A DNA stretch of 64,000 nt. Origin: Candidatus Cloacimonadota bacterium. GTDB lineage: Bacteria; Cloacimonadota; Cloacimonadia; G963667145. Of the stretch, positions 1-64,000 are shown piece after piece. The stretch spans positions 1,236,251 through 1,300,250 of the forward strand of contig OY762943.1 in NCBI GenBank assembly GCA_963667145.1. The letters run 5' to 3'. How positions within the stretch are numbered: position 1 is the stretch's first letter; each line of letters begins with the position of its first letter. The translations under genes and the position numbers were made by a program. Under the pieces are notes generated by a model. The model did not search any database and was not told the DNA's origin. It saw only the letters and a program-made list of their open reading frames with translations.

Positions 1-881
1 TGTGAAAAAACCGGTGCTATCAGAACGTAAAGAAACATATTCAAAATGGTAAGAGAAAGATTGCCAGTATGTGAAATTAGCAAAATGGCAACGGGAACGA
101 TGAAAAAAGAAAAGCTGTTGATTAGCACAATATATAACGACATCGGTGTTTGCCACAGGTTGGTGTATTTCATCACCATTTTTTTGTACCTGATGATGCT
201 GTTATAAAAATTTTTGAACGAATAGACTGTTTGTTGAAACACCTTTACTACGGGAATCCCACGAACATACTCCACTGCTTCGGTATTCATATCTTCCAAA
301 GAATCCATATACAGTTGCAAAAACTTTCGACCTTGAACACCCATCATGAAACTCATTATTCCCATTGAAATAACTATCGGCACAAGACAAGCGATTCCCA
401 GTCGCCAATCGAAAGCAAAAATTAGCACTCCTGCTGTTATGGGCATCACGATAGTTGCCGCAAAATCCGGCATTTGATGAGCCAGAAAGCTATGAGTAAT
501 GCTAGCATTGTCGTCAATAATTTTGCGAATGCGTCCAGTGGTATTGTTCTCAAAAAAACCGAGAGGCAGGCTTACCAATTTTGTCATAGCTCTTTTGCGG
601 ATATTTGTTTCCGCCCGAAATGCTGCCAAATGGGACAAAGACAAAGCCGCAAAATAAATTAACACGCTGGCTATGGCAAATCCTGTTGCCCACAGTGCAT
701 AGCTTTGTATCATCGAATGGGACGAGGCACTTTTGCCAATCAGAAATTCCCGAATGATGAACCACACCAAAACAAAGGGAACCATTCCCGACAAGGCACT
801 CAATCCAGAGAAAAACAGAGACAGTGGGAAAAGCAGTTCCCGTCCGCTCATATAGACTTTCAACCTCGATAAAGTTTTCAT
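1..881 (-). CDS. ABC exporter, transmembrane domain (partial). The N-terminus lies inside the window and the C-terminal part with the NBD runs off the left edge.
   Basis: The reverse strand reads from ATG at 881-879 as a coherent about 290-aa multi-TM sequence (MKTLSRLKVYMSGRELLFPLSLFFSGLSALSGMVPFVLVWFII...FENNTTGRIRKIIDDNASITHSFLAHQMPDF...) typical of the ABC_membrane/type I exporter fold. It is absent from the ORF track because no stop codon occurs inside the window. The small track ORFs 150..368, 202..408 and 550..765 are in other frames. Confidence 0.6.
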   Translation of the reverse strand, partial: MKTLSRLKVYMSGRELLFPLSLFFSGLSALSGMVPFVLVWFIIREFLIGKSASSHSMIQSYALWATGFAIASVLIYFAALSLSHLAAFRAETNIRKRAMTKLVSLPLGFFENNTTGRIRKIIDDNASITHSFLAHQMPDFAATIVMPITAGVLIFAFDWRLGIACLVPIVISMGIMSFMMGVQGRKFLQLYMDSLEDMNTEAVEYVRGIPVVKVFQQTVYSFKNFYNSIIRYKKMVMKYTNLWQTPMSLYIVLINSFSFFIVPVAILLISHTGNLSLTILNMFLYVLIAPVFS

Positions 882-1036
882 ATTAAAGCTCCTTTTTACA
901 TCTCTTTCTATAAGAAAGATGCTGTATTAAATCTTACTTTTAAAAACAAACATTGTTCTTTTGAGAGAAAGAATAAATCCCCAGTAATTTTGTCAACTTA
1001 AAAAAAAGAACAGTGTTCTGAAGAGAGGAAAAATTT

Positions 1037-1654
1037 TTACTCTGGAATCTCCATGACCTTTTTCCAACCGGCAACAGAGTAGTTCATATATTCGCTCACG
1101 AACCTCTCGAGTTCAGCACCTGACAAGTCGTGCATAACCAATTCGGCAACACTGCTGATGAACCACGAACTCATCGTGTGAATGAAAAATTCCGAAACAT
1201 TATTGTTAATAGAGGGGTATTTTTGCTTCGCCAATTCGATGAATCTTTTTTCGGTTTGAGTATGAATTTCGATACATTTCTCGCGATAATCTTCGAGTTT
1301 TGAACCAGCGGATTTAAAAAAAAGCAAGCGAAACTCTTCTTTAAATTTGTCCACAAGCTTGATGAACATTTTTATCTGTTCCCGCACATACTTTTCCGTA
1401 TCGTTAATGAAGAGGTCGAGGTCATCAAAGTTGTTGCTCCGCTCTATCATATTTCCCAAGGCAGTAAGCACATCAGCAACAATCTCGCGGAAAATCTCGT
1501 CCTTATTGCGAAAATAGTTGTAGATATTGCTCAAGTTCACTTCGCCCTTCTTGGCAATCGTCCGCATGGAAGTACCCTTGAAGCCATTTACGATAAATTC
1601 CTTGCGAGCAATCTCTAAAATTTTCCGCCTAACACTATTTTTTTGTACTTGCAT
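1037..1654 (-). CDS. TetR/AcrR family transcriptional regulator
   Basis: 205 aa. The N-terminal HTH (RRKILEIARKEFIVNGFKGTSMRTIAKKGEVNLSNIYNYFRNKDEIF) is a canonical TetR_N. It lies directly upstream of, and co-directional with, the ABC exporter gene. Confidence 0.85.
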   Translation of the reverse strand: MQVQKNSVRRKILEIARKEFIVNGFKGTSMRTIAKKGEVNLSNIYNYFRNKDEIFREIVADVLTALGNMIERSNNFDDLDLFINDTEKYVREQIKMFIKLVDKFKEEFRLLFFKSAGSKLEDYREKCIEIHTQTEKRFIELAKQKYPSINNNVSEFFIHTMSSWFISSVAELVMHDLSGAELERFVSEYMNYSVAGWKKVMEIPE

Positions 1655-1795
1655 TTTCTTTAATTCTCACCTCTTAGCTATGTTACAAAAAATATAGATT
1701 TCTCCAATTTGTCCATTTTTTTGTGAAATGCACCAAGAAGACAGATGGTAGATTGTGCTAATTTATTAGCTGAAACAGAAGAAATATCGAAATTA

Positions 1796-2830
1796 CTACT
1801 TCATTATATGCACATTTTCGGCTTTTATGTGAGCGAAAATTTTGCCATCTTTTTTTAATTCGTGATAGTCGATTACGTTTTTGTTCACGGTTAAAGAGAG
1901 TTTAAAATTTTCTTTCTGCAGTGTCAAATCGACCTCCGTGCCTTTCACATCAACCTTACTCAACGTACATTCCAAGGCATTATCCATGTTCTCTCTTTTG
2001 CGAGAAATAAAAACATTTTCTGGACGAATGGCAATGTTCACTTGGTTGCTGTTGGATTTTTCTGTAGAAAGAAATTTTGCACCATCACATTCGTATGAAT
2101 ACAGATTCCCAATTTTGCGGAAATATTTAGCTTCCAAAAAAATTGTGTTAAGAAAATTTGCGATGAATGGAGTTTTCGGCTTGCAAAAAAGATTTTCGCA
2201 CGTGTCGAATTGCAGGAGATTTCCGTCTTGGATGAAAGCGATTTTGTTCGCCAAATTTTTCGCATCAGCGATGTCGTGCGTGATGAGAATCACCGTGATG
2301 CCAAACTCAGTGGAAATGTCGTGCAACACCTTACGCATACATTTTCTGGTGAGCGTGTCCAAGCTGCTGAATGGCTCGTCCAAGAGCAGAAGTTTCGGTT
2401 TGGCAGCAAGAGCTCTGGCAAAAGCGACTCTCTGCTTTTCTCCACCTGATAGTTTCTTCGGCTTTCTATTGAGCAAGTGCGTAATGGTCAGCTTTTCGGC
2501 GATTTTGTGAATGACGCTTTTGTCTCTATTCTTCAGCCCGTAATCAATATTCTCGTACACGCTCATATGCTCGAAAAGAGCGTAATTTTGGAAAACCACA
2601 CCGATGTTACGGTCTTGTATTCGCTTTTTGGTTATCTCCTCTCCGTCTAACAAAATTGAACCGTTGTGTGGATTTCTGAACCCAATAATGAGGTCGAAAA
2701 TGGTGCTTTTCCCTGCTCCAGAGGGACCGATAATCGTCAAAAAATCTTTTCGCTCCAGTTGAAAATCGATGTTTCTCAGAGCGAAATTTTCGTACTTTAT
2801 AGTTAGATTGTTCACTGAAAGGAAACTCAA
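1796..2830 (-). CDS. modC: ABC importer ATP-binding protein with C-terminal TOBE domain (ModC/WtpC/CysA family; molybdate/tungstate-type)
   Basis: Walker A GPSGAGKST, signature LSGGEKQRVAFARAL, Walker B LLLLDEP, and a C-terminal transport-associated OB region of about 110 aa. It overlaps the upstream permease gene by 4 bp. Confidence 0.8.
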   Translation of the reverse strand: MSFLSVNNLTIKYENFALRNIDFQLERKDFLTIIGPSGAGKSTIFDLIIGFRNPHNGSILLDGEEITKKRIQDRNIGVVFQNYALFEHMSVYENIDYGLKNRDKSVIHKIAEKLTITHLLNRKPKKLSGGEKQRVAFARALAAKPKLLLLDEPFSSLDTLTRKCMRKVLHDISTEFGITVILITHDIADAKNLANKIAFIQDGNLLQFDTCENLFCKPKTPFIANFLNTIFLEAKYFRKIGNLYSYECDGAKFLSTEKSNSNQVNIAIRPENVFISRKRENMDNALECTLSKVDVKGTEVDLTLQKENFKLSLTVNKNVIDYHELKKDGKIFAHIKAENVHIMK

Positions 2831-3603
2831 AACTTCACCTCAATCTTTTCTATTAAATATATGGTAACAAAGGAGATAAGTATGAGCAAAACTCCAGCAC
2901 TAATCGCCATGTCGATGTTCCCATAGGACAGGTTTAAGTAGAGAGTAATGGGGAGCGTTTCCGTTTTCATGTAAGTTCCACCAGCGAGGATTAGTATCGC
3001 TCCAAAGCTTCCAATGGAACGGGTGAACGCCAAAACAGTTGCTGCTAAAAGTCCATTCTTTGCCAGTGGCAACGATATTTTTGTGAAAGTGGTGAAATAT
3101 CCGTGTCCCAAGCTGTACGAAACCAATTCCTGATGTTCGTCGATGTAGTCGAAAGTCGATTTGATAGTCTTTACGGAAAAAGGCAACGCCGTGAAAAATT
3201 GTGCTACGACTATTCCCAGCTTGGAGAAAATTACGGAAATGTTGAAAAAATTCAAAATAGCGACCACGCTATCTAATCCAAAAAAGAGCAACAGGCATAG
3301 CCCCAGTAACACTTGCGGAAACGCTATGGGTAAATCTATCACCGCTTTGACGATTTTGCTACCGAAAAATTCAAATCTCGACAAACTGTAGCCGATGGGA
3401 ATTGCGAAAAGCATAACCAAAAAAGTAGAAGTTAATCCCGTTAAAAACGAAAGTTTTATGGAGAAAAGTATCTGTGGGTCAGTGAAATTTTTCACCATAA
3501 CAGCCGGATTTATCAAGAAGATGAACGAAAAAATCATCAACACGAAAGTTATGGTGAAAAAGTACGAAATTGTTAAGAATAAAGTTTTAAGCGGATTTCT
3601 CAT
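2827..3603 (-). CDS. modB: ABC importer permease (binding-protein-dependent inner-membrane component, ModB-like)
   Basis: 258 aa with six predicted TM segments. The conserved EAA-like loop region (TRSIGSFGAILILAGG) is typical of ModB/CysT permeases. Its start shares coordinate 3603 with the stop of the substrate-binding protein gene, suggesting translational coupling. Confidence 0.8.
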   Translation of the reverse strand: MRNPLKTLFLTISYFFTITFVLMIFSFIFLINPAVMVKNFTDPQILFSIKLSFLTGLTSTFLVMLFAIPIGYSLSRFEFFGSKIVKAVIDLPIAFPQVLLGLCLLLFFGLDSVVAILNFFNISVIFSKLGIVVAQFFTALPFSVKTIKSTFDYIDEHQELVSYSLGHGYFTTFTKISLPLAKNGLLAATVLAFTRSIGSFGAILILAGGTYMKTETLPITLYLNLSYGNIDMAISAGVLLILISFVTIYLIEKIEVKF

Positions 3604-4352
3604 TAATTTGCCATTTTAAAATTCCATTTTTCCCAAACATCTTTTCTCTCTTTCAGATATTTATTAAATTTCTCCGCCAGTTCTTTGTTTTTCGATTTTT
3701 TGGTAATCGCGGACGGCACAGTTTTAATCACGTTCTTCTCAATCGGAATAGTCTTGATTTTGCCTTGGCTCTCAGCCCAAGAAGCCATATCTTCCCAAAT
3801 AATAGTAGCGTCAACAGTTTTTTGGGTAATGTAGATTAGCAGTTGATTTACAGCTGCAGTCTCCACAGAAACATTTTTCCTCACATCGTCATAAATCTCG
3901 TTTTTTTGGAAAATCATCTTGGATAGCTTGCCAATCGCTGGACCTTTCTCTGCTCCGAGGGCGAGTTTGACGCCTTTTCTGGCAAAATCTTTGATGCTCT
4001 TAATTTTGGCAGGATTATCAGCAGGTATGGCTATCACGGGAATATGAAGCACAATTTTTTGGACGCTTGGCTCAACAATCCAGCCTTTTTTTATCATATC
4101 GTTGAGAGCCTTTTCGCTCCCTGGCACGTATACATCGCAGGGCTGCCCGGCAACGTAGCGACCGTAAAGATTGCCTGAGCCGTCATAGTAAACATCAATT
4201 TTCGCGTCGAACTTCTTCTCAAAATCTTGGATTATCTCGTTCATCGGTTTGATGAGCCCAGCTCCCGAGAAGACGGTCAGATTACCTTTTCCCCATAACA
4301 TTGACAAAGAAAGTGCAAATAGCAGAAACATTTTTTTCATTTTCATCTCCAT
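3603..4352 (-). CDS. modA: Periplasmic molybdate/tungstate-binding protein (ModA/WtpA family). The start is chosen at MEMKMKKM; the track ORF extends to 4418.
   Basis: Signal peptide MKMKKMFLLFALSLSMLWG. The motif LTVFSGAGLIKPMNEIIQDFEKKFDAKIDVYYDGSGNL...DVYVPGSEKALNDMIKKG parallels E. coli ModA (ITVFAAASL...ADLFISAD). It is the first gene of a modABC-like operon on the minus strand. Confidence 0.75.
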   Translation of the reverse strand: MEMKMKKMFLLFALSLSMLWGKGNLTVFSGAGLIKPMNEIIQDFEKKFDAKIDVYYDGSGNLYGRYVAGQPCDVYVPGSEKALNDMIKKGWIVEPSVQKIVLHIPVIAIPADNPAKIKSIKDFARKGVKLALGAEKGPAIGKLSKMIFQKNEIYDDVRKNVSVETAAVNQLLIYITQKTVDATIIWEDMASWAESQGKIKTIPIEKNVIKTVPSAITKKSKNKELAEKFNKYLKERKDVWEKWNFKMAN

Positions 4353-4412
4353 GTGTTTTCTTTCGTTATTTTTTTGGAAACATATCGCTGTCAAGAACTT
4401 TCTTTTCCAACT

Positions 4413-4745
4413 AAACAACTCTTTAACTTATTCGTCTTGCTTTTGTGCTCGGGGTGGCTCAACTCTGAACACCAAAGAGGAGCAGTCTTGAATATCCATC
4501 TATTAAATGTAAAGCCAACTTACTTCAATAGCTAAACTTATAGAGTACACGGGAGCGACCACACTTTATTCTCTGCTGGCGACTCGCAACGACTGCTACT
4601 ATGTGGGCAGAGCGGACTTTTCTGGTTCGTCTTTTCGTCCGTCCGAAAAGATGAACACCTCTCTGTAAGAGGATATCCCTACCCTTGCTCTTACTGGATT
4701 CCCGTTTTCACGGGAATGAGGGTGTTTGGAGATTTTGGCTTCCCA
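4413..4745. repeat. Copy 1 of a roughly 330-bp non-coding element that is tandemly duplicated (see copy 2)
   Basis: About 95% identical to 4996..5325 (caactctttaacttattcgtcttgcttttgtgctcgg...gggaatgaggg). It contains the hairpin attcccgttttcacgggaat. The intervening 4746..4995 carries partial third copies of sub-motifs (aagcacaa, gggaatgagg, cacctcatgcctgcggaggcaggtatccatt) and an A/T hairpin cttctttttttcgccgtaaaaaaagaag. Confidence 0.8.
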
Positions 4746-4995
4746 CTTTTCAAGCACAATAGTGCTAAGCAAAAGATTAAAGTTGTGCTTGATAGACAAC
4801 GGGAATGAGGGGATAAGAAGCGTGTTGATGAGGGATGCTTGTAGGTGTGAGGAGTACAAGAATGAGAACCTCTTGGGGCTTCTTGCTTCTCTACACCTCA
4901 TGCCTGCGGAGGCAGGTATCCATTGCAATGTGCCTTCTTTTTTTCGCCGTAAAAAAAGAAGCAAAAAACCTCTAAATACAAAATCAAAAAGCTAT

Positions 4996-5430
4996 CAAGC
5001 ACAACTCTTTAACTTATTCGTCTTGCTTTTGTGCTCGGGATGGCTCAACTCTGAACACCAAAGAGGAGCAGTCTTAAATATTCATCTATTAAATGTAAAG
5101 CCAACTTACTTCAATAGCTAAACTTATAGAGTACACGGGAGCGACCACACTTTATTCTCTGCTGGCGACTCGCAACGACTACTACTATGTGGGGAGAGCA
5201 GACTTTTCTGGTTCGTCTTTTCGTCCGTCCGAAAAGATGAACACCTCTCTGTAAGAGGATATCCCTACCCTTGCCCTTACTGGATTCCCGCGTCCGCGGG
5301 AATGAGGGATGCTTGGGGCTTCTTGCTTCTCTACACCTCATGCCTGCGGAAGCAGGTATCCATTCTTGAATAGACCGCGAGAATGAGTGGTGCTTAGACT
5401 CTGGCGACTTCCCATAAAGGTCGCTATTCT
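4996..5430. repeat. Copy 2 of the tandemly duplicated non-coding element. It abuts the stop codon of the GLUG giant gene.
   Basis: Direct alignment with 4413..4745. It contains the perfect hairpin ttcccgcg-tc-cgcgggaa near 5296..5316. Confidence 0.8.
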
Positions 5431-8400
5431 CTATTCATACCAGCTATGTGCTGTACGGTTTAAATATACTTTATCAGGATTAGTGACATTATCAGGAATA
5501 TTCCAAGCAGAATAGCCCTTTATTCCACTATGCACTAGCGTCTCATAAAAAGTACTTCGAGTAGGGTAAGATTTATTATAAGTTGAAGGTGTAATACTAT
5601 AACTTTTGGATCCATCTAAATAATCACCTCCATCCGCAATTTCAAAAGAAGAACAGGTACTTGAAAGATGATTTGCTATATAACTCATATAATGAAGCTG
5701 AGGAACGTAAATACCACCCATAGAGACATAATATTGATATACAGAACTAATGTTCAACAATTCGTCCGGCTTGTCCGGCAAACATGCTAATTTCAAATAG
5801 ATAGCAATATTTGTAAGATTGGAAGAGGGGATATACCCAAAAACACCTGCTACAGTACCACCGTCTGAATACATGTTATAGCCACTATCTAGGTATACGG
5901 CCAATCTTTCCCCAGAAACATTATATACCAATCCTCCTATAGCTCCAACACAATCGGTATAAACGGGATTTCCATAGGGAACTTGATTGAGAGAAATTCT
6001 ATCAGAGTAAATATAAGCGTTTTTAACATAAATATCTTCAAAGTAAATGGGATCCCTACCATTAGGCAACGAAGATCTAGTCCGAGAACTAATCAAACTC
6101 CCAAAATGGCGAGGATACGGATCACCATGGGACACATAAGTTCTATGAAAAAAGTCCACCTCCAGCTTGCTTATACTGAGGCTAACATCTGGTGCATGGA
6201 TAATGCCTTCGTATTCAGAAATAGTATTGCTAATATTTTTGTATCCGTCTATGCTGTGTCCATTTCCGTAAAAATTGTTTGGAGAGGTCATGGAAGTGCT
6301 AACATTGGCAAATCCAAAGAGGCTATTTTTTGCGGTGCCAGCTGTAGAGCCATTTAAGTCAACAGACCAAAAGGTAGCACTTTCACTTCCTTCTTCCAAC
6401 AAAATATCTGTATAGAGTTTAATGTTAGTATTGTTCACATAAACTCCAGGACCATCAGTATTGGCGAAGAGGATTTGCGGAGTGAAGACAGAAATTTCTG
6501 ATGTAAAATAATTTCCTGGCGTATAGCCGTCAATCAAGTACTTTTCGTATTCAAATCCACGAGCTTGACCCATGTTGTCAATATCGTCACTACGGCTTTG
6601 TAAAAAAGTAAGACAGGGGTAATATTTGCTATTCGCTCTGCTGATATCCCAGTCGAAAGCATTAAACCCAATGTCAGTCCAAAAACTAGCATTATTATAG
6701 AGTTTGGGAGTAACTGTTTTGGGTGGTTCACTGCCTGCATAGAGATTCTCACCATTTTTTAAGCCAGTGCTAACGTTTCCTGTGCCTTTGTTATAATCAC
6801 TATTGTTCCAGTTAATCCCGAAGCGTTTATGATAATACTTGATATAAGTTTCCACCCAGCCATAGTTATTACTCAGAGATCCACTAGCGTTAGTGCCAAC
6901 TATCCTGCCAAGTCTGCTATTATCTCCATTTTTGGCATATTTTGCTTTAATATCAAAATAATTTATCATCGCTACACAGTTTTTTATATCGCCTGCACCG
7001 TTATAACCTACTATCCCTCCGATATATCCCGAAGAAGTACTGGTGATGTCACTTTTTATGGTAGTGCCAGAGACCAAGCAACAGCTAACCTCCCCTCCTG
7101 AATATCCAACGATACCTCCGAAGTTGGAACCACCTGACATATAGAGAGTTGCACCGTCCACATGAGAATTGGTGATTTTGCAACCCGCAGAACCAACTAT
7201 GCCTCCTGTTTGGGAACCACCTGTGATAGAAGTGTTTTTAATTACAGCACATGAATGGATATATTCCCCTCCAAACTCTCCAACGATGCCTCCTGTAGCT
7301 CCCTCCAAGGTGTTGGTGGTTTTGATAGTACAATTGGATACAAAACTACTACTGATTTTACCGCTCCCATATCCAACTAATCCACCTAAATACTTGTACT
7401 TACCAGAAAAGTTTTTTCCCACCACAGAACAACTTTCCATAGTTCCTGTGAAATATCCAGCAATGCCACCAAAATAAGTTCCTTCTATCATAGACAAAGT
7501 GTAGTTTGCTCCAACATGCACATTGGAAATTGTGGCATTTGTTATATACCCAGCGATGCTACCAATGCCATTATCACTAGTCCCTGTAACAGTAACGGAA
7601 ATTTTATCACTATTATCATTAATATTAATATTAATATTTTTTACAGAGTTTCCCTTAAAATATCCCACCAATCCTCCGCCATAGTTCTTGGCACTAACTG
7701 TAATGTTAGATTTTAGAGTGATATTGTCGAGGTAACTGTTACTCCCCTCGCAATATCCAACTGCTCCGCCTCCAGAACCATTTGCGGAAGAAATGACTAC
7801 GTTAGTTATGGTGTCACGGAGGCCAGAGCCTGAACCCTTTCCATATATTCCTCCTGCGTCACTGTCAATTCCCGATGATTGAATAAAGAGACTGTCCACG
7901 GAACAGTCGGAAGCAAGACCTCTAAAATATCCTGCCAAGCCTCCGACCTCGTTTTTCCCTATAATAGTCGAAGAGTCTACTTTGCAATTGGTAATATTTC
8001 CATCTATAAGTCCTGTTAAGCCTCCTGCTTTCTCGTCTGCTTCTACTCTAATCTTGGAAACCTTAGCATTGGAAATGTTGCCATAATACACCCAGGGACA
8101 TAAGCCACCAGCATCGCCTTTTACGGAGGTTATAATGGCTCTTGTTACGGAGGCGTCATCTATTCCTCCATTTGAATCTCCATATCCGTATAAACCACCT
8201 GCATAATTGTTGTTGGCTGTGACTATTAAACTATCTGCGTAGCATTTGTAAATAGTGCCAGTAAACCATCCTGCTAAACCTCCGACGTTGTTATATCCCG
8301 TGATAGTGGCAGAATCTATGGTACAATTGGAGATATTTACGCCTGTGGCTGCAGTTAAACCTCCTGCTCGCTCTTTTGCATCTACTCTAACTTTGGCAAC

Positions 8401-10446
8401 TTTAACCTTGTAAATGCTGCCACTCTCCACATTGGAAGATAAGCCACCAGCATCGCCTCTTACGGAGGTTATTATGGCTCTTGTTACGGAGGCATCGTCT
8501 ATTCCTCCTCTTTCTCCTGCTCTCCCATATAAACCACCTGCATTACTGCCGTTGGCTGTGACTATTAAACTATCTGCGTAGCATTTGTAAATAGTCCCAG
8601 TAAACCAACCTGCTAAACCTCCGACGTTGTCATTTCCCGTGATAGTGGCAGAATCTATGGTACAATTGGAAATCTTTGCGCCTGTGACTGCAGTTAAACC
8701 TCCTGCTTGATCTTTTGCATCTACTCTAACTTTGGCAACTTTAACCTTGTAAATGCTGTCACTCATCACATTGGAAGATAAGCCACCTGCATTACCATTT
8801 GTGGAGGTTATAATGGCTCTTGTTACAGAGGCGTCGTCAATTGCTCCATTTGCATTTCCATATCCGTATAAACCTCCCGCATATGTAGTTAAAGATGTGC
8901 TTGAAGCTGTTACTCTCAGGCTGTCTGCATAGCATTTGTAAATAGTGCCAGTAAACCATCCTGCCAAACCTCCAACATTGGTAATTCCGGTAATGGTGGA
9001 AGAATCTATGGTACAATTGGAGATCTTTCCGCCTGTTGATGCCGACAGACCTCCTGCTTGACCATTGCTTTTAGAAACAACTCTCACCTTGGATACGTTA
9101 GTATAGGAGATGTTGCCAGAACCTCCTTCTGCCGACAATCCTCCCACATTGCCATTGGAAGTGATAGAAGCATTTTTTACAGAACATTTTGTAATAGGCA
9201 CTGATGCAGGTGATTCTATAAATGCGTACAGTCCCCCTGCGTAGTTGGTTGATGCAGTGATGTTGGCTCTTGTCACAGAACATGTGTCAACTGTCCCCGA
9301 TATCTTCCCATATCCAAATAAACCACCTGCATATATGTCCGAGGCTTTAACACTTACACTATCCACAGTACATTTGAAGACAGAGCCAGCCAAATGTCCA
9401 ATCAACCCTCCAACACATTGAGTTCCTTCGATAGTGGAAGAATCTATAGTGGAATTGGAGACAGAACCAGCCAAATCTCCAACTAAACCTCCAACATAGC
9501 GATAACCTGAGACGGTGGTAGAATCTACTTTACAATTGGTAATATTAGCCGACAAATAGGAAGTTATTCCTCCTGCTTGTCCATTGCAAGTAATTGCCAC
9601 CTTAGAGATTGTAATATCAGAAATACTTTTATCTCCTGCTTTCCCCGCCAAGCCACCTACATCTCCTGCACCAGTAAGAGCCAAATTGTACACTTTGCAG
9701 TTTTCGATAGTCCCATAAGCATATCCAACTATGCCACCTATATATTGATTGCCCGAGATAAGCACCTTTTCGGCAGAAGTGCCGATTACAGTACAGTTTC
9801 TAATTTTGCCTGTGGCGGACAAAGAACCAACCAACACCCCTACATAGTCGCTAGAGGAGGTAGAAGTTCCTATTAAGCTGTTGATTTTCACCGTAAGGTC
9901 ATGCACACTGTCAGAAACCGTTGCAAAAAGTCCAGTCTTGGAGCAGTCTGTCCTGAGGGTGAAATTTTCGATAGTGTGTCCATTTCCGTTGAACCTGACA
10001 ACGTTGAATAGTGGATAAATCGTGTCTCCACCGAAGTTTAGAGGAGAAGATAAATCCACGCTAATTTTATACCCATAGAGACCTATAAGTTTTTTATAAT
10101 CATCAGTGGTAGAGATGATTACAGTTGTGTCATAGAGTGTAGAATAATTTTCTTGCTCAATTCGGTGCACAGGTAGTCCCGATTTTTTAAGCCACGGGTT
10201 ACCTACAGAATCTAAAACCCCTGTTAAAGGATTCCAGCCAAGATTCTGCCAAAAATTTACGTTCTGCAAATCGGTGTTAGAAACAGATTTGCCCTCTTTG
10301 TCATCAATAGCCGCTAATACAGCCTCGCCAGTGGGCAGAGAACCGCTCTGCAAAATCGAGTTTACACCTAAATCTGTCGCTAAAACACCTGAAAAGCAAG
10401 CAACCGACAGAATTGTTAACAAAAATTTTCTGAAAGAAACAATCAT
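5431..10446 (-). CDS. Giant (~1672 aa) secreted/surface protein with tandem GLUG-type repeats
   Basis: The start is chosen at ATG 10446 (MIVSFRKFLLTILSVACFSGVLA, preceded by ggagaaaaaaATG). There are dozens of about 27-aa units of the type VGGLVGxxxGxIxNCxVDSxxIxG (GLUG motif, PF07581-like). Internal DNA is highly repetitive; for example, units of about 340-430 bp near 8130-8560 and 8470-8900 are near-identical. Confidence 0.75.
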   Translation of the reverse strand: MIVSFRKFLLTILSVACFSGVLATDLGVNSILQSGSLPTGEAVLAAIDDKEGKSVSNTDLQNVNFWQNLGWNPLTGVLDSVGNPWLKKSGLPVHRIEQENYSTLYDTTVIISTTDDYKKLIGLYGYKISVDLSSPLNFGGDTIYPLFNVVRFNGNGHTIENFTLRTDCSKTGLFATVSDSVHDLTVKINSLIGTSTSSSDYVGVLVGSLSATGKIRNCTVIGTSAEKVLISGNQYIGGIVGYAYGTIENCKVYNLALTGAGDVGGLAGKAGDKSISDITISKVAITCNGQAGGITSYLSANITNCKVDSTTVSGYRYVGGLVGDLAGSVSNSTIDSSTIEGTQCVGGLIGHLAGSVFKCTVDSVSVKASDIYAGGLFGYGKISGTVDTCSVTRANITASTNYAGGLYAFIESPASVPITKCSVKNASITSNGNVGGLSAEGGSGNISYTNVSKVRVVSKSNGQAGGLSASTGGKISNCTIDSSTITGITNVGGLAGWFTGTIYKCYADSLRVTASSTSLTTYAGGLYGYGNANGAIDDASVTRAIITSTNGNAGGLSSNVMSDSIYKVKVAKVRVDAKDQAGGLTAVTGAKISNCTIDSATITGNDNVGGLAGWFTGTIYKCYADSLIVTANGSNAGGLYGRAGERGGIDDASVTRAIITSVRGDAGGLSSNVESGSIYKVKVAKVRVDAKERAGGLTAATGVNISNCTIDSATITGYNNVGGLAGWFTGTIYKCYADSLIVTANNNYAGGLYGYGDSNGGIDDASVTRAIITSVKGDAGGLCPWVYYGNISNAKVSKIRVEADEKAGGLTGLIDGNITNCKVDSSTIIGKNEVGGLAGYFRGLASDCSVDSLFIQSSGIDSDAGGIYGKGSGSGLRDTITNVVISSANGSGGGAVGYCEGSNSYLDNITLKSNITVSAKNYGGGLVGYFKGNSVKNINININDNSDKISVTVTGTSDNGIGSIAGYITNATISNVHVGANYTLSMIEGTYFGGIAGYFTGTMESCSVVGKNFSGKYKYLGGLVGYGSGKISSSFVSNCTIKTTNTLEGATGGIVGEFGGEYIHSCAVIKNTSITGGSQTGGIVGSAGCKITNSHVDGATLYMSGGSNFGGIVGYSGGEVSCCLVSGTTIKSDITSTSSGYIGGIVGYNGAGDIKNCVAMINYFDIKAKYAKNGDNSRLGRIVGTNASGSLSNNYGWVETYIKYYHKRFGINWNNSDYNKGTGNVSTGLKNGENLYAGSEPPKTVTPKLYNNASFWTDIGFNAFDWDISRANSKYYPCLTFLQSRSDDIDNMGQARGFEYEKYLIDGYTPGNYFTSEISVFTPQILFANTDGPGVYVNNTNIKLYTDILLEEGSESATFWSVDLNGSTAGTAKNSLFGFANVSTSMTSPNNFYGNGHSIDGYKNISNTISEYEGIIHAPDVSLSISKLEVDFFHRTYVSHGDPYPRHFGSLISSRTRSSLPNGRDPIYFEDIYVKNAYIYSDRISLNQVPYGNPVYTDCVGAIGGLVYNVSGERLAVYLDSGYNMYSDGGTVAGVFGYIPSSNLTNIAIYLKLACLPDKPDELLNISSVYQYYVSMGGIYVPQLHYMSYIANHLSSTCSSFEIADGGDYLDGSKSYSITPSTYNKSYPTRSTFYETLVHSGIKGYSAWNIPDNVTNPDKVYLNRTAHSWYE

Positions 10447-10808
10447 TTTTTTCTCCAATAAATACTCCATGTCAAATAAAATAAAAGTAACAAAAAAAGT
10501 CAAATAAAAAGGTGTAATCGTAAATATGTGGGTAATGTTTAGTCATCTTTATGGACAATGTTTCTACTATAAATAAAGTGACCAAAGAAATAATTTGAGA
10601 GTGCTCCAATCCTTCCTGCTGTAAATCCCCGTTTACACGGAGAAGATGCTTTGTTTATTAATTTTTCTAATTCTCATGTCTGTAAAAAATAGGTATCTAT
10701 TATTAACTGATTTCTTGAACAACAATTCCACAGAAAGCCATAATGAGAATTGCATATAATCACCATAATAATTTGACAGCTCCACCACCAACTCGCGAAA
10801 ATAACTCT

Positions 10809-11474
10809 ATGAATTTCACAAACAACAACTCTAAAAACGGCAAAATCATCTCCGCCTCTCTCTACGAATATTTGAGAAGCATCGCTCCGCACGAGAACGA
10901 ATTCCTCCAAAATTTACGCAACGAAACTGTGGAACGAGTACGTCAATCGCACTTTTTGATTAGCGTAGAGCAAGCCCAATTTTTGCAATTCCTCATAAGA
11001 TTAACCAACTCCAAAAACTGCTTGGACATCGGGACTTTCACTGGATACAGTGCTCTTGTAGCTGCTCTCTCCATTCCAGACGATGGCAAGGTCATCACCT
11101 TAGACTACAAAGAAGATTTTGAGCAAATCAGGCAAAAGCACTGGAAAAGAGCGAGGGTAGCACACAAAATTCAGCAGATAATCGGACAAGCCGAAGAGAA
11201 ATTGAAGAGTCTGCAAGACCAAAAATTCGATTTCATTTTTATAGATGCAGACAAAGTCAACTACTCCAAATACCTAGAACTGTGTTTGCCGATTTTGAGC
11301 GACAACGGAGTAATCGTCGTGGACAATCTATTGCTTTCGGGGAGAATATTGGAAGACGACAATCGCACTGCTCCCAAGCTCCGCCAATTCAACAATTCCC
11401 TCAAATTGTCGGAAGAGATAGACTACACAATTCTATCTATAGCCGACGGACTTGCACTTATACAAAAGAAATAG
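10809..11474 (+). CDS. Class I SAM-dependent O-methyltransferase (family 3, caffeoyl-CoA OMT-like)
   Basis: The region LDIGTFTGYSALVAALSIPDDGKVITLDY...FDFIFIDADKVNYSKYLELCLPILSDNGVIVVDNLL matches the family 3 OMT (PF01596) SAM-binding and catalytic regions. The likely start is MNFTNN at 10809; the track ORF begins at 10743. Confidence 0.8.
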   Translation: MNFTNNNSKNGKIISASLYEYLRSIAPHENEFLQNLRNETVERVRQSHFLISVEQAQFLQFLIRLTNSKNCLDIGTFTGYSALVAALSIPDDGKVITLDYKEDFEQIRQKHWKRARVAHKIQQIIGQAEEKLKSLQDQKFDFIFIDADKVNYSKYLELCLPILSDNGVIVVDNLLLSGRILEDDNRTAPKLRQFNNSLKLSEEIDYTILSIADGLALIQKK

Positions 11475-11565
11475 ATTCTTAGGGCAATTTTGGGGGTCTT
11501 AATCTTTTGTCTTGACATTTTTTTGAATTGTCTTTTCGATTGCGAGAAAAACTGAGGACAAAGTT

Positions 11566-13086
11566 ATGGGGAAAAGCTCTGTTGCCATAGAGATGCGAAA
11601 TGCGACCAAAATCTTTGGTTCGTTTGTAGCAAATGACAAAATCAATCTGAGGGTCATGGATGGCGAAATTCACGCCATTCTCGGAGAAAACGGAGCGGGC
11701 AAATCGACCTTGATGAACATGCTCTACGGTCTCTACAGCCTTACCAGCGGTTGTATAGTAGTTGAAGGGGTAGAAAAAAAATTCAACTCTCCATCTGATG
11801 CGATTGCTTGCGGTATCGGAATGGTTCACCAACATTTTATGCTTGTCAAGCCTTTCACGGTGACTCAAAACATCATTCTCGGCTCGGAAGTTACCAAAAA
11901 GTACGGCGTTTTGGATTATCAAAAAGCTAAAGAAAAAATCGTTGAACTCTCTCAGAAATACAAATTGAACATCGACCCCGATGCCAAAATCAATCAAATT
12001 TCTGTGGGGATGCAACAGCGAGTTGAAATCTTGAAAGCTCTCTACCGCCAAGCCAACACACTAATCTTGGACGAGCCGACTGCCGTGCTAACTCCTCAGG
12101 AAATCACGGAACTTGGCAAGATTATGAAGTCACTCACTTCCGAGGGGAAAAGCATACTCTTTATCTCTCACAAGTTAAAGGAAATTAAGGATTTAGCCGA
12201 CAAATGCACCGTCATTCGCAAAGGGAAAGTAATCGACACCATAGATGTTGCTGACGCTTCCATCCAAGAGATGGCAACGATGATGGTCGGGCGTCCAGTA
12301 ATCCTGAATGTGGACAAGGGCGAGAAGCCGAAAGAGGAAATTCCTCTGCTGGAGATTAAAGACCTTTGTGTCAAAAACGAAAAAGACCTTTTGGCGGTTG
12401 ACCATCTAAATCTAACTGCATACAAGGGCGAAATTTTGGGAATTGCTGGCATCGACGGAAACGGACAGAAGGAGTTCGTGCAGGCTCTCACAGGGCTAAC
12501 GCCTACAGAAAGCGGACACGTTCTTGTCAACAACAAGGAAATCACAGGTTGCTCTCCGAAAGAAGTGAACATCCACGGAATTGGGCATATTCCCAGTGAC
12601 AGACAGAAGCACGGGCTGGTCTTGGAATATTCGGTTCAAGACAACACGATTTTGCAAACCTACAACTCCGCACTGTATTCCAAAAAGTGCATTCTGCAAA
12701 AAGATGCGATTAAAGAGCATGCCAAAAAATTGATTGAGAACTTCGACATCCGACCCACGGATGAGAACAAGCTCGCTCGCGACCTTTCGGGCGGTAATCA
12801 GCAAAAAGTGATTTTGGCGAGAGAAATTGATTCGTCTCCCGATTTGTTGATTGCCTGTCAACCCACCAGAGGCTTGGATGTGGGAGCGATAGAGTACATT
12901 CAGAAATCTCTGATAGAACACAAAAAAGCGGGCAAAACCATTCTTTTGGTCTCGCTGGAGCTGGACGAAGTGATGAACCTCTCCGACCGCATCGCCGTTA
13001 TTCATTCGGGCAAAATTGTCGGAATAGTTGACGGAGACAAATGCGACAGAAATCAGATTGGCTTGATGATGTCAGGAGGGTGTTAG
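11566..13086 (+). CDS. ABC transporter ATP-binding protein with two NBDs (nucleoside/simple-sugar family, paired with a BMP lipoprotein)
   Basis: 506 aa. Walker A GENGAGKST in the first NBD and a second NBD (GIDGNGQKEF...LSGGNQQKV). The dual-ATPase architecture is typical of CUT2/BMP-type importers. Confidence 0.9.
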   Translation: MGKSSVAIEMRNATKIFGSFVANDKINLRVMDGEIHAILGENGAGKSTLMNMLYGLYSLTSGCIVVEGVEKKFNSPSDAIACGIGMVHQHFMLVKPFTVTQNIILGSEVTKKYGVLDYQKAKEKIVELSQKYKLNIDPDAKINQISVGMQQRVEILKALYRQANTLILDEPTAVLTPQEITELGKIMKSLTSEGKSILFISHKLKEIKDLADKCTVIRKGKVIDTIDVADASIQEMATMMVGRPVILNVDKGEKPKEEIPLLEIKDLCVKNEKDLLAVDHLNLTAYKGEILGIAGIDGNGQKEFVQALTGLTPTESGHVLVNNKEITGCSPKEVNIHGIGHIPSDRQKHGLVLEYSVQDNTILQTYNSALYSKKCILQKDAIKEHAKKLIENFDIRPTDENKLARDLSGGNQQKVILAREIDSSPDLLIACQPTRGLDVGAIEYIQKSLIEHKKAGKTILLVSLELDEVMNLSDRIAVIHSGKIVGIVDGDKCDRNQIGLMMSGGC

Positions 13087-13089
13087 ATT

Positions 13090-14223
13090 ATGGAATTTCT
13101 AAGAAAAATCAAACAACTCATTATCAACCATCCAAAACTTTTCCCTCTCATCTCCATCATCATCGGTCTCATCAGCGGTGGCATCGTCTTGCTGGTTGCG
13201 GGATACAATCCGTTTCAGGCTTACGGCGTCATTCTTTGGGGAATTTTCGGCAGAGTTAGTTACCTCAGCTACACCATTGTAAAGGCGACACCTCTCATTC
13301 TCACAGGATTGTCCATCACGTTCGCCTTCCGCACTGGGCTTTTCAACATCGGAGCAGAGGGACAATTCATCATGGGGACTATCGTGGCAGCTATCTTCGG
13401 TTCAATGTTCTCCATGCCAATCTACCTGCATGTCCCTTTTATCATCTTGATGACCATCGCCATCACGGGTTTGTTCGGTGCTGTAATCGGCTTTCTGAAA
13501 GCACGTTTCGGAGTTCACGAGGTTATCACTTCCATCATGATGAACTGGATAGCTCTCTATCTGCGGAACTACTTCGTCAGAGTTTCGTGGTTAGCCAAGC
13601 CCAATAGCGAGCAGACTAATTTCATTGCGGATTCTGCTGTGATAACTTTTTTCGATAATTTCAAGATGAGTAAAGAGGGCATCAAATGGCTCGGTCAGCA
13701 TCCTTTTTTCAAAGAACTGCTCCGTGCTCCCACAAATGCGGGGATACTCTTTGCCATATTGGCGGTCATTATCGTCTATTTTATTCTAAACAAAACCACT
13801 TTGGGCTATCGATTGAAAGCTGTCGGCTTCAACCCCGATGCTGCCAAATACGGCGGAATAAACGTCAACAATAGCTTCGTCACTTCGATGTTCATTGCTG
13901 GTGCTCTTTCAGGCTTGGCAGGTGCTTTGCAGGTGATGGCTGTTTCCCACAATATCAGCATTTTATCCGTTATGGAAGGTTACGGATTTGACGGTATCGC
14001 TGTTGCTCTGATAGGCGGAAGCACAGCTTTTGGCAACCTCTGGGCAGGTATCTTCTTCGGTGCACTCAAGTATGGCGGAACCAAGTTGCAGCCCATTATG
14101 GGAGCTCCTTTTGAGATTATCAACATTATGATAGGCATAATCGTTTTCTTCGTGGCTATGCCCAAAATTATCCCTTATCTTGTTTCAATTTTTGACAAAA
14201 AAGGAGAGAAAAATGCTAAGTAA
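13090..14223 (+). CDS. ABC transporter permease (BMP/nucleoside uptake system)
   Basis: 377 aa polytopic membrane protein of the BPD_transp_2-like family, immediately downstream of the ATPase gene. Confidence 0.85.
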   Translation: MEFLRKIKQLIINHPKLFPLISIIIGLISGGIVLLVAGYNPFQAYGVILWGIFGRVSYLSYTIVKATPLILTGLSITFAFRTGLFNIGAEGQFIMGTIVAAIFGSMFSMPIYLHVPFIILMTIAITGLFGAVIGFLKARFGVHEVITSIMMNWIALYLRNYFVRVSWLAKPNSEQTNFIADSAVITFFDNFKMSKEGIKWLGQHPFFKELLRAPTNAGILFAILAVIIVYFILNKTTLGYRLKAVGFNPDAAKYGGINVNNSFVTSMFIAGALSGLAGALQVMAVSHNISILSVMEGYGFDGIAVALIGGSTAFGNLWAGIFFGALKYGGTKLQPIMGAPFEIINIMIGIIVFFVAMPKIIPYLVSIFDKKGEKNAK

Positions 14224-15154
14224 TATCGCCTTTATTCTCGGCACGACTTTTATGTACGCAACTCCTTTGGTTTACTGTGCGTTAGCAGGTGTGGTCAGCG
14301 AAAAATCTGGTGTAGTGAACATTGGGCTCGAAGGGATGATGACCATTGGAGCTTTCATCGGTGCTGCTTGCGGAGTGTATATGGGTGACCCGTTTTTGGC
14401 TTTTCTCTTTGCGGGAATTGCAGGAGGAATTATGGGACTTCTCCATGCGTTGGCTTGTGTGAGCTTCTCTGCCGACCAAGTAGTCTCTGGTGTTGCCATC
14501 AACTTCCTCGGACCTGGGCTTGCTCTTTTCTTCTCCAGAATTCTATTCAAAGGCACTACCACAACGCTTCCTGTTCAGTTATCTGACAAGATGCCGAGGA
14601 TTTTGTCGGGTGTGTTCCCCGAGAGATCTTTTTTCTACTACATTTTCGACAATATGTACGCAACGACTTATATCGCTCTACTTTTGGTGATTGTCGTTTG
14701 GTTTGTGTTGAACAAAACCGTGATTGGACTGAGGCTCTGTGCAGTTGGAGAACATCCTGCTGCCGCTCAATCTGTCGGAATAAATGTCCTCAAAATCAGA
14801 TATTGGTCTGTGGTTACATCTGGCATTTTGTCAGGCTTCGGAGGAGCGTCTCTCAGCCTTGCCATCGTTTCTAACTTCCGTCCCACACTGGTTTCTGGAC
14901 AAGGCTTCATCGCTCTTGCGGCTGTGATTTTCGGCAAGTGGAAGCCTTTCGGTGCTCTTTGGGCGTGCCTTTTGTTCGGCTTCGCTCAAGCTTTGGTTAT
15001 CTTCCTCGGACAGTACCACCAACTAAATCTTCCTACCGATTTGCTGAATATGCTCCCTTACGTCTTAACCATTCTTATCTTGGTCTATTTCGTTGGGAAA
15101 TCCGTTGCTCCGTCCGCAGATGGTGTTCCCTTTGAAAAAGAGCAAAAAATTTAA
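14213..15154 (+). CDS. ABC transporter permease, second subunit
   Basis: The start is chosen at ATG 14213 (aaaaaaggagagaaaaATG). The track ORF begins at TTG 14180. It overlaps the upstream gene by 11 bp. Confidence 0.8.
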   Translation: MLSNIAFILGTTFMYATPLVYCALAGVVSEKSGVVNIGLEGMMTIGAFIGAACGVYMGDPFLAFLFAGIAGGIMGLLHALACVSFSADQVVSGVAINFLGPGLALFFSRILFKGTTTTLPVQLSDKMPRILSGVFPERSFFYYIFDNMYATTYIALLLVIVVWFVLNKTVIGLRLCAVGEHPAAAQSVGINVLKIRYWSVVTSGILSGFGGASLSLAIVSNFRPTLVSGQGFIALAAVIFGKWKPFGALWACLLFGFAQALVIFLGQYHQLNLPTDLLNMLPYVLTILILVYFVGKSVAPSADGVPFEKEQKI

Positions 15155-15164
15155 AGGAGGTAAA

Positions 15165-16781
15165 ATGAAAAAAATCTTTTTACCAATTGTTTGTATTCTT
15201 TCCTTGATTCTAACTGGCTGTGCTACTGCAGGAACTAATGCAAGCCAACTAAACAACGGAAACAAGTTGGTGGTTTTGCACACCAACGACCATCATGGGC
15301 ATCCCTTGGCTTTTTATAACTATCCTTGTCCTGACCAAGGTGGATTGCCAGCAAGAGCTACTTTCGTCAAAGGCGTTAGAAACGAGTATTCCAACGTTTT
15401 GGTGTTGGATGCTGGCGACCTCAACACAGGAAGAGCGGAATCGAATTTCTTTGACGCCAAACCAGACATTATCGGCTACAACTACATCGGCTACGATGCC
15501 ATGGCTGTGGGAAATCACGAATTTGACCCTTCTCCTGCCAAGATGCTGAAGCAAATCAAAGCGTCCAAATTCCCTTGGCTCTGTGCCAACATCAGCAAAA
15601 ACGGCAAACCCATGAAGGGAATTAGCCCTTACATCATCAAAGATGTGAATGGTGTTAAAGTGGCGATTTTGGGACTTATCGACCCGAACACTTACATGAC
15701 GGGCAATCCTCAAAATATTCAAGACATCGAGTTTGCTGACCCTGTGGAAGTTGCGAATGACTTGGTTCCTCTGCTAAAAAGCAAAGCTGATATTGTGATT
15801 GCTCTGGTTCATTTGGGAACTTACAACCCTTTTTACGCCAAAGGAAAAGCTATCGGCAGTATTCGTTTGGCTCAAGAAGTCCAAGGTATCGATTTGATTG
15901 TCGATGGGCATTCCCACACCAAGATGAAAGAGCCTCTTGAAGTTGAAAACATAGAAAGCAAAAAGAAAATTCCTATCGTCCAAGCAGGTAGCTGGGGATT
16001 GCATATGGGCAAAGCCATTCTGACGCTCAACGAGAATAAGGGTGTTGCTTCTTTGGACTGGGAACTTTGCCCGATTAACGTTCAATATGTTGAGAAAGTG
16101 GACGGCAAAAAAGTTACCCATTACGTTGGCGAAAAGATAGAGAAAGACCCAGTATTGTTGAAGAAATTGTCCAAGTACAAAAAGAAAGTTGATGCTATTC
16201 TCTCCGAAAAAATCGGCGTTGCCAAAGAGACATTCTCCAATAAAGAAACCAGAAATCAAGAGACAGCTTTGGGCGATATGGTTTGCGACGGACAAATGTG
16301 GTACTTGAAATCAATCGGTATCAAGAAAGTTGACTTCTTCTTCCAAAACGGAGGAGGGATCAGAGCGACTCTCGGCAAAGGAGACATCCAAAAATCGACC
16401 ATTTACGAAATTCTGCCCTTTGATAACACTATCGTAACTCTCAAAATAAGTGGCGAAGATTTGCTCAAATTCTTGGAGCAAGCTGCCACCAACATCGGCG
16501 AAGGATCTATGCCTCAAGTTTCCAAAGAAGCACAATTAACTATCAAAAATGGGAAACTGGTTTCAGCTACTATCAACGGCACCCAAATCCTTCCCAACGA
16601 AACCTACACCATAGCTACCAACTCCTACCTCGCTTCAGGTGGAGACGGCTACAGCATTTTAAAAGAAAAAGGATTTGACAACTACGATACGTCTGTTATG
16701 CAAAGAGATGCGATTATCGAATACATTTCCGCTCAAAAAAGCGTTACACCAAAAACTGATAAAAGAATAAAAATTAATTAG
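15165..16781 (+). CDS. Lipoprotein 5'-nucleotidase/UDP-sugar hydrolase family (metallophosphoesterase + 5'-nucleotidase C-terminal domain)
   Basis: Strong SD (aaaggaggtaaaATG) at 15165. Lipobox LILTGCATA. Motifs VVLHTNDHHGH, GNHEFD and the GGGIRATL C-terminal substrate-binding domain. Confidence 0.85.
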   Translation: MKKIFLPIVCILSLILTGCATAGTNASQLNNGNKLVVLHTNDHHGHPLAFYNYPCPDQGGLPARATFVKGVRNEYSNVLVLDAGDLNTGRAESNFFDAKPDIIGYNYIGYDAMAVGNHEFDPSPAKMLKQIKASKFPWLCANISKNGKPMKGISPYIIKDVNGVKVAILGLIDPNTYMTGNPQNIQDIEFADPVEVANDLVPLLKSKADIVIALVHLGTYNPFYAKGKAIGSIRLAQEVQGIDLIVDGHSHTKMKEPLEVENIESKKKIPIVQAGSWGLHMGKAILTLNENKGVASLDWELCPINVQYVEKVDGKKVTHYVGEKIEKDPVLLKKLSKYKKKVDAILSEKIGVAKETFSNKETRNQETALGDMVCDGQMWYLKSIGIKKVDFFFQNGGGIRATLGKGDIQKSTIYEILPFDNTIVTLKISGEDLLKFLEQAATNIGEGSMPQVSKEAQLTIKNGKLVSATINGTQILPNETYTIATNSYLASGGDGYSILKEKGFDNYDTSVMQRDAIIEYISAQKSVTPKTDKRIKIN

Positions 16782-16795
16782 GATAAGGAGAAAAC

Positions 16796-17818
16796 ATGAA
16801 AAAAGTAATCATTTCTTTGTTGTTGGTAGTTTCCTTGCTTTTCGTCTTCGGTTGCAAAGAAAAAAAATCCAGTGAAAAAGCAGCTATAAGAGTAGCAATG
16901 GTAACTGATGTTGGAGGAGTTAACGACCAATCTTTTAACCAATCAGCTTGGGAAGGCTTAAAAAAAGCCAAAGCAGATTTGGGAGTGGAAGTTAGTTATG
17001 TGGAATCTAAACAAGACGCCGACTATTCTTCTAACTTGGAAACAGTGTTGGATGCTAAAAACGACATCATCTGGGGCATCGGTTTCAAAATGGCAGATGT
17101 CATTATGGAAGCTGCCACCAAAAATCCAGAGCAAAAATATGGAATTATCGATTTCAGCTATGGAGACAATACTCTTGCTAACATCATCTGTGTGATGTTC
17201 AAAGAGCAAGAAGCTAGCTTCTTGACTGGCTACATCGCTGCCAAGATGAGCAAAACCAAAATAATCGGTTTTGTCGGTGGTATGGATGTACCTGTGATTC
17301 ATCGCTTCAAATACGGATATTTGGCAGGTGCTAAATGTGCTGATCCTGCCGTCACTGTTCTCGACCAATATGCCGCCAGTTTCTCCGATGCTGCCAAAGG
17401 CAAAGCTATTGCTAACCAAATGTACAAAAACAATGCCGACGTTGTGATGCACGCAGCAGGCGGAGTTGGTGACGGAGTGATAGAAGCTGCCAAAGAAAAA
17501 GGCAAAATGGCTATTGGCGTGGACAGAGACCAAAACGATTTGGCTCCCGATAACGTCATCACCTCTTCTATGAAAGAAGTTGGCAAAGCTATCTATAACG
17601 TTACCGAAGCCTACACCAAAGGCGAATGGGATGGTGGCAAAACTGTGCTTTACGGACTCAAAGAGCAAGGCGTTGACGTTGCTCCCACCACTGACAAGCA
17701 CGTTCCAGCTGAAATTCTCCAAGAAGTGGAAAGCATCAAAAAAGACATTATTGAGGGTAAAATCGTAGCTCCAGCTTCCGAAGAAGCTTACAACGAATTT
17801 TTGAAAACTATCAAGTAA
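16796..17818 (+). CDS. BMP family (PnrA/TmpC-like) nucleoside-binding lipoprotein
   Basis: Lipobox LLFVFGCKE. The region VAMVTDVGGVNDQSFNQSAWEGL...GFVGGMDVPVIHRFKYGYLAGAK...AIGVDRDQ is characteristic of basic membrane protein/PnrA binding proteins. Confidence 0.85.
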   Translation: MKKVIISLLLVVSLLFVFGCKEKKSSEKAAIRVAMVTDVGGVNDQSFNQSAWEGLKKAKADLGVEVSYVESKQDADYSSNLETVLDAKNDIIWGIGFKMADVIMEAATKNPEQKYGIIDFSYGDNTLANIICVMFKEQEASFLTGYIAAKMSKTKIIGFVGGMDVPVIHRFKYGYLAGAKCADPAVTVLDQYAASFSDAAKGKAIANQMYKNNADVVMHAAGGVGDGVIEAAKEKGKMAIGVDRDQNDLAPDNVITSSMKEVGKAIYNVTEAYTKGEWDGGKTVLYGLKEQGVDVAPTTDKHVPAEILQEVESIKKDIIEGKIVAPASEEAYNEFLKTIK

Positions 17819-17835
17819 AAAATAATTCAATTCAG

Positions 17836-17869
17836 GCAGTAACCTAACGACAGGCTACTGCCTTTTTTG
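17836..17869 (+). terminator. Rho-independent terminator after the nucleoside-salvage operon
   Basis: caggcagtaacctaacgacaggctactgcctttttt: a 7-bp GC-containing stem followed by a T6 run. Confidence 0.5.
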
Positions 17870-17952
17870 TTGGCAAAATCCTAAGGCACAAAAATTTACT
17901 TGCAAGAAAAATCTCAATCAATAGAAAGGAGCAGATTAAGGAATTGAAAAAA

Positions 17953-18753
17953 ATGACAACAAACTCTCCGAAACACCATTTGCCTTTGGTTAGCATCGTA
18001 ACAATCGTCTTCAACGGCATCGACATATTGGAAAAGACCATTCTGAGCGTTATCAACCAGACTTATCCTAACATTGAGTACATCGTTGTCGATGGCGGTT
18101 CTACTGATGGAACTGTTGACATTATCAAAAAGCACAAAGACAAAATCAGTACTTGGATAAGCGAAAAAGACCGTGGCATTTACTATGCGATGAACAAAGG
18201 AACTGCTCTCGCCACAGGTGAATGGCTTGGCTTTATGAACGCAGGAGATTCGTATTTTAGCGAAAGCACATTGGAAAAAATTTTCTTCCAACCAGTTGAC
18301 GCCGATGTTATTTACGGGCTAACCAAACGAATTTTCCCTGATTTCGAATACATCAAACAAACCAAACCAATCGAAACACTATGGCGAGGAATGAGATTTT
18401 GCCACCAAAGTATGTTCGTTAAAACCAGCCTGCAAAAAGAGAACAAATTCTCCCTAAGCTCGCTAAATGCTGATTACGAATTTATTTATAAAATGTATCT
18501 GCAAAACAAAACGTTCCTCTATCTCCCGATAGTTATTGCCAATTTTGCCGAAGGAGGTGCTTCCACAAAGAGCCTTCTACAAAGCAATTACACCAATTAC
18601 AAAATTTCCAACAAACTAAAAAAGCTCTCTATCCGTCAAAAGTTTTTCTATCTCTTTGCTATACTCTCCGCAGTATTTATGGATTTTGGAAGAAAGCTAA
18701 ATTCCAAGAGTTTAGAAAAATATTATAAACTAAAACTGAAAATGAAAAAATAG
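17953..18753 (+). CDS. Family 2 glycosyltransferase
   Basis: The motif VSIVTIVFNGIDILEKTILSVINQTYPNIEYIVVDGGSTDGT...YAMNKG...GEWLGFMNAGD matches the GT2 (Glycos_transf_2) DxD region. ATG 17953 is preferred over TTG 17944. Confidence 0.8.
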   Translation: MTTNSPKHHLPLVSIVTIVFNGIDILEKTILSVINQTYPNIEYIVVDGGSTDGTVDIIKKHKDKISTWISEKDRGIYYAMNKGTALATGEWLGFMNAGDSYFSESTLEKIFFQPVDADVIYGLTKRIFPDFEYIKQTKPIETLWRGMRFCHQSMFVKTSLQKENKFSLSSLNADYEFIYKMYLQNKTFLYLPIVIANFAEGGASTKSLLQSNYTNYKISNKLKKLSIRQKFFYLFAILSAVFMDFGRKLNSKSLEKYYKLKLKMKK

Positions 18754-18813
18754 TTGCTAAAAATGAGTTGACAAAAGATAGGTTCAATAACAAATGAACC
18801 AACTAAACTTTTA

Positions 18814-19506
18814 ATGAAAACACAAACCATTTTGCGTGCCGGATTAGTTACCATTTCATCAATCTTTTGCCTGTTTTCTCCTTCTTCTTTACGGGCAAGA
18901 AATTTTCATTACTTAGAGCCGGCACGCTCTTTTCTGCTCAATCCCGCTCTGCAAGATTCCTGCTTCTCCACGGGAGCCAAATTCTACAACGGCGAAAGCG
19001 ACGTCATGAATTACAACGTTTCTCTCTCCACTAAGCACAAAAAATTTTCTTACTTCGCCGATGGCGACTATCTGTATTTCAAATATTACAAAATGCTCAA
19101 TTTCTCAGGAGGACTAAGCTATAAACACAACATCTATTCCGTAGGTGGCTACTTATCCTACCAACAAGATTCCGAAGAAAATATCGATGAAGATTGCTCA
19201 ATTTCCACAGGGATTAACTTTTTGGGGATGAGTCATTATCTTATTTGCACTTCTATCTCAGAGAAGCAATGGGCTGTCGAAACTCGCAAAGATAAATTTT
19301 TGGTGTTCAGGCTTGAGGAAGAGAACTTTCTTGTCGCCACAGAAAATCTATTAAATAAATTCAGTTCCTTGAAAATTTCACTCCGTAAAAACGAACTTGC
19401 TTCGGGAATAAAGTTCACTATCAAAAAATGGTTTATACAATTTTCTACAATTTGGCATAGACATACCCAAGCGGATTATTTGGTGAATGTGGGAAGGGAA
19501 TTTTAG
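18814..19506 (+). CDS. Hypothetical secreted protein (230 aa)
   Basis: An ORF with an N-terminal hydrophobic signal-like region. No recognisable family. Confidence 0.4.
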   Translation: MKTQTILRAGLVTISSIFCLFSPSSLRARNFHYLEPARSFLLNPALQDSCFSTGAKFYNGESDVMNYNVSLSTKHKKFSYFADGDYLYFKYYKMLNFSGGLSYKHNIYSVGGYLSYQQDSEENIDEDCSISTGINFLGMSHYLICTSISEKQWAVETRKDKFLVFRLEEENFLVATENLLNKFSSLKISLRKNELASGIKFTIKKWFIQFSTIWHRHTQADYLVNVGREF

Positions 19507-19563
19507 CTTGACTAAATGTAAATAGGAACAATTATTTGCTGAATAAAGGGTAAGGAGTAAACT

Positions 19564-20361
19564 TTGCGAGTAAAAATTACTTTTAGTTCTAATAGAAATT
19601 TTTTTGTCCCTTTCAACTACAAATACGAGATTTCTGCCCTCGTCTACAAGCTAATTGCCACAGCTTCCCAAGATTATGCCACCTTTTTACATGAAAAAGG
19701 TTTTGAATTTGATTTCTTAAGAAAATTCAAACTTTTCACTTTCTCCGATCTAAATTTTATTCCATTTAAAATTGATAAGCTAAAAGGTGGATTTGGCGAA
19801 ATTGAAAAAGTTGAGTTAATTTTTTCCACATTGATTCCCAAAAGTTTTGAAAATTTTATTTTAGGGATTTTTAAAAATCAGAATATTTCACTTGGTTTTG
19901 GTGCAGGCAGAAAAATAGACTTCTTTGCAGAAAATGTGGAAACTTTACCAGAGATAACTTTTGAAAATGAACTTAAATTCAAGTGTCTTTCGCCGATAGT
20001 AGTAACTACTAAAAAAGAAATAAACGGCGATTTGAAATTGCATTTTGTGGAATATAATACTCCCGAAGAAAAGAAACAATTTTCCGAAAACATTCATAAA
20101 AATCTTCTCTATAAATATGCAGCTTTTCATGGTAAAGAATACGGAAATAAAGATTATAATTTTGAATTTCATTTTGATGAGGAATATATCAAAAAACGCA
20201 AAGGGAAAATTTATAAGCTCCTGCGTTACAAAAACACCAATATCAAAGGGATTTATGTTTCGGGTGTTGTAAAAGCTCCCAAAGAGTTGTTAGAGATTTT
20301 GTATTATGCAGGGGTTGGAGAGAAGAATAGCGGGGGATTTGGATGTGTGGAGGAAATTTGA
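19564..20361 (+). CDS. cas6: Cas6 (CRISPR repeat endoribonuclease), type I-B
   Basis: TTG start 8 nt after aaggag. The C-terminal glycine-rich loop GVGEKNSGGFGCV is typical of Cas6. It is the first gene of the cas operon. Confidence 0.75.
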   Translation: MRVKITFSSNRNFFVPFNYKYEISALVYKLIATASQDYATFLHEKGFEFDFLRKFKLFTFSDLNFIPFKIDKLKGGFGEIEKVELIFSTLIPKSFENFILGIFKNQNISLGFGAGRKIDFFAENVETLPEITFENELKFKCLSPIVVTTKKEINGDLKLHFVEYNTPEEKKQFSENIHKNLLYKYAAFHGKEYGNKDYNFEFHFDEEYIKKRKGKIYKLLRYKNTNIKGIYVSGVVKAPKELLEILYYAGVGEKNSGGFGCVEEI

Positions 20362-20370
20362 GAGGTAAGA

Positions 20371-23865
<3,495 letters not shown>

Positions 23866-23874
23866 GTATTATCA

Positions 23875-26322
23875 ATGTATATTGAATTTGATAGTTTGAA
23901 TATTGCTCAAAATATTTTTGCACATAGAAAAGGGGAAAAACCAAAGGAAACTTTGGAAAAACATTCTAATTTAACAAAAAAATATTTAGATTTGTTAATT
24001 CAGAAGAAAAATTTAACTGAAATCCTCGATACTTTGTTTAATTATATTCCTGTAAAAAATGCTTACCTATTAAGGGAGATGTTTTTTAACGCTGTATATC
24101 TTCATGATTTGGGAAAGAACAATTCAGGCTTTCAACGACATAAGATGGGAAATTTAGATTTTGAAGAGACAACAGCTTCTTCTAATCACTCTTATCTTTC
24201 AGCTAAAAAATTTATTAGAATCTTTGAAGAGAAAATTGAAAAAATTGACGATGAATTAGAGAATTATTTATTGCTTTTTGTTTTATATAATTTTGCTTAT
24301 CAAATATCAAAACATCATGGCAGATTAGAATCTTTTGAGAGTTTTATTGAAAAAACAAAAAATAAAGACTTAAAAAATTTTCAGCAAAACTTGCAATATC
24401 TTAAAATCTCTGAATTTGAGTTTTACATTCTAAGCAAATTACTTTTCTCATTATTAGTAAGTTCCGATTATTATGCAACAACAGAATATATGGCTGATTT
24501 GAAAACAGAAAATTTTGGCTTATTTAATATACCATTAAAGGGAAAACTAAATCAAAAATTTAATGATTTCAAAAATTCTTTACCTAAACCTGAAGGAATA
24601 AATATTCTTCGTTCAAAGATGCTAAAAGAAACGGAAGAGGTTTTGGCTGGAAATTTTGATAAAAATATTTTTTATTTGGAAGCTCCAACGGGGAGTGGAA
24701 AAACCATAACTTCTATTAATTTGGCATTAAAATTATTGGAAAAAGATAAAAATTTAAATAAACTTTTTTATATTTTTCCTTTTAATACTTTAGTTGAGCA
24801 AACAAAAAAAGTTTTCGAAAATATTTTTGAAGATTTGCTAAACATTGAAGTTATAAATTCTATCACTCCAATCAAAATACAAAATGATGAGGAATTGGAA
24901 GAAGAAGAAAGTAAATATGAAAAATCGTATTTAAATAGATTGTTTTTTCATAATCCAGTAATTTTAACTACGCATATTGCTTTATTTAAAATTTTATTCG
25001 GACTTTCCAAAGAAGACAATTATCCTCTTTGGCAACTTGCTAATTCTGTGATAATTCTTGATGAAATTCAATCTTACGATAATAAAATCTGGTGGCATAT
25101 GATTGAGTTTTTTCAAAAATATGCTAAAAACCTTAATCTTAAAATTATAATAATGTCGGCAACTTTGCCTAAACTTGATACTTTATTGGAAAATCCGGTT
25201 GGTTTTGTTGATTTGATAAAGAATAGGTCAAATTATTTTGAAAATAGTTATTTTAAAGAAAGGGTGAAACTTGATTTTTCATTATTGAAAAATGAAATTT
25301 TTAAAAAGGATACTGATGATGATCTGCGAAAAGTTAGGATTGAAAAATTATTTTCTGCTTTTGATGAAGAAAAAACTAAGTATCAAAAGTTTCTTTTTGA
25401 ATTTATAAAAAAGAATACGGCTCGAGAGATTTATAATCTTCTAAAAGAAAAATATGAAAGTGAATTTGATATTTATGAATTGACCGGTGACGACAATAAG
25501 GCTTATCGGGAATATGTAATTTCAGAAACGAAAAAGAACAAAAAAATAATTGTTGTTGCTACGCAAGTAATTGAGGCTGGTGTGGACATTGATATGGATA
25601 TTGGTTTTAAAAATATTTCAACTATTGATAGTGAAGAACAATTTCTCGGCAGAATAAATCGTAATTGCCAAAAGAAAAATTCAAAAGCTTATTTTTTTTA
25701 TTTGGATAGTGAACAAGATGTTTATAAGGAAGATAATCGCTTAGAGTTTAATTTGCGAAAAGAAAAATATAAAAATAATTTAATAAATAAAAATTTTCAA
25801 GACTTTTATTCTGAAGTTTTAGACAGAATTTTCAAGAAAGAAAGCGAAATAAAATCCGGCTTGGAAAGTGAATTCGATACTTTTAAAAAATATGTTGGAG
25901 AGCTTAATTATAAGATTATTTCTGATAAAATGACTTTAATTAAATCACAGAATTTTATCATATTTTTCCCCTTCCAAATAGATATTCAAAAATATGAAAT
26001 TGAGGAATTTAAAAATATTGATTCTTCACTATTTGAAAAAGATAAATTAGACGGTGAAAAAATTTGGAATAGATTTAAAAAATTAAATGAAATTAAAAAT
26101 TTTACTCAAAGGGAAATTGAGAAATCTAAAATAAATTCACTGATGCAGTTTTTTATATTCAATATAACAAAGTATGATAGTAAAGAACTTTTTACGGGAA
26201 CCTATGATGAAGAAATCGGTGGAATTTATTATATAAAAGATTATGAAGATTTTATTACAGAAGATTTGAAGTTTAAGCGAAAAGAATTTATTGAAAAATG
26301 CAAAGATAGAAACTTGGAATAG
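23875..26322 (+). CDS. cas3: Cas3 HD-nuclease/helicase fusion
   Basis: HD domain (AH...YLHDLGK...), DEAD/DEAH helicase Walker A APTGSGKT, DEID (IILDEIQSYD), helicase C region VVATQVIEAGVDIDMD. Confidence 0.9.
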   Translation: MYIEFDSLNIAQNIFAHRKGEKPKETLEKHSNLTKKYLDLLIQKKNLTEILDTLFNYIPVKNAYLLREMFFNAVYLHDLGKNNSGFQRHKMGNLDFEETTASSNHSYLSAKKFIRIFEEKIEKIDDELENYLLLFVLYNFAYQISKHHGRLESFESFIEKTKNKDLKNFQQNLQYLKISEFEFYILSKLLFSLLVSSDYYATTEYMADLKTENFGLFNIPLKGKLNQKFNDFKNSLPKPEGINILRSKMLKETEEVLAGNFDKNIFYLEAPTGSGKTITSINLALKLLEKDKNLNKLFYIFPFNTLVEQTKKVFENIFEDLLNIEVINSITPIKIQNDEELEEEESKYEKSYLNRLFFHNPVILTTHIALFKILFGLSKEDNYPLWQLANSVIILDEIQSYDNKIWWHMIEFFQKYAKNLNLKIIIMSATLPKLDTLLENPVGFVDLIKNRSNYFENSYFKERVKLDFSLLKNEIFKKDTDDDLRKVRIEKLFSAFDEEKTKYQKFLFEFIKKNTAREIYNLLKEKYESEFDIYELTGDDNKAYREYVISETKKNKKIIVVATQVIEAGVDIDMDIGFKNISTIDSEEQFLGRINRNCQKKNSKAYFFYLDSEQDVYKEDNRLEFNLRKEKYKNNLINKNFQDFYSEVLDRIFKKESEIKSGLESEFDTFKKYVGELNYKIISDKMTLIKSQNFIIFFPFQIDIQKYEIEEFKNIDSSLFEKDKLDGEKIWNRFKKLNEIKNFTQREIEKSKINSLMQFFIFNITKYDSKELFTGTYDEEIGGIYYIKDYEDFITEDLKFKRKEFIEKCKDRNLE

Positions 26323-26350
26323 ATAAATAAAAGCTAATTTAGGGGAACTT

Positions 26351-26848
26351 ATGGTCAATAACCCAAAAATTACAGCTACCCAAATCAATTACTATTTTGT
26401 GTGTCATCGCGAACTCTGGCTTTTTTCTCATCAGGTGAATATGGAGCAAAATTCAGAATTGGTAGCTTTGGGTAAGCTTTTGCACGAAAATTCTTATAAG
26501 CGGGAAGACAAGGAAGTGCAAATCGGTCCGATTAAAATCGATTTTATAGGTAAGGACAGAGTTATTCACGAGGTAAAGAAAACTCCCTCCATCGAAGAAG
26601 CACACACTTGGCAACTCAAGTATTATTTGTGGTATCTGAAACAATTGGGAGTGGAAAATTTGAAAGGCGAGATAGATTATCCCAAATTGAAAAAACGGAC
26701 GGAAATTACCTTGAGCACAGAAGATGAAGAGCAAATCGGGAAAATATTGCAAGAAATAGAGCAAATTGTAAATTCCCCCGAAATTCCGCAAACCATCAAC
26801 AAATCTCGATGCAAAAAATGTAGCTATTACGAACTTTGTTATATTTAA
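26351..26848 (+). CDS. cas4: Cas4 (RecB-like nuclease with Fe-S cysteines)
   Basis: 165 aa. The N-terminal Cys is in YYFVCHRELW. The C-terminal cluster CKKCSYYELC supplies three more Cys. It includes the RecB-nuclease core. Confidence 0.85.
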   Translation: MVNNPKITATQINYYFVCHRELWLFSHQVNMEQNSELVALGKLLHENSYKREDKEVQIGPIKIDFIGKDRVIHEVKKTPSIEEAHTWQLKYYLWYLKQLGVENLKGEIDYPKLKKRTEITLSTEDEEQIGKILQEIEQIVNSPEIPQTINKSRCKKCSYYELCYI

Positions 26849-26857
26849 GGAGATAAG

Positions 26858-27847
26858 ATGAAGAGAGATTATTTTTCTTTTTCCAATGGAAGTTTCCAAC
26901 GGAAAGATAATACGCTTCTTTATACTAATCTTGAGGGTAAGAAAAAGATAATCCCCATCGAAACCGTCAAAAATTTATACTCATTTGGGGAGACCGATCT
27001 TAATACCAAGCTTTTGAATTTTTTGGCTCAAAATGAAGTTTTTTTGCATATTTTCAATTACTACGGGTTTTATTCGGGAAGTTTTGTCCCCAGAGACAGC
27101 TTACTTTCCGGAGAAGTGATAGTCAAACAAGTCAAAAAATTTACTAAACCATCTTTGCAATTGATTCTTGCCAAAGAGTTAATTTCGGCTACCAGAGATA
27201 ATATGCTCAAAAATTTGTCTTATTATGCCAATAGAGGCAAAAACGATTTGGATGAAATCAAACAAAAAATGGAGAGTTTTGACCTTGAGGAAGCTGACGA
27301 TACTCAGCAATTGATGGGAATTGAGGGCAATATTCGAAAAACTTATTATCAAAGTTTCAATACAATCATCGATAGGGAAATTGATTTTGAAAAGCGAGTT
27401 AAACGTCCCCCTGACAATATGATAAACACTTTGGTCTCTTTTGGAAATATGATGCTTTACACAGCTGTACTTTCGGAAATTTACCGTACGCAACTAAATC
27501 CCACGATTTCTTTTTATCACAAACCTTCTTATCGCAGATACTCTCTGGCATTGGATATTTCGGAATTGTTCAAACCATTTTTGGTGGATAGAATTATCTT
27601 TAAGCTTCTAAACAAAAATATGATTAGCGAGAAAGATTTCAAAAAAGAACTTAATTTTTGCTATATGAAAGAAAAGGCGAGAAAAGTTTTCGTGAAGGAG
27701 TTTGACGAAAAATTGTCTACGACCATCAAGCACAAAAAACTTGGAAGGAACATTTCTTATAGGCATCTTATGCGGTTGGAATGTTATAAATTTGTAAAAG
27801 TTGTTTTGGAACATATTGATTATGAAGCATTTAGGACTTGGTGGTGA
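26858..27847 (+). CDS. cas1: Cas1 integrase
   Basis: 329 aa. It has the conserved Cas1 fold regions (…GIEGNIRKTYYQSF…KRPPDNMINTLVSFGNMMLY…) and sits before cas2. Confidence 0.9.
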   Translation: MKRDYFSFSNGSFQRKDNTLLYTNLEGKKKIIPIETVKNLYSFGETDLNTKLLNFLAQNEVFLHIFNYYGFYSGSFVPRDSLLSGEVIVKQVKKFTKPSLQLILAKELISATRDNMLKNLSYYANRGKNDLDEIKQKMESFDLEEADDTQQLMGIEGNIRKTYYQSFNTIIDREIDFEKRVKRPPDNMINTLVSFGNMMLYTAVLSEIYRTQLNPTISFYHKPSYRRYSLALDISELFKPFLVDRIIFKLLNKNMISEKDFKKELNFCYMKEKARKVFVKEFDEKLSTTIKHKKLGRNISYRHLMRLECYKFVKVVLEHIDYEAFRTWW

Positions 27848-27850
27848 TTT

Positions 27851-28114
27851 ATGTATGTGATAGCTGTTTATGATATTGGCGAAAAAAGAGTTGGCAAAAT
27901 TTTAAAGATTTTTAGAAAATATTTGACGCGAATTCAAAATTCCGTTTTCGAAGGAGAGATTACCAAATCGAAATTTGAAAAGTTGAAGATAGAAGTGTTA
28001 GAAGTGATTGACAAGGGTTATGATAATGTTTTGTACTACAAATTGACTTCCGATCATTATTTGCGTAAAGAACAGTTGGGAGTGCAATTAGACCAGATGA
28101 GCGTCTTCTTGTAA
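27851..28114 (+). CDS. cas2: Cas2
   Basis: 87 aa. MYVIAVYDIGEKRVGKILKIFRKYLTRIQNSVFEGEI is the canonical Cas2 N-terminus. Confidence 0.85.
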   Translation: MYVIAVYDIGEKRVGKILKIFRKYLTRIQNSVFEGEITKSKFEKLKIEVLEVIDKGYDNVLYYKLTSDHYLRKEQLGVQLDQMSVFL

Positions 28115-28310
28115 TTTGTCGATGCTCAAAAATTTGAGAAAAATTATTTGTTTCTTTATAAAATATTTGTAACAATTTGATTATTTCGTTGCAAATCATC
28201 ACGTTGTCGAACTTGGGGGAATTTTACATTATGAGGCATCGACGACAAAATCTTTCGTTATTTTGATATTGTAGCTTATTAAATAAGCATTTGTCTAGAA
28301 AAAGTAACGG
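28115..28310 (+). promoter_or_regulatory. CRISPR leader (AT-rich, between cas2 and the first repeat)
   Basis: 196 bp at about 25% GC, immediately 5' of repeat 1. The repeat orientation (ending ATTGAAAC on the + strand) puts array transcription on the + strand starting here. Confidence 0.55.
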
Positions 28311-31300
28311 ATTTAAATTAGACTACTGTAGAATTGAAACCAAGTTACAATGAGGACGAAATGGATACACTTTTGTATTTAAATTAGACTACTGTAGAAT
28401 TGAAACTTTTGAGACTCTCCCTCCCAAGATAGAAAGATTAGATTTAAATTAGACTACTGTAGAATTGAAACTTACAAATAACCGTAAAAAATAGATAAAA
28501 AACTTTATTTAAATTAGACTACTGTAGAATTGAAACGTAGCATTATTAACATATTTTGTAAATGTTGCCTGTATTTAAATTAGACTACTGTAGAATTGAA
28601 ACTCTGAATAATTATCGCTAAAAATTCCCTCTCGAAATTTAAATTAGACTACTGTAGAATTGAAACAAGTTCGCTGAGTTCCAAGACATACTGAACTTTT
28701 TATTTAAATTAGACTACTGTAGAATTGAAACATATTAAAGGCAGTTTAGCAGATTATTTGCTTCGTATTTAAATTAGACTACTGTAGAATTGAAACGTTA
28801 CATTAAAAGCTGTCCCCCAGTTAATTTTGAGGTATTTAAATTAGACTACTGTAGAATTGAAACTAAACAAATCTTTTTTGATTTTGGTCACCCAACCAAT
28901 TTAAATTAGACTACTGTAGAATTGAAACTGGAAACCGAGCTGTCTGCTTGTGGGACGCTTTCTCCATTTAAATTAGACTACTGTAGAATTGAAACTTATA
29001 TATATCATCGAATAGTAGGCAGGCATATTGTATTTAAATTAGACTACTGTAGAATTGAAACCTCTTTTTGCTTTTTGGCAGGAGTTATCTTGAACGATTT
29101 AAATTAGACTACTGTAGAATTGAAACAGAGGATGTAGTCCGAAATGGAGAAAGCAGAATAAATTTAAATTAGACTACTGTAGAATTGAAACTTTAAAAAT
29201 TCGCCTTTTACTCGGAATGTCTTATTTTTATTTAAATTAGACTACTGTAGAATTGAAACTTTAAAATCTTCCTATATGGAAATTAAACCTCCAGATTTAA
29301 ATTAGACTACTGTAGAATTGAAACTGGTTTTTCTGGCAGTAGTAATGTCAGCTTTGATTATTTAAATTAGACTACTGTAGAATTGAAACAGTATGGAGAT
29401 TTTGCTACACGGAATGAGACGGCATTTAAATTAGACTACTGTAGAATTGAAACCACCCTCAATCTACCAATCACTTCCGGCGACCACTTATTTAAATTAG
29501 ACTACTGTAGAATTGAAACATGTCATTAAGAGTGCTATTAAAAAGAATATTTGAATATTTAAATTAGACTACTGTAGAATTGAAACTTTGTCGGCTTTGT
29601 ATTCGCCTGTTGGTTTTCGGAGCATTTAAATTAGACTACTGTAGAATTGAAACAAAACTCGTCTCTGACTTCTCCAAGGCTCTTGCCTTGATTTAAATTA
29701 GACTACTGTAGAATTGAAACTCTGATAAGCAAAAACTATGCTTACGCACCCTCACATTTAAATTAGACTACTGTAGAATTGAAACATTGTTCTATCAAAA
29801 CAGATTTTAAAATTATTTTTGCATTTAAATTAGACTACTGTAGAATTGAAACTTGAGCGTGTAAGATTTACCACCGCTCAACACCACAATTTAAATTAGA
29901 CTACTGTAGAATTGAAACGCCAGAAGGTGGATATGCCGATGCCCTGAAGATGAATTTAAATTAGACTACTGTAGAATTGAAACAAGGCGAATATACGGAC
30001 GAGAGCTTTGAGGCGATGAAGATTTAAATTAGACTACTGTAGAATTGAAACACATCTTTGAGTCTTTTAAATGCTTTTAAGGCTGATAATTTAAATTAGA
30101 CTACTGTAGAATTGAAACAAATATTTCAACGAAAAGAAAAATAAAGATGTAACAATTTAAATTAGACTACTGTAGAATTGAAACAATAGATTATGCAATA
30201 AATATTACAAGAGGATATTCAAATTTAAATTAGACTACTGTAGAATTGAAACGATAGTGCTTGTTTAATTGTCAGCCCTTTTTTCCTTATTTAAATTAGA
30301 CTACTGTAGAATTGAAACTCTGATAAGCAAAAACTATGCTTACGCACCCTCACATTTAAATTAGACTACTGTAGAATTGAAACATTGTTCTATCAAAACA
30401 GATTTTAAAATTATTTTTGCATTTAAATTAGACTACTGTAGAATTGAAACTTGAGCGTGTAAGATTTACCACCGCTCAACACCACAATTTAAATTAGACT
30501 ACTGTAGAATTGAAACGCCAGAAGGTGGATATGCCGATGCCCTGAAGATGAATTTAAATTAGACTACTGTAGAATTGAAACAAGGCGAATATACGGACGA
30601 GAGCTTTGAGGCGATGAAGATTTAAATTAGACTACTGTAGAATTGAAACACATCTTTGAGTCTTTTAAATGCTTTTAAGGCTGATAATTTAAATTAGACT
30701 ACTGTAGAATTGAAACAAATATTTCAACGAAAAGAAAAATAAAGATGTAACAATTTAAATTAGACTACTGTAGAATTGAAACAATAGATTATGCAATAAA
30801 TATTACAAGAGGATATTCAAATTTAAATTAGACTACTGTAGAATTGAAACGATAGTGCTTGTTTAATTGTCAGCCCTTTTTTCCTTATTTAAATTAGACT
30901 ACTGTAGAATTGAAACTTATATATATCATCGAATAGTAGGCAGGCATATTGGATTTAAATTAGACTACTGTAGAATTGAAACCCTGTTCAAGCATATACT
31001 CGATAAAGTCTGCTAAATTTAAATTAGACTACTGTAGAATTGAAACTTTTGCCCTGCTTAAATTATTATAAGTCAATACAATATTTAAATTAGACTACTG
31101 TAGAATTGAAACCTCGATTAAGCCCACCTGTTCCAGTTCCCGGAGTCCTATTTAAATTAGACTACTGTAGAATTGAAACTTGATTTGTGTCTGAGGCTCA
31201 ATTTTAGGGATTAAATTTAAATTAGACTACTGTAGAATTGAAACCTATAAATTTTGGAATAAACAATTTTAAGATAAAAGATTTAAATTAGACTACTGTA

Positions 31301-31636
31301 GAATTGAAACTGGAGCTAAAAAAAGTTTTTGTCAGCTTAATTCCGTATTTAAATTAGACTACTGTAGAATTGAAACTTTATAAATGGTGTTGTAAAATCC
31401 AAATTTATAAAACAATTTAAATTAGACTACTGTAGAATTGAAACATTCAAATCTGACGATTTGTTATTCCCTAACTCTCGATTTAAATTAGACTACTGTA
31501 GAATTGAAACGTCGGTATTCGTATTATTTGCATATGAATAGTCCGTATTTAAATTAGACTACTGTAGAATTGAAACATAATCAATCCTACAAACTTCCTC
31601 AATCTCTCAAAATTTAAATTAGACTACTGTAGAATT
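28311..31636 (+). CRISPR. CRISPR array, leader-proximal half: 51 repeats, the last truncated by the IS
   Basis: 30-bp repeat ATTTAAATTAGACTACTGTAGAATTGAAAC with a period of about 66 bp and spacers of 34-39 bp. Positions were counted by eye and may be off by a few bp. Confidence 0.95.
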
Positions 31637-32712
31637 GTGGGCGGTATGCAGTAAAAGTATCCACCCTTGTTAATTTTTTCTATGTCTCTCGAATAAAAAT
31701 CTGCGATGATGGGATTTATGTTTATGACCTTATAATTAGGCTTTGAAAAATTTTCTCTCAAAATCTGTTTTGGCGATTTCCCACCTCGTCCTCGGTTGCC
31801 ACGAAAGTGATTAAAATACAGCGTGTAGCAGTGGGTTTTGCACAGAAAATCTTCGCAACTTCCAAAATCCTCAATTCTATAAAACTCATCTTCAATCAAG
31901 CGGTGACAACTCTCAACATCTGAATTAAAAGTCGGACTAGCTTTTGGAATAAGCAAATGCTTCGCACCATTTTTGGCTACCATTTTTTCAAAATATGTAA
32001 CGCCTTTCTTCTTATTAACGTGCGTGAATTCCGTGCCATTGTCCGTCTGAAAAGCGACTTTGGAAATATCGACTCCACATTTTGCCAAATTTTTGCACAA
32101 ATAATCGATGTAAATCCCTGTGTTAACACTCGTTTTTTCGTAGCAAAATCCAATGAACTGCATCCCCGATTTATAGTCGCGGGCAGTTATTTGATACTTC
32201 GGGAAATTTTTGTATTTAATCCCCTCAAACAGCTCAGGTAAGTCGGTCAGGTACTTAATATCAACCTGAAATTTCTCGTAAATTTTCGCTTTTTTTCGCA
32301 TCAAGCTCAAGTCTTTTCTGCGTTGGTATCTTCGCTTTTTTTTCTTAATCAAACCTTCGTCGCACAGCTTTTTGTGAACAGTGGAATGCGAGCAATTCAG
32401 CTGAAGATGGTCAATAATTCGTCGTGAACCCCACAGGTTTTTGGATTTATTTCGGCACGTTACAATCTCATCAACCACTTCAGGATTCATGCGATTCGGG
32501 AAAAATTGATTTTTTCGGGACTTGTTATTCAACCCCTCCTCTCCCTTTAAATTATAAGCTTTTACCCATTTTCGCACAGTTTTTCTGGTGGTGTTGAATT
32601 CACGTGCAGCCTCCGAAATAGAAGTTTCTTTGGCGTACTTTACCAACTTTTTTCGGTAATAAACCTTGTACTTTTTATCCATAAAATTCTTATTGCTTTC
32701 GTAATTATTCAT
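31624..32712 (-). CDS. DDE transposase (rve integrase core with N-terminal HTH; IS481-like)
   Basis: 362 aa. HTH (SISEAAREFNTTRKTVRKWVKAY). Integrase core with DNGTEF and ...IEDEF.... The ORF has no internal stop: the last two codons and the TAG stop are supplied by the flanking CRISPR repeat. Confidence 0.8.
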   Translation of the reverse strand: MNNYESNKNFMDKKYKVYYRKKLVKYAKETSISEAAREFNTTRKTVRKWVKAYNLKGEEGLNNKSRKNQFFPNRMNPEVVDEIVTCRNKSKNLWGSRRIIDHLQLNCSHSTVHKKLCDEGLIKKKKRRYQRRKDLSLMRKKAKIYEKFQVDIKYLTDLPELFEGIKYKNFPKYQITARDYKSGMQFIGFCYEKTSVNTGIYIDYLCKNLAKCGVDISKVAFQTDNGTEFTHVNKKKGVTYFEKMVAKNGAKHLLIPKASPTFNSDVESCHRLIEDEFYRIEDFGSCEDFLCKTHCYTLYFNHFRGNRGRGGKSPKQILRENFSKPNYKVININPIIADFYSRDIEKINKGGYFYCIPPTILQ

Positions 32713-32857
32713 AGTGGTCAGATTGAGCTTTCACGAGCTGATTTGACCATTTTTTTCACAATTTACGTGAAAGTTCTAAGCAATCTCCCCATTTTTTTAT
32801 AAACTTTCCTGTTACAAATCTTCAATTTAGGGTGGATACTTTTAGTGTGAACTTTCC
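31637..32857 (-). mobile_element. IS481-family-like insertion sequence (~1.22 kb) inserted inside a CRISPR repeat
   Basis: Imperfect terminal inverted repeats TGGGCGGTATGCAGTAAAAGTATCCACCC / GGGTGGATACTTTTAGTGTGAACTTTCCA share a perfect 16-bp core AAAAGTATCCACCC. A 15-bp direct duplication ACTACTGTAGAATTG of repeat sequence flanks both ends. A single DDE transposase ORF lies inside. Confidence 0.8.
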
Positions 32858-32858
32858 A

Positions 32859-35800
32859 ACTACTGTAGAATTGAAACTTGACTGCACTTTCGACAACTCT
32901 ATCCTCGTTCTCATATTTAAATTAGACTACTGTAGAATTGAAACTGACATCACATTTATTAGGTTTAATTTTGGTCTATATTTAAATTAGACTACTGTAG
33001 AATTGAAACTCGTGCAGGTACGCTCTGATGACGCTGTCAGCAACTATTTAAATTAGACTACTGTAGAATTGAAACAAAGATAAATTAGAGGGTTTATATT
33101 GTGAGCTGGAATTTAAATTAGACTACTGTAGAATTGAAACAGATATGGCGTGAGCCTTTCTGACGCACAATCTGAAATTTAAATTAGACTACTGTAGAAT
33201 TGAAACATGGAGATTAGGCTTGTGTCCGTAAACTCGAAGTATTTAAATTAGACTACTGTAGAATTGAAACTCGAACAAACCGCCTTTGTTGTTCACTCCA
33301 AGTAAATTTAAATTAGACTACTGTAGAATTGAAACTTGGTAAATTGTTGTAATTAAAAAATAGTGGCAAAAAATTTAAGTTAGACTACTGTAGAATTGAA
33401 ACAATTTTCTTTGCCTTATTCGTCAATATTTTCAAGGATATTTAAATTAGACTACTGTAGAATTGAAACACTTTTGTTGAATTATTCAAACCCTTGTCTT
33501 TATTATATTTAAATTAGACTACTGTAGAATTGAAACTTACAAGCTCCTTGAAATACTTCTGAATTGCATAACAATTTAAATTAGACTACTGTAGAATTGA
33601 AACTTTGTAGGTGCAAGTAGTTCGGCTCTTTCTTTGTCCGATTTAAATTAGACTACTGTAGAATTGAAACATGTTATTACCGTTACAAAGATGATGGAGG
33701 GAAAATACAATTTAAATTAGACTACTGTAGAATTGAAACTCGGCTGGCATATTGGTTGTATAGTCGATTGACAAAATTTAAATTAGACTACTGTAGAATT
33801 GAAACAAGGATTTGTAAAGATGGGTTGCTCTTATCCATTGGATTTAAATTAGACTACTGTAGAATTGAAACGGAGTAAAGTAAGTTTTGTCCCGACACGA
33901 CCGTGATAATTTAAATTAGACTACTGTAGAATTGAAACTTGTGTGTATTCGTTCTTTTTTTGTCTCGTCAGCATTTAAATTAGACTACTGTAGAATTGAA
34001 ACAAAATTTAAGAGGAGTATCATCGGTTAAACTGTTACCATTTAAATTAGACTACTGTAGAATTGAAACTAACCCGAATATTGAGAGCGTTTGCCTCGGC
34101 TGGGAATTTAAATTAGACTACTGTAGAATTGAAACACGAAATTCTCAATTTGGTTTTGAATTGACTCCAAATTTAAATTAGACTACTGTAGAATTGAAAC
34201 CTGCTTTTTGCTGATTGTTGTTTAGCTCCATCCAATTTAAATTAGACTACTGTAGAATTGAAACATCACAATGAAGAATGTAAACGCTTTTGTCTTATTG
34301 CAATTTAAATTAGACTACTGTAGAATTGAAACTTAATAGGCTCAAAAACAACTGCATTTCCTGAAGAATTTAAATTAGACTACTGTAGAATTGAAACTTT
34401 GCAGTGTTAACGATGTACATATCAAAAGAAGCCAATTTAAATTAGACTACTGTAGAATTGAAACACAAAGAGGGAGTGGCACTTACATTTTTGTGGATTT
34501 TATTTAAATTAGACTACTGTAGAATTGAAACAGGAGCTTTATGATAATGCGATGGAAACAGCAAAGCATTTAAATTAGACTACTGTAGAATTGAAACAAA
34601 GAGTTTAGTCAACCTCTACCTGCTATAAAAGTATTTAAATTAGACTACTGTAGAATTGAAACCTCAACAATGAATGCGACAAACCCATATATGCCAAAAT
34701 TTAAATTAGACTACTGTAGAATTGAAACTTTCGGCGGTATGAGCTTTATTCAAATGATTTACCCAATTTAAATTAGACTACTGTAGAATTGAAACCCCTA
34801 AAATAGCGGACTTGGTAGAAGAAAAAACAGAAATTTAAATTAGACTACTGTAGAATTGAAACATGCTTGAAAAAATTTATTTGATGTTTGGTGGGAAAAT
34901 TTAAATTAGACTACTGTAGAATTGAAACATTTTAAGGCTTGAAAATGTGGGGATTTTTGTCAAATTTAAATTAGACTACTGTAGAATTGAAACGATATTT
35001 AGTAGGATTGATTCTTTATATAAGTTTGAATTTAAATTAGACTACTGTAGAATTGAAACTTTGCAGTGTTAACGATGTACATATCAAAAGAAGCCAATTT
35101 AAATTAGACTACTGTAGAATTGAAACTAAAATCTGTCGTATGCCCCCTCTTCAACTCCCATTATTTAAATTAGACTACTGTAGAATTGAAACACAAAGAG
35201 GGAGTGGCACTTACATTTTTGTGGATTTTATTTAAATTAGACTACTGTAGAATTGAAACCTTGGTATTTACAAAGTGGAGGTCAAAGGAAGTTGCAGAAT
35301 TTAAATTAGACTACTGTAGAATTGAAACGGGTACTTGTCATTCTTGTAGCTCACAAAATACCGAGATTTAAATTAGACTACTGTAGAATTGAAACGTGCT
35401 TTACCTCCAAGTACATACTCCGCATGTTCCAATTTAAATTAGACTACTGTAGAATTGAAACAATTTAACCTCAGAGACTTTCACATTCAGCAAATAGGAT
35501 TTAAATTAGACTACTGTAGAATTGAAACCCGAAATAAACAATGCTGGTGTTGTTATTCAAAGTGAATTTAAATTAGACTACTGTAGAATTGAAACAGGAG
35601 CTTTATGATAATGCGATGGAAACAGCAAAGCATTTAAATTAGACTACTGTAGAATTGAAACATAGCATCCTTAATCTTTGCCAAATTACCATCAAGGATT
35701 TAAATTAGACTACTGTAGAATTGAAACAATTTAACCTCAGAGACTTTCACATTCAGCAAATAGGATTTAAATTAGACTACTGTAGAATTGAAGCCCGAAA

Positions 35801-36125
35801 TAAACAATGCTGGTGTTGTTATTCAAAGTGAATTTAAATTAGACTACTGTAGAATTGAAACAGGAGCTTTATGATAATGCGATGGAAACAGCAAAGCATT
35901 TAAATTAGACTACTGTAGAATTGAAACAGAAAATTTTGGAGTTTTTTTCATTTTTGGAAAGAGATTTAAATTAGACTACTGTAGAATTGAAACAAGCTAT
36001 TCTTGGGGGAAATAAAATGAGTAAATGAATATTTAAATTAGACTACTGTAGAATTGAAACATTTTAAGGCTTGAAAATGTGGGGATTTTTGTCAAATTTA
36101 AATTAGACTACTGTAGAATTGAAAC
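32859..36125 (+). CRISPR. CRISPR array, distal half (about 50 repeats), resuming with the 3' part of the split repeat
   Basis: It has the same repeat as the proximal half. It includes the variant repeats ATTTAAGTTAG... (about 33372) and ...GAATTGAAGC (about 35790). Confidence 0.95.
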
Positions 36126-36181
36126 TATGAGAGATTTATAAAAAAATACGACCGTCCAGAATTTGATAACGTCTCAAAGTT

Positions 36182-36671
36182 GGTGTAAATTTAAAAAGTA
36201 AAAAATGGTCACTTTTGCTCTTATGTTACAAAAAGTTAACACGAGGAGGCAAAAATGACCAACAACCATGATAAAAAACTTGAAGAATTTACAAATTTTG
36301 TCAAGGATGAAACGAGTAATAATTTAACAAAAATTTTGAAAACAGCTGTACATCAACTGTTTCAAGCAGAATTAGAATCATATTTGAATGCTAAAAAATA
36401 TGAGAGAAATCAGGAGCGAACAACTTATAGAAGTGGATTTAGAACTAGAAAACTTGCCACTAGTTTAGACGATGAGAAAAAATCATTTAGGATTTTTTCA
36501 TAGTTGTGAAAGTTGTAATCTTCTAATTGGAGCAATTTTAGTTCAGCAAAATGAGGATTGGCTTGAAGGACTAACCTATATGAGTATAATAAAAAAAGAG
36601 CCAACTTACGGAAAAAACTCAAGTTAGCAGAAAATTTTTAGAAATAATTAAAACATGAGAGAATTTACACC
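36182..36671 (+). mobile_element. Putative internally deleted IS256-family remnant bounded by 10-bp inverted repeats GGTGTAAATT / AATTTACACC
   Basis: The terminal inverted 10-mers are at 36182-36191 and 36662-36671. It encloses an 82-codon ORF resembling the N-terminus of IS256-family transposases. Confidence 0.35.
36255..36503 (+). pseudogene. Truncated IS256-family (mutator-type) transposase, N-terminal fragment only
   Basis: LTKILKTAVHQLFQAELESYLNAKKYERNQERTTYRSGFRTRKL parallels the IS256 Tnp N-terminus (...NQLMENQRTEYIQAKEYERTENRQSQRNGYYER...). It stops after 82 aa and the catalytic DDE region is absent. Confidence 0.6.
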
Positions 36672-36696
36672 ACAAATGAGACTTGACTCCGATTTC

Positions 36697-36726
36697 ATTT
36701 AAATTAGACTACTGTAGAATTGAAAC
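36697..36726 (+). repeat. Orphan CRISPR repeat 570 bp beyond the array end
   Basis: An exact 30-bp copy of the array repeat, separated from the last array repeat by the IS256-like remnant. Confidence 0.9.
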
Positions 36727-37063
36727 TATGGTTATACAAATAGAGATAGATTATGCAAAGGATTTAGTTAACTTGAAAAGTTTTTTTTGGCTGTGAGACG
36801 CCCTCTACTGTAAGGCAACAAAAAAGGTCGCAATCCTTTAGGACTACGACCCCAATTCCGGAGAAGAATTGAACCCTCTATAGTCAGTCAAAAAAAAGAG
36901 GGCTTTCTAATCAGTCTATCATCTTAGAGGGGAGAAAAGAAAATTCCCCTCAAACTATTTTGTTCATGGTTAAAAAGGTTTATAACTATAGATTGAATAA
37001 GCTAAAAACTATTTAACAAATTGTTGATTAGTGGAAAATAATTGCAAGAAAAAGTTTGATTTT

Positions 37064-40000
37064 TTAGTTAGAGAAAGCGGGTTTGTTTGCAAGTAACCAA
37101 GCATTTGCATTTGTGTCAAACCCAGGAGGTGTAGGGAGGAACTGAGTCCATGTATTCCAGTTAATAAGATTTTGGTTGAAAATAGAAGCCCCGTTGAACA
37201 TATATTCCATATTGTTTACTTTACTCAAATTCCAGTCACTAATATCTTGATCGAAACCGCGAGCACCAGTAAACATCCAGCTCATATTTTCTACATTAGC
37301 AGTTTTTTCTTTCCAGTTGCCAATATTACCGTTGAATGCAGTGTTTCCGTAAAAGAGGCTACTCATGTCTTTTACATTGATTACATTCCATCCGCCGATG
37401 TCTTGATTGAAAGGAGTTTCTCTGAACATGGCTGCCATGGTGGTCACTTTGCCTACATCCCAGCTACTTATATCTTGGTTGAAGGAACTTGCTTGATAGA
37501 ACATATAACTCATGTCATTTACATTGCTAGTTTTTGTTCCCCAGTTACCTATGCTGTCGTTAAAAGCGGTTGCTCCGAAGAACATACCACACATAGTGGT
37601 ATCGTTGCTTACATCCCAGTTACTAATTTTACCATTAAAAGAGGATGCAAATTTAAACATACCGTCCATCGCTTTTACTTTGCTCACGTTCCAATTGTTA
37701 AGGTTTTGATTGAATGCTTTACAACATTTTATGGTATCATCACCGCCGAACATATAACCCATGTCTTCTACGTTGCTAACATCCCAGCCACCAATTTCTT
37801 GGTTGAATGTGGTGTTTTCAAAGAACATATATCTCATATTTTTTACACTGCTCACTGTCCAGCCAGTAATATCTGCGTTGAAGGATTGAGCTCTGCAGAA
37901 CATACTGGTCATATCTGTTACCTTGCTCACGTCCCAGCCACTAATGTCTCCATTAAAGGCTTTGGCATCTGTGAACATATTACTCATATTTGTTACGCTA
38001 TCCACTTTCCAGTTGCTGAGGTCTTGATTGAATAGAGTATCGCCATAGAACATAAAGCTCATGTCTTTTACTCTGCTTACATCCCAGTTGCTGATATTTT
38101 GGTCGAAGTTACCATTATCCTTAAACAATCTGCTCATATCCGTAATCTCGGAGGTGTTGACTTTTTCTACATTTTCGCCGTTTGCTATCTTTGTTCTGAG
38201 ATCTTCTATGGTTATAGCAGGTATTGTCATCCTTATAGTGAAGTTGTTTCCAGTGCTGTCTCCGTTGGTGGTGTTCACAGCTATTGAACTAAGTGAAGTT
38301 GCTGTTGTTGCATCATAGTCAGTTGGCACGGTGAGTGCTACCGTATATGTTCCCGCCAAAAGTCCGCTGAAGGAGTATATGCCACGGTCGCCAGTAGTTG
38401 TGGTTTTATTGGAACTCCCGCTCAGAGTTATAGTTGCCCCCTTATAGGTAGCTCCAGTAACTGTGCTGACTTTGCCTGAGATGGAATAAGTTGGTGTCAG
38501 ATTGAAGTTGTTGTTTGTGCTGTCGGCGTTGCTGACGGTGATAGATTTGGTGGTATCGTCAGCGATGTAACTATTAGGGATAGTTAGGGTTACGTTGTAT
38601 GAGCCGTTTAGCACATTGAAAGCATAATCGCCGTTGGCATCTGTGGTGACAGTGTCGTTGAAATCAACAATCGGAGAAGTATTAGAAGTTCCGCTCAATC
38701 TTAAGGTGTCGCTTCCGTGTCCTGTCACTTTTCCAGAGACGGTATGATATTTCCATATGGCGAAATTTTTCCATGATATGTTGGAAGAAGTTAAACTGAC
38801 AGATATAGTTGTTGTGGGGGCATAATATCCACTTGGAGTGGTGAGCCTTACTTCGTATGAACCAGTAGTTGTTATTCCGCTGAATTTGTATGACCCGTCG
38901 CTTGCTGTGGTTGTGGTGGCAACGGAATCTTTTGAAACTCCTGGAACTACAAAATACAACTTCAACGTAGCATTTTCATATTTTTCTCCAGTAGCTCCGT
39001 TAGACACTTCTCCTGAGATAAAGTAAGTTTGTGTTAGCGTGAAGTCGTTGCCAGTGCTGTCAGCTTCGTTTATGTCTATGTCTAATGTTGTGTCGTTGGC
39101 AATCCAATCTTCAGGAATATCTATGGTTACATGGTATTTTCCACTTACCAATCCGTCGAAGGAGTAGTTTCCACTGACCCCTGTGAGAGTGGCAGAAGAG
39201 TCTCCGCTCAAGGTCAAAGTGACACCTCCATAGTTAAGGATAGATCCCTTGATGGAATAGGTCTTTTGTATAGTGAAGTTTTGCCCCGTGACGTTGTCAT
39301 TGCTAATCGTGATGGAGAGCGTTGTGTCTTTCGTGAAGTAACCAGTCGGGTTAGTGAGTTTGACTGTGTAATCTCCTGTTACTAATCCGCTGAAGGAGTA
39401 TGAGCCGTCGCCTATCGAGGTGGTAGAGGCGATGGAGTCTGCACTGGAGTTATACAAAGTCAGATATGCACCATCTGTGTAGTCGGAGGTGTTACTTCCG
39501 CTCAGGATGTTGACCTTGCCCAAGATGGAATAAGTTGGAATTAGCGTGAAGTCGTTGCCAGTGCTATCGGCATTATCTATGGGGATAGATTTGGTGGTAT
39601 CGACAGCGATGTAGTTCTCGGGGATAGTCAGAGTTAGGTTATAGGTTCCGTTTATTGCTTTGAAAGAGTAGTTCCCATTTTCATCCGTAACTGTTGTATC
39701 AGCGAAGTCTGTGAGTATAGTAGTAGTTCCGCTCAATCTTACGGTGTCGTTTCCATGTCCCGTAACTTTGCCAGAGACGGTGTATTTTTTCCATAAGGTA
39801 AAGTTGATTGTTTTGTCATTAGAATAGATTATGGTTGTGGGAGCTGAGTCGGTAACAAAATAGTCGCTTGGAGTAGAGAGTGTTATTGTGTATGTGTTGC
39901 CAGTTGATGACCCTAATACTCCACTGAATTTGTATTCACCGTTGATGTCTGTGGTGGCAGTGGCGATTTGATTTCCGCCAAAGCTCAAGGTTAAGGTAGC

Positions 40001-43000
40001 GTTTGCAATTTTTTCATCGTTATTCGCTGGAGCAGTAACAGTTCCCGAGATATTGTATGTCTGAGTCAGATTGAAGTTGTTGTTTGTGCTGTCGGCGTTG
40101 TTGACGGTGATAGATTTTGTGGTATCGTCAGCGATGTAGTTCTCGGGGATAGTCAGAGTTAGGTCATATGTTCCGTTTATTGCTTTGAAGGAGTAGTTGC
40201 CACTGCCATCTGTAACTGTTGTATCAGCAAAGAATGTGCCTGCATTAGTATTTCCGCTCAATCTTAAGGTGTCGTTGCTGTGTCCTGTGACCTTACCAGA
40301 GACGGTGTGATATTCCCAAATGGTGAAGTCTTGATTCGGTATATCACCACTCAGTGAGGAGACGTTTATGGTAGTGTCGGCGGAATAGTAATTGCTTGGC
40401 GTCGAGAGAGTTACTGTGTAGTTTCCTGCCACTAATCCGCTGAAAAAGTATGCACCATTCGTCGTTGGAATTGTTTTGTTCGCCGTCAAAGAGCCACCGC
40501 TTATCGTCACGTTGGCACTTCCCGTGAAGTTGCTACCGTTGAGCTTCACATTCCCCGAGATGGAATAAATCGGAGTCAGATAGAAGTCTTTTGTTACATT
40601 GCCTCCGCTTATCGTTATTGTCGCCGTGGTGTCGTCAGCGATGTAGTTCTCGGGGATAGTCAGAGTTAGGTCATATGTTCCGTTTATTGCTTTGAAGGAG
40701 TAGTTGCCACTGCCATCTGTTACTGTTGTATCAGCAAAGAATGTGCCTGCATTAGTATTTCCGCTCAATCTTATGGTGTCGCTTCCGTGTCCTGAGACCT
40801 TACCAGAGACGGTGTGGTATTCCCAAATGGTGAAGTCTTGATTCGGTATATCACCACTCAGTGAGGAGACGTTTATGGTAGTGTCGGCGGAATAGTAATT
40901 GCTTGGCGTCGAGAGAGTTACTGTGTAGTTTCCTGCCACTAATCCGCTGAAAAAGTATGCACCATTCGTCGTTGGAATTGTTTTGTTCGTCGTCAAAGAG
41001 CCACCACTTATCGTCACATCGGCACTTCCAGTGAAGTTGCTACCGTCGAGCTTCACATTCCCTGAGATGGTGTAAGTCGGGGTTAGATTGAAGTTCTTGG
41101 CGACATCGCTTCCGCTTATAGTTATTGTCTCGATGGTATCGTCGGCAATGTAGTTCTCGGGGATAGTCAGAGTTAGGTCATATGTTCCGTTTATTGCTTT
41201 GAAGGAGTAGTTGCCACTGCCATCTGTTGCTGTTGTATCAGCAAAGAATGTGCCTGCATTAGTATTTCCGCTCAATCTTAAGGTGTCGTTGCTGTGTCCT
41301 GTGACCTTACCAGAGACGGTGTGATATTCCCAAATGGTGAAGTCTTGATTTGGTATATTGCCACTCAGCAAGGAGACGTTTATGGTAGTATTGGCGGAAT
41401 AGTAACCGTTTGGTGTTGAGAGAGTTACTATGTAATTGCCTGCTTCCAATCCGCTGAAGGAGTATGAGCCGTCGCTTGTCGAGGTGATAGAGGCGATGGA
41501 GTCTGCACTGGAGTTATACAAAGTCAGAGTTGCACCATTGTATGTTCCGCTCGGCGAGATGTTGACTTTACCCGAGATGGAATAAACTGGAGTTAGCTTA
41601 AAGTTTTTGGGAATAGGGCCCGTCACAGTGTATGTTTCTGTTGTGTCATCGGCAATGTAATTATCAGGGATTGTTAGAGTTATGGTATATGTGCTGTCTT
41701 TTATTAGCCCTGCGAATGTGTATGTTCCGCCGTTCCCATTTGGAGTTGCTTGATGCACTTGGTTGTTTGCGTAGTCGGTTAGAGTCACGGTAACAGTTTC
41801 ACTGCTGTATCCAGTGATTGTTCCACCTATGGAATAAGTCGGAGCCAGCGTGAAGTCTTGATCTGGAGTGTTTGCACTCAGTGAGGAGATGTTTATGGTA
41901 GTGTTGGCACAATAGTAACCACTTGGTGTTGAGAGAGTTACGGTGTAATTTCCTGTCGTTAATCCGCTGAAGGAGTATGCACCATTCGTTGTTGTAATTG
42001 TTTTGTTCACCGTTAGAGAGCCACCGCTTATCGTCACATCTGCACTTCCCGTGAAGTTGCTTCCGTTGAGTTTAATATTCCCTGAGATGGTGTAAGTCGG
42101 AGTCAGATTGAAGTCTTTGGTTATATTGCCTCCGCTTATCGTTATTGTCTCGGTAGTATCGTCAGCAATGTATGTACTGGGGATAGTTAGCGTTAGAGTA
42201 TAGTTTCCGTCTATTGCATTGAAGGAATAGTTGCCACTGCCATCTGTAACTGTTGTGTCAGCGAAGACTGTGTTTGCATTAGTATTTCCGCTCAATCTTA
42301 AGGTGTCGTTGCTGTGCCCTGTGACCTTGCCAGAGACGGTGTGGTATTCCCAAATGGTGAAATTTTGCCCCGTGATGTTGGCATTGCTGATGGTAATGGA
42401 GAGAGTTGTGTCTTTTGAGAAGTATCCGCTCGGGTTAGTGAGCTTCACTGTGTAGTTCCCTGCCACTAATCCGATGAAGGAGTATGAGCCGTCGCTTGTC
42501 GAGGTGGTAGAGGCGATGGAGTTTGCACTGGAGTTATACAAAGTCAAAGTTGCACCGTTATTATATGATGCCCCGCTCGGCGAGATGTTGACAGCACCCG
42601 AGACAGTGTATGTTTTTTCCGTGATAGTGAAGTCGTTCCCCGTGCTGTCGGCATTGCTTAGTGTTACGGATTTTGTTGTAGTTGTGGCTGTGTAGTTGTT
42701 AGGAACTGTGAGTTTCACCGTGTAAGTGCCTGCCTCAATTCCTGCGAACGAATATGAACCATTGGCATCGGTAGTATCGCTCGACAAAGCTGTGGAGGAG
42801 GAATCGAAAAGAGTTAAAGTAGCATTTTGGTATTTGCTTCCTGTTGATGTTGTTACGTTTCCAGAAATTGTGTATGTTACTACAGTAATGGTAATGTCGT
42901 TGCCAGTAGTGTTGTTATTCTCCATCTTAACCGTGATGGTCTCAGTTTTGTCTTCTGGAAGTAAAACGGTTATGGTATAGTCTCCATTTTGGGTCACTGT

Positions 43001-43729
43001 AAAAGAGTATGACCCGTCTTCTCCAGCTACAATTGTGTCGATAGTGGGTCCGCTCAAAACTATTGTGGCACCACTATAAACTCCTCCGATAGATTTTTTA
43101 AGCACGCCAGATATTGAGTAGGTTTTGGTAATAGTAAAGTCGTTTCCAGAGCTGTCTGCTCCACTCAGGATGATATGTTTTTCAGTTTCCGAGGAAATGT
43201 AAGTGTCTGGCACAGTCAAGGTTACAGTGTATGAGCCGTCAGCTAAGTTGGGGAAAGAATACGTGCCGTCACTTGCTGTAGTTGTGGTGGCACTGGAAGC
43301 TCCGCTTAGCGTTACAGTTGCCCCGCTGTATTTTTCTCCAGTGGATGTGGAGACTGTGCCTGATATGGAATAGAGGCTTTTAATGATAAAGTTGTTGTTG
43401 GTACTGTTAGCACCGCTCAATAACACTGTTTTTGTAGTTGTATCGGAAACATAATCACTAGGAACGGTAAGAGTTAATGTGAAAGAGCCTGTTGGAAGAT
43501 TTTTAAAAGAGTAATTGCCAAGGCTATCAGTCGTAATGCTAGCGGATTTGGAATTGTTGCTCAAAGTTATGGTGGCACCTTTGTATGCTACTCCTTCAGA
43601 AGTTTTGACCACACCAGAAATTACATAACTGTAAGAATTGTAGGAGCTTACAGTCGTTTCATAGTTAGTGCAAGAAAGCAAAAGAATAATGAAAAACAAG
43701 ATAAATAAAAAAATATTTCTTTTTTTCAT
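37064..43729 (-). CDS. Giant (~2221 aa) surface lipoprotein: about 17 tandem Ig-like/Cna-B (CarboxypepD_reg-like) domains plus a C-terminal ~500-aa array of DUF285-type 26-aa repeats
   Basis: The start is chosen at ATG 43729 (MKKRNIFLFILFFIILLLSCTNY, a lipobox). The tandem modules run YSISGxVxTSTGxxYxGATxTLSG...GxYSFxxLxxGxYTVTLTxPxxY. The C-terminal units run FNQDISNWDVSxVxDMSxMFxxAxxFN. The DNA carries near-identical tandem repeats of about 500-560 bp (e.g. around 40120, 40640, 41130). Confidence 0.75.
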   Translation of the reverse strand: MKKRNIFLFILFFIILLLSCTNYETTVSSYNSYSYVISGVVKTSEGVAYKGATITLSNNSKSASITTDSLGNYSFKNLPTGSFTLTLTVPSDYVSDTTTKTVLLSGANSTNNNFIIKSLYSISGTVSTSTGEKYSGATVTLSGASSATTTTASDGTYSFPNLADGSYTVTLTVPDTYISSETEKHIILSGADSSGNDFTITKTYSISGVLKKSIGGVYSGATIVLSGPTIDTIVAGEDGSYSFTVTQNGDYTITVLLPEDKTETITVKMENNNTTGNDITITVVTYTISGNVTTSTGSKYQNATLTLFDSSSTALSSDTTDANGSYSFAGIEAGTYTVKLTVPNNYTATTTTKSVTLSNADSTGNDFTITEKTYTVSGAVNISPSGASYNNGATLTLYNSSANSIASTTSTSDGSYSFIGLVAGNYTVKLTNPSGYFSKDTTLSITISNANITGQNFTIWEYHTVSGKVTGHSNDTLRLSGNTNANTVFADTTVTDGSGNYSFNAIDGNYTLTLTIPSTYIADDTTETITISGGNITKDFNLTPTYTISGNIKLNGSNFTGSADVTISGGSLTVNKTITTTNGAYSFSGLTTGNYTVTLSTPSGYYCANTTINISSLSANTPDQDFTLAPTYSIGGTITGYSSETVTVTLTDYANNQVHQATPNGNGGTYTFAGLIKDSTYTITLTIPDNYIADDTTETYTVTGPIPKNFKLTPVYSISGKVNISPSGTYNGATLTLYNSSADSIASITSTSDGSYSFSGLEAGNYIVTLSTPNGYYSANTTINVSLLSGNIPNQDFTIWEYHTVSGKVTGHSNDTLRLSGNTNAGTFFADTTATDGSGNYSFKAINGTYDLTLTIPENYIADDTIETITISGSDVAKNFNLTPTYTISGNVKLDGSNFTGSADVTISGGSLTTNKTIPTTNGAYFFSGLVAGNYTVTLSTPSNYYSADTTINVSSLSGDIPNQDFTIWEYHTVSGKVSGHGSDTIRLSGNTNAGTFFADTTVTDGSGNYSFKAINGTYDLTLTIPENYIADDTTATITISGGNVTKDFYLTPIYSISGNVKLNGSNFTGSANVTISGGSLTANKTIPTTNGAYFFSGLVAGNYTVTLSTPSNYYSADTTINVSSLSGDIPNQDFTIWEYHTVSGKVTGHSNDTLRLSGNTNAGTFFADTTVTDGSGNYSFKAINGTYDLTLTIPENYIADDTTKSITVNNADSTNNNFNLTQTYNISGTVTAPANNDEKIANATLTLSFGGNQIATATTDINGEYKFSGVLGSSTGNTYTITLSTPSDYFVTDSAPTTIIYSNDKTINFTLWKKYTVSGKVTGHGNDTVRLSGTTTILTDFADTTVTDENGNYSFKAINGTYNLTLTIPENYIAVDTTKSIPIDNADSTGNDFTLIPTYSILGKVNILSGSNTSDYTDGAYLTLYNSSADSIASTTSIGDGSYSFSGLVTGDYTVKLTNPTGYFTKDTTLSITISNDNVTGQNFTIQKTYSIKGSILNYGGVTLTLSGDSSATLTGVSGNYSFDGLVSGKYHVTIDIPEDWIANDTTLDIDINEADSTGNDFTLTQTYFISGEVSNGATGEKYENATLKLYFVVPGVSKDSVATTTTASDGSYKFSGITTTGSYEVRLTTPSGYYAPTTTISVSLTSSNISWKNFAIWKYHTVSGKVTGHGSDTLRLSGTSNTSPIVDFNDTVTTDANGDYAFNVLNGSYNVTLTIPNSYIADDTTKSITVSNADSTNNNFNLTPTYSISGKVSTVTGATYKGATITLSGSSNKTTTTGDRGIYSFSGLLAGTYTVALTVPTDYDATTATSLSSIAVNTTNGDSTGNNFTIRMTIPAITIEDLRTKIANGENVEKVNTSEITDMSRLFKDNGNFDQNISNWDVSRVKDMSFMFYGDTLFNQDLSNWKVDSVTNMSNMFTDAKAFNGDISGWDVSKVTDMTSMFCRAQSFNADITGWTVSSVKNMRYMFFENTTFNQEIGGWDVSNVEDMGYMFGGDDTIKCCKAFNQNLNNWNVSKVKAMDGMFKFASSFNGKISNWDVSNDTTMCGMFFGATAFNDSIGNWGTKTSNVNDMSYMFYQASSFNQDISSWDVGKVTTMAAMFRETPFNQDIGGWNVINVKDMSSLFYGNTAFNGNIGNWKEKTANVENMSWMFTGARGFDQDISDWNLSKVNNMEYMFNGASIFNQNLINWNTWTQFLPTPPGFDTNANAWLLANKPAFSN

Positions 43730-43867
43730 CTTAAAACATGCCCCCGCTAAATTCACAACCTTTCGTAAAACAATTTCAAATTCAATTTACACAATCCAAT
43801 GTTACTATTGGTGTAAAAAAATCAACAAAAATTATAATTTTTTGTAAGATTGTTTGGAATTTTTTGT

Positions 43868-45037
43868 CTACAGCCCTCTGCTATCAAGTTCAATGGGATA
43901 GGCAAATTCAAAGAAGATTTTGTTTTCGCTGTCGGTTCTGCCGTAAGTGAATTGGACATTTACGTTAATTGGAGGCTGAAAATAAAATTCCACACCGCAT
44001 CCGTACGCAAATTTATTGGTGTTGTCATCAAAATTTGAGCCCCAAGTTTTTATCCCATCCACGAAGATTAGCGGAGAGATGAATTTGCTCATATCCCAAA
44101 ATAAGTCGAAAGAGAGCAGAGTGGAGTTTAAGCTGTATTTTTGTGAATTTAATTCCGATCTGAATTTTTTGCTGCCTTCGTTATTTTCGTAATTAGTCAA
44201 TTTTCCTGTGTTTTTGTTAAAGTGTGAATATAGGCGTGTTCGGTTTCTAAAGTTTTCAGCCCATTGGGAATAGCAAAAGTATTCACTGTTGATGCCATCG
44301 TAGGAGGCATCTTTGAATTTCAACTCTGATTTGAAAAAATTGCCTTTGGTGGTTTTGATGATTTTGTCTCTTGTGTCTATGCAGAAGTATGGATTTATGC
44401 TGAAAGAGTTATCTTCCAAGGTGCGGTTGTCACTTTCGGAATTTTGCAATTTTGCTTTGCTTCCTAAGTAATAGAAATCTCTCAATTTAATTCGCAAATC
44501 TATGTCGTAGTAAATTTTGTCTATGTTTTGATTTTTGATTTCTTCTTCGGATTTACAGGCTTGAAATCCTAAGGAAGCAAACTTGCTAATTGGTTGCCAA
44601 GCACTGAGTTGCACAAAGTTTTTGCCTGCTTCCACTCCGACAAATATTCCTCGATTAAACAAATTGTTCATTCCCAAAAATAGGGGATGTGTGCCTCCGC
44701 CAATTCGCGGACGAAAGCCGTCTTCTAGTTCGATAATTATTTTTACGACAGAGGTGTCTTTTGCGATTTGATAAATTTCGACTTTGTAAAAAAATCCCAG
44801 CTCGATTAATCTTTGTTTGCTGTTTTCGATTTTGTGTTGCAAACTCAGGATGTCATAGTAAGCATTTTCTCGAATAGGAATGTGGTAAAGCACAGCGTCT
44901 TTTGCCATTTTCGTTTTCCCACAAACTTTTATTTTATCGACAAGCAAAGTTTTGGCATAGCCAAGGTTTGCAGTTGTCAGCAAAATCAGAAAGAGCAATA
45001 GCTTAATCTTGCTTGAATGCAAGGATATGTTAGTCAT
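43868..45037 (-). CDS. Putative Omp85-family outer-membrane protein with an N-terminal POTRA-like domain
   Basis: Signal peptide KIKLLLFLILLTTANLGYA. There is a POTRA-like beta-alpha-alpha-beta-beta segment (LLVDKIKVCGKTKMAKDAVLYHIPIRENAYYDILSLQHKIENSKQRLIELGFFYKVEIYQIA...VKIIIEL). Alternating aromatic beta-strand patterns continue to the C-terminus (FAYGCGVEFYFQ...QFTYG). Its start overlaps the TPR gene stop by 8 bp. Confidence 0.5.
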   Translation of the reverse strand: MTNISLHSSKIKLLLFLILLTTANLGYAKTLLVDKIKVCGKTKMAKDAVLYHIPIRENAYYDILSLQHKIENSKQRLIELGFFYKVEIYQIAKDTSVVKIIIELEDGFRPRIGGGTHPLFLGMNNLFNRGIFVGVEAGKNFVQLSAWQPISKFASLGFQACKSEEEIKNQNIDKIYYDIDLRIKLRDFYYLGSKAKLQNSESDNRTLEDNSFSINPYFCIDTRDKIIKTTKGNFFKSELKFKDASYDGINSEYFCYSQWAENFRNRTRLYSHFNKNTGKLTNYENNEGSKKFRSELNSQKYSLNSTLLSFDLFWDMSKFISPLIFVDGIKTWGSNFDDNTNKFAYGCGVEFYFQPPINVNVQFTYGRTDSENKIFFEFAYPIELDSRGL

Positions 45038-45737
45038 CGAAAAACACCTCTAATTCTTTTTCTGCCAAGTCTTTGTAGTAATTAGTGGTTGAAATTGCAA
45101 TTGTTTTTTCCCAATACTCTTTGGCTTCCATCAGTTTCTTTTCACTCTTAAACATCTCTCCAGCAAAATAGTAAATAGCTTCTAACACACTGTTGTCAAA
45201 CCTATTAGGATTTTTGTTTGTTAGCTCTAGGAAGTATTTTACATCAGCAAAGAAAACCTCTTGGCGTTTGAAAAAATCTGGTAACGAGGGCGAATTATTC
45301 AAGCGAACCAGTCGCACATCGATATTGCTCTCGTCCATTGCCACAGCTGTGTCTATCAAGGCGATTCCTTGGTCAACAAATTTGATTTTGTTCAGCGGAT
45401 TTGCTGCGTCTCTGCCCATCAGAGTTCTGGCACTTCCCAAATATACCAGAGCCAAGGCGTTTTCTCTATCAAGTTCACAAGCTTTTTTCAGATAGTTGTG
45501 AGCAATTTCCGAGGTGGTTTGATTTCCTCCTACGCTGATGTTGTGGTAGGCAATTCCCAAGATGAGCAAAGCATTGGTGTCCTCAGGGTTATCTTGGAAT
45601 ATTTTTTCGTATTTTTCGGTTATTTTGTTCAACTCTTTTTCATCGTGCATGGAAGCTACGGAAGAAATTGTTAATTCATTTGCTAACAATAAAATAGACG
45701 AGAAAGATAGTAGCAGAATTAGATAAAATTTTTTCAT
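45030..45737 (-). CDS. Secreted TPR-repeat protein
   Basis: Signal peptide MKKFYLILLLSFSSILLLA. There are multiple TPR-like helical pairs (LLILGIAYHNISVGGN..., ALALVYLGSARTLMGRD...). Confidence 0.65.
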   Translation of the reverse strand: MKKFYLILLLSFSSILLLANELTISSVASMHDEKELNKITEKYEKIFQDNPEDTNALLILGIAYHNISVGGNQTTSEIAHNYLKKACELDRENALALVYLGSARTLMGRDAANPLNKIKFVDQGIALIDTAVAMDESNIDVRLVRLNNSPSLPDFFKRQEVFFADVKYFLELTNKNPNRFDNSVLEAIYYFAGEMFKSEKKLMEAKEYWEKTIAISTTNYYKDLAEKELEVFFDD

Positions 45738-45781
45738 AATTTATTTCCTTTCATAAATTAAGGTTAATTTGAGAAATATTT

Positions 45782-46969
45782 TTAGAAATAGTACAACAAC
45801 TTCAGATCACAATAGAGGCTGTAAAATGTTTGGTTGAACTCCGAATAGCTCTTCCCATTTTGCCAAGAGATGGTGGATTTTATTGAGTAGTCGTCGTTTA
45901 GGTTGTAGGTGTTTTCGTTGTAGAGCAGATAGGAAAAATCGTAAACATTGATTTTACTTCCGAAATTTGCATCAATCTTTTGGAGGATGTTTTGCTTGTT
46001 GAGGGAAATGCCGATGTAGTGTCTGCACAAATCTACGCGGTTTTTGTAAAGAGTTGCCAGATAACTTTTGCTAACTTGTCTGAAGATTTGGTCGCTTTCT
46101 ATTTTTCGGAAGAAATTGCCGTATTCAGCCTCTGAAAATCCGATTTGATTGTAATAGTACTCCAAAGTCATGTCGAAGTCGTTGGGCAACAAGGCTTTCA
46201 CTCCGAAAGTCGATTGAGCGTAAAATTTTTCGTTGTCCTCCGAATGGAGATAAGAGTAATACTTGGTTTCCTTTATGGAATATCTTTTTTCGGGCTGTGA
46301 GAGTTTGCTATCCAGTTGAAAAATGACGCTCTTAAATTTGGGATGAGAGTAGGAAGCACACAAGGTGTAATTTTGCAAATTGTCGCCGATGTCGTAGGTA
46401 GAGAGGAAGTTGAAGTTTAGGTTTTTGACGCTTTGGGACACGACAATTCCCGCAAGGTCTTTGTCTTGGTCAGCGAGGTTTTTGTAGGAAGAATTTTTGA
46501 GCTGTGGAATGTAAAACAGACTAATGGAGCGGTAAGTGATTTTCTCCATCCAGTAGCCACTGACCTCGTTTCGCGAGTACTTTTTGCTGTAAATATCGCC
46601 AAAATCCCAGTTCTCGGAATTGCTGTAAATCAAGGTGTTTTTCCCCTGAGAGAAAATCAAATTGTCGCACGGGAAGTATTCCAAATTGAGCGAATAGAGG
46701 TAGAGATTGTCTTTTTGTTCTTTCAAGTCGAACGAGTATTTTTCTCGGAAGTTGAAAAGCAACTTTTCGCTCAGGACAAAATCGCCTTGCAAGTCCCACG
46801 CCAATGGGTAATTGAATTTGTGGTCTTGGGTGTGGAAAAGGGAGTTGTCTTTTTGGTGCAGGTATTCCACGGGAATTTCAAGCGTGTTCAAAAAGGACAA
46901 ATCCACAGCTTGCAAAAGTGAAAAAAGGAGCAAGAAAACTGCACAAGTTTTTTTCATTTTTCCTCTCAA
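45782..46969 (-). CDS. Hypothetical outer-membrane beta-barrel-like protein (395 aa)
   Basis: It has a signal peptide, alternating aromatic/hydrophilic beta-strand patterning throughout, and the C-terminus ...LKLLYYF ends in an aromatic residue, as is typical of OMPs. Confidence 0.45.
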   Translation of the reverse strand: MRGKMKKTCAVFLLLFSLLQAVDLSFLNTLEIPVEYLHQKDNSLFHTQDHKFNYPLAWDLQGDFVLSEKLLFNFREKYSFDLKEQKDNLYLYSLNLEYFPCDNLIFSQGKNTLIYSNSENWDFGDIYSKKYSRNEVSGYWMEKITYRSISLFYIPQLKNSSYKNLADQDKDLAGIVVSQSVKNLNFNFLSTYDIGDNLQNYTLCASYSHPKFKSVIFQLDSKLSQPEKRYSIKETKYYSYLHSEDNEKFYAQSTFGVKALLPNDFDMTLEYYYNQIGFSEAEYGNFFRKIESDQIFRQVSKSYLATLYKNRVDLCRHYIGISLNKQNILQKIDANFGSKINVYDFSYLLYNENTYNLNDDYSIKSTISWQNGKSYSEFNQTFYSLYCDLKLLYYF

Positions 46970-46970
46970 C

Positions 46971-47711
46971 TCATCGAACGAATTTCAGATAAGACGGCTG
47001 AAAAATGTCGTCAGAATAATTTTTTTGCTTATCCGAGATGACCTGCATTTCGTAGTAGCCGTCTTTGTTGAGGATGTTGTTGCCACGCATCTTTTTGGGC
47101 ATATCGTTCACATAGTCGCGATAGAAGGCTGTGCCGAACAAAATCCCGCTTTTGGTGTAGTTTTCCACTTTCAAGAGTTTTCCCTTATCGACGGAATTTT
47201 CTATGGTGAAGTAGGAAACTTTTTTGTAGAAAGCGGGCTTTTTTCCTTCCTTGGCGGAAAACTCGATTACCAAAGTGTCTGCATTTTGCCTCAGCAATTT
47301 GTAGTGGTAGTTTTCCAAAAGTGGCGGAGTCATTATTTCGCCGATGACCACACCGCCAAACATTCCACTGCGGGGCGAAATCCGCGAATATTTTTTTGCC
47401 TTGGGGAAGTAGATGTAGTAGGAGTTGTCTTTTTGCAGGAAGACCTTGCCCTTTTGCTTTTTTGGAGACAGGAATACAGTTAGCGTGTTGCTTCCCTTGG
47501 TCATCAACTTCAGCTTCACGGTGCTTTTGATTTCGCCGTTTTTGTCCATTTCGTCGGTTTGGAGTATTCGCTCGAAAGAGTAATATTTTTTTTCAATTTC
47601 GCCAATTCTCTTCACGGCTCGTTCCAAAAGCTCCTTTTTGTCCATTTGGTTTTGGGCGAAGAGGCAACTTCCCGCAAGCACCAACGATGCCAAAAATATT
47701 TTCTTAATCAT
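46971..47711 (-). CDS. LolA-like/outer-membrane lipoprotein-sorting-like periplasmic protein
   Basis: 246 aa with a signal peptide (MIKKIFLASLVLAGSCLFAQ). Its size and beta-rich profile, and the gene order directly downstream of an FtsX/MacB-type permease, match LolA-like proteins found with such ABC systems. There is no strong motif proof. Confidence 0.45.
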   Translation of the reverse strand: MIKKIFLASLVLAGSCLFAQNQMDKKELLERAVKRIGEIEKKYYSFERILQTDEMDKNGEIKSTVKLKLMTKGSNTLTVFLSPKKQKGKVFLQKDNSYYIYFPKAKKYSRISPRSGMFGGVVIGEIMTPPLLENYHYKLLRQNADTLVIEFSAKEGKKPAFYKKVSYFTIENSVDKGKLLKVENYTKSGILFGTAFYRDYVNDMPKKMRGNNILNKDGYYEMQVISDKQKNYSDDIFQPSYLKFVR

Positions 47712-48948
47712 ATCTTAGCCCTTCCACGATATTTATTTTGGTGGATTTTACAGCAGGAATGATGCTCCCGAAAATTCCCAAGAAGATGTTTAAGACGATG
47801 ATTTTCAGAGACATAGCGAATGTGGTGATTACCATAAATGGCGTTCCTTCCGATTGTCCCGGGAATGGAGGCAAAATGACGTCGGAAAAGTTGATGATGA
47901 TGGCGGAGATTTTTGCCAAGATTATTCCGAGAATTCCTCCGAAAATGCAGATGAAGCATCCTTCCAAGATGATGAGCAAGAAGATGGACGATTTGCCGAT
48001 GCCGATAGATTTCATAGTGGCGATTTCGCGGGTTCGCTCCATGATGGACATGAAAATGGTGTTGGAGACCAGCACGATGATGAGGATGACCAACATGATG
48101 GTGACAATGCCGAGGATGTTGTCGAACATCTGTGTAACTTGGCGGAATTCTTTGGCGAGCTGAAGCCACGATTTTATTTCCATATCCAAATTGTTTTTCT
48201 TGAATTCGCTTTGCAGGAAGCTCGTTACAGCTGGAATATCGTCTCGGCTATCCAAAAGCACGGGCATGGAATGGATGTTCTCCGTGAGTGTGATGTCTTT
48301 GGTCAAATCCAAATTCGTCAGAATCAAAATCTCGTTGATGGCATCGATGGAATAGTCGGCAACTCCGCGGACTTTCGCTGCCACAGCCTCAAAAGAGTTG
48401 TCAACGCTTTGTCCCATCAGCAAGACCTCATCGCCGAGGTTCAGCTCCATTTTTCTCGCCATATCTATGGGAACGACCACGCCAGTTTTTTCTTTTTCGG
48501 ACAAGGGTTTGCCATTCTTGATGTTGGAGTCTCCATAGGAACTGCTGTTGAACGAAGCCATCATTTTTTCTTTTTTGGGTTGCATACCTTGTGCAAAAAA
48601 CATCTTGGAAGTGGTTTCTGTGCCGATGAGTCCGACAAGATTTACCCGCTCCAGAGAAAGCAAAATCTTATCGTTATTTTTGCAGATTTCGTAAATTTTG
48701 GCTTTCTCTTCTGGAGTGATGGAATTTTTGAACGAGGTGTTTTCTCCGTCCAAATAGCCACTTTTGAAGATTTGCAAATGTCCGTATTGGAAGTGGATGA
48801 GTGCGTCCGACCAAAAGTAGTTTCGGGCGTTGTTGTAGCCAGCAAAGGTGAGCAGACAGGCGGAACTGATGATGACACTGAGCATAGTCAGCAAAGTTCG
48901 GCGTTTGTTGCGGAAGATATTTCTGAGGGCTAATTTTAGCAGTTTCAT
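47704..48948 (-). CDS. ABC transporter permease, FtsX/MacB/LolCE family (TM1 + ~220-aa periplasmic domain + 3 TM)
   Basis: The N-terminus MKLLKLALRNIFRNKRRTLLTMLSVIISSACLL is followed by a long soluble domain and a C-terminal FtsX-like TM bundle (...MSIMERTREIATMKSIGIGKSSIFLLIILEG...). Confidence 0.85.
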   Translation of the reverse strand: MKLLKLALRNIFRNKRRTLLTMLSVIISSACLLTFAGYNNARNYFWSDALIHFQYGHLQIFKSGYLDGENTSFKNSITPEEKAKIYEICKNNDKILLSLERVNLVGLIGTETTSKMFFAQGMQPKKEKMMASFNSSSYGDSNIKNGKPLSEKEKTGVVVPIDMARKMELNLGDEVLLMGQSVDNSFEAVAAKVRGVADYSIDAINEILILTNLDLTKDITLTENIHSMPVLLDSRDDIPAVTSFLQSEFKKNNLDMEIKSWLQLAKEFRQVTQMFDNILGIVTIMLVILIIVLVSNTIFMSIMERTREIATMKSIGIGKSSIFLLIILEGCFICIFGGILGIILAKISAIIINFSDVILPPFPGQSEGTPFMVITTFAMSLKIIVLNIFLGIFGSIIPAVKSTKINIVEGLRYD

Positions 48949-49691
48949 TTTTCTTCTATCTCCTTTTTTATCTCTTCCATTTCCAGATAGAAGTCGGGTT
49001 TGCTCGGCAAATCGTTGGGAATTCTGCTGAAGTAGAGCAGAGCTTTCTCATCGTTTTTGATTTCTTGGTGATAAAATTTTCCCACAAAGAAGTTGATAAG
49101 TGCTTGGCTGTAAAGGGCGTTCAGATAGGCGTTCGTGTTTTGTCTATTTTGCAATAGTTCATCGAACCAAGCGTTGGTCATCTCGTAATCTTCCAAAATT
49201 GTTTCCTCGAAATCGTAGTATTTTTTGGGATAATTGACCAGTGAGGAAAGGCGATAGAAGCGGATTTCGGGATTTTCCATATCTCTTATCACGGCTTTGT
49301 TGAGTAGTTTGATGGCTTTTTTGGAACTGAAGATGACAAAGGGGAAATGGTCGTATTGCAGATTGATGGAGTTGATGAAGCCAGCGAAAGCCAAATAAAT
49401 CGGCTGTTTGTTCTTCTCCGTGAAATTTTCCATCAAGTCCTTGGCTTGGCGAATACATTTTTTGTAATCTTTGTCCGATTGCAAATTCATATTACTGCTC
49501 TGGTCGGTGAAATTGTAGTAGCAATTCAGAGCCTGCAGAAAGTCGTGATTGTCGCTTTCTTTCTCGATTGTCATCTCTCTCAGCTGAAAAGCAGTGGGAA
49601 TTTCAAAATTGGGTTTGTCCATTGCATAAGCTGTTGAAAAGCAGACAAATAAAAGTAAACTGATTATGCTTATTTTGAAAAATTTGTTCAT
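48945..49691 (-). CDS. Hypothetical secreted alpha-helical protein (248 aa)
   Basis: Signal peptide MNKFFKISIISLLLFVCFSTAYA. It is embedded between the ATPase and permease genes, with stop and start overlaps on both sides. Confidence 0.45.
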   Translation of the reverse strand: MNKFFKISIISLLLFVCFSTAYAMDKPNFEIPTAFQLREMTIEKESDNHDFLQALNCYYNFTDQSSNMNLQSDKDYKKCIRQAKDLMENFTEKNKQPIYLAFAGFINSINLQYDHFPFVIFSSKKAIKLLNKAVIRDMENPEIRFYRLSSLVNYPKKYYDFEETILEDYEMTNAWFDELLQNRQNTNAYLNALYSQALINFFVGKFYHQEIKNDEKALLYFSRIPNDLPSKPDFYLEMEEIKKEIEEK

Positions 49692-49692
49692 C

Positions 49693-50373
49693 TTAGTTTC
49701 CTCCTTGGTTTATGTTGCCGTCTTTGAGGTGAATTTTGTTTTCGATTTTCGCCAAAAGCTCCGTGTCGTGCGAGGCGATGATGAATGTGGTGTCGTGGAG
49801 TTTGGCTTCTTTTTGCAAGAGCTTGAGCATTATTTGGCTGGTTTTGGAGTCCAAACTCGCAGTCGGTTCGTCCGCCAGTACCAAAAGCGGTTTTCGCACC
49901 AAGGCTCTGGCTATGGCAACGCGTTGTTGTTGACCGCCCGAGAGTTGCTTGGGAAATCTGTTTTTGAGTTCCAAGATTTCCAATTGCTCCAAAAGGTCGT
50001 GGATTCTGTTTTTTTTCTCTTCGTGCGAGATAGATGAGTGCCAGAGCGGAAGTTCCACATTTTCGTAAACATTCAGAGTTGGAATGAGGTTGAAAGATTG
50101 GAAGATGAAGCCGACCTTATTTCTTCGGAAATCCGACAGATAGCTCTCTTTGCATTTGGAGATTTCTTCATCTTCAAAGAGATATGAGCCAGACGAGCAA
50201 TTGTCTAAGCATCCTAAGATGTTGAGCAAGGTAGATTTCCCTGAGCCCGAGGGTCCTATTACGGCGACAAACTCTCCTTTGGCGATTTGCAGGTTGACGC
50301 CTTTGAGAGCAGGAACGGAGATGGTTTTGCTTAAAGTGTAGTCTTTTTTGATGTTTCTAAGTGACAGCAGCAT
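49693..50373 (-). CDS. ABC transporter ATP-binding protein (MacB/LolD-like)
   Basis: GPSGSGKST, Q-loop, LSGGQQQRVAIARAL, LVLADEPTASLD, H-loop. Confidence 0.9.
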   Translation of the reverse strand: MLLSLRNIKKDYTLSKTISVPALKGVNLQIAKGEFVAVIGPSGSGKSTLLNILGCLDNCSSGSYLFEDEEISKCKESYLSDFRRNKVGFIFQSFNLIPTLNVYENVELPLWHSSISHEEKKNRIHDLLEQLEILELKNRFPKQLSGGQQQRVAIARALVRKPLLVLADEPTASLDSKTSQIMLKLLQKEAKLHDTTFIIASHDTELLAKIENKIHLKDGNINQGGN

Positions 50374-50376
50374 AAT

Positions 50377-50643
50377 TTATTCCTCCCTTTCCAGTTTTGC
50401 TAACTCTTTTGCCAACATTTTCTTTTTCAAGTTTGTGCTTCCGAAGACGTCAAAGGTGTTGATGAAGTGGAAGAACAAGCCAATTCCCCAACCGAAGAGC
50501 GGATAAATCGCCCAAAAATGTCCGTAATAATTGAGCGAATTGAAAACTATCAAAAATGTGTTTACTATTAAGTACACGAGAAGGTGGGTGTAAAATGAAA
50601 GCTTGTTTTCCACAATCTTCTCGGCTTTTTGTTTGTTGTTCAT
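50377..50643 (-). CDS. 2TM-domain small membrane protein
   Basis: 88 aa with two hydrophobic helices and a C-terminal charged coiled tail (KKKMLAKELAKLEREE). It lies immediately downstream of the PadR gene, a common PadR-2TM pairing. Confidence 0.6.
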   Translation of the reverse strand: MNNKQKAEKIVENKLSFYTHLLVYLIVNTFLIVFNSLNYYGHFWAIYPLFGWGIGLFFHFINTFDVFGSTNLKKKMLAKELAKLEREE

Positions 50644-50657
50644 AAAAATTCTCCTTC

Positions 50658-50951
50658 TTAATTCAAAAGGCTTTCCAGCGTTTTCACGTATTGAGCAAAG
50701 TCGTCTCTGCCCTTATTGGTCAGGGAATAGTAGGTCGCCGGCTTCCTATCGATGAACTTTTTTTCCACGTGGATGTATTCGGCTTCCTCCAGTTTCTTCA
50801 GGTGAACGGAGAGGTTGCCGTCGCTGGCTTTGGTTTGCTTTTTCAGAAAATTGAAATCCGCTTTTTCCACTCCTATCAAAATGGACATAATCGCCAAACG
50901 GATACGCGAGTGGATGAGGTTGTTGATTTTTTGATAATCAAAGCTCGGCAT
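50658..50951 (-). CDS. PadR-family transcriptional regulator
   Basis: The winged HTH LIHSRIRLAIMSILIGVEKADFNFLKKQTKASDGNLSVHLKKLEEAEYI matches PadR. The start is chosen at MPSFDYQK. Confidence 0.8.
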   Translation of the reverse strand: MPSFDYQKINNLIHSRIRLAIMSILIGVEKADFNFLKKQTKASDGNLSVHLKKLEEAEYIHVEKKFIDRKPATYYSLTNKGRDDFAQYVKTLESLLN

Positions 50952-51525
50952 GGCGATTTTTCTTGTATAAAACAATTCCGGGAATTACTTGCAAGGCGAT
51001 GATGAGAACGGCGAAGAGAAGCAAACTGTAGCTGGAAATCCAAAACAGAAAAACAAAAGAAGAGGCAAACCAGCAAATTCCCGAGATTTTTAAGATTTTG
51101 TTTTCGTAGATTATTCCCGAAATGAAGTGAGCGAGGCTGAGAGTGAGGGCAGGGAAAAGCACTGCAATTTCCTCGGAAATGTAAGGCGAATACAAAGCCG
51201 CAAAAAGCATAGTCGCCATTATAAGCATTGTGGAACCCCAAAGACCTATAATAATTTTACTCAAAAAAGTTATCGGCAAGTTTTTTCTCTGTCTGCTTCC
51301 CGAGACAAAGCTGATAATTCCGCCTGTGATGTAGGTAACTGCCCACATTCGATTGATGTACGAATAGTTTTCGGTTTGTATCATAAAAAATGTTCCAATG
51401 CAGGCAAAGGAAACCAAAATTCCCCATGTGATGTAGTGCATACCGTTGTCGAACACTTTTTTCTTGGATTCCTCGATCATCTGTTTTATGTATAGAATTT
51501 CGTTTTGGACTTCTTTGTTTTCCAT
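50938..51525 (-). CDS. Hypothetical polytopic membrane protein (195 aa)
   Basis: It has five to six hydrophobic helices and overlaps the PadR start. Confidence 0.45.
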   Translation of the reverse strand: MENKEVQNEILYIKQMIEESKKKVFDNGMHYITWGILVSFACIGTFFMIQTENYSYINRMWAVTYITGGIISFVSGSRQRKNLPITFLSKIIIGLWGSTMLIMATMLFAALYSPYISEEIAVLFPALTLSLAHFISGIIYENKILKISGICWFASSFVFLFWISSYSLLLFAVLIIALQVIPGIVLYKKNRHAEL

Positions 51526-51749
51526 AAATTCTCCCTTTGAAAATCATTTATAAAGTACTTTGTTTTTTAAAGTGAAGTTTGTCAAACGATTTTTTGAAAT
51601 AAATATTTTCAGTGACAGTGAGAAGGCTGTGAAACAGTTATATGCTGGAGTTTCTCAAAAAATCTGTTTTATTTTCTTGACGCTCAAACACGATTTAAGA
51701 GAAAAATTTGACGAATTTTATTAAACAAACAAGTTTAAAGGAGAAGGGT

Positions 51750-52079
51750 TTGAGAAAGTTTTTGTTGTTAATAATTCTTTGTATGGTTTTGGGTTGTAGT
51801 TCTAAGCAAGCTGAATTAACCCTTGTTTCTACGAAGAATTTTAACCCCGAAAAAGGGTTTACAAAAATAGGTAAAGTAACTGGAACTGACAATGTTTCTA
51901 TTATTATAATTGCTCCAACAGGAAAACCAAAAATGGAAATAGCAATAAGTAAAGCTATCGAAGCCGCACCAAATTGCTGTGCATTAGCTGATGTTAAAAT
52001 ATATAGCTATTCTTGGTGGATACCTTACATTTATGGTCAATATGGCTGGATTGTCGAAGGTACAGCACTATCTCAATAA
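51750..52079 (+). CDS. Small hypothetical lipoprotein
   Basis: aaggag then TTG 51750. Lipobox ILCMVLGCSS. The track ORF starts at the upstream TTG 51708. Confidence 0.45.
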   Translation: MRKFLLLIILCMVLGCSSKQAELTLVSTKNFNPEKGFTKIGKVTGTDNVSIIIIAPTGKPKMEIAISKAIEAAPNCCALADVKIYSYSWWIPYIYGQYGWIVEGTALSQ

Positions 52080-52091
52080 AAAGGAATTAAC

Positions 52092-53174
52092 ATGAAAAAT
52101 TTATTCTATGCAGGTCTTTTATTATTGCTTTTTTGTGGATGTGCTGTAGAATTGACTAAAGCTGTTCTTTCTGGCAAGTCTTATAAACCTTATGAAAATG
52201 TACCAGCTTCAAACTCTTATGCCACTGATAATAATAAAACTGGCAATTATGTTGGTGCATCAGAGGAGTGGCCGAATTTATCTAATTATTCTTCAGCCTT
52301 CAAAGATTCCTCAGAAGAATGGCCTGATTTGTCTAATTATTCCACTGCCTTCAAAGATAGCTATGTGGACATCCGTAATAATATCCCCATCACTCGCAAG
52401 AAAAATAAAAATGCCATTGGTGTTATCATTGGCAATCAGAGATACTTGAATAGGGATGTTCCCAGTGTTGATTTTGCCCTAAACGATGCTAACTATATGA
52501 AAAAATATTTGGTGAATACACTCGGATATGATGAAGGCAATATCATCTATATAGAGAACGCTACGCAGACAGATTTCATCACTGTTTTTGGGAATGAGAA
52601 AAGTTACAAGGGCAAACTTTACGATTGGGTGAAAGAGAATAAGTCGGATGTGTTTGTATATTATGCAGGTCACGGAGCACCAAATCCTGAGAACAAAAAC
52701 GGCTATTTTGTCCCCACTAATGCTGACCCAACAAGGCTTGATTTGACTGGCTACAATCTGAACCTTTTTTACAAAAATTTGAGCCAAATCAAATACAAAT
52801 CTTTGACAGTGGTTTTGGACGCTTGCTTCAGTGGAGTTAGCGAGAAAGGGATGCTTCTGAAAAATGTCTCTCCGATAATGCCGAAAGTGAAAACCGATTA
52901 TGTTCTCAAGAAAAACACTTGTATTTTCACTTCTGCATCTGAGGTGGAAGTTTCCTCTTGGTATCCCGAAAAACAACATTCGTTGTTTACATATTTTTTC
53001 TTGAAAGGTCTTCAGGGAGAAGCGGACGCTAACAAAGACAAAATAATTTCATCTAAAGAGTTAAAAAAATATTTGGATGAGAATGTTGTTTACTTTGCTC
53101 GCCGAATAAGTAGCCGAGAGCAACACCCACAATTAGTTGAGAATAATCCTATCAACATTGCCAATATTAGATAG
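52092..53174 (+). CDS. Caspase-family (peptidase C14) lipoprotein
   Basis: Lipobox LLLFCGCA. The catalytic His-Cys dyad sits in conserved context: VFVYYAGHGAP...LTVVLDACFSG. A tandem 17-aa repeat SEEWP(N/D)LSNYS(S/T)AFKDS lies before the protease domain. Confidence 0.8.
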   Translation: MKNLFYAGLLLLLFCGCAVELTKAVLSGKSYKPYENVPASNSYATDNNKTGNYVGASEEWPNLSNYSSAFKDSSEEWPDLSNYSTAFKDSYVDIRNNIPITRKKNKNAIGVIIGNQRYLNRDVPSVDFALNDANYMKKYLVNTLGYDEGNIIYIENATQTDFITVFGNEKSYKGKLYDWVKENKSDVFVYYAGHGAPNPENKNGYFVPTNADPTRLDLTGYNLNLFYKNLSQIKYKSLTVVLDACFSGVSEKGMLLKNVSPIMPKVKTDYVLKKNTCIFTSASEVEVSSWYPEKQHSLFTYFFLKGLQGEADANKDKIISSKELKKYLDENVVYFARRISSREQHPQLVENNPINIANIR

Positions 53175-54005
53175 ATGAAAACGAAAGCGTTAATTTTACT
53201 CTTTTTTCTGTGTTGCGTGAGTGCGTATTGCAAAAACTTTGACGAGATAGAAAAAATTAGTAATTCCAAATATTTGGTCACGATTTACCAATCCATAGAA
53301 AATATCACACCTCAGGAAGCGATAAAATTGGCGAAGAATAAGGCTTACAACAAAACTCTTGATTACGAAGAGATTGAGGTTAGTGCTTCTTCTATGATTT
53401 TGCAAACTTCGGAGAATGAAAAGTTTAAAGATATTTTCGCTAAATATGTTTGCACCTCCAGTTCTGGCACTATCATTGGCAGTTCTATCCTTGAAGAGAA
53501 AAAGTTTGTCGAAAACAATCGAGTATTTTTGAAGTTGGTTATTGAAGTTAAAGTTGGGAAGCACAAGAAGAAAAAAGACCCATATTTCAACATCGAAGCA
53601 AATCTAAATAAAGACAACATCAGAGAAGGTGAGTCGCTTTCTATTTCTGTGAAATCAAGTAAAGATTGCTATATCACAGTTCTTGATATTCAATCCAACA
53701 ATAGCATTAATCAAATTTTCCCCAATCAATTCCAATCTGATAACTATCTTGCAAAAAACAAGACGTTGAATTTGCCCACAGAACAAGAAATCAAACTTGG
53801 TTTAGAATATGTTTCGTCTTTGCTTGAGGGGAAAGATTCCGATTTGGAGTTAATCAAAATTATCGCCACCAAAAAACCTTTATATCTTTTACTGGATTCA
53901 GAAGACGACGAAAATCAATTTGAAAAATTGCAAGAAACTCTAATCAGGATTCCAAGAGACGAAATAGAAATTGTAGATTTACCAATCTATATTTATAAAA
54001 GGTAA
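53175..54005 (+). CDS. Secreted DUF4384-like protein, a partner frequently found with bacterial caspase-domain proteins
   Basis: It has a signal peptide with a Cys-containing N-terminus. The segment SISVKSSKDCYITVLDIQSNNSINQIFPN resembles the DUF4384 core. The gene starts 1 bp after the caspase gene stop. Confidence 0.5.
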   Translation: MKTKALILLFFLCCVSAYCKNFDEIEKISNSKYLVTIYQSIENITPQEAIKLAKNKAYNKTLDYEEIEVSASSMILQTSENEKFKDIFAKYVCTSSSGTIIGSSILEEKKFVENNRVFLKLVIEVKVGKHKKKKDPYFNIEANLNKDNIREGESLSISVKSSKDCYITVLDIQSNNSINQIFPNQFQSDNYLAKNKTLNLPTEQEIKLGLEYVSSLLEGKDSDLELIKIIATKKPLYLLLDSEDDENQFEKLQETLIRIPRDEIEIVDLPIYIYKR

Positions 54006-54169
54006 TTTTTTATCTTTCTTTTTTGTATTTTACATTACTAAATTTTGTTTACTGTTCAAAATTTTCTCAAAGTAGCGAAATAATTTCTCATTGAGAAAAA
54101 TATTTGACGAGTTTGAGGAAAATAAAAAGTATTGAGCGTTTTAAATTTTCTTTTTTAAGGAGTAGTTTT

Positions 54170-57100
54170 ATGAGTGACCATATGCGTAGAATACCGATTA
54201 AAAGCCTTGTTAAATGGGTTTTTGACGAGTTAGAGCAAAGCAAAAGTATTTTTTCTGTTCCAGAGCAAAAGTTTTTTCGCAAGGATAACGAGAACTTTGC
54301 CGAAGTTTTTGGAGAAAAAATGTCAACAATTGTTGGTCCAGCAGCTGGGCCACATTCACAACTTAGCCAAAATATCATCGCCTCATATTTGGCAGGTGCC
54401 AGATTTTTTGAGATTAAGACAGTGCAGATTTTGGACAAGTTGGAATTGGGTAAACCTTGCATTGAGTCTGCTGATGAATGTTACAATACTGAGTGGTCAA
54501 CCGAGTTGGCTATCGGTGGATGGAGCCTGAGCAGAGAAGAATGTGAGCGTGGCGAGGCTAACGCTTTTGACGAATACGTAAAGGCTTGGTTCATTTGCCA
54601 TGTTTTGGATAAAAAACTTGGTTTGTCTGGCAAGAGCAACGGGCGATTAGTCTTCAATATGTCGGTTGGCTATAATCTGGAAGGCATTCTTGACCCTAAG
54701 GTGGATAAATTTATCGAAGGTCTCAAAGACGCTTCTGCTGAACCAATTTTTGAAAAATGCAGAAAGATTCTCAAGGAAGCAAAAATTTCGGGAATTAGTG
54801 ATGAGTTCATCGATAGCATCCCTTCACAAATTTGTAGTGGAATTACTCTTTCCACAATGCATGGATGTCCACCAGATGAGATAGAGAAGATTGTTAAGTA
54901 TCTTTTGGAAAAGAAGAAACTTAACGTTTTTGCCAAGCTTAATCCGACTTTGCTTGGTTCAGATTTTTTGAAAATGACTTGGGAAAAGCTCGGCTTCGAC
55001 ATTGTGCAAAAGCAAGAGTTTTTTGATAACGATTTGAAGATAGAGCAAGCACTGCCAATGTTGGAGAGGCTCATTGCGTTTGCCAAGGAGCAGGGCAAAG
55101 AGTTCGGCGTTAAACTTTCCAATACTTTGCAGTCTATCAATAGAAAGGGAATTTTGCCGGGCGAAGAGATGTATATGTCTGGTAGAGCGTTGTATCCGCT
55201 CACTATCAACTTGGCTGCTAAATTGGCTAAGCATTTCAAGGGCGACCTCAAGATTTCTTATTCTGGTGGAGCAGACGCTCTGAATATAGAAAATATTGCT
55301 GCTTGTGGAATTAGACCTATTACTCTTGCCACGAGTTTGCTCAAGCCAGGTGGATATGAGAGATTCAATCAGCTCGCTACCATAGTTGACCCACTTCTGC
55401 CAAATGGTGGTTACGACAAGGTGGATGTGGACGCTTTGCAAAAATTGGCTGATGGCGTTTTCGATGATGTCAATCACAAAAAAGAGAAGCATCCAGTTGG
55501 TGAGCGGAAGATTGACGAGTATTTGCCGATGGTGGATTGCTTTGTTGACCCATGCAGAAACCAATGTCCAATTAGCCAAGATATTCCTGACTACATTGAC
55601 GCTGTGGCAAAAGGCGAATATGTGAAGGCTTTGGAGATTATTACTGCCAAAAACCCGCTTCCGTTCATCACGGGAACGATTTGTCCTCACACTTGCATGA
55701 ATAAATGTACTAGAATGGAGTACGACGAATCTGTGGCGATTAGAGAGATGAAGTTGTTCGCTGCCGAGAAAGGTTATGCTGGATTGCAGTTGCAAAAAGG
55801 TGAAGCGAAGAACATTAAAATTGCTGTGATTGGTGCTGGACCTGCGGGTATCGCTTCTTCGTATTTCCTTGCCAGAGAAGGTTTTTCCGTGGATGTTTTC
55901 GAGAAATCTTCGGTTGCTGGAGGCACGGTTGCCAATGTGATTCCTGACTTCAGAATTTCCAGAGATTCCATCGCCAAAGATGTGGAGTTAGCCAAGAAAT
56001 TGGGTGTGAAGTTCAACTTCAATTGTGGCGATTTCGAGATAGAGAAGCTGAAAGAAGACGGCTACAAATACGTGATTTTGGCTGTTGGAGCAGGCAAGCA
56101 TACTTTCGTGGATTTGCAAGGCGGAGAGAGCCTGAACGCCATTGAGTTCCTGAGCGATTTTGTTTTGGGCAAAGCCAAGGTTGGCAAAAAAGTTGCTGTT
56201 ATCGGTGGCGGAAACACCGCTATGGATGCTGCTCGTGCTGCCAAGCGATTGGCTGACGATGTGTACATTGTGTATCGTCGCACCATCGAGCAGATGCCAG
56301 CCGATTTGGAAGAGTTGCAACTTGCTCAGAAGGATGGTGTTATCTTCAAGAATTTGCTCGCTCCAGTTAGTTATGACGGCAAGACTTTTAAGTGCGAAGT
56401 GATGGAACTCGGTGCAAAAGATTCTTCTGGCAGAGCAAGACCCGTTGGCACTGGCAAATTCGAGGAGTTGGCAATTGACACTGTTATCTCCAGTATTGGC
56501 GACAAAGTTGACAGCGATTTCTTGAAATCAAAAGGTGTCCACAAGATTATAAGTGAGGTTTCTCTGGAGACAGATGCTCGCAACGTTTATCTTGCTGGAG
56601 ATGCACAGCGTGGACCTGCGACAGTGGTGGAGGCTATAGCCGATGCGACCAAAGTTGCCAAGTCGATTATGTTCAAAGAGGGCGTAGTTGGCTTTGAAGA
56701 CCGTTTTTGGGTTGATGATGTTGAGGTTGATGCGGACGCTTTGAAAGCAAAGAAAGCTATTTTGGTTAATCAAGCTGATGGCGAAGAAGAGGCTGAGCGT
56801 TGTCTCGGATGCGACACTGTCTGCAATATTTGTTCTTCAGTTTGTCCGAACAGAGCCAATGTTCAAATTGTTGTGGAAGGTTTGGAGAAAATTAACCAAA
56901 TCGTTCACATCGATGGAATGTGCAACGAGTGCGGAAACTGTGGATTCTTCTGTCCTTACATCGGTGAGCCATACAGAGACAAATTCACTCTCTTCTGGAC
57001 TGAGGCGGATTTCTGCGACAACCAAAATAACGGTTTTGTTCTCATCGAAGATGGCGATTGCCCTAAGTTCAAGGTGAAAGTTTGGGGCGAAGTCTTTGTT

Positions 57101-57205
57101 GTTGATTTCGACAAAAGCGGTTGTCCAAGCGTACCACTGCCAGAAGGTTTGGCTGAGATTATCTGGACTTGCTACACCGATTATAGATATTTATTTGTAT
57201 TTTAG
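54170..57205 (+). CDS. ygfK: YgfK-like large Fe-S flavoprotein (putative selenate reductase subunit YgfK family, ~1011 aa): DHOD/DPD-like domain + GltD-like FAD/NAD(P) oxidoreductase + 4Fe-4S clusters
   Basis: The start at ATG 54170 (aaggag + 8 nt) gives MSDHMRRIPIKSLVKWVFDELEQSKSIFSVPEQKFF...STIVGPAAGPHSQLSQNI, co-linear with the E. coli YgfK N-terminus (MRPIPFEELLTRIFDEY...GIPEQQF...GPAAGPHTQLAQNI). It has a Rossmann GAGPAG motif and C-terminal Cys clusters (CxxCxxC). Confidence 0.8.
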   Translation: MSDHMRRIPIKSLVKWVFDELEQSKSIFSVPEQKFFRKDNENFAEVFGEKMSTIVGPAAGPHSQLSQNIIASYLAGARFFEIKTVQILDKLELGKPCIESADECYNTEWSTELAIGGWSLSREECERGEANAFDEYVKAWFICHVLDKKLGLSGKSNGRLVFNMSVGYNLEGILDPKVDKFIEGLKDASAEPIFEKCRKILKEAKISGISDEFIDSIPSQICSGITLSTMHGCPPDEIEKIVKYLLEKKKLNVFAKLNPTLLGSDFLKMTWEKLGFDIVQKQEFFDNDLKIEQALPMLERLIAFAKEQGKEFGVKLSNTLQSINRKGILPGEEMYMSGRALYPLTINLAAKLAKHFKGDLKISYSGGADALNIENIAACGIRPITLATSLLKPGGYERFNQLATIVDPLLPNGGYDKVDVDALQKLADGVFDDVNHKKEKHPVGERKIDEYLPMVDCFVDPCRNQCPISQDIPDYIDAVAKGEYVKALEIITAKNPLPFITGTICPHTCMNKCTRMEYDESVAIREMKLFAAEKGYAGLQLQKGEAKNIKIAVIGAGPAGIASSYFLAREGFSVDVFEKSSVAGGTVANVIPDFRISRDSIAKDVELAKKLGVKFNFNCGDFEIEKLKEDGYKYVILAVGAGKHTFVDLQGGESLNAIEFLSDFVLGKAKVGKKVAVIGGGNTAMDAARAAKRLADDVYIVYRRTIEQMPADLEELQLAQKDGVIFKNLLAPVSYDGKTFKCEVMELGAKDSSGRARPVGTGKFEELAIDTVISSIGDKVDSDFLKSKGVHKIISEVSLETDARNVYLAGDAQRGPATVVEAIADATKVAKSIMFKEGVVGFEDRFWVDDVEVDADALKAKKAILVNQADGEEEAERCLGCDTVCNICSSVCPNRANVQIVVEGLEKINQIVHIDGMCNECGNCGFFCPYIGEPYRDKFTLFWTEADFCDNQNNGFVLIEDGDCPKFKVKVWGEVFVVDFDKSGCPSVPLPEGLAEIIWTCYTDYRYLFVF

Positions 57206-57220
57206 TCTGATATAAAGATT

Positions 57221-57256
57221 AGATTTGGCGGAAGGGTTCGTTCTCTTTCGCCTTTT
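57221..57256 (+). terminator. Probable Rho-independent terminator after the ygfK-like gene
   Basis: ggcggaagggttcgttctctttcgcctttttt: an imperfect GC stem followed by a T6 run. Confidence 0.4.
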
Positions 57257-57321
57257 TTGTTTGACTATCAGATAAGTTTTGGAAAAGTGGATAAGATAGA
57301 TTTTAATTTAAAGAGAGCTTG

Positions 57322-57975
57322 ATGAAAACGAACGTAAGATTTAAACGGATGATAGTGGAAGCTGGTCGGCAGATGATAGCCGATGGATTGACTGTGGGTA
57401 CTTGGGGGAATATTTCCGTGCAAGACCCTGAGACAGGTTTGATTTACATCAAGCCCAGCGGAATGGACTACGGGAAAATAGTGGAAGACGATGTGGTGGT
57501 GATGAATAGCGAATACCAAATCGTGGAAGGCAATCGCAAACCGTCAATAGAGCACAATTTCCACATCGGGATAATGAATGCCCGCGATGATGTTTTTGCT
57601 GTGGTGCATACGCATCCAGTCTATTCCAGTATTTTCGGAGTGCTTAGGCAAGAGATACCTGCCGTGTGCGAAGATTTCGCTCAGATAGTTGGCGAGAGTG
57701 TTATCTGCTGTGAATACGCCTTGCCGGGTACGAAGGAGCTTGCCAAGAATGTGGAGAGAGGCTTGGGCGATAGAGGAGCTGTGCTAATTCCCAATCACGG
57801 GGCTGTCTGTGTTGGAGCGAGCTTGGCGGACGCTTTCAAAGTGAGTTTTGTGTTGGAAAAATCTGCGAGAATTTACTATATGGCGAAATCAGTTGGAAAT
57901 CCTCATCTTATTAGTTCGCAGGATGTTAAGGCGATGCAAGATTTCGTGAAGACGAGTTACGGGCAAGACAAGTAG
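57322..57975 (+). CDS. Class II aldolase/adducin-family protein (MtnB/DrdA/fuculose-phosphate-aldolase-like)
   Basis: The N-terminus GTWGNISV... and the His-rich metal site (VVHTHPVYSS) match the class II aldolase/adducin N-terminal domain (Aldolase_II). ATG 57322 is preferred over TTG 57319. Confidence 0.8.
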   Translation: MKTNVRFKRMIVEAGRQMIADGLTVGTWGNISVQDPETGLIYIKPSGMDYGKIVEDDVVVMNSEYQIVEGNRKPSIEHNFHIGIMNARDDVFAVVHTHPVYSSIFGVLRQEIPAVCEDFAQIVGESVICCEYALPGTKELAKNVERGLGDRGAVLIPNHGAVCVGASLADAFKVSFVLEKSARIYYMAKSVGNPHLISSQDVKAMQDFVKTSYGQDK

Positions 57976-59265
57976 ATGAAGAAAATAGTAAAGAATCTGA
58001 AAATTCTGAGCATGGTTTCTGACGAAATCGTTAGCGGAGGCTTGGGGATTGACGGTCAAAAAATAGCTTTTGTGGGAAAGCAGCCGAAAGATTTTGTTGC
58101 GGATGAAGTGATAGACGGCAAGGGCAAGTTGGCGATGCCGGGCTTGGTGAACGCTCACACGCACATCGCGATGAGCCTCATGCGTTCCTATGCCGACGAT
58201 TTGGCTTTTTGGTCGTGGCTCAACGATAAAATTATGCCTCTTGAGGAAAATCTGAACGAAGAGTTAGTCTATTGGGGGAGCAAATTGTCGTGTGCGGAGC
58301 TAATTGCCTCGGGAACGACGTGCTTTGCGGATATGTATTTCTTTATGGATAATGTGGCGGAAGCGGTGAAAGATGCAGGTCTTCGTGCTTCGCTTTGCCG
58401 CGGTCTCACTTGGTTTAGCAAAGCGGACGATTTCAAGTTGAAGGAAGCGATAGATTTTAATAGCAAATGGCATGGAGCTGTTGAGGGTAAAATTTCCACG
58501 ATGTTGGGGCCTCATGCACCCTACACTTGTCCACCTGAGTTTCTGCGTGAAGTCAGGCGGTTGCAAATCGAACTCGACGTTCCCATTCATATTCATCTCT
58601 CGGAGAGCTTGGACGAGATAGTCAAAGCCAAAGCAACTTGGGGGAAAACGCCCATTGCTCACGTTGCCGATTTGGGACTTTTGGACGGTGAAGCGATGGC
58701 TGCTCACTGTGTGCAAGCTACGGAAGAGGACATGCGGATTTTGGCAAACAAAGGCACGAAAGTGGTTCACAATCCCGGAAGCAATATGAAGTTGGCGAAC
58801 GGTTTTGCACCTATTCAAGCTATGAAGAACGCAGGAGTTACGGTTGCTCTCGGCACGGATGGACCAGCCAGCAATAACAATCAGAATATGTTTGAGGAGA
58901 TGCATTTGGCGGCTCTGATTGCCAAGTCTCTCACGCACAATCCAGAAGATTTGCCTGCCTACGAAATCTTGAAAATGGCTACAGTCGACGGAGCTAATGC
59001 TTTGGGGTTGTCCGACAAGATAGGAACTTTGGAAGTCGGCAAGCAGGCGGATTTTATCCTGTTAGATTTGGACAAACCGCATCTCTTCCCTCAGCACGAC
59101 ATAGTTTCGCTTTTAGTCTATAGTGCACAGGCGTCCGACGTCAGTGATGTGTGGGTAGCAGGAGATTGCTTGTATTCCGACTATTCTTTCAGGGTAATCG
59201 ATTTCGGTGAGATTAAATCTAAGCTGTCTTCCATGTTACCGAAATTTTTGGGAAATAAAAATTAG
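57976..59265 (+). CDS. mtaD: Amidohydrolase of the MtaD family (5'-methylthioadenosine/S-adenosylhomocysteine/5'-deoxyadenosine deaminase-like)
   Basis: PGLVNAHTHIAMSLMRSYADDLAFWSWL...HIHLSE...HC...ALGTDG matches the MtaD metal-binding motifs. It does not match SsnA (SHNHFYSG). Confidence 0.8.
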   Translation: MKKIVKNLKILSMVSDEIVSGGLGIDGQKIAFVGKQPKDFVADEVIDGKGKLAMPGLVNAHTHIAMSLMRSYADDLAFWSWLNDKIMPLEENLNEELVYWGSKLSCAELIASGTTCFADMYFFMDNVAEAVKDAGLRASLCRGLTWFSKADDFKLKEAIDFNSKWHGAVEGKISTMLGPHAPYTCPPEFLREVRRLQIELDVPIHIHLSESLDEIVKAKATWGKTPIAHVADLGLLDGEAMAAHCVQATEEDMRILANKGTKVVHNPGSNMKLANGFAPIQAMKNAGVTVALGTDGPASNNNQNMFEEMHLAALIAKSLTHNPEDLPAYEILKMATVDGANALGLSDKIGTLEVGKQADFILLDLDKPHLFPQHDIVSLLVYSAQASDVSDVWVAGDCLYSDYSFRVIDFGEIKSKLSSMLPKFLGNKN

Positions 59266-59273
59266 GAGTTAGG

Positions 59274-60035
59274 GTGAATATATTGGTTTCCAACGACGAT
59301 GGATACGACGCTCCCGGCATTCAGACTTTGATAAGCAGATTGGAGCAAGACGGACACAACATCATGGTTGTGGCACCCGAGACACAGCAAAGTGCCAAGT
59401 CGCACAGCCTCACTCTGCACGACACTTTGTATTGCTATCAGGTGAAAGAAAATCATTACAAAGTCAGTGGAACTCCCGCCGATTGCGTGTTGCTTGCCGA
59501 GAAGAGACTGCTGAGTGATAAGAAGATAGATTTGGTGATTTCGGGAATCAACAAAGGTCAAAATATCGGCGAAGATATTTACTATTCTGGCACTGTCGCT
59601 GCTGCCAGAGAGGCTACTTTCCACGGATACAAGGCGATTGCTGTTTCCAGATTGGGCTTCGAGGGATTGGATTTTGAATTGGCAGCTGAGTTCATCGCTC
59701 AGGCGGTGCAAAACGGTTTGACAGATTTTATTCAGGAGAGGGAATTTTTGAACATTAACGTGCCGGATATTACACGAGATGAGTTGGAAGGCGTAGTTGT
59801 TGCTCAGCTCGGGCATCGGGAATTTACCAGCTTCAGCAAAGGAAAAATTTTGGACAACGGAGTGATTGAGTTCAATTTTGGCGTAGAGGACGTTATTTTC
59901 CAAAAAGACCCTGGGACGGATATTGAAGCGGTTCTTGACAATAAAATTTCCATAACGCCTGTTTTTGCCAATCTTTCTAATGAGAAATCTCTTCGAGAAT
60001 TGGGGAAATGGGAATTTTTAAGCGAGTTTAAATAA
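59274..60035 (+). CDS. surE: 5'/3'-nucleotidase SurE
   Basis: GTG start after aggag. MNILVSNDDGYDAPGIQTL is the canonical SurE N-terminus. Confidence 0.85.
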   Translation: MNILVSNDDGYDAPGIQTLISRLEQDGHNIMVVAPETQQSAKSHSLTLHDTLYCYQVKENHYKVSGTPADCVLLAEKRLLSDKKIDLVISGINKGQNIGEDIYYSGTVAAAREATFHGYKAIAVSRLGFEGLDFELAAEFIAQAVQNGLTDFIQEREFLNINVPDITRDELEGVVVAQLGHREFTSFSKGKILDNGVIEFNFGVEDVIFQKDPGTDIEAVLDNKISITPVFANLSNEKSLRELGKWEFLSEFK

Positions 60036-61924
60036 TGAGAAATGTTAAAAGATTGTATAAGATAGCTTTAAGGCACTGGCCGTTTTTGGCTTTTGGCTTT
60101 GTTTTCATGGTGGGCTATTCACTCTTTTCCGCTGTCTCCATCACTTTTGTGAAGCCTGTCTTGGATTTCATCTTTGTGCGTGAACCTGGCTCTATGAGCA
60201 ACATCACCGACTTGAAATCTTTTTGGCACGGAGTTGGAGTTTGCATGGATTCTCTCCCGTCATGGTCACAGCTTTTTGTTGGGGAAGATGTTTTTACGCC
60301 TTTTTTGGAGGCTCTAAAAGGGTTGTTGCTTAGCACGGAACCTTTTTTGCTCTTGATGATTGTCGGCTCTTTTGCGGTTACAGCTATCCTTGTTAAAAAC
60401 CTCTTTTTCTATGGAGACAAAATTTGCTTTGGCAAACTGAAATATCTGACTATCAAAGATGTTCGGGACAAGATGTTCGACAGCTATATGAGGCAGTCGC
60501 TGTTGTTTTTCTCCAAGAACAAGGTTGGCGATTCCATGGTGCGAATGGTAAACGATGTGGATATTATCAGCGTGTTGTATATCACGTCGTTGATGGAGAT
60601 TATCCGCAATAGCCTGATAGTGCTATCTTTTCTGATTTTGGCATTGAGCATGAACGCCAAACTGTTTTTGATTAGCATTGTTGTTTTGCCACTTTTCCCG
60701 TTGCTTATCGGGATGATTGGTAAAAAAATCAAAAAATATTCCCAAAAAATTCAAGCGAAGTTTTCCGACCTTTTTTCTCATGTTGAGGAGTCTTTGGCGA
60801 ATGTTTGGATAGTGAAAGCTTTTTGCAAAGAGGCGGAAGAGCGAAGAAAATTTAGCGATATTAACTCTACGCATTTACGCTACGAATTGAAAGCTCTGAT
60901 GTACAGCACCATCAACACTCCACTATCTGAGGTCAATTCCATTTTGACCATCGTGATAATCTTGCTTTTGGGCGGAGCGAGTGTTTTAGCAGGAACCAGT
61001 GATTTTACCTTTGGCGATTTTATGGTTTTCTTGGCTGCTGTGGCTTCGATGCTCCATCCGATGAAGGTGATAAGCAAGTGCTACGCCGAGCTGAAAAAAG
61101 CCAACGTTTCGTTAGATAGAGTTTCCAAGATTTTGGATTTGGAGACTGGTGTTATCGAGAAAAAAGATGCCTCAACGGTTAAAGATTTTGAAGAAAAAAT
61201 CGAGTTCAGAAATCTGTCTTTTGCTTATTCAGAGGGTGGCGAAAAAGTTTTGAAAGAGATCAATTTGGAAGTGCTAAAAGGCGAAACTGTGGCTTTTGTG
61301 GGAGCTTCTGGTAGTGGGAAAACCACGTTGGTAAACTTGCTTCCCAGATTTTACGACTATTCTCAGGGCGAGATTTTGATTGACGGAGTTTGCTCCCGAG
61401 AGTTCACGCTTCGTTCGTTGCGGTCTCTTTTCGGGATAGTTACGCAAAATTCCATCCTTTTCTCGGACACAATTTTTAATAATATCGCTTATGGACATCG
61501 CGGAGTTGCTGACGAGAAAGCGGTTGTGAACGCTGCCAAAACAGCTTTTGCTGATGAATTTATAGAGAAATTGCCCAACGGTTATCAGCAAGTTTTGACT
61601 TCCAAGGGTGCAAATCTTTCGGGCGGACAAAAGCAACGGATTTGCATTGCACGGGCTGTGGTTTCCGATCCTCCGATTTTGATTTTTGATGAGGCGACGT
61701 CGGCTTTGGACACGATTGCGGAAAAAAATGTGCAGACTGCCATTGACAGAGTTACCGCAGATCGTACGGTTTTTGTGATAGCTCACAGGCTGTCCACTGT
61801 GATTTCCGCAGACAAAATAGTGGTGATGGATAGTGGCGAAATTGTCGGCATTGGCAAGCACGATAACTTGCTGAAAAATTGCCCGCAGTACCAAAACTTG
61901 TACAATCTTCAGCTGAATAAATGA
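60035..61924 (+). CDS. ABC transporter permease/ATP-binding fusion (MsbA-like type I exporter)
   Basis: 629 aa. N-terminal six-TM ABC_membrane domain. The C-terminal NBD has GASGSGKTT, LSGGQKQRICIARAV and ILIFDEATSALD. Confidence 0.9.
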   Translation: MRNVKRLYKIALRHWPFLAFGFVFMVGYSLFSAVSITFVKPVLDFIFVREPGSMSNITDLKSFWHGVGVCMDSLPSWSQLFVGEDVFTPFLEALKGLLLSTEPFLLLMIVGSFAVTAILVKNLFFYGDKICFGKLKYLTIKDVRDKMFDSYMRQSLLFFSKNKVGDSMVRMVNDVDIISVLYITSLMEIIRNSLIVLSFLILALSMNAKLFLISIVVLPLFPLLIGMIGKKIKKYSQKIQAKFSDLFSHVEESLANVWIVKAFCKEAEERRKFSDINSTHLRYELKALMYSTINTPLSEVNSILTIVIILLLGGASVLAGTSDFTFGDFMVFLAAVASMLHPMKVISKCYAELKKANVSLDRVSKILDLETGVIEKKDASTVKDFEEKIEFRNLSFAYSEGGEKVLKEINLEVLKGETVAFVGASGSGKTTLVNLLPRFYDYSQGEILIDGVCSREFTLRSLRSLFGIVTQNSILFSDTIFNNIAYGHRGVADEKAVVNAAKTAFADEFIEKLPNGYQQVLTSKGANLSGGQKQRICIARAVVSDPPILIFDEATSALDTIAEKNVQTAIDRVTADRTVFVIAHRLSTVISADKIVVMDSGEIVGIGKHDNLLKNCPQYQNLYNLQLNK

Positions 61925-62208
61925 GCCAAGTGAACAAATCTTTTTGCTATTTCGTGAGTGGCAGAGTGCATGGCGTCGGCTACAGGAAGTTTGTGTATAA
62001 AAGGGCTCTCGGCTTGAGACTGTGCGGATATGTGAGGAATTTGACGGATGGCAGAGTGGAAGTTGTGGTTAGCTTTCATACGGACGAGCAACAAAAAATT
62101 TTTGAAAATGATTTGCGTAAAGGACCGATTTTTGCCAGAGTGGATGATGTGAAAAGGGTAGAGATAAGTAATTATGACAAAAATAATTTTGAAATTTTGT
62201 TTAGTTAG
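61921..62208 (+). CDS. acyP: Acylphosphatase
   Basis: VSGRVHGVGYRKFV...GYVRNLTDGRVEVVV matches the acylphosphatase signatures. Confidence 0.85.
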   Translation: MSQVNKSFCYFVSGRVHGVGYRKFVYKRALGLRLCGYVRNLTDGRVEVVVSFHTDEQQKIFENDLRKGPIFARVDDVKRVEISNYDKNNFEILFS

Positions 62209-63283
62209 CCTTTTGGTGGTCGCGTGTTCGCCTACTGTTAGATATAACTCCAATCCCGAGGCACTGAAATCTTCCACCAAAAAGAGTCAAGGCATCACAT
62301 CGCTCAATCAGGCGTATAGCAATCCCCAGTATGTCACGAAATCCGATGAGTACCACATCGTTCAGCGTGGGGAGAACCTTTACCAAATAAGCAAATCTTG
62401 TGGCATTTCCGTGAACGACCTGAAACTTTATAACAATTTGGACGACGACGAGATTTTCATTGGGCAAAAAATTTATTTCACGCCAGTTGCCCGTTTTTAT
62501 TCAAAATACATCACTCGCAGGGATATTCCCGCCACGAAATATCACACAGTGGCAAATGGGGAGACTCTGGCGGACATCTCTCAGATGTACGGGATTTTCG
62601 TGTTGAATTTGGTTGCTTATAACGAACTGGAAAGCACACAGGTGGAGATAGGGCAGAAGGTTTGGCTCGTTGCAGGCAAGGTGGAGAAGAAGTCCGAGAT
62701 TTCCAAGAAAAAGGTAACTTACACCACTCCCAAGAGGAAATCCATCAAGACGTTGGCACCCGCCACTACTGCAAATAGCGTGCGGACGAAAGTTACCACT
62801 GGAGTAGGCGGAGGCACGATAATCGCGGCGAAATCTGTAGTGCCAAAAGTCGTTCCCACTGTGAGCAGAGTTTCCACCAAAACGATTTCCCAAGCCAAAC
62901 CACAGCACTCCAAGTTGAGCTTGCCTCTGGAAGGCGGAAGAGTTATCTCCAATTTTGGTACTCACGGCGTTGTTGTGAACAAAGGCATCGATATTGCAGG
63001 AAAGGACGGTCAGCCAGTGAACGCAGTTTTGCCGGGGAAAGTGATTTTCGCTGGAGAACAGCGAGGCTATGGCAATGTGATAGTATTGGAACACGAGAAA
63101 TTCGTGATGACTGTGTATGCACACAACAAGGCGAATTTGGTGCGAAGTGGGGACAAAGTAACTGCAGGACAACCGATAGCTAAACTCGGTCAGACAGGTC
63201 GTGTGGACACTCCGCAACTGCATTTTGAATATCGAGTAAAGGGGAAAGCCGTTGACCCACGGAAAGTGTTAGTAGGGCTTTAG
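62174..63283 (+). CDS. LysM-domain M23-family metallopeptidase lipoprotein (NlpD-like)
   Basis: Lipobox LLVVACS. Two LysM-like modules (YHIVQRGENLYQISKSCGISVNDLKLYN; YHTVANGETLADISQMYGI). The C-terminal M23 region (HGVVVNKGIDIAG...GYGNVIVLEHEKFVMTVYAHN...GQTGRVDTPQLHFE) follows. It overlaps acyP by 35 bp. Confidence 0.85.
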   Translation: MTKIILKFCLVSLLVVACSPTVRYNSNPEALKSSTKKSQGITSLNQAYSNPQYVTKSDEYHIVQRGENLYQISKSCGISVNDLKLYNNLDDDEIFIGQKIYFTPVARFYSKYITRRDIPATKYHTVANGETLADISQMYGIFVLNLVAYNELESTQVEIGQKVWLVAGKVEKKSEISKKKVTYTTPKRKSIKTLAPATTANSVRTKVTTGVGGGTIIAAKSVVPKVVPTVSRVSTKTISQAKPQHSKLSLPLEGGRVISNFGTHGVVVNKGIDIAGKDGQPVNAVLPGKVIFAGEQRGYGNVIVLEHEKFVMTVYAHNKANLVRSGDKVTAGQPIAKLGQTGRVDTPQLHFEYRVKGKAVDPRKVLVGL

Positions 63284-63500
63284 GAAATGCTTGAACTGAT
63301 ATTCATTATTCTTTAAGATTTTTTAGTGGAAGACTAAAAATGAGATTTGGTTGGGGATGTTGTTGTAACGTTGAGTATATGTAATGTAAGCGATTGCGGG
63401 CTTCAAACTTATCAAACCGTGAAAATTTAAAGCGGGCTACAGCCCTGAATTTACTACCATCTCGCCCATTTTGTATATACAGTGTTGGCAATAGTTATTA

Positions 63501-63995
63501 CTAGAAGTTGAAGCCTGAATATAATGTCCAATCAAACTTAGAATCACGCTTCATTACTTCATCAACAATTTCTTTATTAGTCGTTCTAGCCAAACGTCTA
63601 TCATTTATTTGACCATTCCCAATAACTCCTTCCACAATTTCTGTTAATTCAATTAAATTGAAACCACCTAAATAAGGTTCTATTAATTTATCAAACCTTG
63701 CATCAGCTTGGTCAAAGTTCGAACTTTTTATAAACATCCTTATTAATAATGCGTTCGATTCTGAGTTTAAACCTTGACTTAAACAAATATGATTTAATTC
63801 AAGAATGCTTTTAATGCTTATAGAACCATTAAATTCATAATGGTTTATTGCTTTTAAATCTTTTAAATGGCTTGCAAGATTATCCTTAAGGAAAAATGCT
63901 GTGAAAGTGTAATTGTTGTCATTCTCTATAGTTTTCTTTATTAACGTTTTTGCACTACTATTCAGTTTTAAGTAGATATCTGGATAGACATTCAT
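63501..63995 (-). CDS. Hypothetical protein (164 aa), AT-rich
   Basis: A clean ORF with no recognisable motifs. Its composition is more AT-rich than the adjacent housekeeping genes. Confidence 0.35.
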   Translation of the reverse strand: MNVYPDIYLKLNSSAKTLIKKTIENDNNYTFTAFFLKDNLASHLKDLKAINHYEFNGSISIKSILELNHICLSQGLNSESNALLIRMFIKSSNFDQADARFDKLIEPYLGGFNLIELTEIVEGVIGNGQINDRRLARTTNKEIVDEVMKRDSKFDWTLYSGFNF

Positions 63996-64000
63996 AAATG

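Follow-up and report, generated by a model that had tools for sequence, protein, structure and literature searches.

How does the gene for a giant surface protein change between closely related strains? The question is raised by a single gene in the window, a stretch of 64,000 nucleotides of Candidatus Cloacimonadota DNA (contig OY762943.1). An earlier note had described its product as a giant lipoprotein built from near-identical tandem repeats, with a potential for size or antigenic variation. The answer requires the parts of the protein, the age of its repeats and the state of the gene in relatives. The main parts are as follows:
37064..43729, minus strand: coding sequence of the 2,221-residue lipoprotein, from the open reading frame list and translation (stop codon at 37064-37066)
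43670..43729, minus strand: signal peptide with lipobox, MKKRNIFLFILFFIILLLS followed by Cys20, a pattern read by eye from the sequence
38228..43627, minus strand: stalk of 21 tandem beta-sandwich domains of about 85 residues (residues 35-1834), from Pfam, segmentation, AlphaFold2 and Foldseek
37106..38107, minus strand: about 13 PARCEL/DUF285 repeats of 25 residues (residues 1875-2208), from PF03382, TIGR02167 and the 25-residue register

The reading frame is intact. Translation from the ATG gives 2,221 residues, and an alternative GTG start at 43756, 27 nucleotides upstream, would give 2,230. An identical protein is on record (P0001) from a contig of 1,539,614 bp. The N-terminus MKKRNIFLFILFFIILLLSC, including its cysteine, is kept in orthologues; a K/R-rich n-region, a hydrophobic stretch and the equivalent cysteine are also found in P0002, P0003 and P0004. 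Judged by eye, this corresponds to the signal peptide and lipobox with invariant cysteine of bacterial lipoproteins, and the conservation of the cysteine supports the earlier designation as far as lipoprotein-like. The protein ends in LANKPAFSN and a Pfam search returned no match to the C-terminal sorting domain of type IX secretion (PF18962), in contrast to many DUF285 homologues which carry it.

The stalk is a tandem array of transthyretin-like domains. Pfam matches include CarboxypepD_reg (6e-110, in 16 stretches), SdrD_B (2e-109) and SpaA (1e-71), and the models PF13620 (360 bits), PF17210 (360 bits) and PF17802 (237 bits) all score above cutoff. The count of 21 domains was derived from segmentation and from the identity matrix of the domains. 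The structure of one module, which the earlier note had proposed to model, was predicted with AlphaFold2: residues 803-971 form two all-beta sandwiches (pLDDT 96.1). The best Foldseek matches of this model in the PDB are SdrD B domains, CnaB-type pilins, SpyCEP and NOMO, the top match being the SdrD A2-A3-B1-B2 crystal structure (E=1.5e-9 for the SdrD B domains). The aligned stalk domains show no conserved isopeptide lysine. Adjacent domains share only 28-57% protein identity.

The C-terminal head was correctly recognized as DUF285-type: the suggested search with PF03382 gave 355.3 bits against a cutoff of 25 (E=7.8e-108), and TIGR02167 gave 83.1 bits against a cutoff of 30. It comprises 12-13 units, which follow one another at 24-27 residues except in two places, where the spacing is irregular (31 and 52 residues). 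The units follow the pattern FNxxIxxWxVSxVxxMxxMF, in which the F, W and M columns are invariant in the alignment, as in a canonical 25-residue PARCEL array. A sequence search found no solved structure for these repeats. The AlphaFold2 model of the head (pLDDT 88.3, pTM 0.84) has significant Foldseek matches in the PDB exclusively to leucine-rich-repeat (LRR) proteins, with low TM-scores of 0.2-0.39; the head is thus predicted to form an LRR-like solenoid, the LRR match being weak. The opposite strand of this region has a frame nearly free of stops:
37172..38035, plus strand: antisense open reading frame of 287 residues, codon-aligned over the PARCEL region
The antisense frame contains stops in 2 of 388 codons over the PARCEL repeats versus 68 of 1,800 over the stalk. 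Its product has no similarity to the sense protein, and it is probably a by-product rather than a gene.

At the DNA level, near-identical repetition is confined to one part of the gene:
40119..41432, minus strand: sole near-identical DNA repeat block, 2.6 copies of a 507-bp unit, from repeat search and unit alignment
The unit of 507 bp corresponds to 169 codons and two domains (A/B). Copies of this repeat family (D1) are 94-97% identical at 507-bp spacing, and identity across the block is 93-97% overall. The units encoding residues 803-971 and 972-1140 are 93.3% identical over 507 bp; the match of the third copy spans only about 190 nucleotides, and part of the preceding domain also exceeds 90%. 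The quoted 89-nucleotide stretch does recur at 40125, 40632 and 41139 with 0, 0 and 2 mismatches (no matches in 100 shuffles), and the quoted peptide module is present in the translation. The proposed units of roughly 500-560 bp with more than 90% identity are therefore real, with an exact length of 507 bp, but they account for about 1.3 kb of 6.7 kb only. Outside the block, most domain pairs are 47-64% identical in DNA, and a few related pairs reach 67-85% (domain 6 with 10, 12 and 14; domain 7 with 11 and 13), so that the gene as a whole cannot be called built from near-identical repeats. Nor do the repeats form long, perfect stretches. Exact direct repeats reach at most 172 bp, followed by 121, 89 and 81 bp; the first two lie in frame at spacings of 507 and 1014 bp, and numerous mismatches separate the copies. 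With its default settings, Tandem Repeats Finder picked up nothing but the 75-bp PARCEL array.

The age of the repeats can be estimated from a conspecific contig (L001), whose flanks are 96.9-97.4% identical to the window and whose flanking genes show dS values of 0.03-0.16. Between the 507-bp copies dS is 0.11-0.30. Since these values equal or exceed the divergence of the strain split, the copies are as old as the split or older, and have not been recently homogenised.

Strains nevertheless differ in domain number, as had been predicted. The L001 allele has 24 domains and 2,458 residues versus 21 domains and 2,221 residues in the window. The difference was not located in the 507-bp units, which had been flagged for it; an entire central block differs instead:
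39533..41584, minus strand: central block, domains 9-16 (residues 716-1399), replaced in the conspecific allele, from domain-by-domain comparison with P0002
In this comparison, window domains 1-8 correspond to domains 1-8 of the conspecific protein and window domains 17-21 to its domains 20-24, and domains 9-16 have no positional counterpart. In their place, L001 has 11 extra domain-8-like, near-perfect copies of 252 bp. Its array comprises 12 tandem 252-bp units, nine of which show 0-3 mismatches to the reference unit, and exact repetition extends to 755 bp. In the window gene this domain occurs once. As most units of the array are near-identical, the amplification must be very recent. With just 2.6 units, which have already diverged by 3-7%, the block of the window strain probably changes at a modest rate relative to the near-perfect 12-copy array of L001.

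A second pair of alleles comes from two strains of a sister species found in one sample (L002 and L003), with flanks 95-96% identical. Their proteins are 98-99.8% identical in the aligned parts and are separated by in-frame indels of 166, 89 and 27 residues. The first is one two-domain unit, 95.6% identical to the neighbouring unit, the second is one domain and the third is about one PARCEL repeat. Such whole-unit, in-frame differences between close relatives place the gene among copy-number-variable tandem-repeat genes.

Copy-number change is not the sole source of variation. Between the conspecific alleles, dS is about 0-0.04 in domains 18-19 and 0.4-2.5 in the signal peptide, in domains 1, 3, 4, 5 and 21 and in the PARCEL region. 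The alleles are thus mosaics of recent and ancient segments, and much of their divergence (dS up to 1-2.5, against 0.03-0.16 in the flanking genes) reflects mosaic replacement. No signal of positive selection was obtained at the domain level, because dN/dS is 0.13-0.54 throughout. Only two alleles of this species are available in the collections, P0001 forming a single-member cluster, and a scan of JGI metagenomes returned no close allele of the window gene.

In our preferred interpretation, which we regard as probable, the gene encodes a lipid-anchored, adhesin-like fibril with a 21-domain rod and an LRR-like tip, whose length and composition are varied by recombination. The N-terminal lipoprotein signal would anchor the rod of transthyretin/CnaB-like beta-sandwich domains, the length of which we infer to be about 80 nm. 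At its tip the rod would expose the PARCEL (DUF285) solenoid, which is the probable binding module. The DNA that codes for the stalk domains is related and repeats in registers of 252 bp and 507 bp, so that whole domains could be gained or lost in frame through unequal homologous recombination or through slippage during replication. Segments may in addition be replaced via recombination with divergent alleles, and both processes together would cause alleles in the population to differ in length and composition. The domain architecture, the folds and the polymorphism of close relatives in length and composition are shown by the analysis, whereas surface exposure, an adhesive or ligand-binding role and recombination as the mechanism belong to the interpretation.

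A possible, though less favoured, alternative is a static architecture: old duplications would be kept for structure, the alternation of A and B domain types along a long stalk keeping neighbouring domains dissimilar, and strain length differences would be rare events rather than an adaptive variation mechanism. The age of the window copies relative to the flanks, the mere 2.6 units above 90% identity, the dissimilarity of neighbouring domains and dN/dS below 0.55 throughout all agree with it. However, both independent close pairs (about 95-97% flank identity) differ in domain number, and the recently amplified array of L001 is hard to reconcile with a static gene.

The role of the fibril is a separate matter. 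The protein might not be an adhesin but a structural or protective surface layer, a spacer, or a phage receptor or decoy whose diversity is phage-driven and not host-driven; we consider this unlikely. The locus is indeed a variability hotspot: two related genomes lack the gene at this site, and its mosaic alleles are as deeply divergent as expected under frequency-dependent selection. In the window strain only, a CRISPR-Cas island with 101 repeats abuts the gene directly downstream. Yet this adjacency is not conserved, as no array occurs at the corresponding site in L001, L002 or L003, and no spacer or phage data connect the array and the gene. Furthermore, architectures combining a stalk with LRRs are classically adhesins. 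One further feature lies past the stop codon:
36824..36853, minus strand: hairpin resembling a terminator, with a T-run after it, about 210 nucleotides past the stop codon, from a consensus scan
The hairpin is part of a stretch of 142 bp (36820-36961) that recurs with 99.3% identity after a second, tandem paralogue of 978 residues in L001; that paralogue is about 41% identical and absent from the window genome. A more far-reaching reading, which we hold to be rather doubtful, makes the locus a dedicated diversification hotspot of this lineage with genomes of about 1.55 Mb. The fibril would be under frequency-dependent phage or host selection, with strain-specific module amplification and divergent imports, and the CRISPR insertion would be a sign of that phage pressure too. 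The lineage would then have in this fibril its principal phage receptor or host-contact organelle.

It is very improbable that the repeats or their copy number result from collapse or expansion during assembly. Misassembly is common in repeat-rich genes, and short-read assembly is a trap here: the Logan contig L100 ends exactly at the onset of the first repeat (window position 42477). The same independent contig, however, reproduces the 5′ 1.25 kb at 100%. The protein sits on a 1.54-Mb contig, related contigs bear names in the style of long-read assemblers (ctg...c / ctg...l), from which a long-read origin is deduced, and several of them are circular at about 1.55-1.59 Mb. Exact repeats of at most 172 bp between copies that differ at many sites argue against an artefact, as do the intact frame in four of four alleles and indels that are, in every case, whole-domain and in frame.

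Programmed variation as in Mycoplasma vsp/vlp, by a diversity-generating retroelement, site-specific inversion or cassette recombination, or a phase-variable promoter, is scarcely credible: the mosaic alleles and the paralogue of L001, in principle a possible donor, would allow it, but that paralogue is only about 41% identical and missing from the window genome, no reverse transcriptase, invertase or recombinase gene was found beside the gene (the only transposase nearby lies inside the CRISPR array), and neither simple-sequence tracts nor convincing inverted repeats around the promoter were detected, the upstream region having only weak AT-rich ones. No silent cassette or invertible promoter was found for the window gene, and its promoter and 5′ coding region have no simple-sequence tract or invertible element of the kind that defines a phase-variable contingency locus. 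The suggested potential for antigenic variation thus finds no evidence of a programmed, rapid or high-frequency process.

The protein belongs to a known kind, the variable-length, repeat-containing, adhesin-like surface proteins, and strain-variable domain number is common among bacterial surface proteins. The PARCEL lipoproteins (Mycoplasma mycoides LppQ and the Mbov_0838 family) share with it tandem 25-residue repeats with conserved F/W/M and variable copy number, an N-terminal lipoprotein signal, a patchy, accessory distribution and variation among close relatives, seen here as the one-repeat indel between L002 and L003. In the window protein, however, the PARCEL tract makes up the C-terminal 17% only and is set on the 21-domain stalk, and its score for the Mbov_0838 family model (NF045896) is 231.6 bits against a cutoff of 500. 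Those hosts are mollicutes, whereas POTRA and LolA-like genes adjoining the window gene indicate a diderm host. By SurE, the closest relatives with a name are Candidatus Cloacimonetes, at about 44% identity. PARCELs have also been described with nucleotide dyad symmetry. In the window gene, a simple self-reverse-complement test, which is not the published palindrome method, detected no global dyad symmetry (31.6% identity at best versus 32.5 +/- 1.0% in codon-shuffled DNA). Mycoplasmas express PARCEL lipoproteins as surface antigens that vary (Roske et al. 2010, PMC2996958), and in Lactococcus lactis adhesion depends in part on a DUF285 protein (PMC5071367).

The stalk shares its fold family (SdrD_B, SpaA, Foldseek) with the B-repeat stalks of MSCRAMMs (SdrD, SdrC, Cna) and with CnaB pilins; MSCRAMM B repeats likewise stand in tandem as a stalk projecting a binding domain. 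The number of these B repeats varies between strains. The window protein lacks the LPXTG sortase anchor, the A-domain and the SD repeats, and its predicted polarity is reversed, with an N-terminal lipid anchor and a C-terminal binding module. Its scores for the SdrD (NF012181, 45.7 against 2,500) and SdrC (NF000535, 19.3 against 1,700) families are far below the cutoffs. The alpha C/Rib proteins of group B streptococci, Esp, Bap/SasG and Leptospira Lig are comparable in their in-frame, near-identical whole-domain repeats (12 x 252 bp in L001) and in a strain length polymorphism attributed to inter-repeat recombination. They have no sequence relationship to the window protein, however, the repeats of the window allele are far from identical, and the protein has no known link to immune escape, its host being an uncultured environmental or host-associated organism. 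The closest named DUF285 homologues are called 'BspA family' LRR surface proteins at NCBI, and the predicted tip resembles the BspA-like structures 4gt6, 4fs7 and 4h09 (TM-scores only 0.2-0.39). The window protein differs in its lack of LRR_5 or any other LRR match in Pfam and in its 25-residue repeat with the signature FNQxIxxWDVSxVxxMxxMF.

The locus shows at sequence level, in an uncultured lineage with small genomes, which changes a giant surface protein can undergo. In two strains that are about 97% identical, one allele carries a 12-fold amplification of a single stalk domain and the other a different eight-domain block, and further segments have been exchanged for deeply divergent ones. 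The gene is useful as a strain marker. Moreover, a long stalk is predicted to hold the widespread PARCEL/DUF285 repeat at its distal end, a position which supports the putative role of the repeat in ligand binding.

The gene encodes a giant lipoprotein-like protein, predicted to be at the cell surface, in a single intact reading frame, and an alternative GTG start 27 nt upstream of its ATG would add nine residues. Read from the sequence, the N-terminus (MKKRNIFLFILFFIILLLSC) combines a basic n-region with a hydrophobic core and a lipobox cysteine, a layout which is conserved in all three orthologues recovered. The main features are as follows (window coordinates for DNA, residue numbers for protein segmentation):

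37064-43729, minus strand: giant lipoprotein CDS, single intact ORF, 2,221 codons counted from the ATG
aa 35-1834: stalk, 21 domains of 78-98 aa each
aa 1875-2208: PARCEL (DUF285) tract, 12-13 repeats of 25 aa, after a short linker
~40119-41432: high-identity repeat block within the gene, ~1.3 kb, 2.6 units

Pfam recognizes CarboxypepD_reg (E=6e-110) and SdrD_B (E=2e-109), each in 16 stretches, SpaA in nine stretches (E=1e-71) and DUF285 at the C-terminus (E=7.8e-108). In NCBIfam, the C-terminal repeat scores 83 bits (cutoff 30) with TIGR02167, named ‘PARCEL repeat-containing surface protein’, whereas membership of the protein in the MSCRAMM SdrD/SdrC and Mbov_0838 families is rejected. The composition is dominated by Thr (16.6%), Ser (11.9%) and Asn (9.6%). 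The protein contains 44 copies of the motif D-[ST]-[AILVMT], known as the O-glycosylation sequon of Bacteroidota, while shuffled versions contain 16.5 ± 3.6; the copies lie in repeated domains and are not independent.

The repeats of the window allele are organized with a period of 507 bp (169 codons). Each unit joins two unlike domains, the first of type A (HTVSGKVTGH...) and the second of type B (YTISGNVKLNGSNFTGSA...). An 89-nt string quoted in an earlier, sequence-only note is indeed present at 40125, 40632 and 41139 with 0, 0 and 2 mismatches, and finds no match in shuffles. The near-identical tandem repetition which that note ascribed to the gene holds for about 1.3 kb (2.6 units) but not for the remainder. 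Within this block, the units at aa 803-971 and aa 972-1140 are 93.3% identical across the full 507 bp, the match of a third copy is limited to ~190 nt, and the high identity spills slightly into domain 9. Outside it, most domain pairs share 47-64% of their DNA sequence and a few related pairs 67-85%, with protein identities of about 26-85%. Nor are the perfect repeats long, as had been proposed: the longest exact direct repeat of the allele spans only 172 bp (spacing 507), followed by 121 bp (spacing 1014), 89 bp and 81 bp, all in frame. These are enough for homologous recombination. Synonymous divergence between the copies (dS 0.11-0.30) indicates that duplication in the window strain is not very recent.

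The prediction that domain number varies between strains is borne out by alleles from other genomes. A search of a 5.8-billion-protein collection found the architecture common to only four proteins:

P0001: identical to the window protein, a single-member cluster
P0002: 2,458 aa, on contig L001 (ERZ21831251)
P0003: 1,839 aa
P0004: 1,614 aa

No further alleles were found in a scan of JGI metagenomes, which returned distant DUF285 proteins only (27-40% identity), and the GTDB species representatives contain no relative of the giant protein.

In the upstream flank, L001 shares 96.9% identity with window 43855-51797 and 97.4% with window 52368-53434, and flanking genes differ by a dS of 0.03-0.16. 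Under the usual 95% identity criterion, L001 therefore belongs to the same species as the window strain. Its allele has 24 domains instead of 21. Domains 1-8 and the last five match window domains 1-8 and 17-21 by position, whereas the central block of the window allele (domains 9-16, including the 507-bp repeats) is missing and is replaced by 11 extra copies resembling domain 8. Together with a flanking copy these form 12 tandem units of 252 bp, nine of which lie within 0-3 mismatches of the reference unit; the copies at the edges are more diverged (15 and 22 mismatches). Exact repeats in this allele reach a length of 755 bp.

A second comparison is between two contigs of the sister species. 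L002 is circular and 1.59 Mb long; L003 was obtained from the same sample (ERZ21862645) and shares 95-96% flank identity with it. The two giant proteins are 98-99.8% identical where aligned and differ by three clean indels, all in frame: 166 aa, one two-domain unit whose DNA is 95.6% identical to the adjoining unit; 89 aa, one domain; and 27 aa, about one PARCEL repeat. Such indels are the expected signatures of unequal recombination or slippage between repeats.

Gain and loss of units is accompanied by mosaic divergence. Along the giant gene, dS between the window and L001 alleles changes sharply by segment: domains 18-19 hardly differ (dS 0-0.04), domains 2, 7, 8, 17 and 20 resemble the flanks (0.09-0.21), and the signal peptide, domains 1, 3, 4, 5 and 21 and the PARCEL region along its full length reach 0.4-2.5. 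Because synonymous sites are affected, the high-dS segments must, on this sequence comparison, have been imported from divergent alleles and would not merely reflect amino-acid selection. Estimated by the Nei-Gojobori method for each domain pair, dN/dS is 0.13-0.54 throughout, with no signal of positive selection at whole-domain resolution; the flanking genes mostly show lower values (0.04-0.26).

Size variation is thus real, but the antigenic variation suggested in the earlier note was overstated. Neither a recombinase or reverse transcriptase gene nor a simple-sequence tract or invertible promoter was found beside the giant gene, and programmed or phase variation consequently finds no support. 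It is unlikely that the repeats were created by assembly. The identical protein P0001 is located on a 1.54-Mb contig, the contigs of relatives carry names which we take to be those of a long-read assembler and several are circular, and the repeat copies of the window allele can be distinguished from each other. Furthermore, window 42477-48444 is matched at 100% identity by L100, a contig assembled independently from the short reads of SRR34447542. It terminates inside domain 5, exactly at the onset of sequence that recurs in other domains, as happens when a short-read assembler meets a genuine repeat; this contig shows the giant gene fragmenting short-read assemblies. SRR34447546 and SRR34447523 are further samples in which the species occurs.

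The PARCEL coding region has a further peculiarity. Its codon-aligned antisense frame contains 2 stops in 388 codons, whereas there are 68 in the 1,800 codons of the stalk, and an antisense ORF of 287 aa (window 37172-38035, plus strand) is itself periodic at 25 aa. With a simple test of reverse-complement identity, no global nucleotide dyad symmetry was detected in this region. The nearly stop-free frame may result from codon choice or be a property of PARCEL repeats.

In L002 and L003, the giant gene is situated between a Fer4_20/Pyr_redox oxidoreductase gene and a methyltransferase (ogt-like) gene. Two more distant clade members (SurE 74% and 71% identical; genomes of ~1.56-1.58 Mb) have an empty site, where a CN_hydrolase or ogt gene adjoins the oxidoreductase gene (L084 2723-7859, L085 3984-7856). 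The giant gene is therefore accessory within the clade. In the window species, ~10 kb are inserted upstream, with genes for LolA-like, FtsX/ABC and POTRA proteins and a caspase-like peptidase. Directly upstream and on the same strand (window 43868-50373, minus) lie genes for an ABC ATPase, a 248-aa protein, an FtsX-like permease and a LolA-like protein (PF17131), together with a 395-aa protein, a TPR protein and a 389-aa POTRA-containing protein. This cluster is a possible export set for lipoproteins or surface proteins. Its adjacency to the giant gene is kept in L001 and absent in the sister species. The POTRA and LolA-like genes suggest that the organism is diderm. The caspase-like Peptidase_C14 gene encodes 360 aa in the window (52092-53174, plus) and 487 aa in L001 (261-1724); the nucleotide alignment breaks at window 51797-52368, which points to an indel or a start-site difference.

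Downstream of the giant gene, L001 carries a second, tandem paralogue (17432-20368; 978 aa) and then ogt, both missing from the window. The paralogue has its own lipoprotein-like N-terminus, about seven stalk domains and PARCEL repeats; it is only ~41% identical to the giant protein, which rules it out as the source of the window central block. The 142 bp following it are 99.3% identical to window 36820-36961, a segment which holds a terminator-like hairpin. In the window, this segment is followed by a CRISPR-Cas island, the whole of which is absent from the corresponding position in L001:

28311-36726: CRISPR array, 101 copies of ATTTAAATTAGACTACTGTAGAATTGAAAC, ending about 340 bp from the giant-gene stop
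31624-32712: transposase ORF (HTH and rve_3 domains) in the IS that interrupts the array
19564-28114: type I-B-like cas operon, GC 24-32%

The operon encodes Cas6, an unassigned 583-aa protein, Cas7, an unassigned 271-aa protein, Cas3, Cas4, Cas1 and a short Cas2-sized ORF. The array is interrupted twice, by the 1,273-bp IS and by a stretch of 571 bp that lacks repeats (36126-36696). Fifteen spacers are present two or three times, and a block of nine consecutive spacers (29721 onwards) is duplicated 598 bp away (30319 onwards); the array thus underwent internal repeat-mediated duplication of its own. Elsewhere, window 5431-10503 (minus) encodes a 1,690-aa predicted secreted protein with GLUG motifs and ~113-aa periodicity. 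A search of the whole window against Rfam gave no match.

SurE relatives are found at 88%, 74% and 70-71% identity, mostly on contigs of ~1.55-1.59 Mb; beyond them identity drops to 54% and then to ~44% for the nearest named relative, Candidatus Cloacimonetes. Among GTDB representative genomes, the neighbouring oxidoreductase has matches of at most 52% identity, from Firmicutes and others, and so gives no placement of the organism. DUF285/PARCEL proteins are extremely common (7,825 of 8,000 candidates match), and a query spanning the stalk-PARCEL junction matches 70,020 cluster representatives. Many PARCEL proteins are giant, with PARCEL tracts paired with Ig-like or PKD domains. The three junction-spanning matches tested (P0393, P0433, P0453) carry PKD or Calx-beta and not CarboxypepD_reg. 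Among best hits, the combination of a CarboxypepD_reg stalk and a PARCEL tip is confined to the giant-protein clade.

The AlphaFold2 model of a two-domain stalk unit (aa 803-971; alignment of 37 sequences) consists of two beta-sandwiches (pLDDT 96.1). Its best PDB matches are SdrD A2-A3-B1-B2, CnaB-type pilins (GBS52, SpaA, Spy0128), SpyCEP domains and NOMO, which are domains that act as stalks or spacers. The model of the C-terminal 387 aa is a solenoid in which every 25 residues contribute one short strand (pLDDT 88.3, pTM 0.84). A sequence search detected no solved structure for the PARCEL part. The significant PDB matches of its model are all leucine-rich-repeat proteins (TLR13, SHOC2, InlJ and the BspA-like 4gt6, 4fs7 and 4h09), at low TM-scores of 0.2-0.39, and the closest named homologues carry the NCBI name ‘BspA family leucine-rich repeat surface protein’.

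Proteins built of a stalk and a repeat head, with repeat numbers that differ between strains, follow a general principle that is already known. Here, a lipid anchor would be followed by a long rod, with a predicted fibril length of about 80 nm, and an LRR-like tip. A DUF285 protein contributes to adhesion in Lactococcus lactis (PMC5071367), and mycoplasma PARCEL lipoproteins are expressed, variable surface antigens (PMC2996958). From the predicted architecture and these two reports, we infer that the giant protein is probably an adhesin-like fibril.

Follow-up and report, generated by a model that had tools for sequence, protein, structure and literature searches.

The stretch of DNA analysed here, in the following called the window, comprises 64,000 nucleotides from the genome, about 1.5 Mb in size, of an uncultured Cloacimonadales bacterium. 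It contains a three-gene operon encoding a small lipoprotein (lipoA), a caspase-type cysteine protease and a DUF4384 partner protein (Table 1). Lipoboxes and signal peptides read from the sequence mark all three products alike for Sec export. The caspase ATG follows the end of lipoA after 12 nt, and the partner ATG is found directly behind the caspase stop codon (53174/53175), in agreement with the original prediction of a start 1 bp past the stop. In the window, the partner ATG is not preceded by a Shine-Dalgarno sequence, which suggests translational coupling. An Rfam scan of 51300-54300 gave no match. As a promoter and terminator scan of the region performed no better than on shuffled sequence, we claim no transcript boundaries. 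The operon lies in a housekeeping setting with an ABC/LolA-like cluster, an HTH_34 regulator and a YgfK-type gene as neighbors. A functional tie to the adjoining Lol-like ABC/LolA_like cluster was considered and rejected, because the adjacency is not kept in loci L001-L004.

Table 1. Features of the lipoA–caspase–partner operon; positions are window coordinates or, where marked aa, residues of the partner.
Feature	Position	Strand	Description
lipoA Shine-Dalgarno sequence	51737-51743		AAAGGAG
lipoA	51750..52079	+	109-aa small lipoprotein, TTG start, first operon gene
lipoA lipobox Cys16	51795-51797
Swappable cassette	51798..52367	+	mature lipoA, spacer, caspase signal peptide and lipobox, linker with both repeats
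Caspase ORF	52092-53174	+	360-aa lipoprotein precursor, predicted exported C14 (metacaspase-type) cysteine protease; stop TAG 53172-53174
Caspase signal peptide and lipobox	52092..52142	+	MKNLFYAGLLLLLFCGC; Cys17 (predicted lipidated) at 52140-52142
Polar tether	52143..52364	+	74 aa; 74% S/N/T/Q/G/P/D/E/K/Y residues
Two tandem 51-bp units	52260..52361	+	motif S-E-E-W-P-[ND]-L-S-N-Y-S-[ST]-A-F-K-D-S
Repeat unit 1	52260-52310	+	SEEWPNLSNYSSAFKDS; in frame
Repeat unit 2	52311-52361	+	SEEWPDLSNYSTAFKDS; in frame
Caspase domain	52365..53171	+	aa 92-360; opens with conserved V-D-I-x-x-x-I-P motif
S1-pocket Asp132	52485-52487	+	in N-D motif
Catalytic His194	52671-52673	+	within YYAGHGAP
S1-pocket Asp243	52818-52820	+	two residues ahead of Cys245
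Catalytic Cys245	52824-52826	+	within VLDACFSG
EF-hand-like loop	53025..53060	+	D312-A-N314-K-D316-K-I-I319-S-S-K-E323; pattern inside caspase domain
Partner ORF	53175-54005	+	276-aa DUF4384 protein, predicted secreted
Partner signal peptide	aa 1-17	+	SPase-I type, V-S-A↓Y
Partner FlgT_N-like alpha/beta domain	aa 24-129	+
Partner basic hinge	53544..53588	+	E-V-K-V-G-K-H-K-K-K-K-D-P-Y-F; conserved, between the two domains
Partner DUF4384 beta-sandwich	aa 140-234	+	after Lys-rich hinge
Partner C-terminal helix and strand	aa 248-274	+

The caspase, originally assigned to family C14, matched Peptidase_C14 (PF00656) well above the Pfam threshold (E 7.9e-14; 52.3 bits, with the cut-off at 21.4), with residues 111-350 aligned to model positions 5-225 of 233. 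Pfam also returned a weaker C13 match (30.7 bits) and no match for C25. An exact look-up of the window caspase sequence found no record, and a homologue search yielded 1144 sequences. Against PDB sequences, the profile of the caspase family reached at best E 0.0057, to Arabidopsis metacaspase-9. Here, GHG and D-A-C of the caspase fall on H118 and A170 in the chain of PDB 8a53; shifted by 23 residues, these correspond to His95 of AtMC9 and to its position 147 (C147A). The histidine and cysteine singled out by the original prediction as a canonical dyad thus coincide with the catalytic residues of metacaspase-9. His194 is conserved in 120/120 homologues and Cys245 in 119/120. Moreover, the ND motif aligns with the metacaspase-9 S1 motif Cys29-x-x-Asp32 and Asp243 with the D-x-C position; Asp132 is found in all 120 homologues, Asp243 in 119. 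Conservation of all four residues also holds in 18/18 short homologues. Two conserved aspartates form an acidic S1 pocket that confers basic P1 specificity (PMC5756287, PMC6426788). Because Asp132 and Asp243 would make its S1 pocket acidic, we predict that the window caspase cleaves after Arg/Lys, as do metacaspases and orthocaspases.

With orthocaspases and prokaryotic metacaspase-like proteases of MEROPS family C14, for example, MaOC1 of Microcystis aeruginosa, the window caspase shares the caspase fold, the intact His-Cys dyad and the two acidic S1 aspartates. It differs from them by its predicted export and lipid anchor, an EF-hand-like loop and a dedicated partner in trans. Furthermore, additions to orthocaspases are mostly C-terminal, whereas in the window clade modules precede a C-terminal caspase domain. 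Orthocaspases in the sense of Klemencic and Funk are p20-only and have no p10 homology; the window caspase is prokaryotic and dyad-positive, but its Pfam match goes beyond the p20 part and extends to position 225 of 233. The EF-hand-like loop follows the 12-residue pattern of Asp/Asn in the first, third and fifth position, a hydrophobic eighth residue and a final Glu. In 120 homologues, these columns are occupied by D/N (117), N/D (110), D/N (115), I/V/L (119) and E (113), respectively. Pfam gave no EF-hand match in the caspase. Read from its pattern, the loop suggests that the caspase is probably under Ca2+ control, but MaOC1, the sole characterised orthocaspase, was reported to be Ca2+-independent (PMC5756287), which counts against this reading.

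The original prediction placed the caspase at the envelope, in contrast to a cytoplasmic death effector, on account of its lipobox. The lipobox, L-F-C-G-C with Cys17, agrees with the PROSITE-type pattern, and it is present in all close orthologues (FCGC, SLGC, ITGC, IFGC, SFGC). In lipoA, the lipobox V-L-G-C16 is likewise conserved in orthologues. The envelope placement is further strengthened because a hydrophobic N-terminal export signal occurs in 100 of 114 full-length caspase homologues, many of which carry LysM, PEGA or CARDB modules. WD40 and other modules are also found in the clade. These extra modules are swappable and without exception precede the caspase domain, which always occupies the C-terminus. 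Pfam offered no family for the alternative N-terminal domains that homologues P0002 and P0005 carry. Judged by these signals, the entire caspase clade is exported. Behind Cys17, there is neither a signal for type IX secretion nor a surface-export motif. The lipid on Cys17 and the tether would make the window caspase a periplasmic or envelope-bound enzyme.

Asplund-Samuelsson et al. 2012 (PMC3501461) had already noted exported prokaryotic metacaspases in silico; these share with the window clade an N-terminal hydrophobic helix read as signal peptide and extracellular or cell-wall-binding domains. Their survey makes no mention of lipoprotein anchoring, a FlgT_N-DUF4384 partner gene, module swapping or a conserved tether motif, as seen at the present locus. 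An association of DUF4384 with proteases is also already on record (bioRxiv 10.1101/2022.08.17.504292). In view of these two works, it was right to call an extracytoplasmic, partner-coupled caspase poorly understood, although "unknown" would be too strong. Discussion of prokaryotic caspase homologues mostly treats them as effectors of death or defence in the cytoplasm. The locus belongs to a large clade that spans phyla and is predicted to be exported.

The polar tether between Cys17 and the caspase domain is probably flexible given its composition, and it is hypervariable among orthologues. L001 lacks the repeat, L002 has a Pro-rich tether and L004 a PEGA-like domain, and the P0002 orthologue carries another domain instead, about 200 aa long. 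The tandem repeat, initially located at about 52261-52365, was recovered a few bases off at 52260-52361; TRF reported period 51, 1.9 copies and score 142 for 52260-52358. Of their 51 nucleotides, 10 differ between the two units, yet six of the eight changed codons are synonymous, including a Ser TCC->AGC change. Both units are kept in the relative L046, the DNA of which is 78% identical, and each is closer to its L046 orthologue (44 and 46 identities) than the units are to each other (41/51). Neutral slippage was hence rejected as an explanation, since it is countered by the synonymous excess together with the retention of both orthologous units. These substitution patterns indicate that the 17-aa repeat is under purifying selection.

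The partner was proposed to be DUF4384-like, and the Pfam search bore this out with a match to DUF4384 (PF14326; E 3.6e-16, 59.4 bits, with the cut-off at 27), in which residues 150-234 cover model positions 3-80 of 81. All 36 aligned members of the partner family match DUF4384. FlgT_N (PF16548) is matched by 17 of the 36, at best with E 6.9e-6; the window partner itself has no match at E <= 1. In its AF2 model, the N-terminal domain shows a beta-beta-alpha...alpha-beta-beta order. The fold search was dominated by the MG-like sandwich domain, and with Foldseek the model found only generic sandwiches of low TM in the PDB; the family profile had no match among PDB sequences. [quoted passage not shown]

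Between the two partner domains lies a basic hinge with the family consensus K-V-K-V-G-K-Q-K-G-E-K-D-P-Y-F. At positions 124, 126, 129, 131 and 134, K/R is found in 35, 31, 31, 21 and 28 of 36 sequences, whereas the mean over the whole protein is 13%. Asp135 and Phe138 are invariant, as is Cys165, and a motif IPRxExExxDL is conserved at the C-terminus, the strand of which belongs to the fold in the model. For a protease with basic P1 specificity, the hinge is a candidate cleavage or pseudosubstrate site. The hinge is modelled with high confidence (pLDDT about 93), partly as a beta-strand, and hence may be structural. The most distant partner group, P0158-P0161, lacks the basic hinge.

The partner adjoins the caspase in the window and in L001, L002, L004, L005, L010, L029 and L047, and the caspase-side survey counted six distinct loci with partner. 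Starting from the partner, a caspase was found adjoining in five of six independent contexts (L030, L033, L036, L040, L042); in the sixth, L044, no caspase lies within 9 kb of the partner homologue. Where the genes abut, their spacing ranges from an 8-bp overlap to 69 bp, and in L029 a GIY-YIG ORF is inserted between them. Caspase and partner distances correlate (mirror-tree r 0.65, permutation p 6e-4), and the caspase–partner cassette is kept while flanking genes differ between genera. The partner family is almost always located beside a clade caspase, in several bacterial phyla. The context in relatives, to which the original prediction had also pointed, shows a recurrent pairing. From the caspase side, about 20 of 28 loci have no partner and about a third carry one, and caspases with and without a partner are intermixed in the tree. 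From this it follows that the partner is an accessory and not a general requirement of the clade caspases. In L005 and L010, CHASE2-cyclase and c-di-GMP or chemotaxis-type genes are recurrent neighbors.

Most likely, the locus would encode an envelope protease with Arg/Lys specificity and a dedicated docking client or regulator. The caspase might be held at the envelope by its Cys17 lipid and by a tether with two copies of a selected 17-aa motif, putatively for binding. It would act jointly with the partner, whose DUF4384 sandwich may dock on the protease, and the Lys-rich hinge would be the segment likely to enter the active site. Taken as a whole, we regard an exported, lipid-anchored metacaspase acting with its DUF4384 partner as fairly probable. 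Within this frame, we prefer the partner as a dedicated client, the cleavage of which would part its FlgT_N-like domain from the DUF4384 domain; this we put forward tentatively, at clearly less than an even chance. A partner that is substrate or regulator would give DUF4384 a function as docking module of clan-CD proteases and provide a first handle on caspase-type enzymes in the bacterial envelope. DUF4384 is a widespread orphan domain that also occurs on kinases and other proteases. It is known fused to C14 and trypsin-like domains and as the C-terminal domain of some Csx30 proteins.

Craspase, the type III-E CRISPR system of Csx29 (TPR-CHAT, clan CD) and Csx30, likewise combines a caspase-like protease with a two-domain client. 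In D. ishimotonii, Csx30 has a non-DUF4384 C-terminal domain, at the start of which Csx29 cuts in AVGM↓KKDK. This site resembles the partner hinge VGK-x-K-x-x-KD, which may be coincidental. In contrast to the C14 system in the window, Craspase is cytoplasmic, RNA-guided and CHAT-type with P1 = Met, and at the window locus there are no Cas genes, sigma factor or Csx31.

The same hinge contact could alternatively keep the caspase latent. The partner might then be a dedicated inhibitor, co-translated 1:1, that acts as pseudosubstrate via its hinge or another loop and is released by a signal such as Ca2+ or envelope damage. Abutting genes and a partner without its own Shine-Dalgarno sequence fit such coupled, stoichiometric synthesis, and the partner depends on the caspase, not the reverse. 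The basic, conserved hinge, the invariant Cys165 and the MG-like beta-sandwich are in line with this as well. Operon-encoded inhibitors of cysteine proteases follow a similar logic in staphopain-staphostatin, as does separase-securin. In staphopain-staphostatin and SpeB-Spi, a protease gene is followed by a gene for a small beta-rich partner; these inhibitors, part of clan CA systems, are cytoplasmic. The window partner differs from staphostatin and Spi by its own signal peptide and its two domains. We consider a latency factor a serious contender, but an unlikely one.

A rather improbable reading, in our estimate, is that of a general envelope or nutritional protease, functionally akin to gingipains and degrading or processing many periplasmic or external proteins, with partner and modules as anchoring or adhesin accessories. 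Gingipains (C25) and PorU of Porphyromonas, an FCB-group anaerobe, are envelope-attached clan-CD proteases with Arg/Lys specificity and Ig-like or adhesin domains, and Cloacimonadota are FCB-group anaerobes that ferment amino acids. The predicted exported clade with its binding and anchoring modules LysM, PEGA, CARDB and WD40, the acidic S1 pocket and the housekeeping chromosomal setting would suit such a role. The same is true for a partner that joins a FlgT_N-like domain, of a type associated with the outer membrane, to an Ig-like sandwich. Gingipains and PorU differ from the window caspase, which is of family C14 and has a lipobox, in being C25 enzymes with a C-terminal domain for type IX secretion. 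Against a general protease, the window caspase has no type IX or surface-export motif behind Cys17. The locus also offers one small enzyme, not a protease battery, and the phylum-spanning partner adjacency and correlated divergence point to a dedicated relation.

The preferred client reading may be extended to an extracytoplasmic counterpart of client signalling of the Csx29-Csx30 type. A lipoprotein caspase gated by Ca2+ or a ligand would dock its DUF4384 client and cut it at the hinge, and the freed FlgT_N-like domain would remodel the envelope or signal from it. The N-terminal module would set input or location, and the CHASE2-cyclase and c-di-GMP/chemotaxis genes of L005 and L010 might serve as downstream readers. 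In this full form, we regard the scheme as speculative and doubtful.

An effector of death or defence acting at the envelope, against the own envelope or neighbor cells during phage attack or stress, as abortive infection or fratricide outside the cytoplasm, is very unlikely. The idea was raised for exported metacaspases by Asplund-Samuelsson et al. (PMC3501461), and N-terminal module swaps between near-identical strains, as described below, are common in conflict genes. PADLOC gave a weak generic caspase match (E 6.2e-6) and nothing credible on the partner. Yet NCBIfam caspase_w_EACC1 scored 68.8 bits, far below its cut-off of 140, sensor NTPase, gasdermin, EACC1, CRISPR and toxin genes are all missing nearby, and the locus does not lie in a defence island. 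Moreover, the infection signals used by known systems are cytoplasmic and out of reach for an exported enzyme. By sequence and gene content, the caspase module is neither a cytoplasmic death effector nor a recognisable anti-phage system. Finally, a sortase-like transpeptidase that cleaves the partner and joins it to an envelope acceptor seems highly improbable: a dedicated exported client with a conserved C-terminal motif and clan-CD transpeptidase or ligase precedents (PorU, GPI8, legumain-type ligases) would speak for it, but that C-terminal strand is modelled within the fold, neither a sorting signal nor an acceptor system could be recognised, and, to our knowledge, C14 enzymes are not known as transpeptidases.

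The variable N-terminal module, in the window lipoA and the repeat tether, may set the place or target of caspase action. lipoA is a small lipoprotein with a putative YbjQ/RcsF (DUF74) fold; its family profile had no match among PDB sequences, and no Pfam family was found for the small lipoprotein in L005. Since lipoA homologues in other genomes stand alone and L047 has no lipoA, its membership of the system is weak. In L047, which stems from a near-identical strain, 609 bp of unrelated coding sequence replace the cassette, yielding a single lipoprotein-caspase fusion of 487 aa. With blastn, homology to the window extends up to 51797 (96.5% identity) and resumes at 52368 (91.8%), with nothing in between. 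The replaced segment thus runs precisely from the lipoA lipobox Cys to the start of the caspase domain, and the N-terminal module preceding that domain is swapped as one cassette. Such a clean swap in near-identical strains represents a natural experiment on protease retargeting.

The original prediction of an exported family C14 caspase with a DUF4384-like partner was borne out in full at its coordinates, and its interpretation is supported by our analyses. Both ORFs were found (see table). The protease belongs to family C14 (Pfam Peptidase_C14, E 7.9e-14, 52 bits versus a cut-off of 21.4, model positions 5-225 of 233), and the partner contains DUF4384 (E 3.6e-16, 59 bits versus a cut-off of 27). 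A pairwise HMMER alignment with Arabidopsis metacaspase-9 (PDB 8a53) brought three motifs into register with functional positions of the plant enzyme: YAGHG with YSGHG and LDACFSG with DSAHSG, as had been expected for the catalytic His and Cys, and ALND with GCIND. Catalytic and S1 residues are intact; His194, Cys245, Asp132 and Asp243 were kept in 119-120 of the 120 best homologues and in all of 18 short ones. In AtMC9 numbering, we take YSGHG to hold His95, DSAHSG to hold position 147 and GCIND to be the Cys29/Asp32 S1 motif. Since these acidic-pocket Asp residues are conserved, and reviews attribute the Arg/Lys cleavage seen in all characterised non-caspase C14 enzymes to such a pocket (PMC5756287, PMC6426788), the window caspase is predicted to cleave after Arg or Lys. 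Furthermore, the 12-residue loop D312-x-N-x-D-x-x-I-x-x-x-E323 fits the EF-hand pattern, and each of its five diagnostic positions is kept in 110-119 of the 120 sequences, which suggests control by Ca2+. The NCBIfam EACC1-type caspase model reached 68.8 bits, far under its 140-bit cut-off.

Features of the window in and around the caspase-partner operon
Feature	Position	Strand	Remarks
2230-aa repeat ORF	37064-43756	-	
POTRA-domain protein	43868-45037		
Lol-like cluster with the genes that follow it	46971-50373, 50377-51525	-	upstream of and divergent from the lipoprotein operon
lipoA (small lipoprotein)	51750-52079	+	TTG start behind strong Shine-Dalgarno; lipobox VLGC16
Caspase	52092-53174	+	360-aa ORF, TAG stop (ORF listing)
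Post-Cys stretch	52143-52200		caspase aa 18-37
Repeat unit 1	52260-52310		in frame, SEEWPNLSNYSSAFKDS
Repeat unit 2	52311-52361		in frame, SEEWPDLSNYSTAFKDS
Partner	53175-54005	+	276-aa ORF; ATG abuts caspase TAG (ORF listing)
Partner Cys165 codon	53667-53669		
YgfK-type putative selenate reductase subunit	54104-57205	+	TIGR03315, 1313 bits versus cut-off 835

Pairing of the two genes is conserved. On the caspase side, they adjoin in the window, in its near-identical strain L047 and in other Cloacimonadales (loci L001, L002, L004), and outside this order in Ignavibacteria (L005) and, in reversed order, Endomicrobiales (L010); in Desulfobacterales (L029) a GIY-YIG ORF is inserted between them. 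On the partner side, five of six independent homologues (L030, L033, L036, L040, L042) adjoin a large protein ending in this caspase clade domain, and for the sixth (L044) no caspase was found within 9 kb. The cassette is kept between genera while its flanks differ, and pairwise distances of caspase domain and partner correlate (r 0.65, permutation p 6e-4, 12 pairs). The partner is, however, missing from about 20 of 28 caspase-side loci, and partner-bearing and partner-less members are interleaved in the caspase tree. Together, this distribution points to a dedicated yet dispensable accessory.

In two of these loci, which belong to distant lineages, signalling genes were assigned by eye from translations. 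In L005 (3209-5418), a CHASE2-type membrane protein and then a cyclase-like ORF come right after the partner; in L010 (1347-2812 and 6845-8226), CheB-like, HD-GYP-like, receiver and receiver-GGDEF-like genes lie near the pair. Cyanobacteria are known to have caspase-CHASE2 fusions (PMC3501461), and a link of exported caspases to second-messenger signalling is possible.

For the partner family, we aligned 36 sequences selected from 41 clusters of a word-indexed search. Every one of the 36 has a signal peptide, and lipoboxes are present in at least 12, roughly a third; the window clade features the SPase-I site VSA↓Y. In the AF2 model (pLDDT 84, pTM 0.79), an alpha/beta domain (aa 24-129), in which aa 71-81 form one disordered loop, is joined by a 10-residue hinge to a beta-sandwich (aa 140-232), and a helix and a strand follow at the C-terminus. 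The hinge carries the conserved, basic sequence K-V-K-V-G-K-Q-K-G-E-K-D-P-Y-F. Asp135, Phe138 and Cys165 are invariant. Cys165, a single Cys located in the motif K-D-C-Y-[IL]-T of the DUF4384 sandwich, is retained in 36 of 36 sequences despite export, and could be buried, redox-active or engaged in an intermolecular disulfide.

The caspase N-terminus reads MKNLFYAGLLLLLFCGC, and the lipobox proposed for it is retained among orthologues in the variants FCGC, SLGC, ITGC, IFGC and SFGC. Hydrophobic N-termini occur in 100 of 114 full-length homologues; many clade members carry LysM, PEGA, CARDB, DUF6175, DUF2846, WD40 or TPR modules, and all proteins examined have the caspase domain at the C-terminal end, opening with a conserved D-I-x-x-x-I-P motif. 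From these features the clade as a whole is predicted to be extracytoplasmic, and we infer an envelope location for the window caspase. The existence of exported prokaryotic caspase homologues was pointed out in 2012 (PMC3501461); in the literature we found no experimental work on the exported clade.

Between Cys17, the predicted lipidation site, and the caspase domain, residues 18-91 form a tether that is 74% polar and wholly divergent among orthologues: L001 lacks the repeat, the tether of L002 is rich in Pro, L004 carries a PEGA-like domain and the homologous protein P0002 another domain, about 200 aa long. Only the stretch straight after the Cys, x-x-x-(L/I)-T-K-A-V-(L/I)-x-G-x-(S/T)-Y-x-P-Y, is shared by the window, L046 and L001, and might serve as a motif for sorting or contact. 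The anticipated 51-bp tandem repeat was recovered by Tandem Repeats Finder (period 51 bp, 1.9 copies, 52260-52358). Its units differ at 10 positions, with six of eight changed codons synonymous, including Ser TCC→AGC, and two nonsynonymous changes (N/D and S/T). In the relative L046 (DNA 78% identical) both units are present, each nearer its orthologue than its neighbour. This synonymous excess and orthologous retention show purifying selection on the 17-aa peptide, which is probably a short binding motif. Frameshifts break the caspase and partner genes of L046 (5001-6785); as this contig was assembled from long reads, they reflect either indel errors in the assembly or pseudogenisation.

The N-terminus is modular. 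L047 has unchanged gene order, DNA identity of 96.5% upstream and 91.8% downstream, and 97.8% protein identity in both caspase domain and partner. Homology ends exactly past the lipoA Cys16 codon (51797) and picks up again where the caspase domain begins, at its first codons (52368), 570 bp of the window being replaced by 609 unrelated bp. The product is a single 487-aa lipoprotein-caspase fusion with the lipoA signal peptide. Because the breakpoints coincide with module boundaries, the comparison argues for an exchangeable module in front of the caspase domain that serves in targeting or anchoring, a role that lipoA and the tether would fill in the window.

What the partner does may be approached from DUF4384 elsewhere. 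The domain recurs beside clan-CD proteases and occurs in cis on orthocaspases and trypsin-pseudocaspase proteins; in one group of Csx30 proteins it is the C-terminal domain. The C-terminal domain of D. ishimotonii Csx30, in contrast, belongs to a separate non-DUF4384 group, and Csx29 cuts at its start (AVGM↓KKDK). By analogy, we tentatively favour a partner that would dock physically on the caspase as a client and be cut by it at the basic hinge. That the partner is instead a latency factor or inhibitor appears doubtful, and it is rather unlikely that the caspase is an envelope protease of general or nutritional function for which the partner serves as scaffold. An envelope-acting defence or death role is improbable, and PADLOC gave only a weak generic caspase match; a sortase-like transpeptidase is highly improbable. 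The combination of an exported, lipid-tethered protease, here a new member of C14, with swappable N-terminal modules and a partner of FlgT_N-like and DUF4384 domains encoded in trans is undescribed, but it varies a known kind and does not form a category of its own. Nothing in this module, conserved across phyla and wholly uncharacterised, contradicts current expectations, and it might give the orphan domain DUF4384 a role.

The partner start directly follows the caspase stop, as foreseen, and has no Shine-Dalgarno sequence upstream in the window, which suggests termination-reinitiation coupling with caspase translation. Between the end of lipoA and the caspase ATG lie 12 nt. Membership of this lipoprotein gene in the system, as a third gene, is only suggestive, since lipoA homologues outside this operon stand alone and a different small lipoprotein takes its position in L005. 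L001 has two tandem lipoA paralogues ahead of the caspase (5089-5484 and 5650-5988), the window one and L047 none. In the operon region, a consensus promoter/terminator scan did no better than on shuffled sequence, and Rfam gave no match.

The flanking genes are ordinary. The window's proteins lie on a 1.54-Mb contig, and the nearest loci lie on complete MAG chromosomes from Cloacimonadota/Cloacimonadales, each about 1.55 Mb long. The Lol-like cluster encodes LolA_like (PF17131), a permease resembling FtsX/LolCE, an unknown protein of 248 aa and a LolD/MacB-like ABC ATPase; genes for a 2TM protein, an HTH_34 regulator and a membrane protein of 195 aa come next. The layout is identical in L046 and L047 and not found in L001-L004, so that the adjacency to the lipoprotein operon is probably coincidental. 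Downstream of the partner, behind a T-rich spacer in which no clear terminator hairpin was seen, follow the YgfK-type oxidoreductase, a class II aldolase and an amidohydrolase. Farther upstream, the 2230-aa ORF, with about 12 CarboxypepD_reg/SdrD_B/SpaA-type repeats and DUF285 repeats, is a candidate giant surface protein; the POTRA-domain protein adjoins it.
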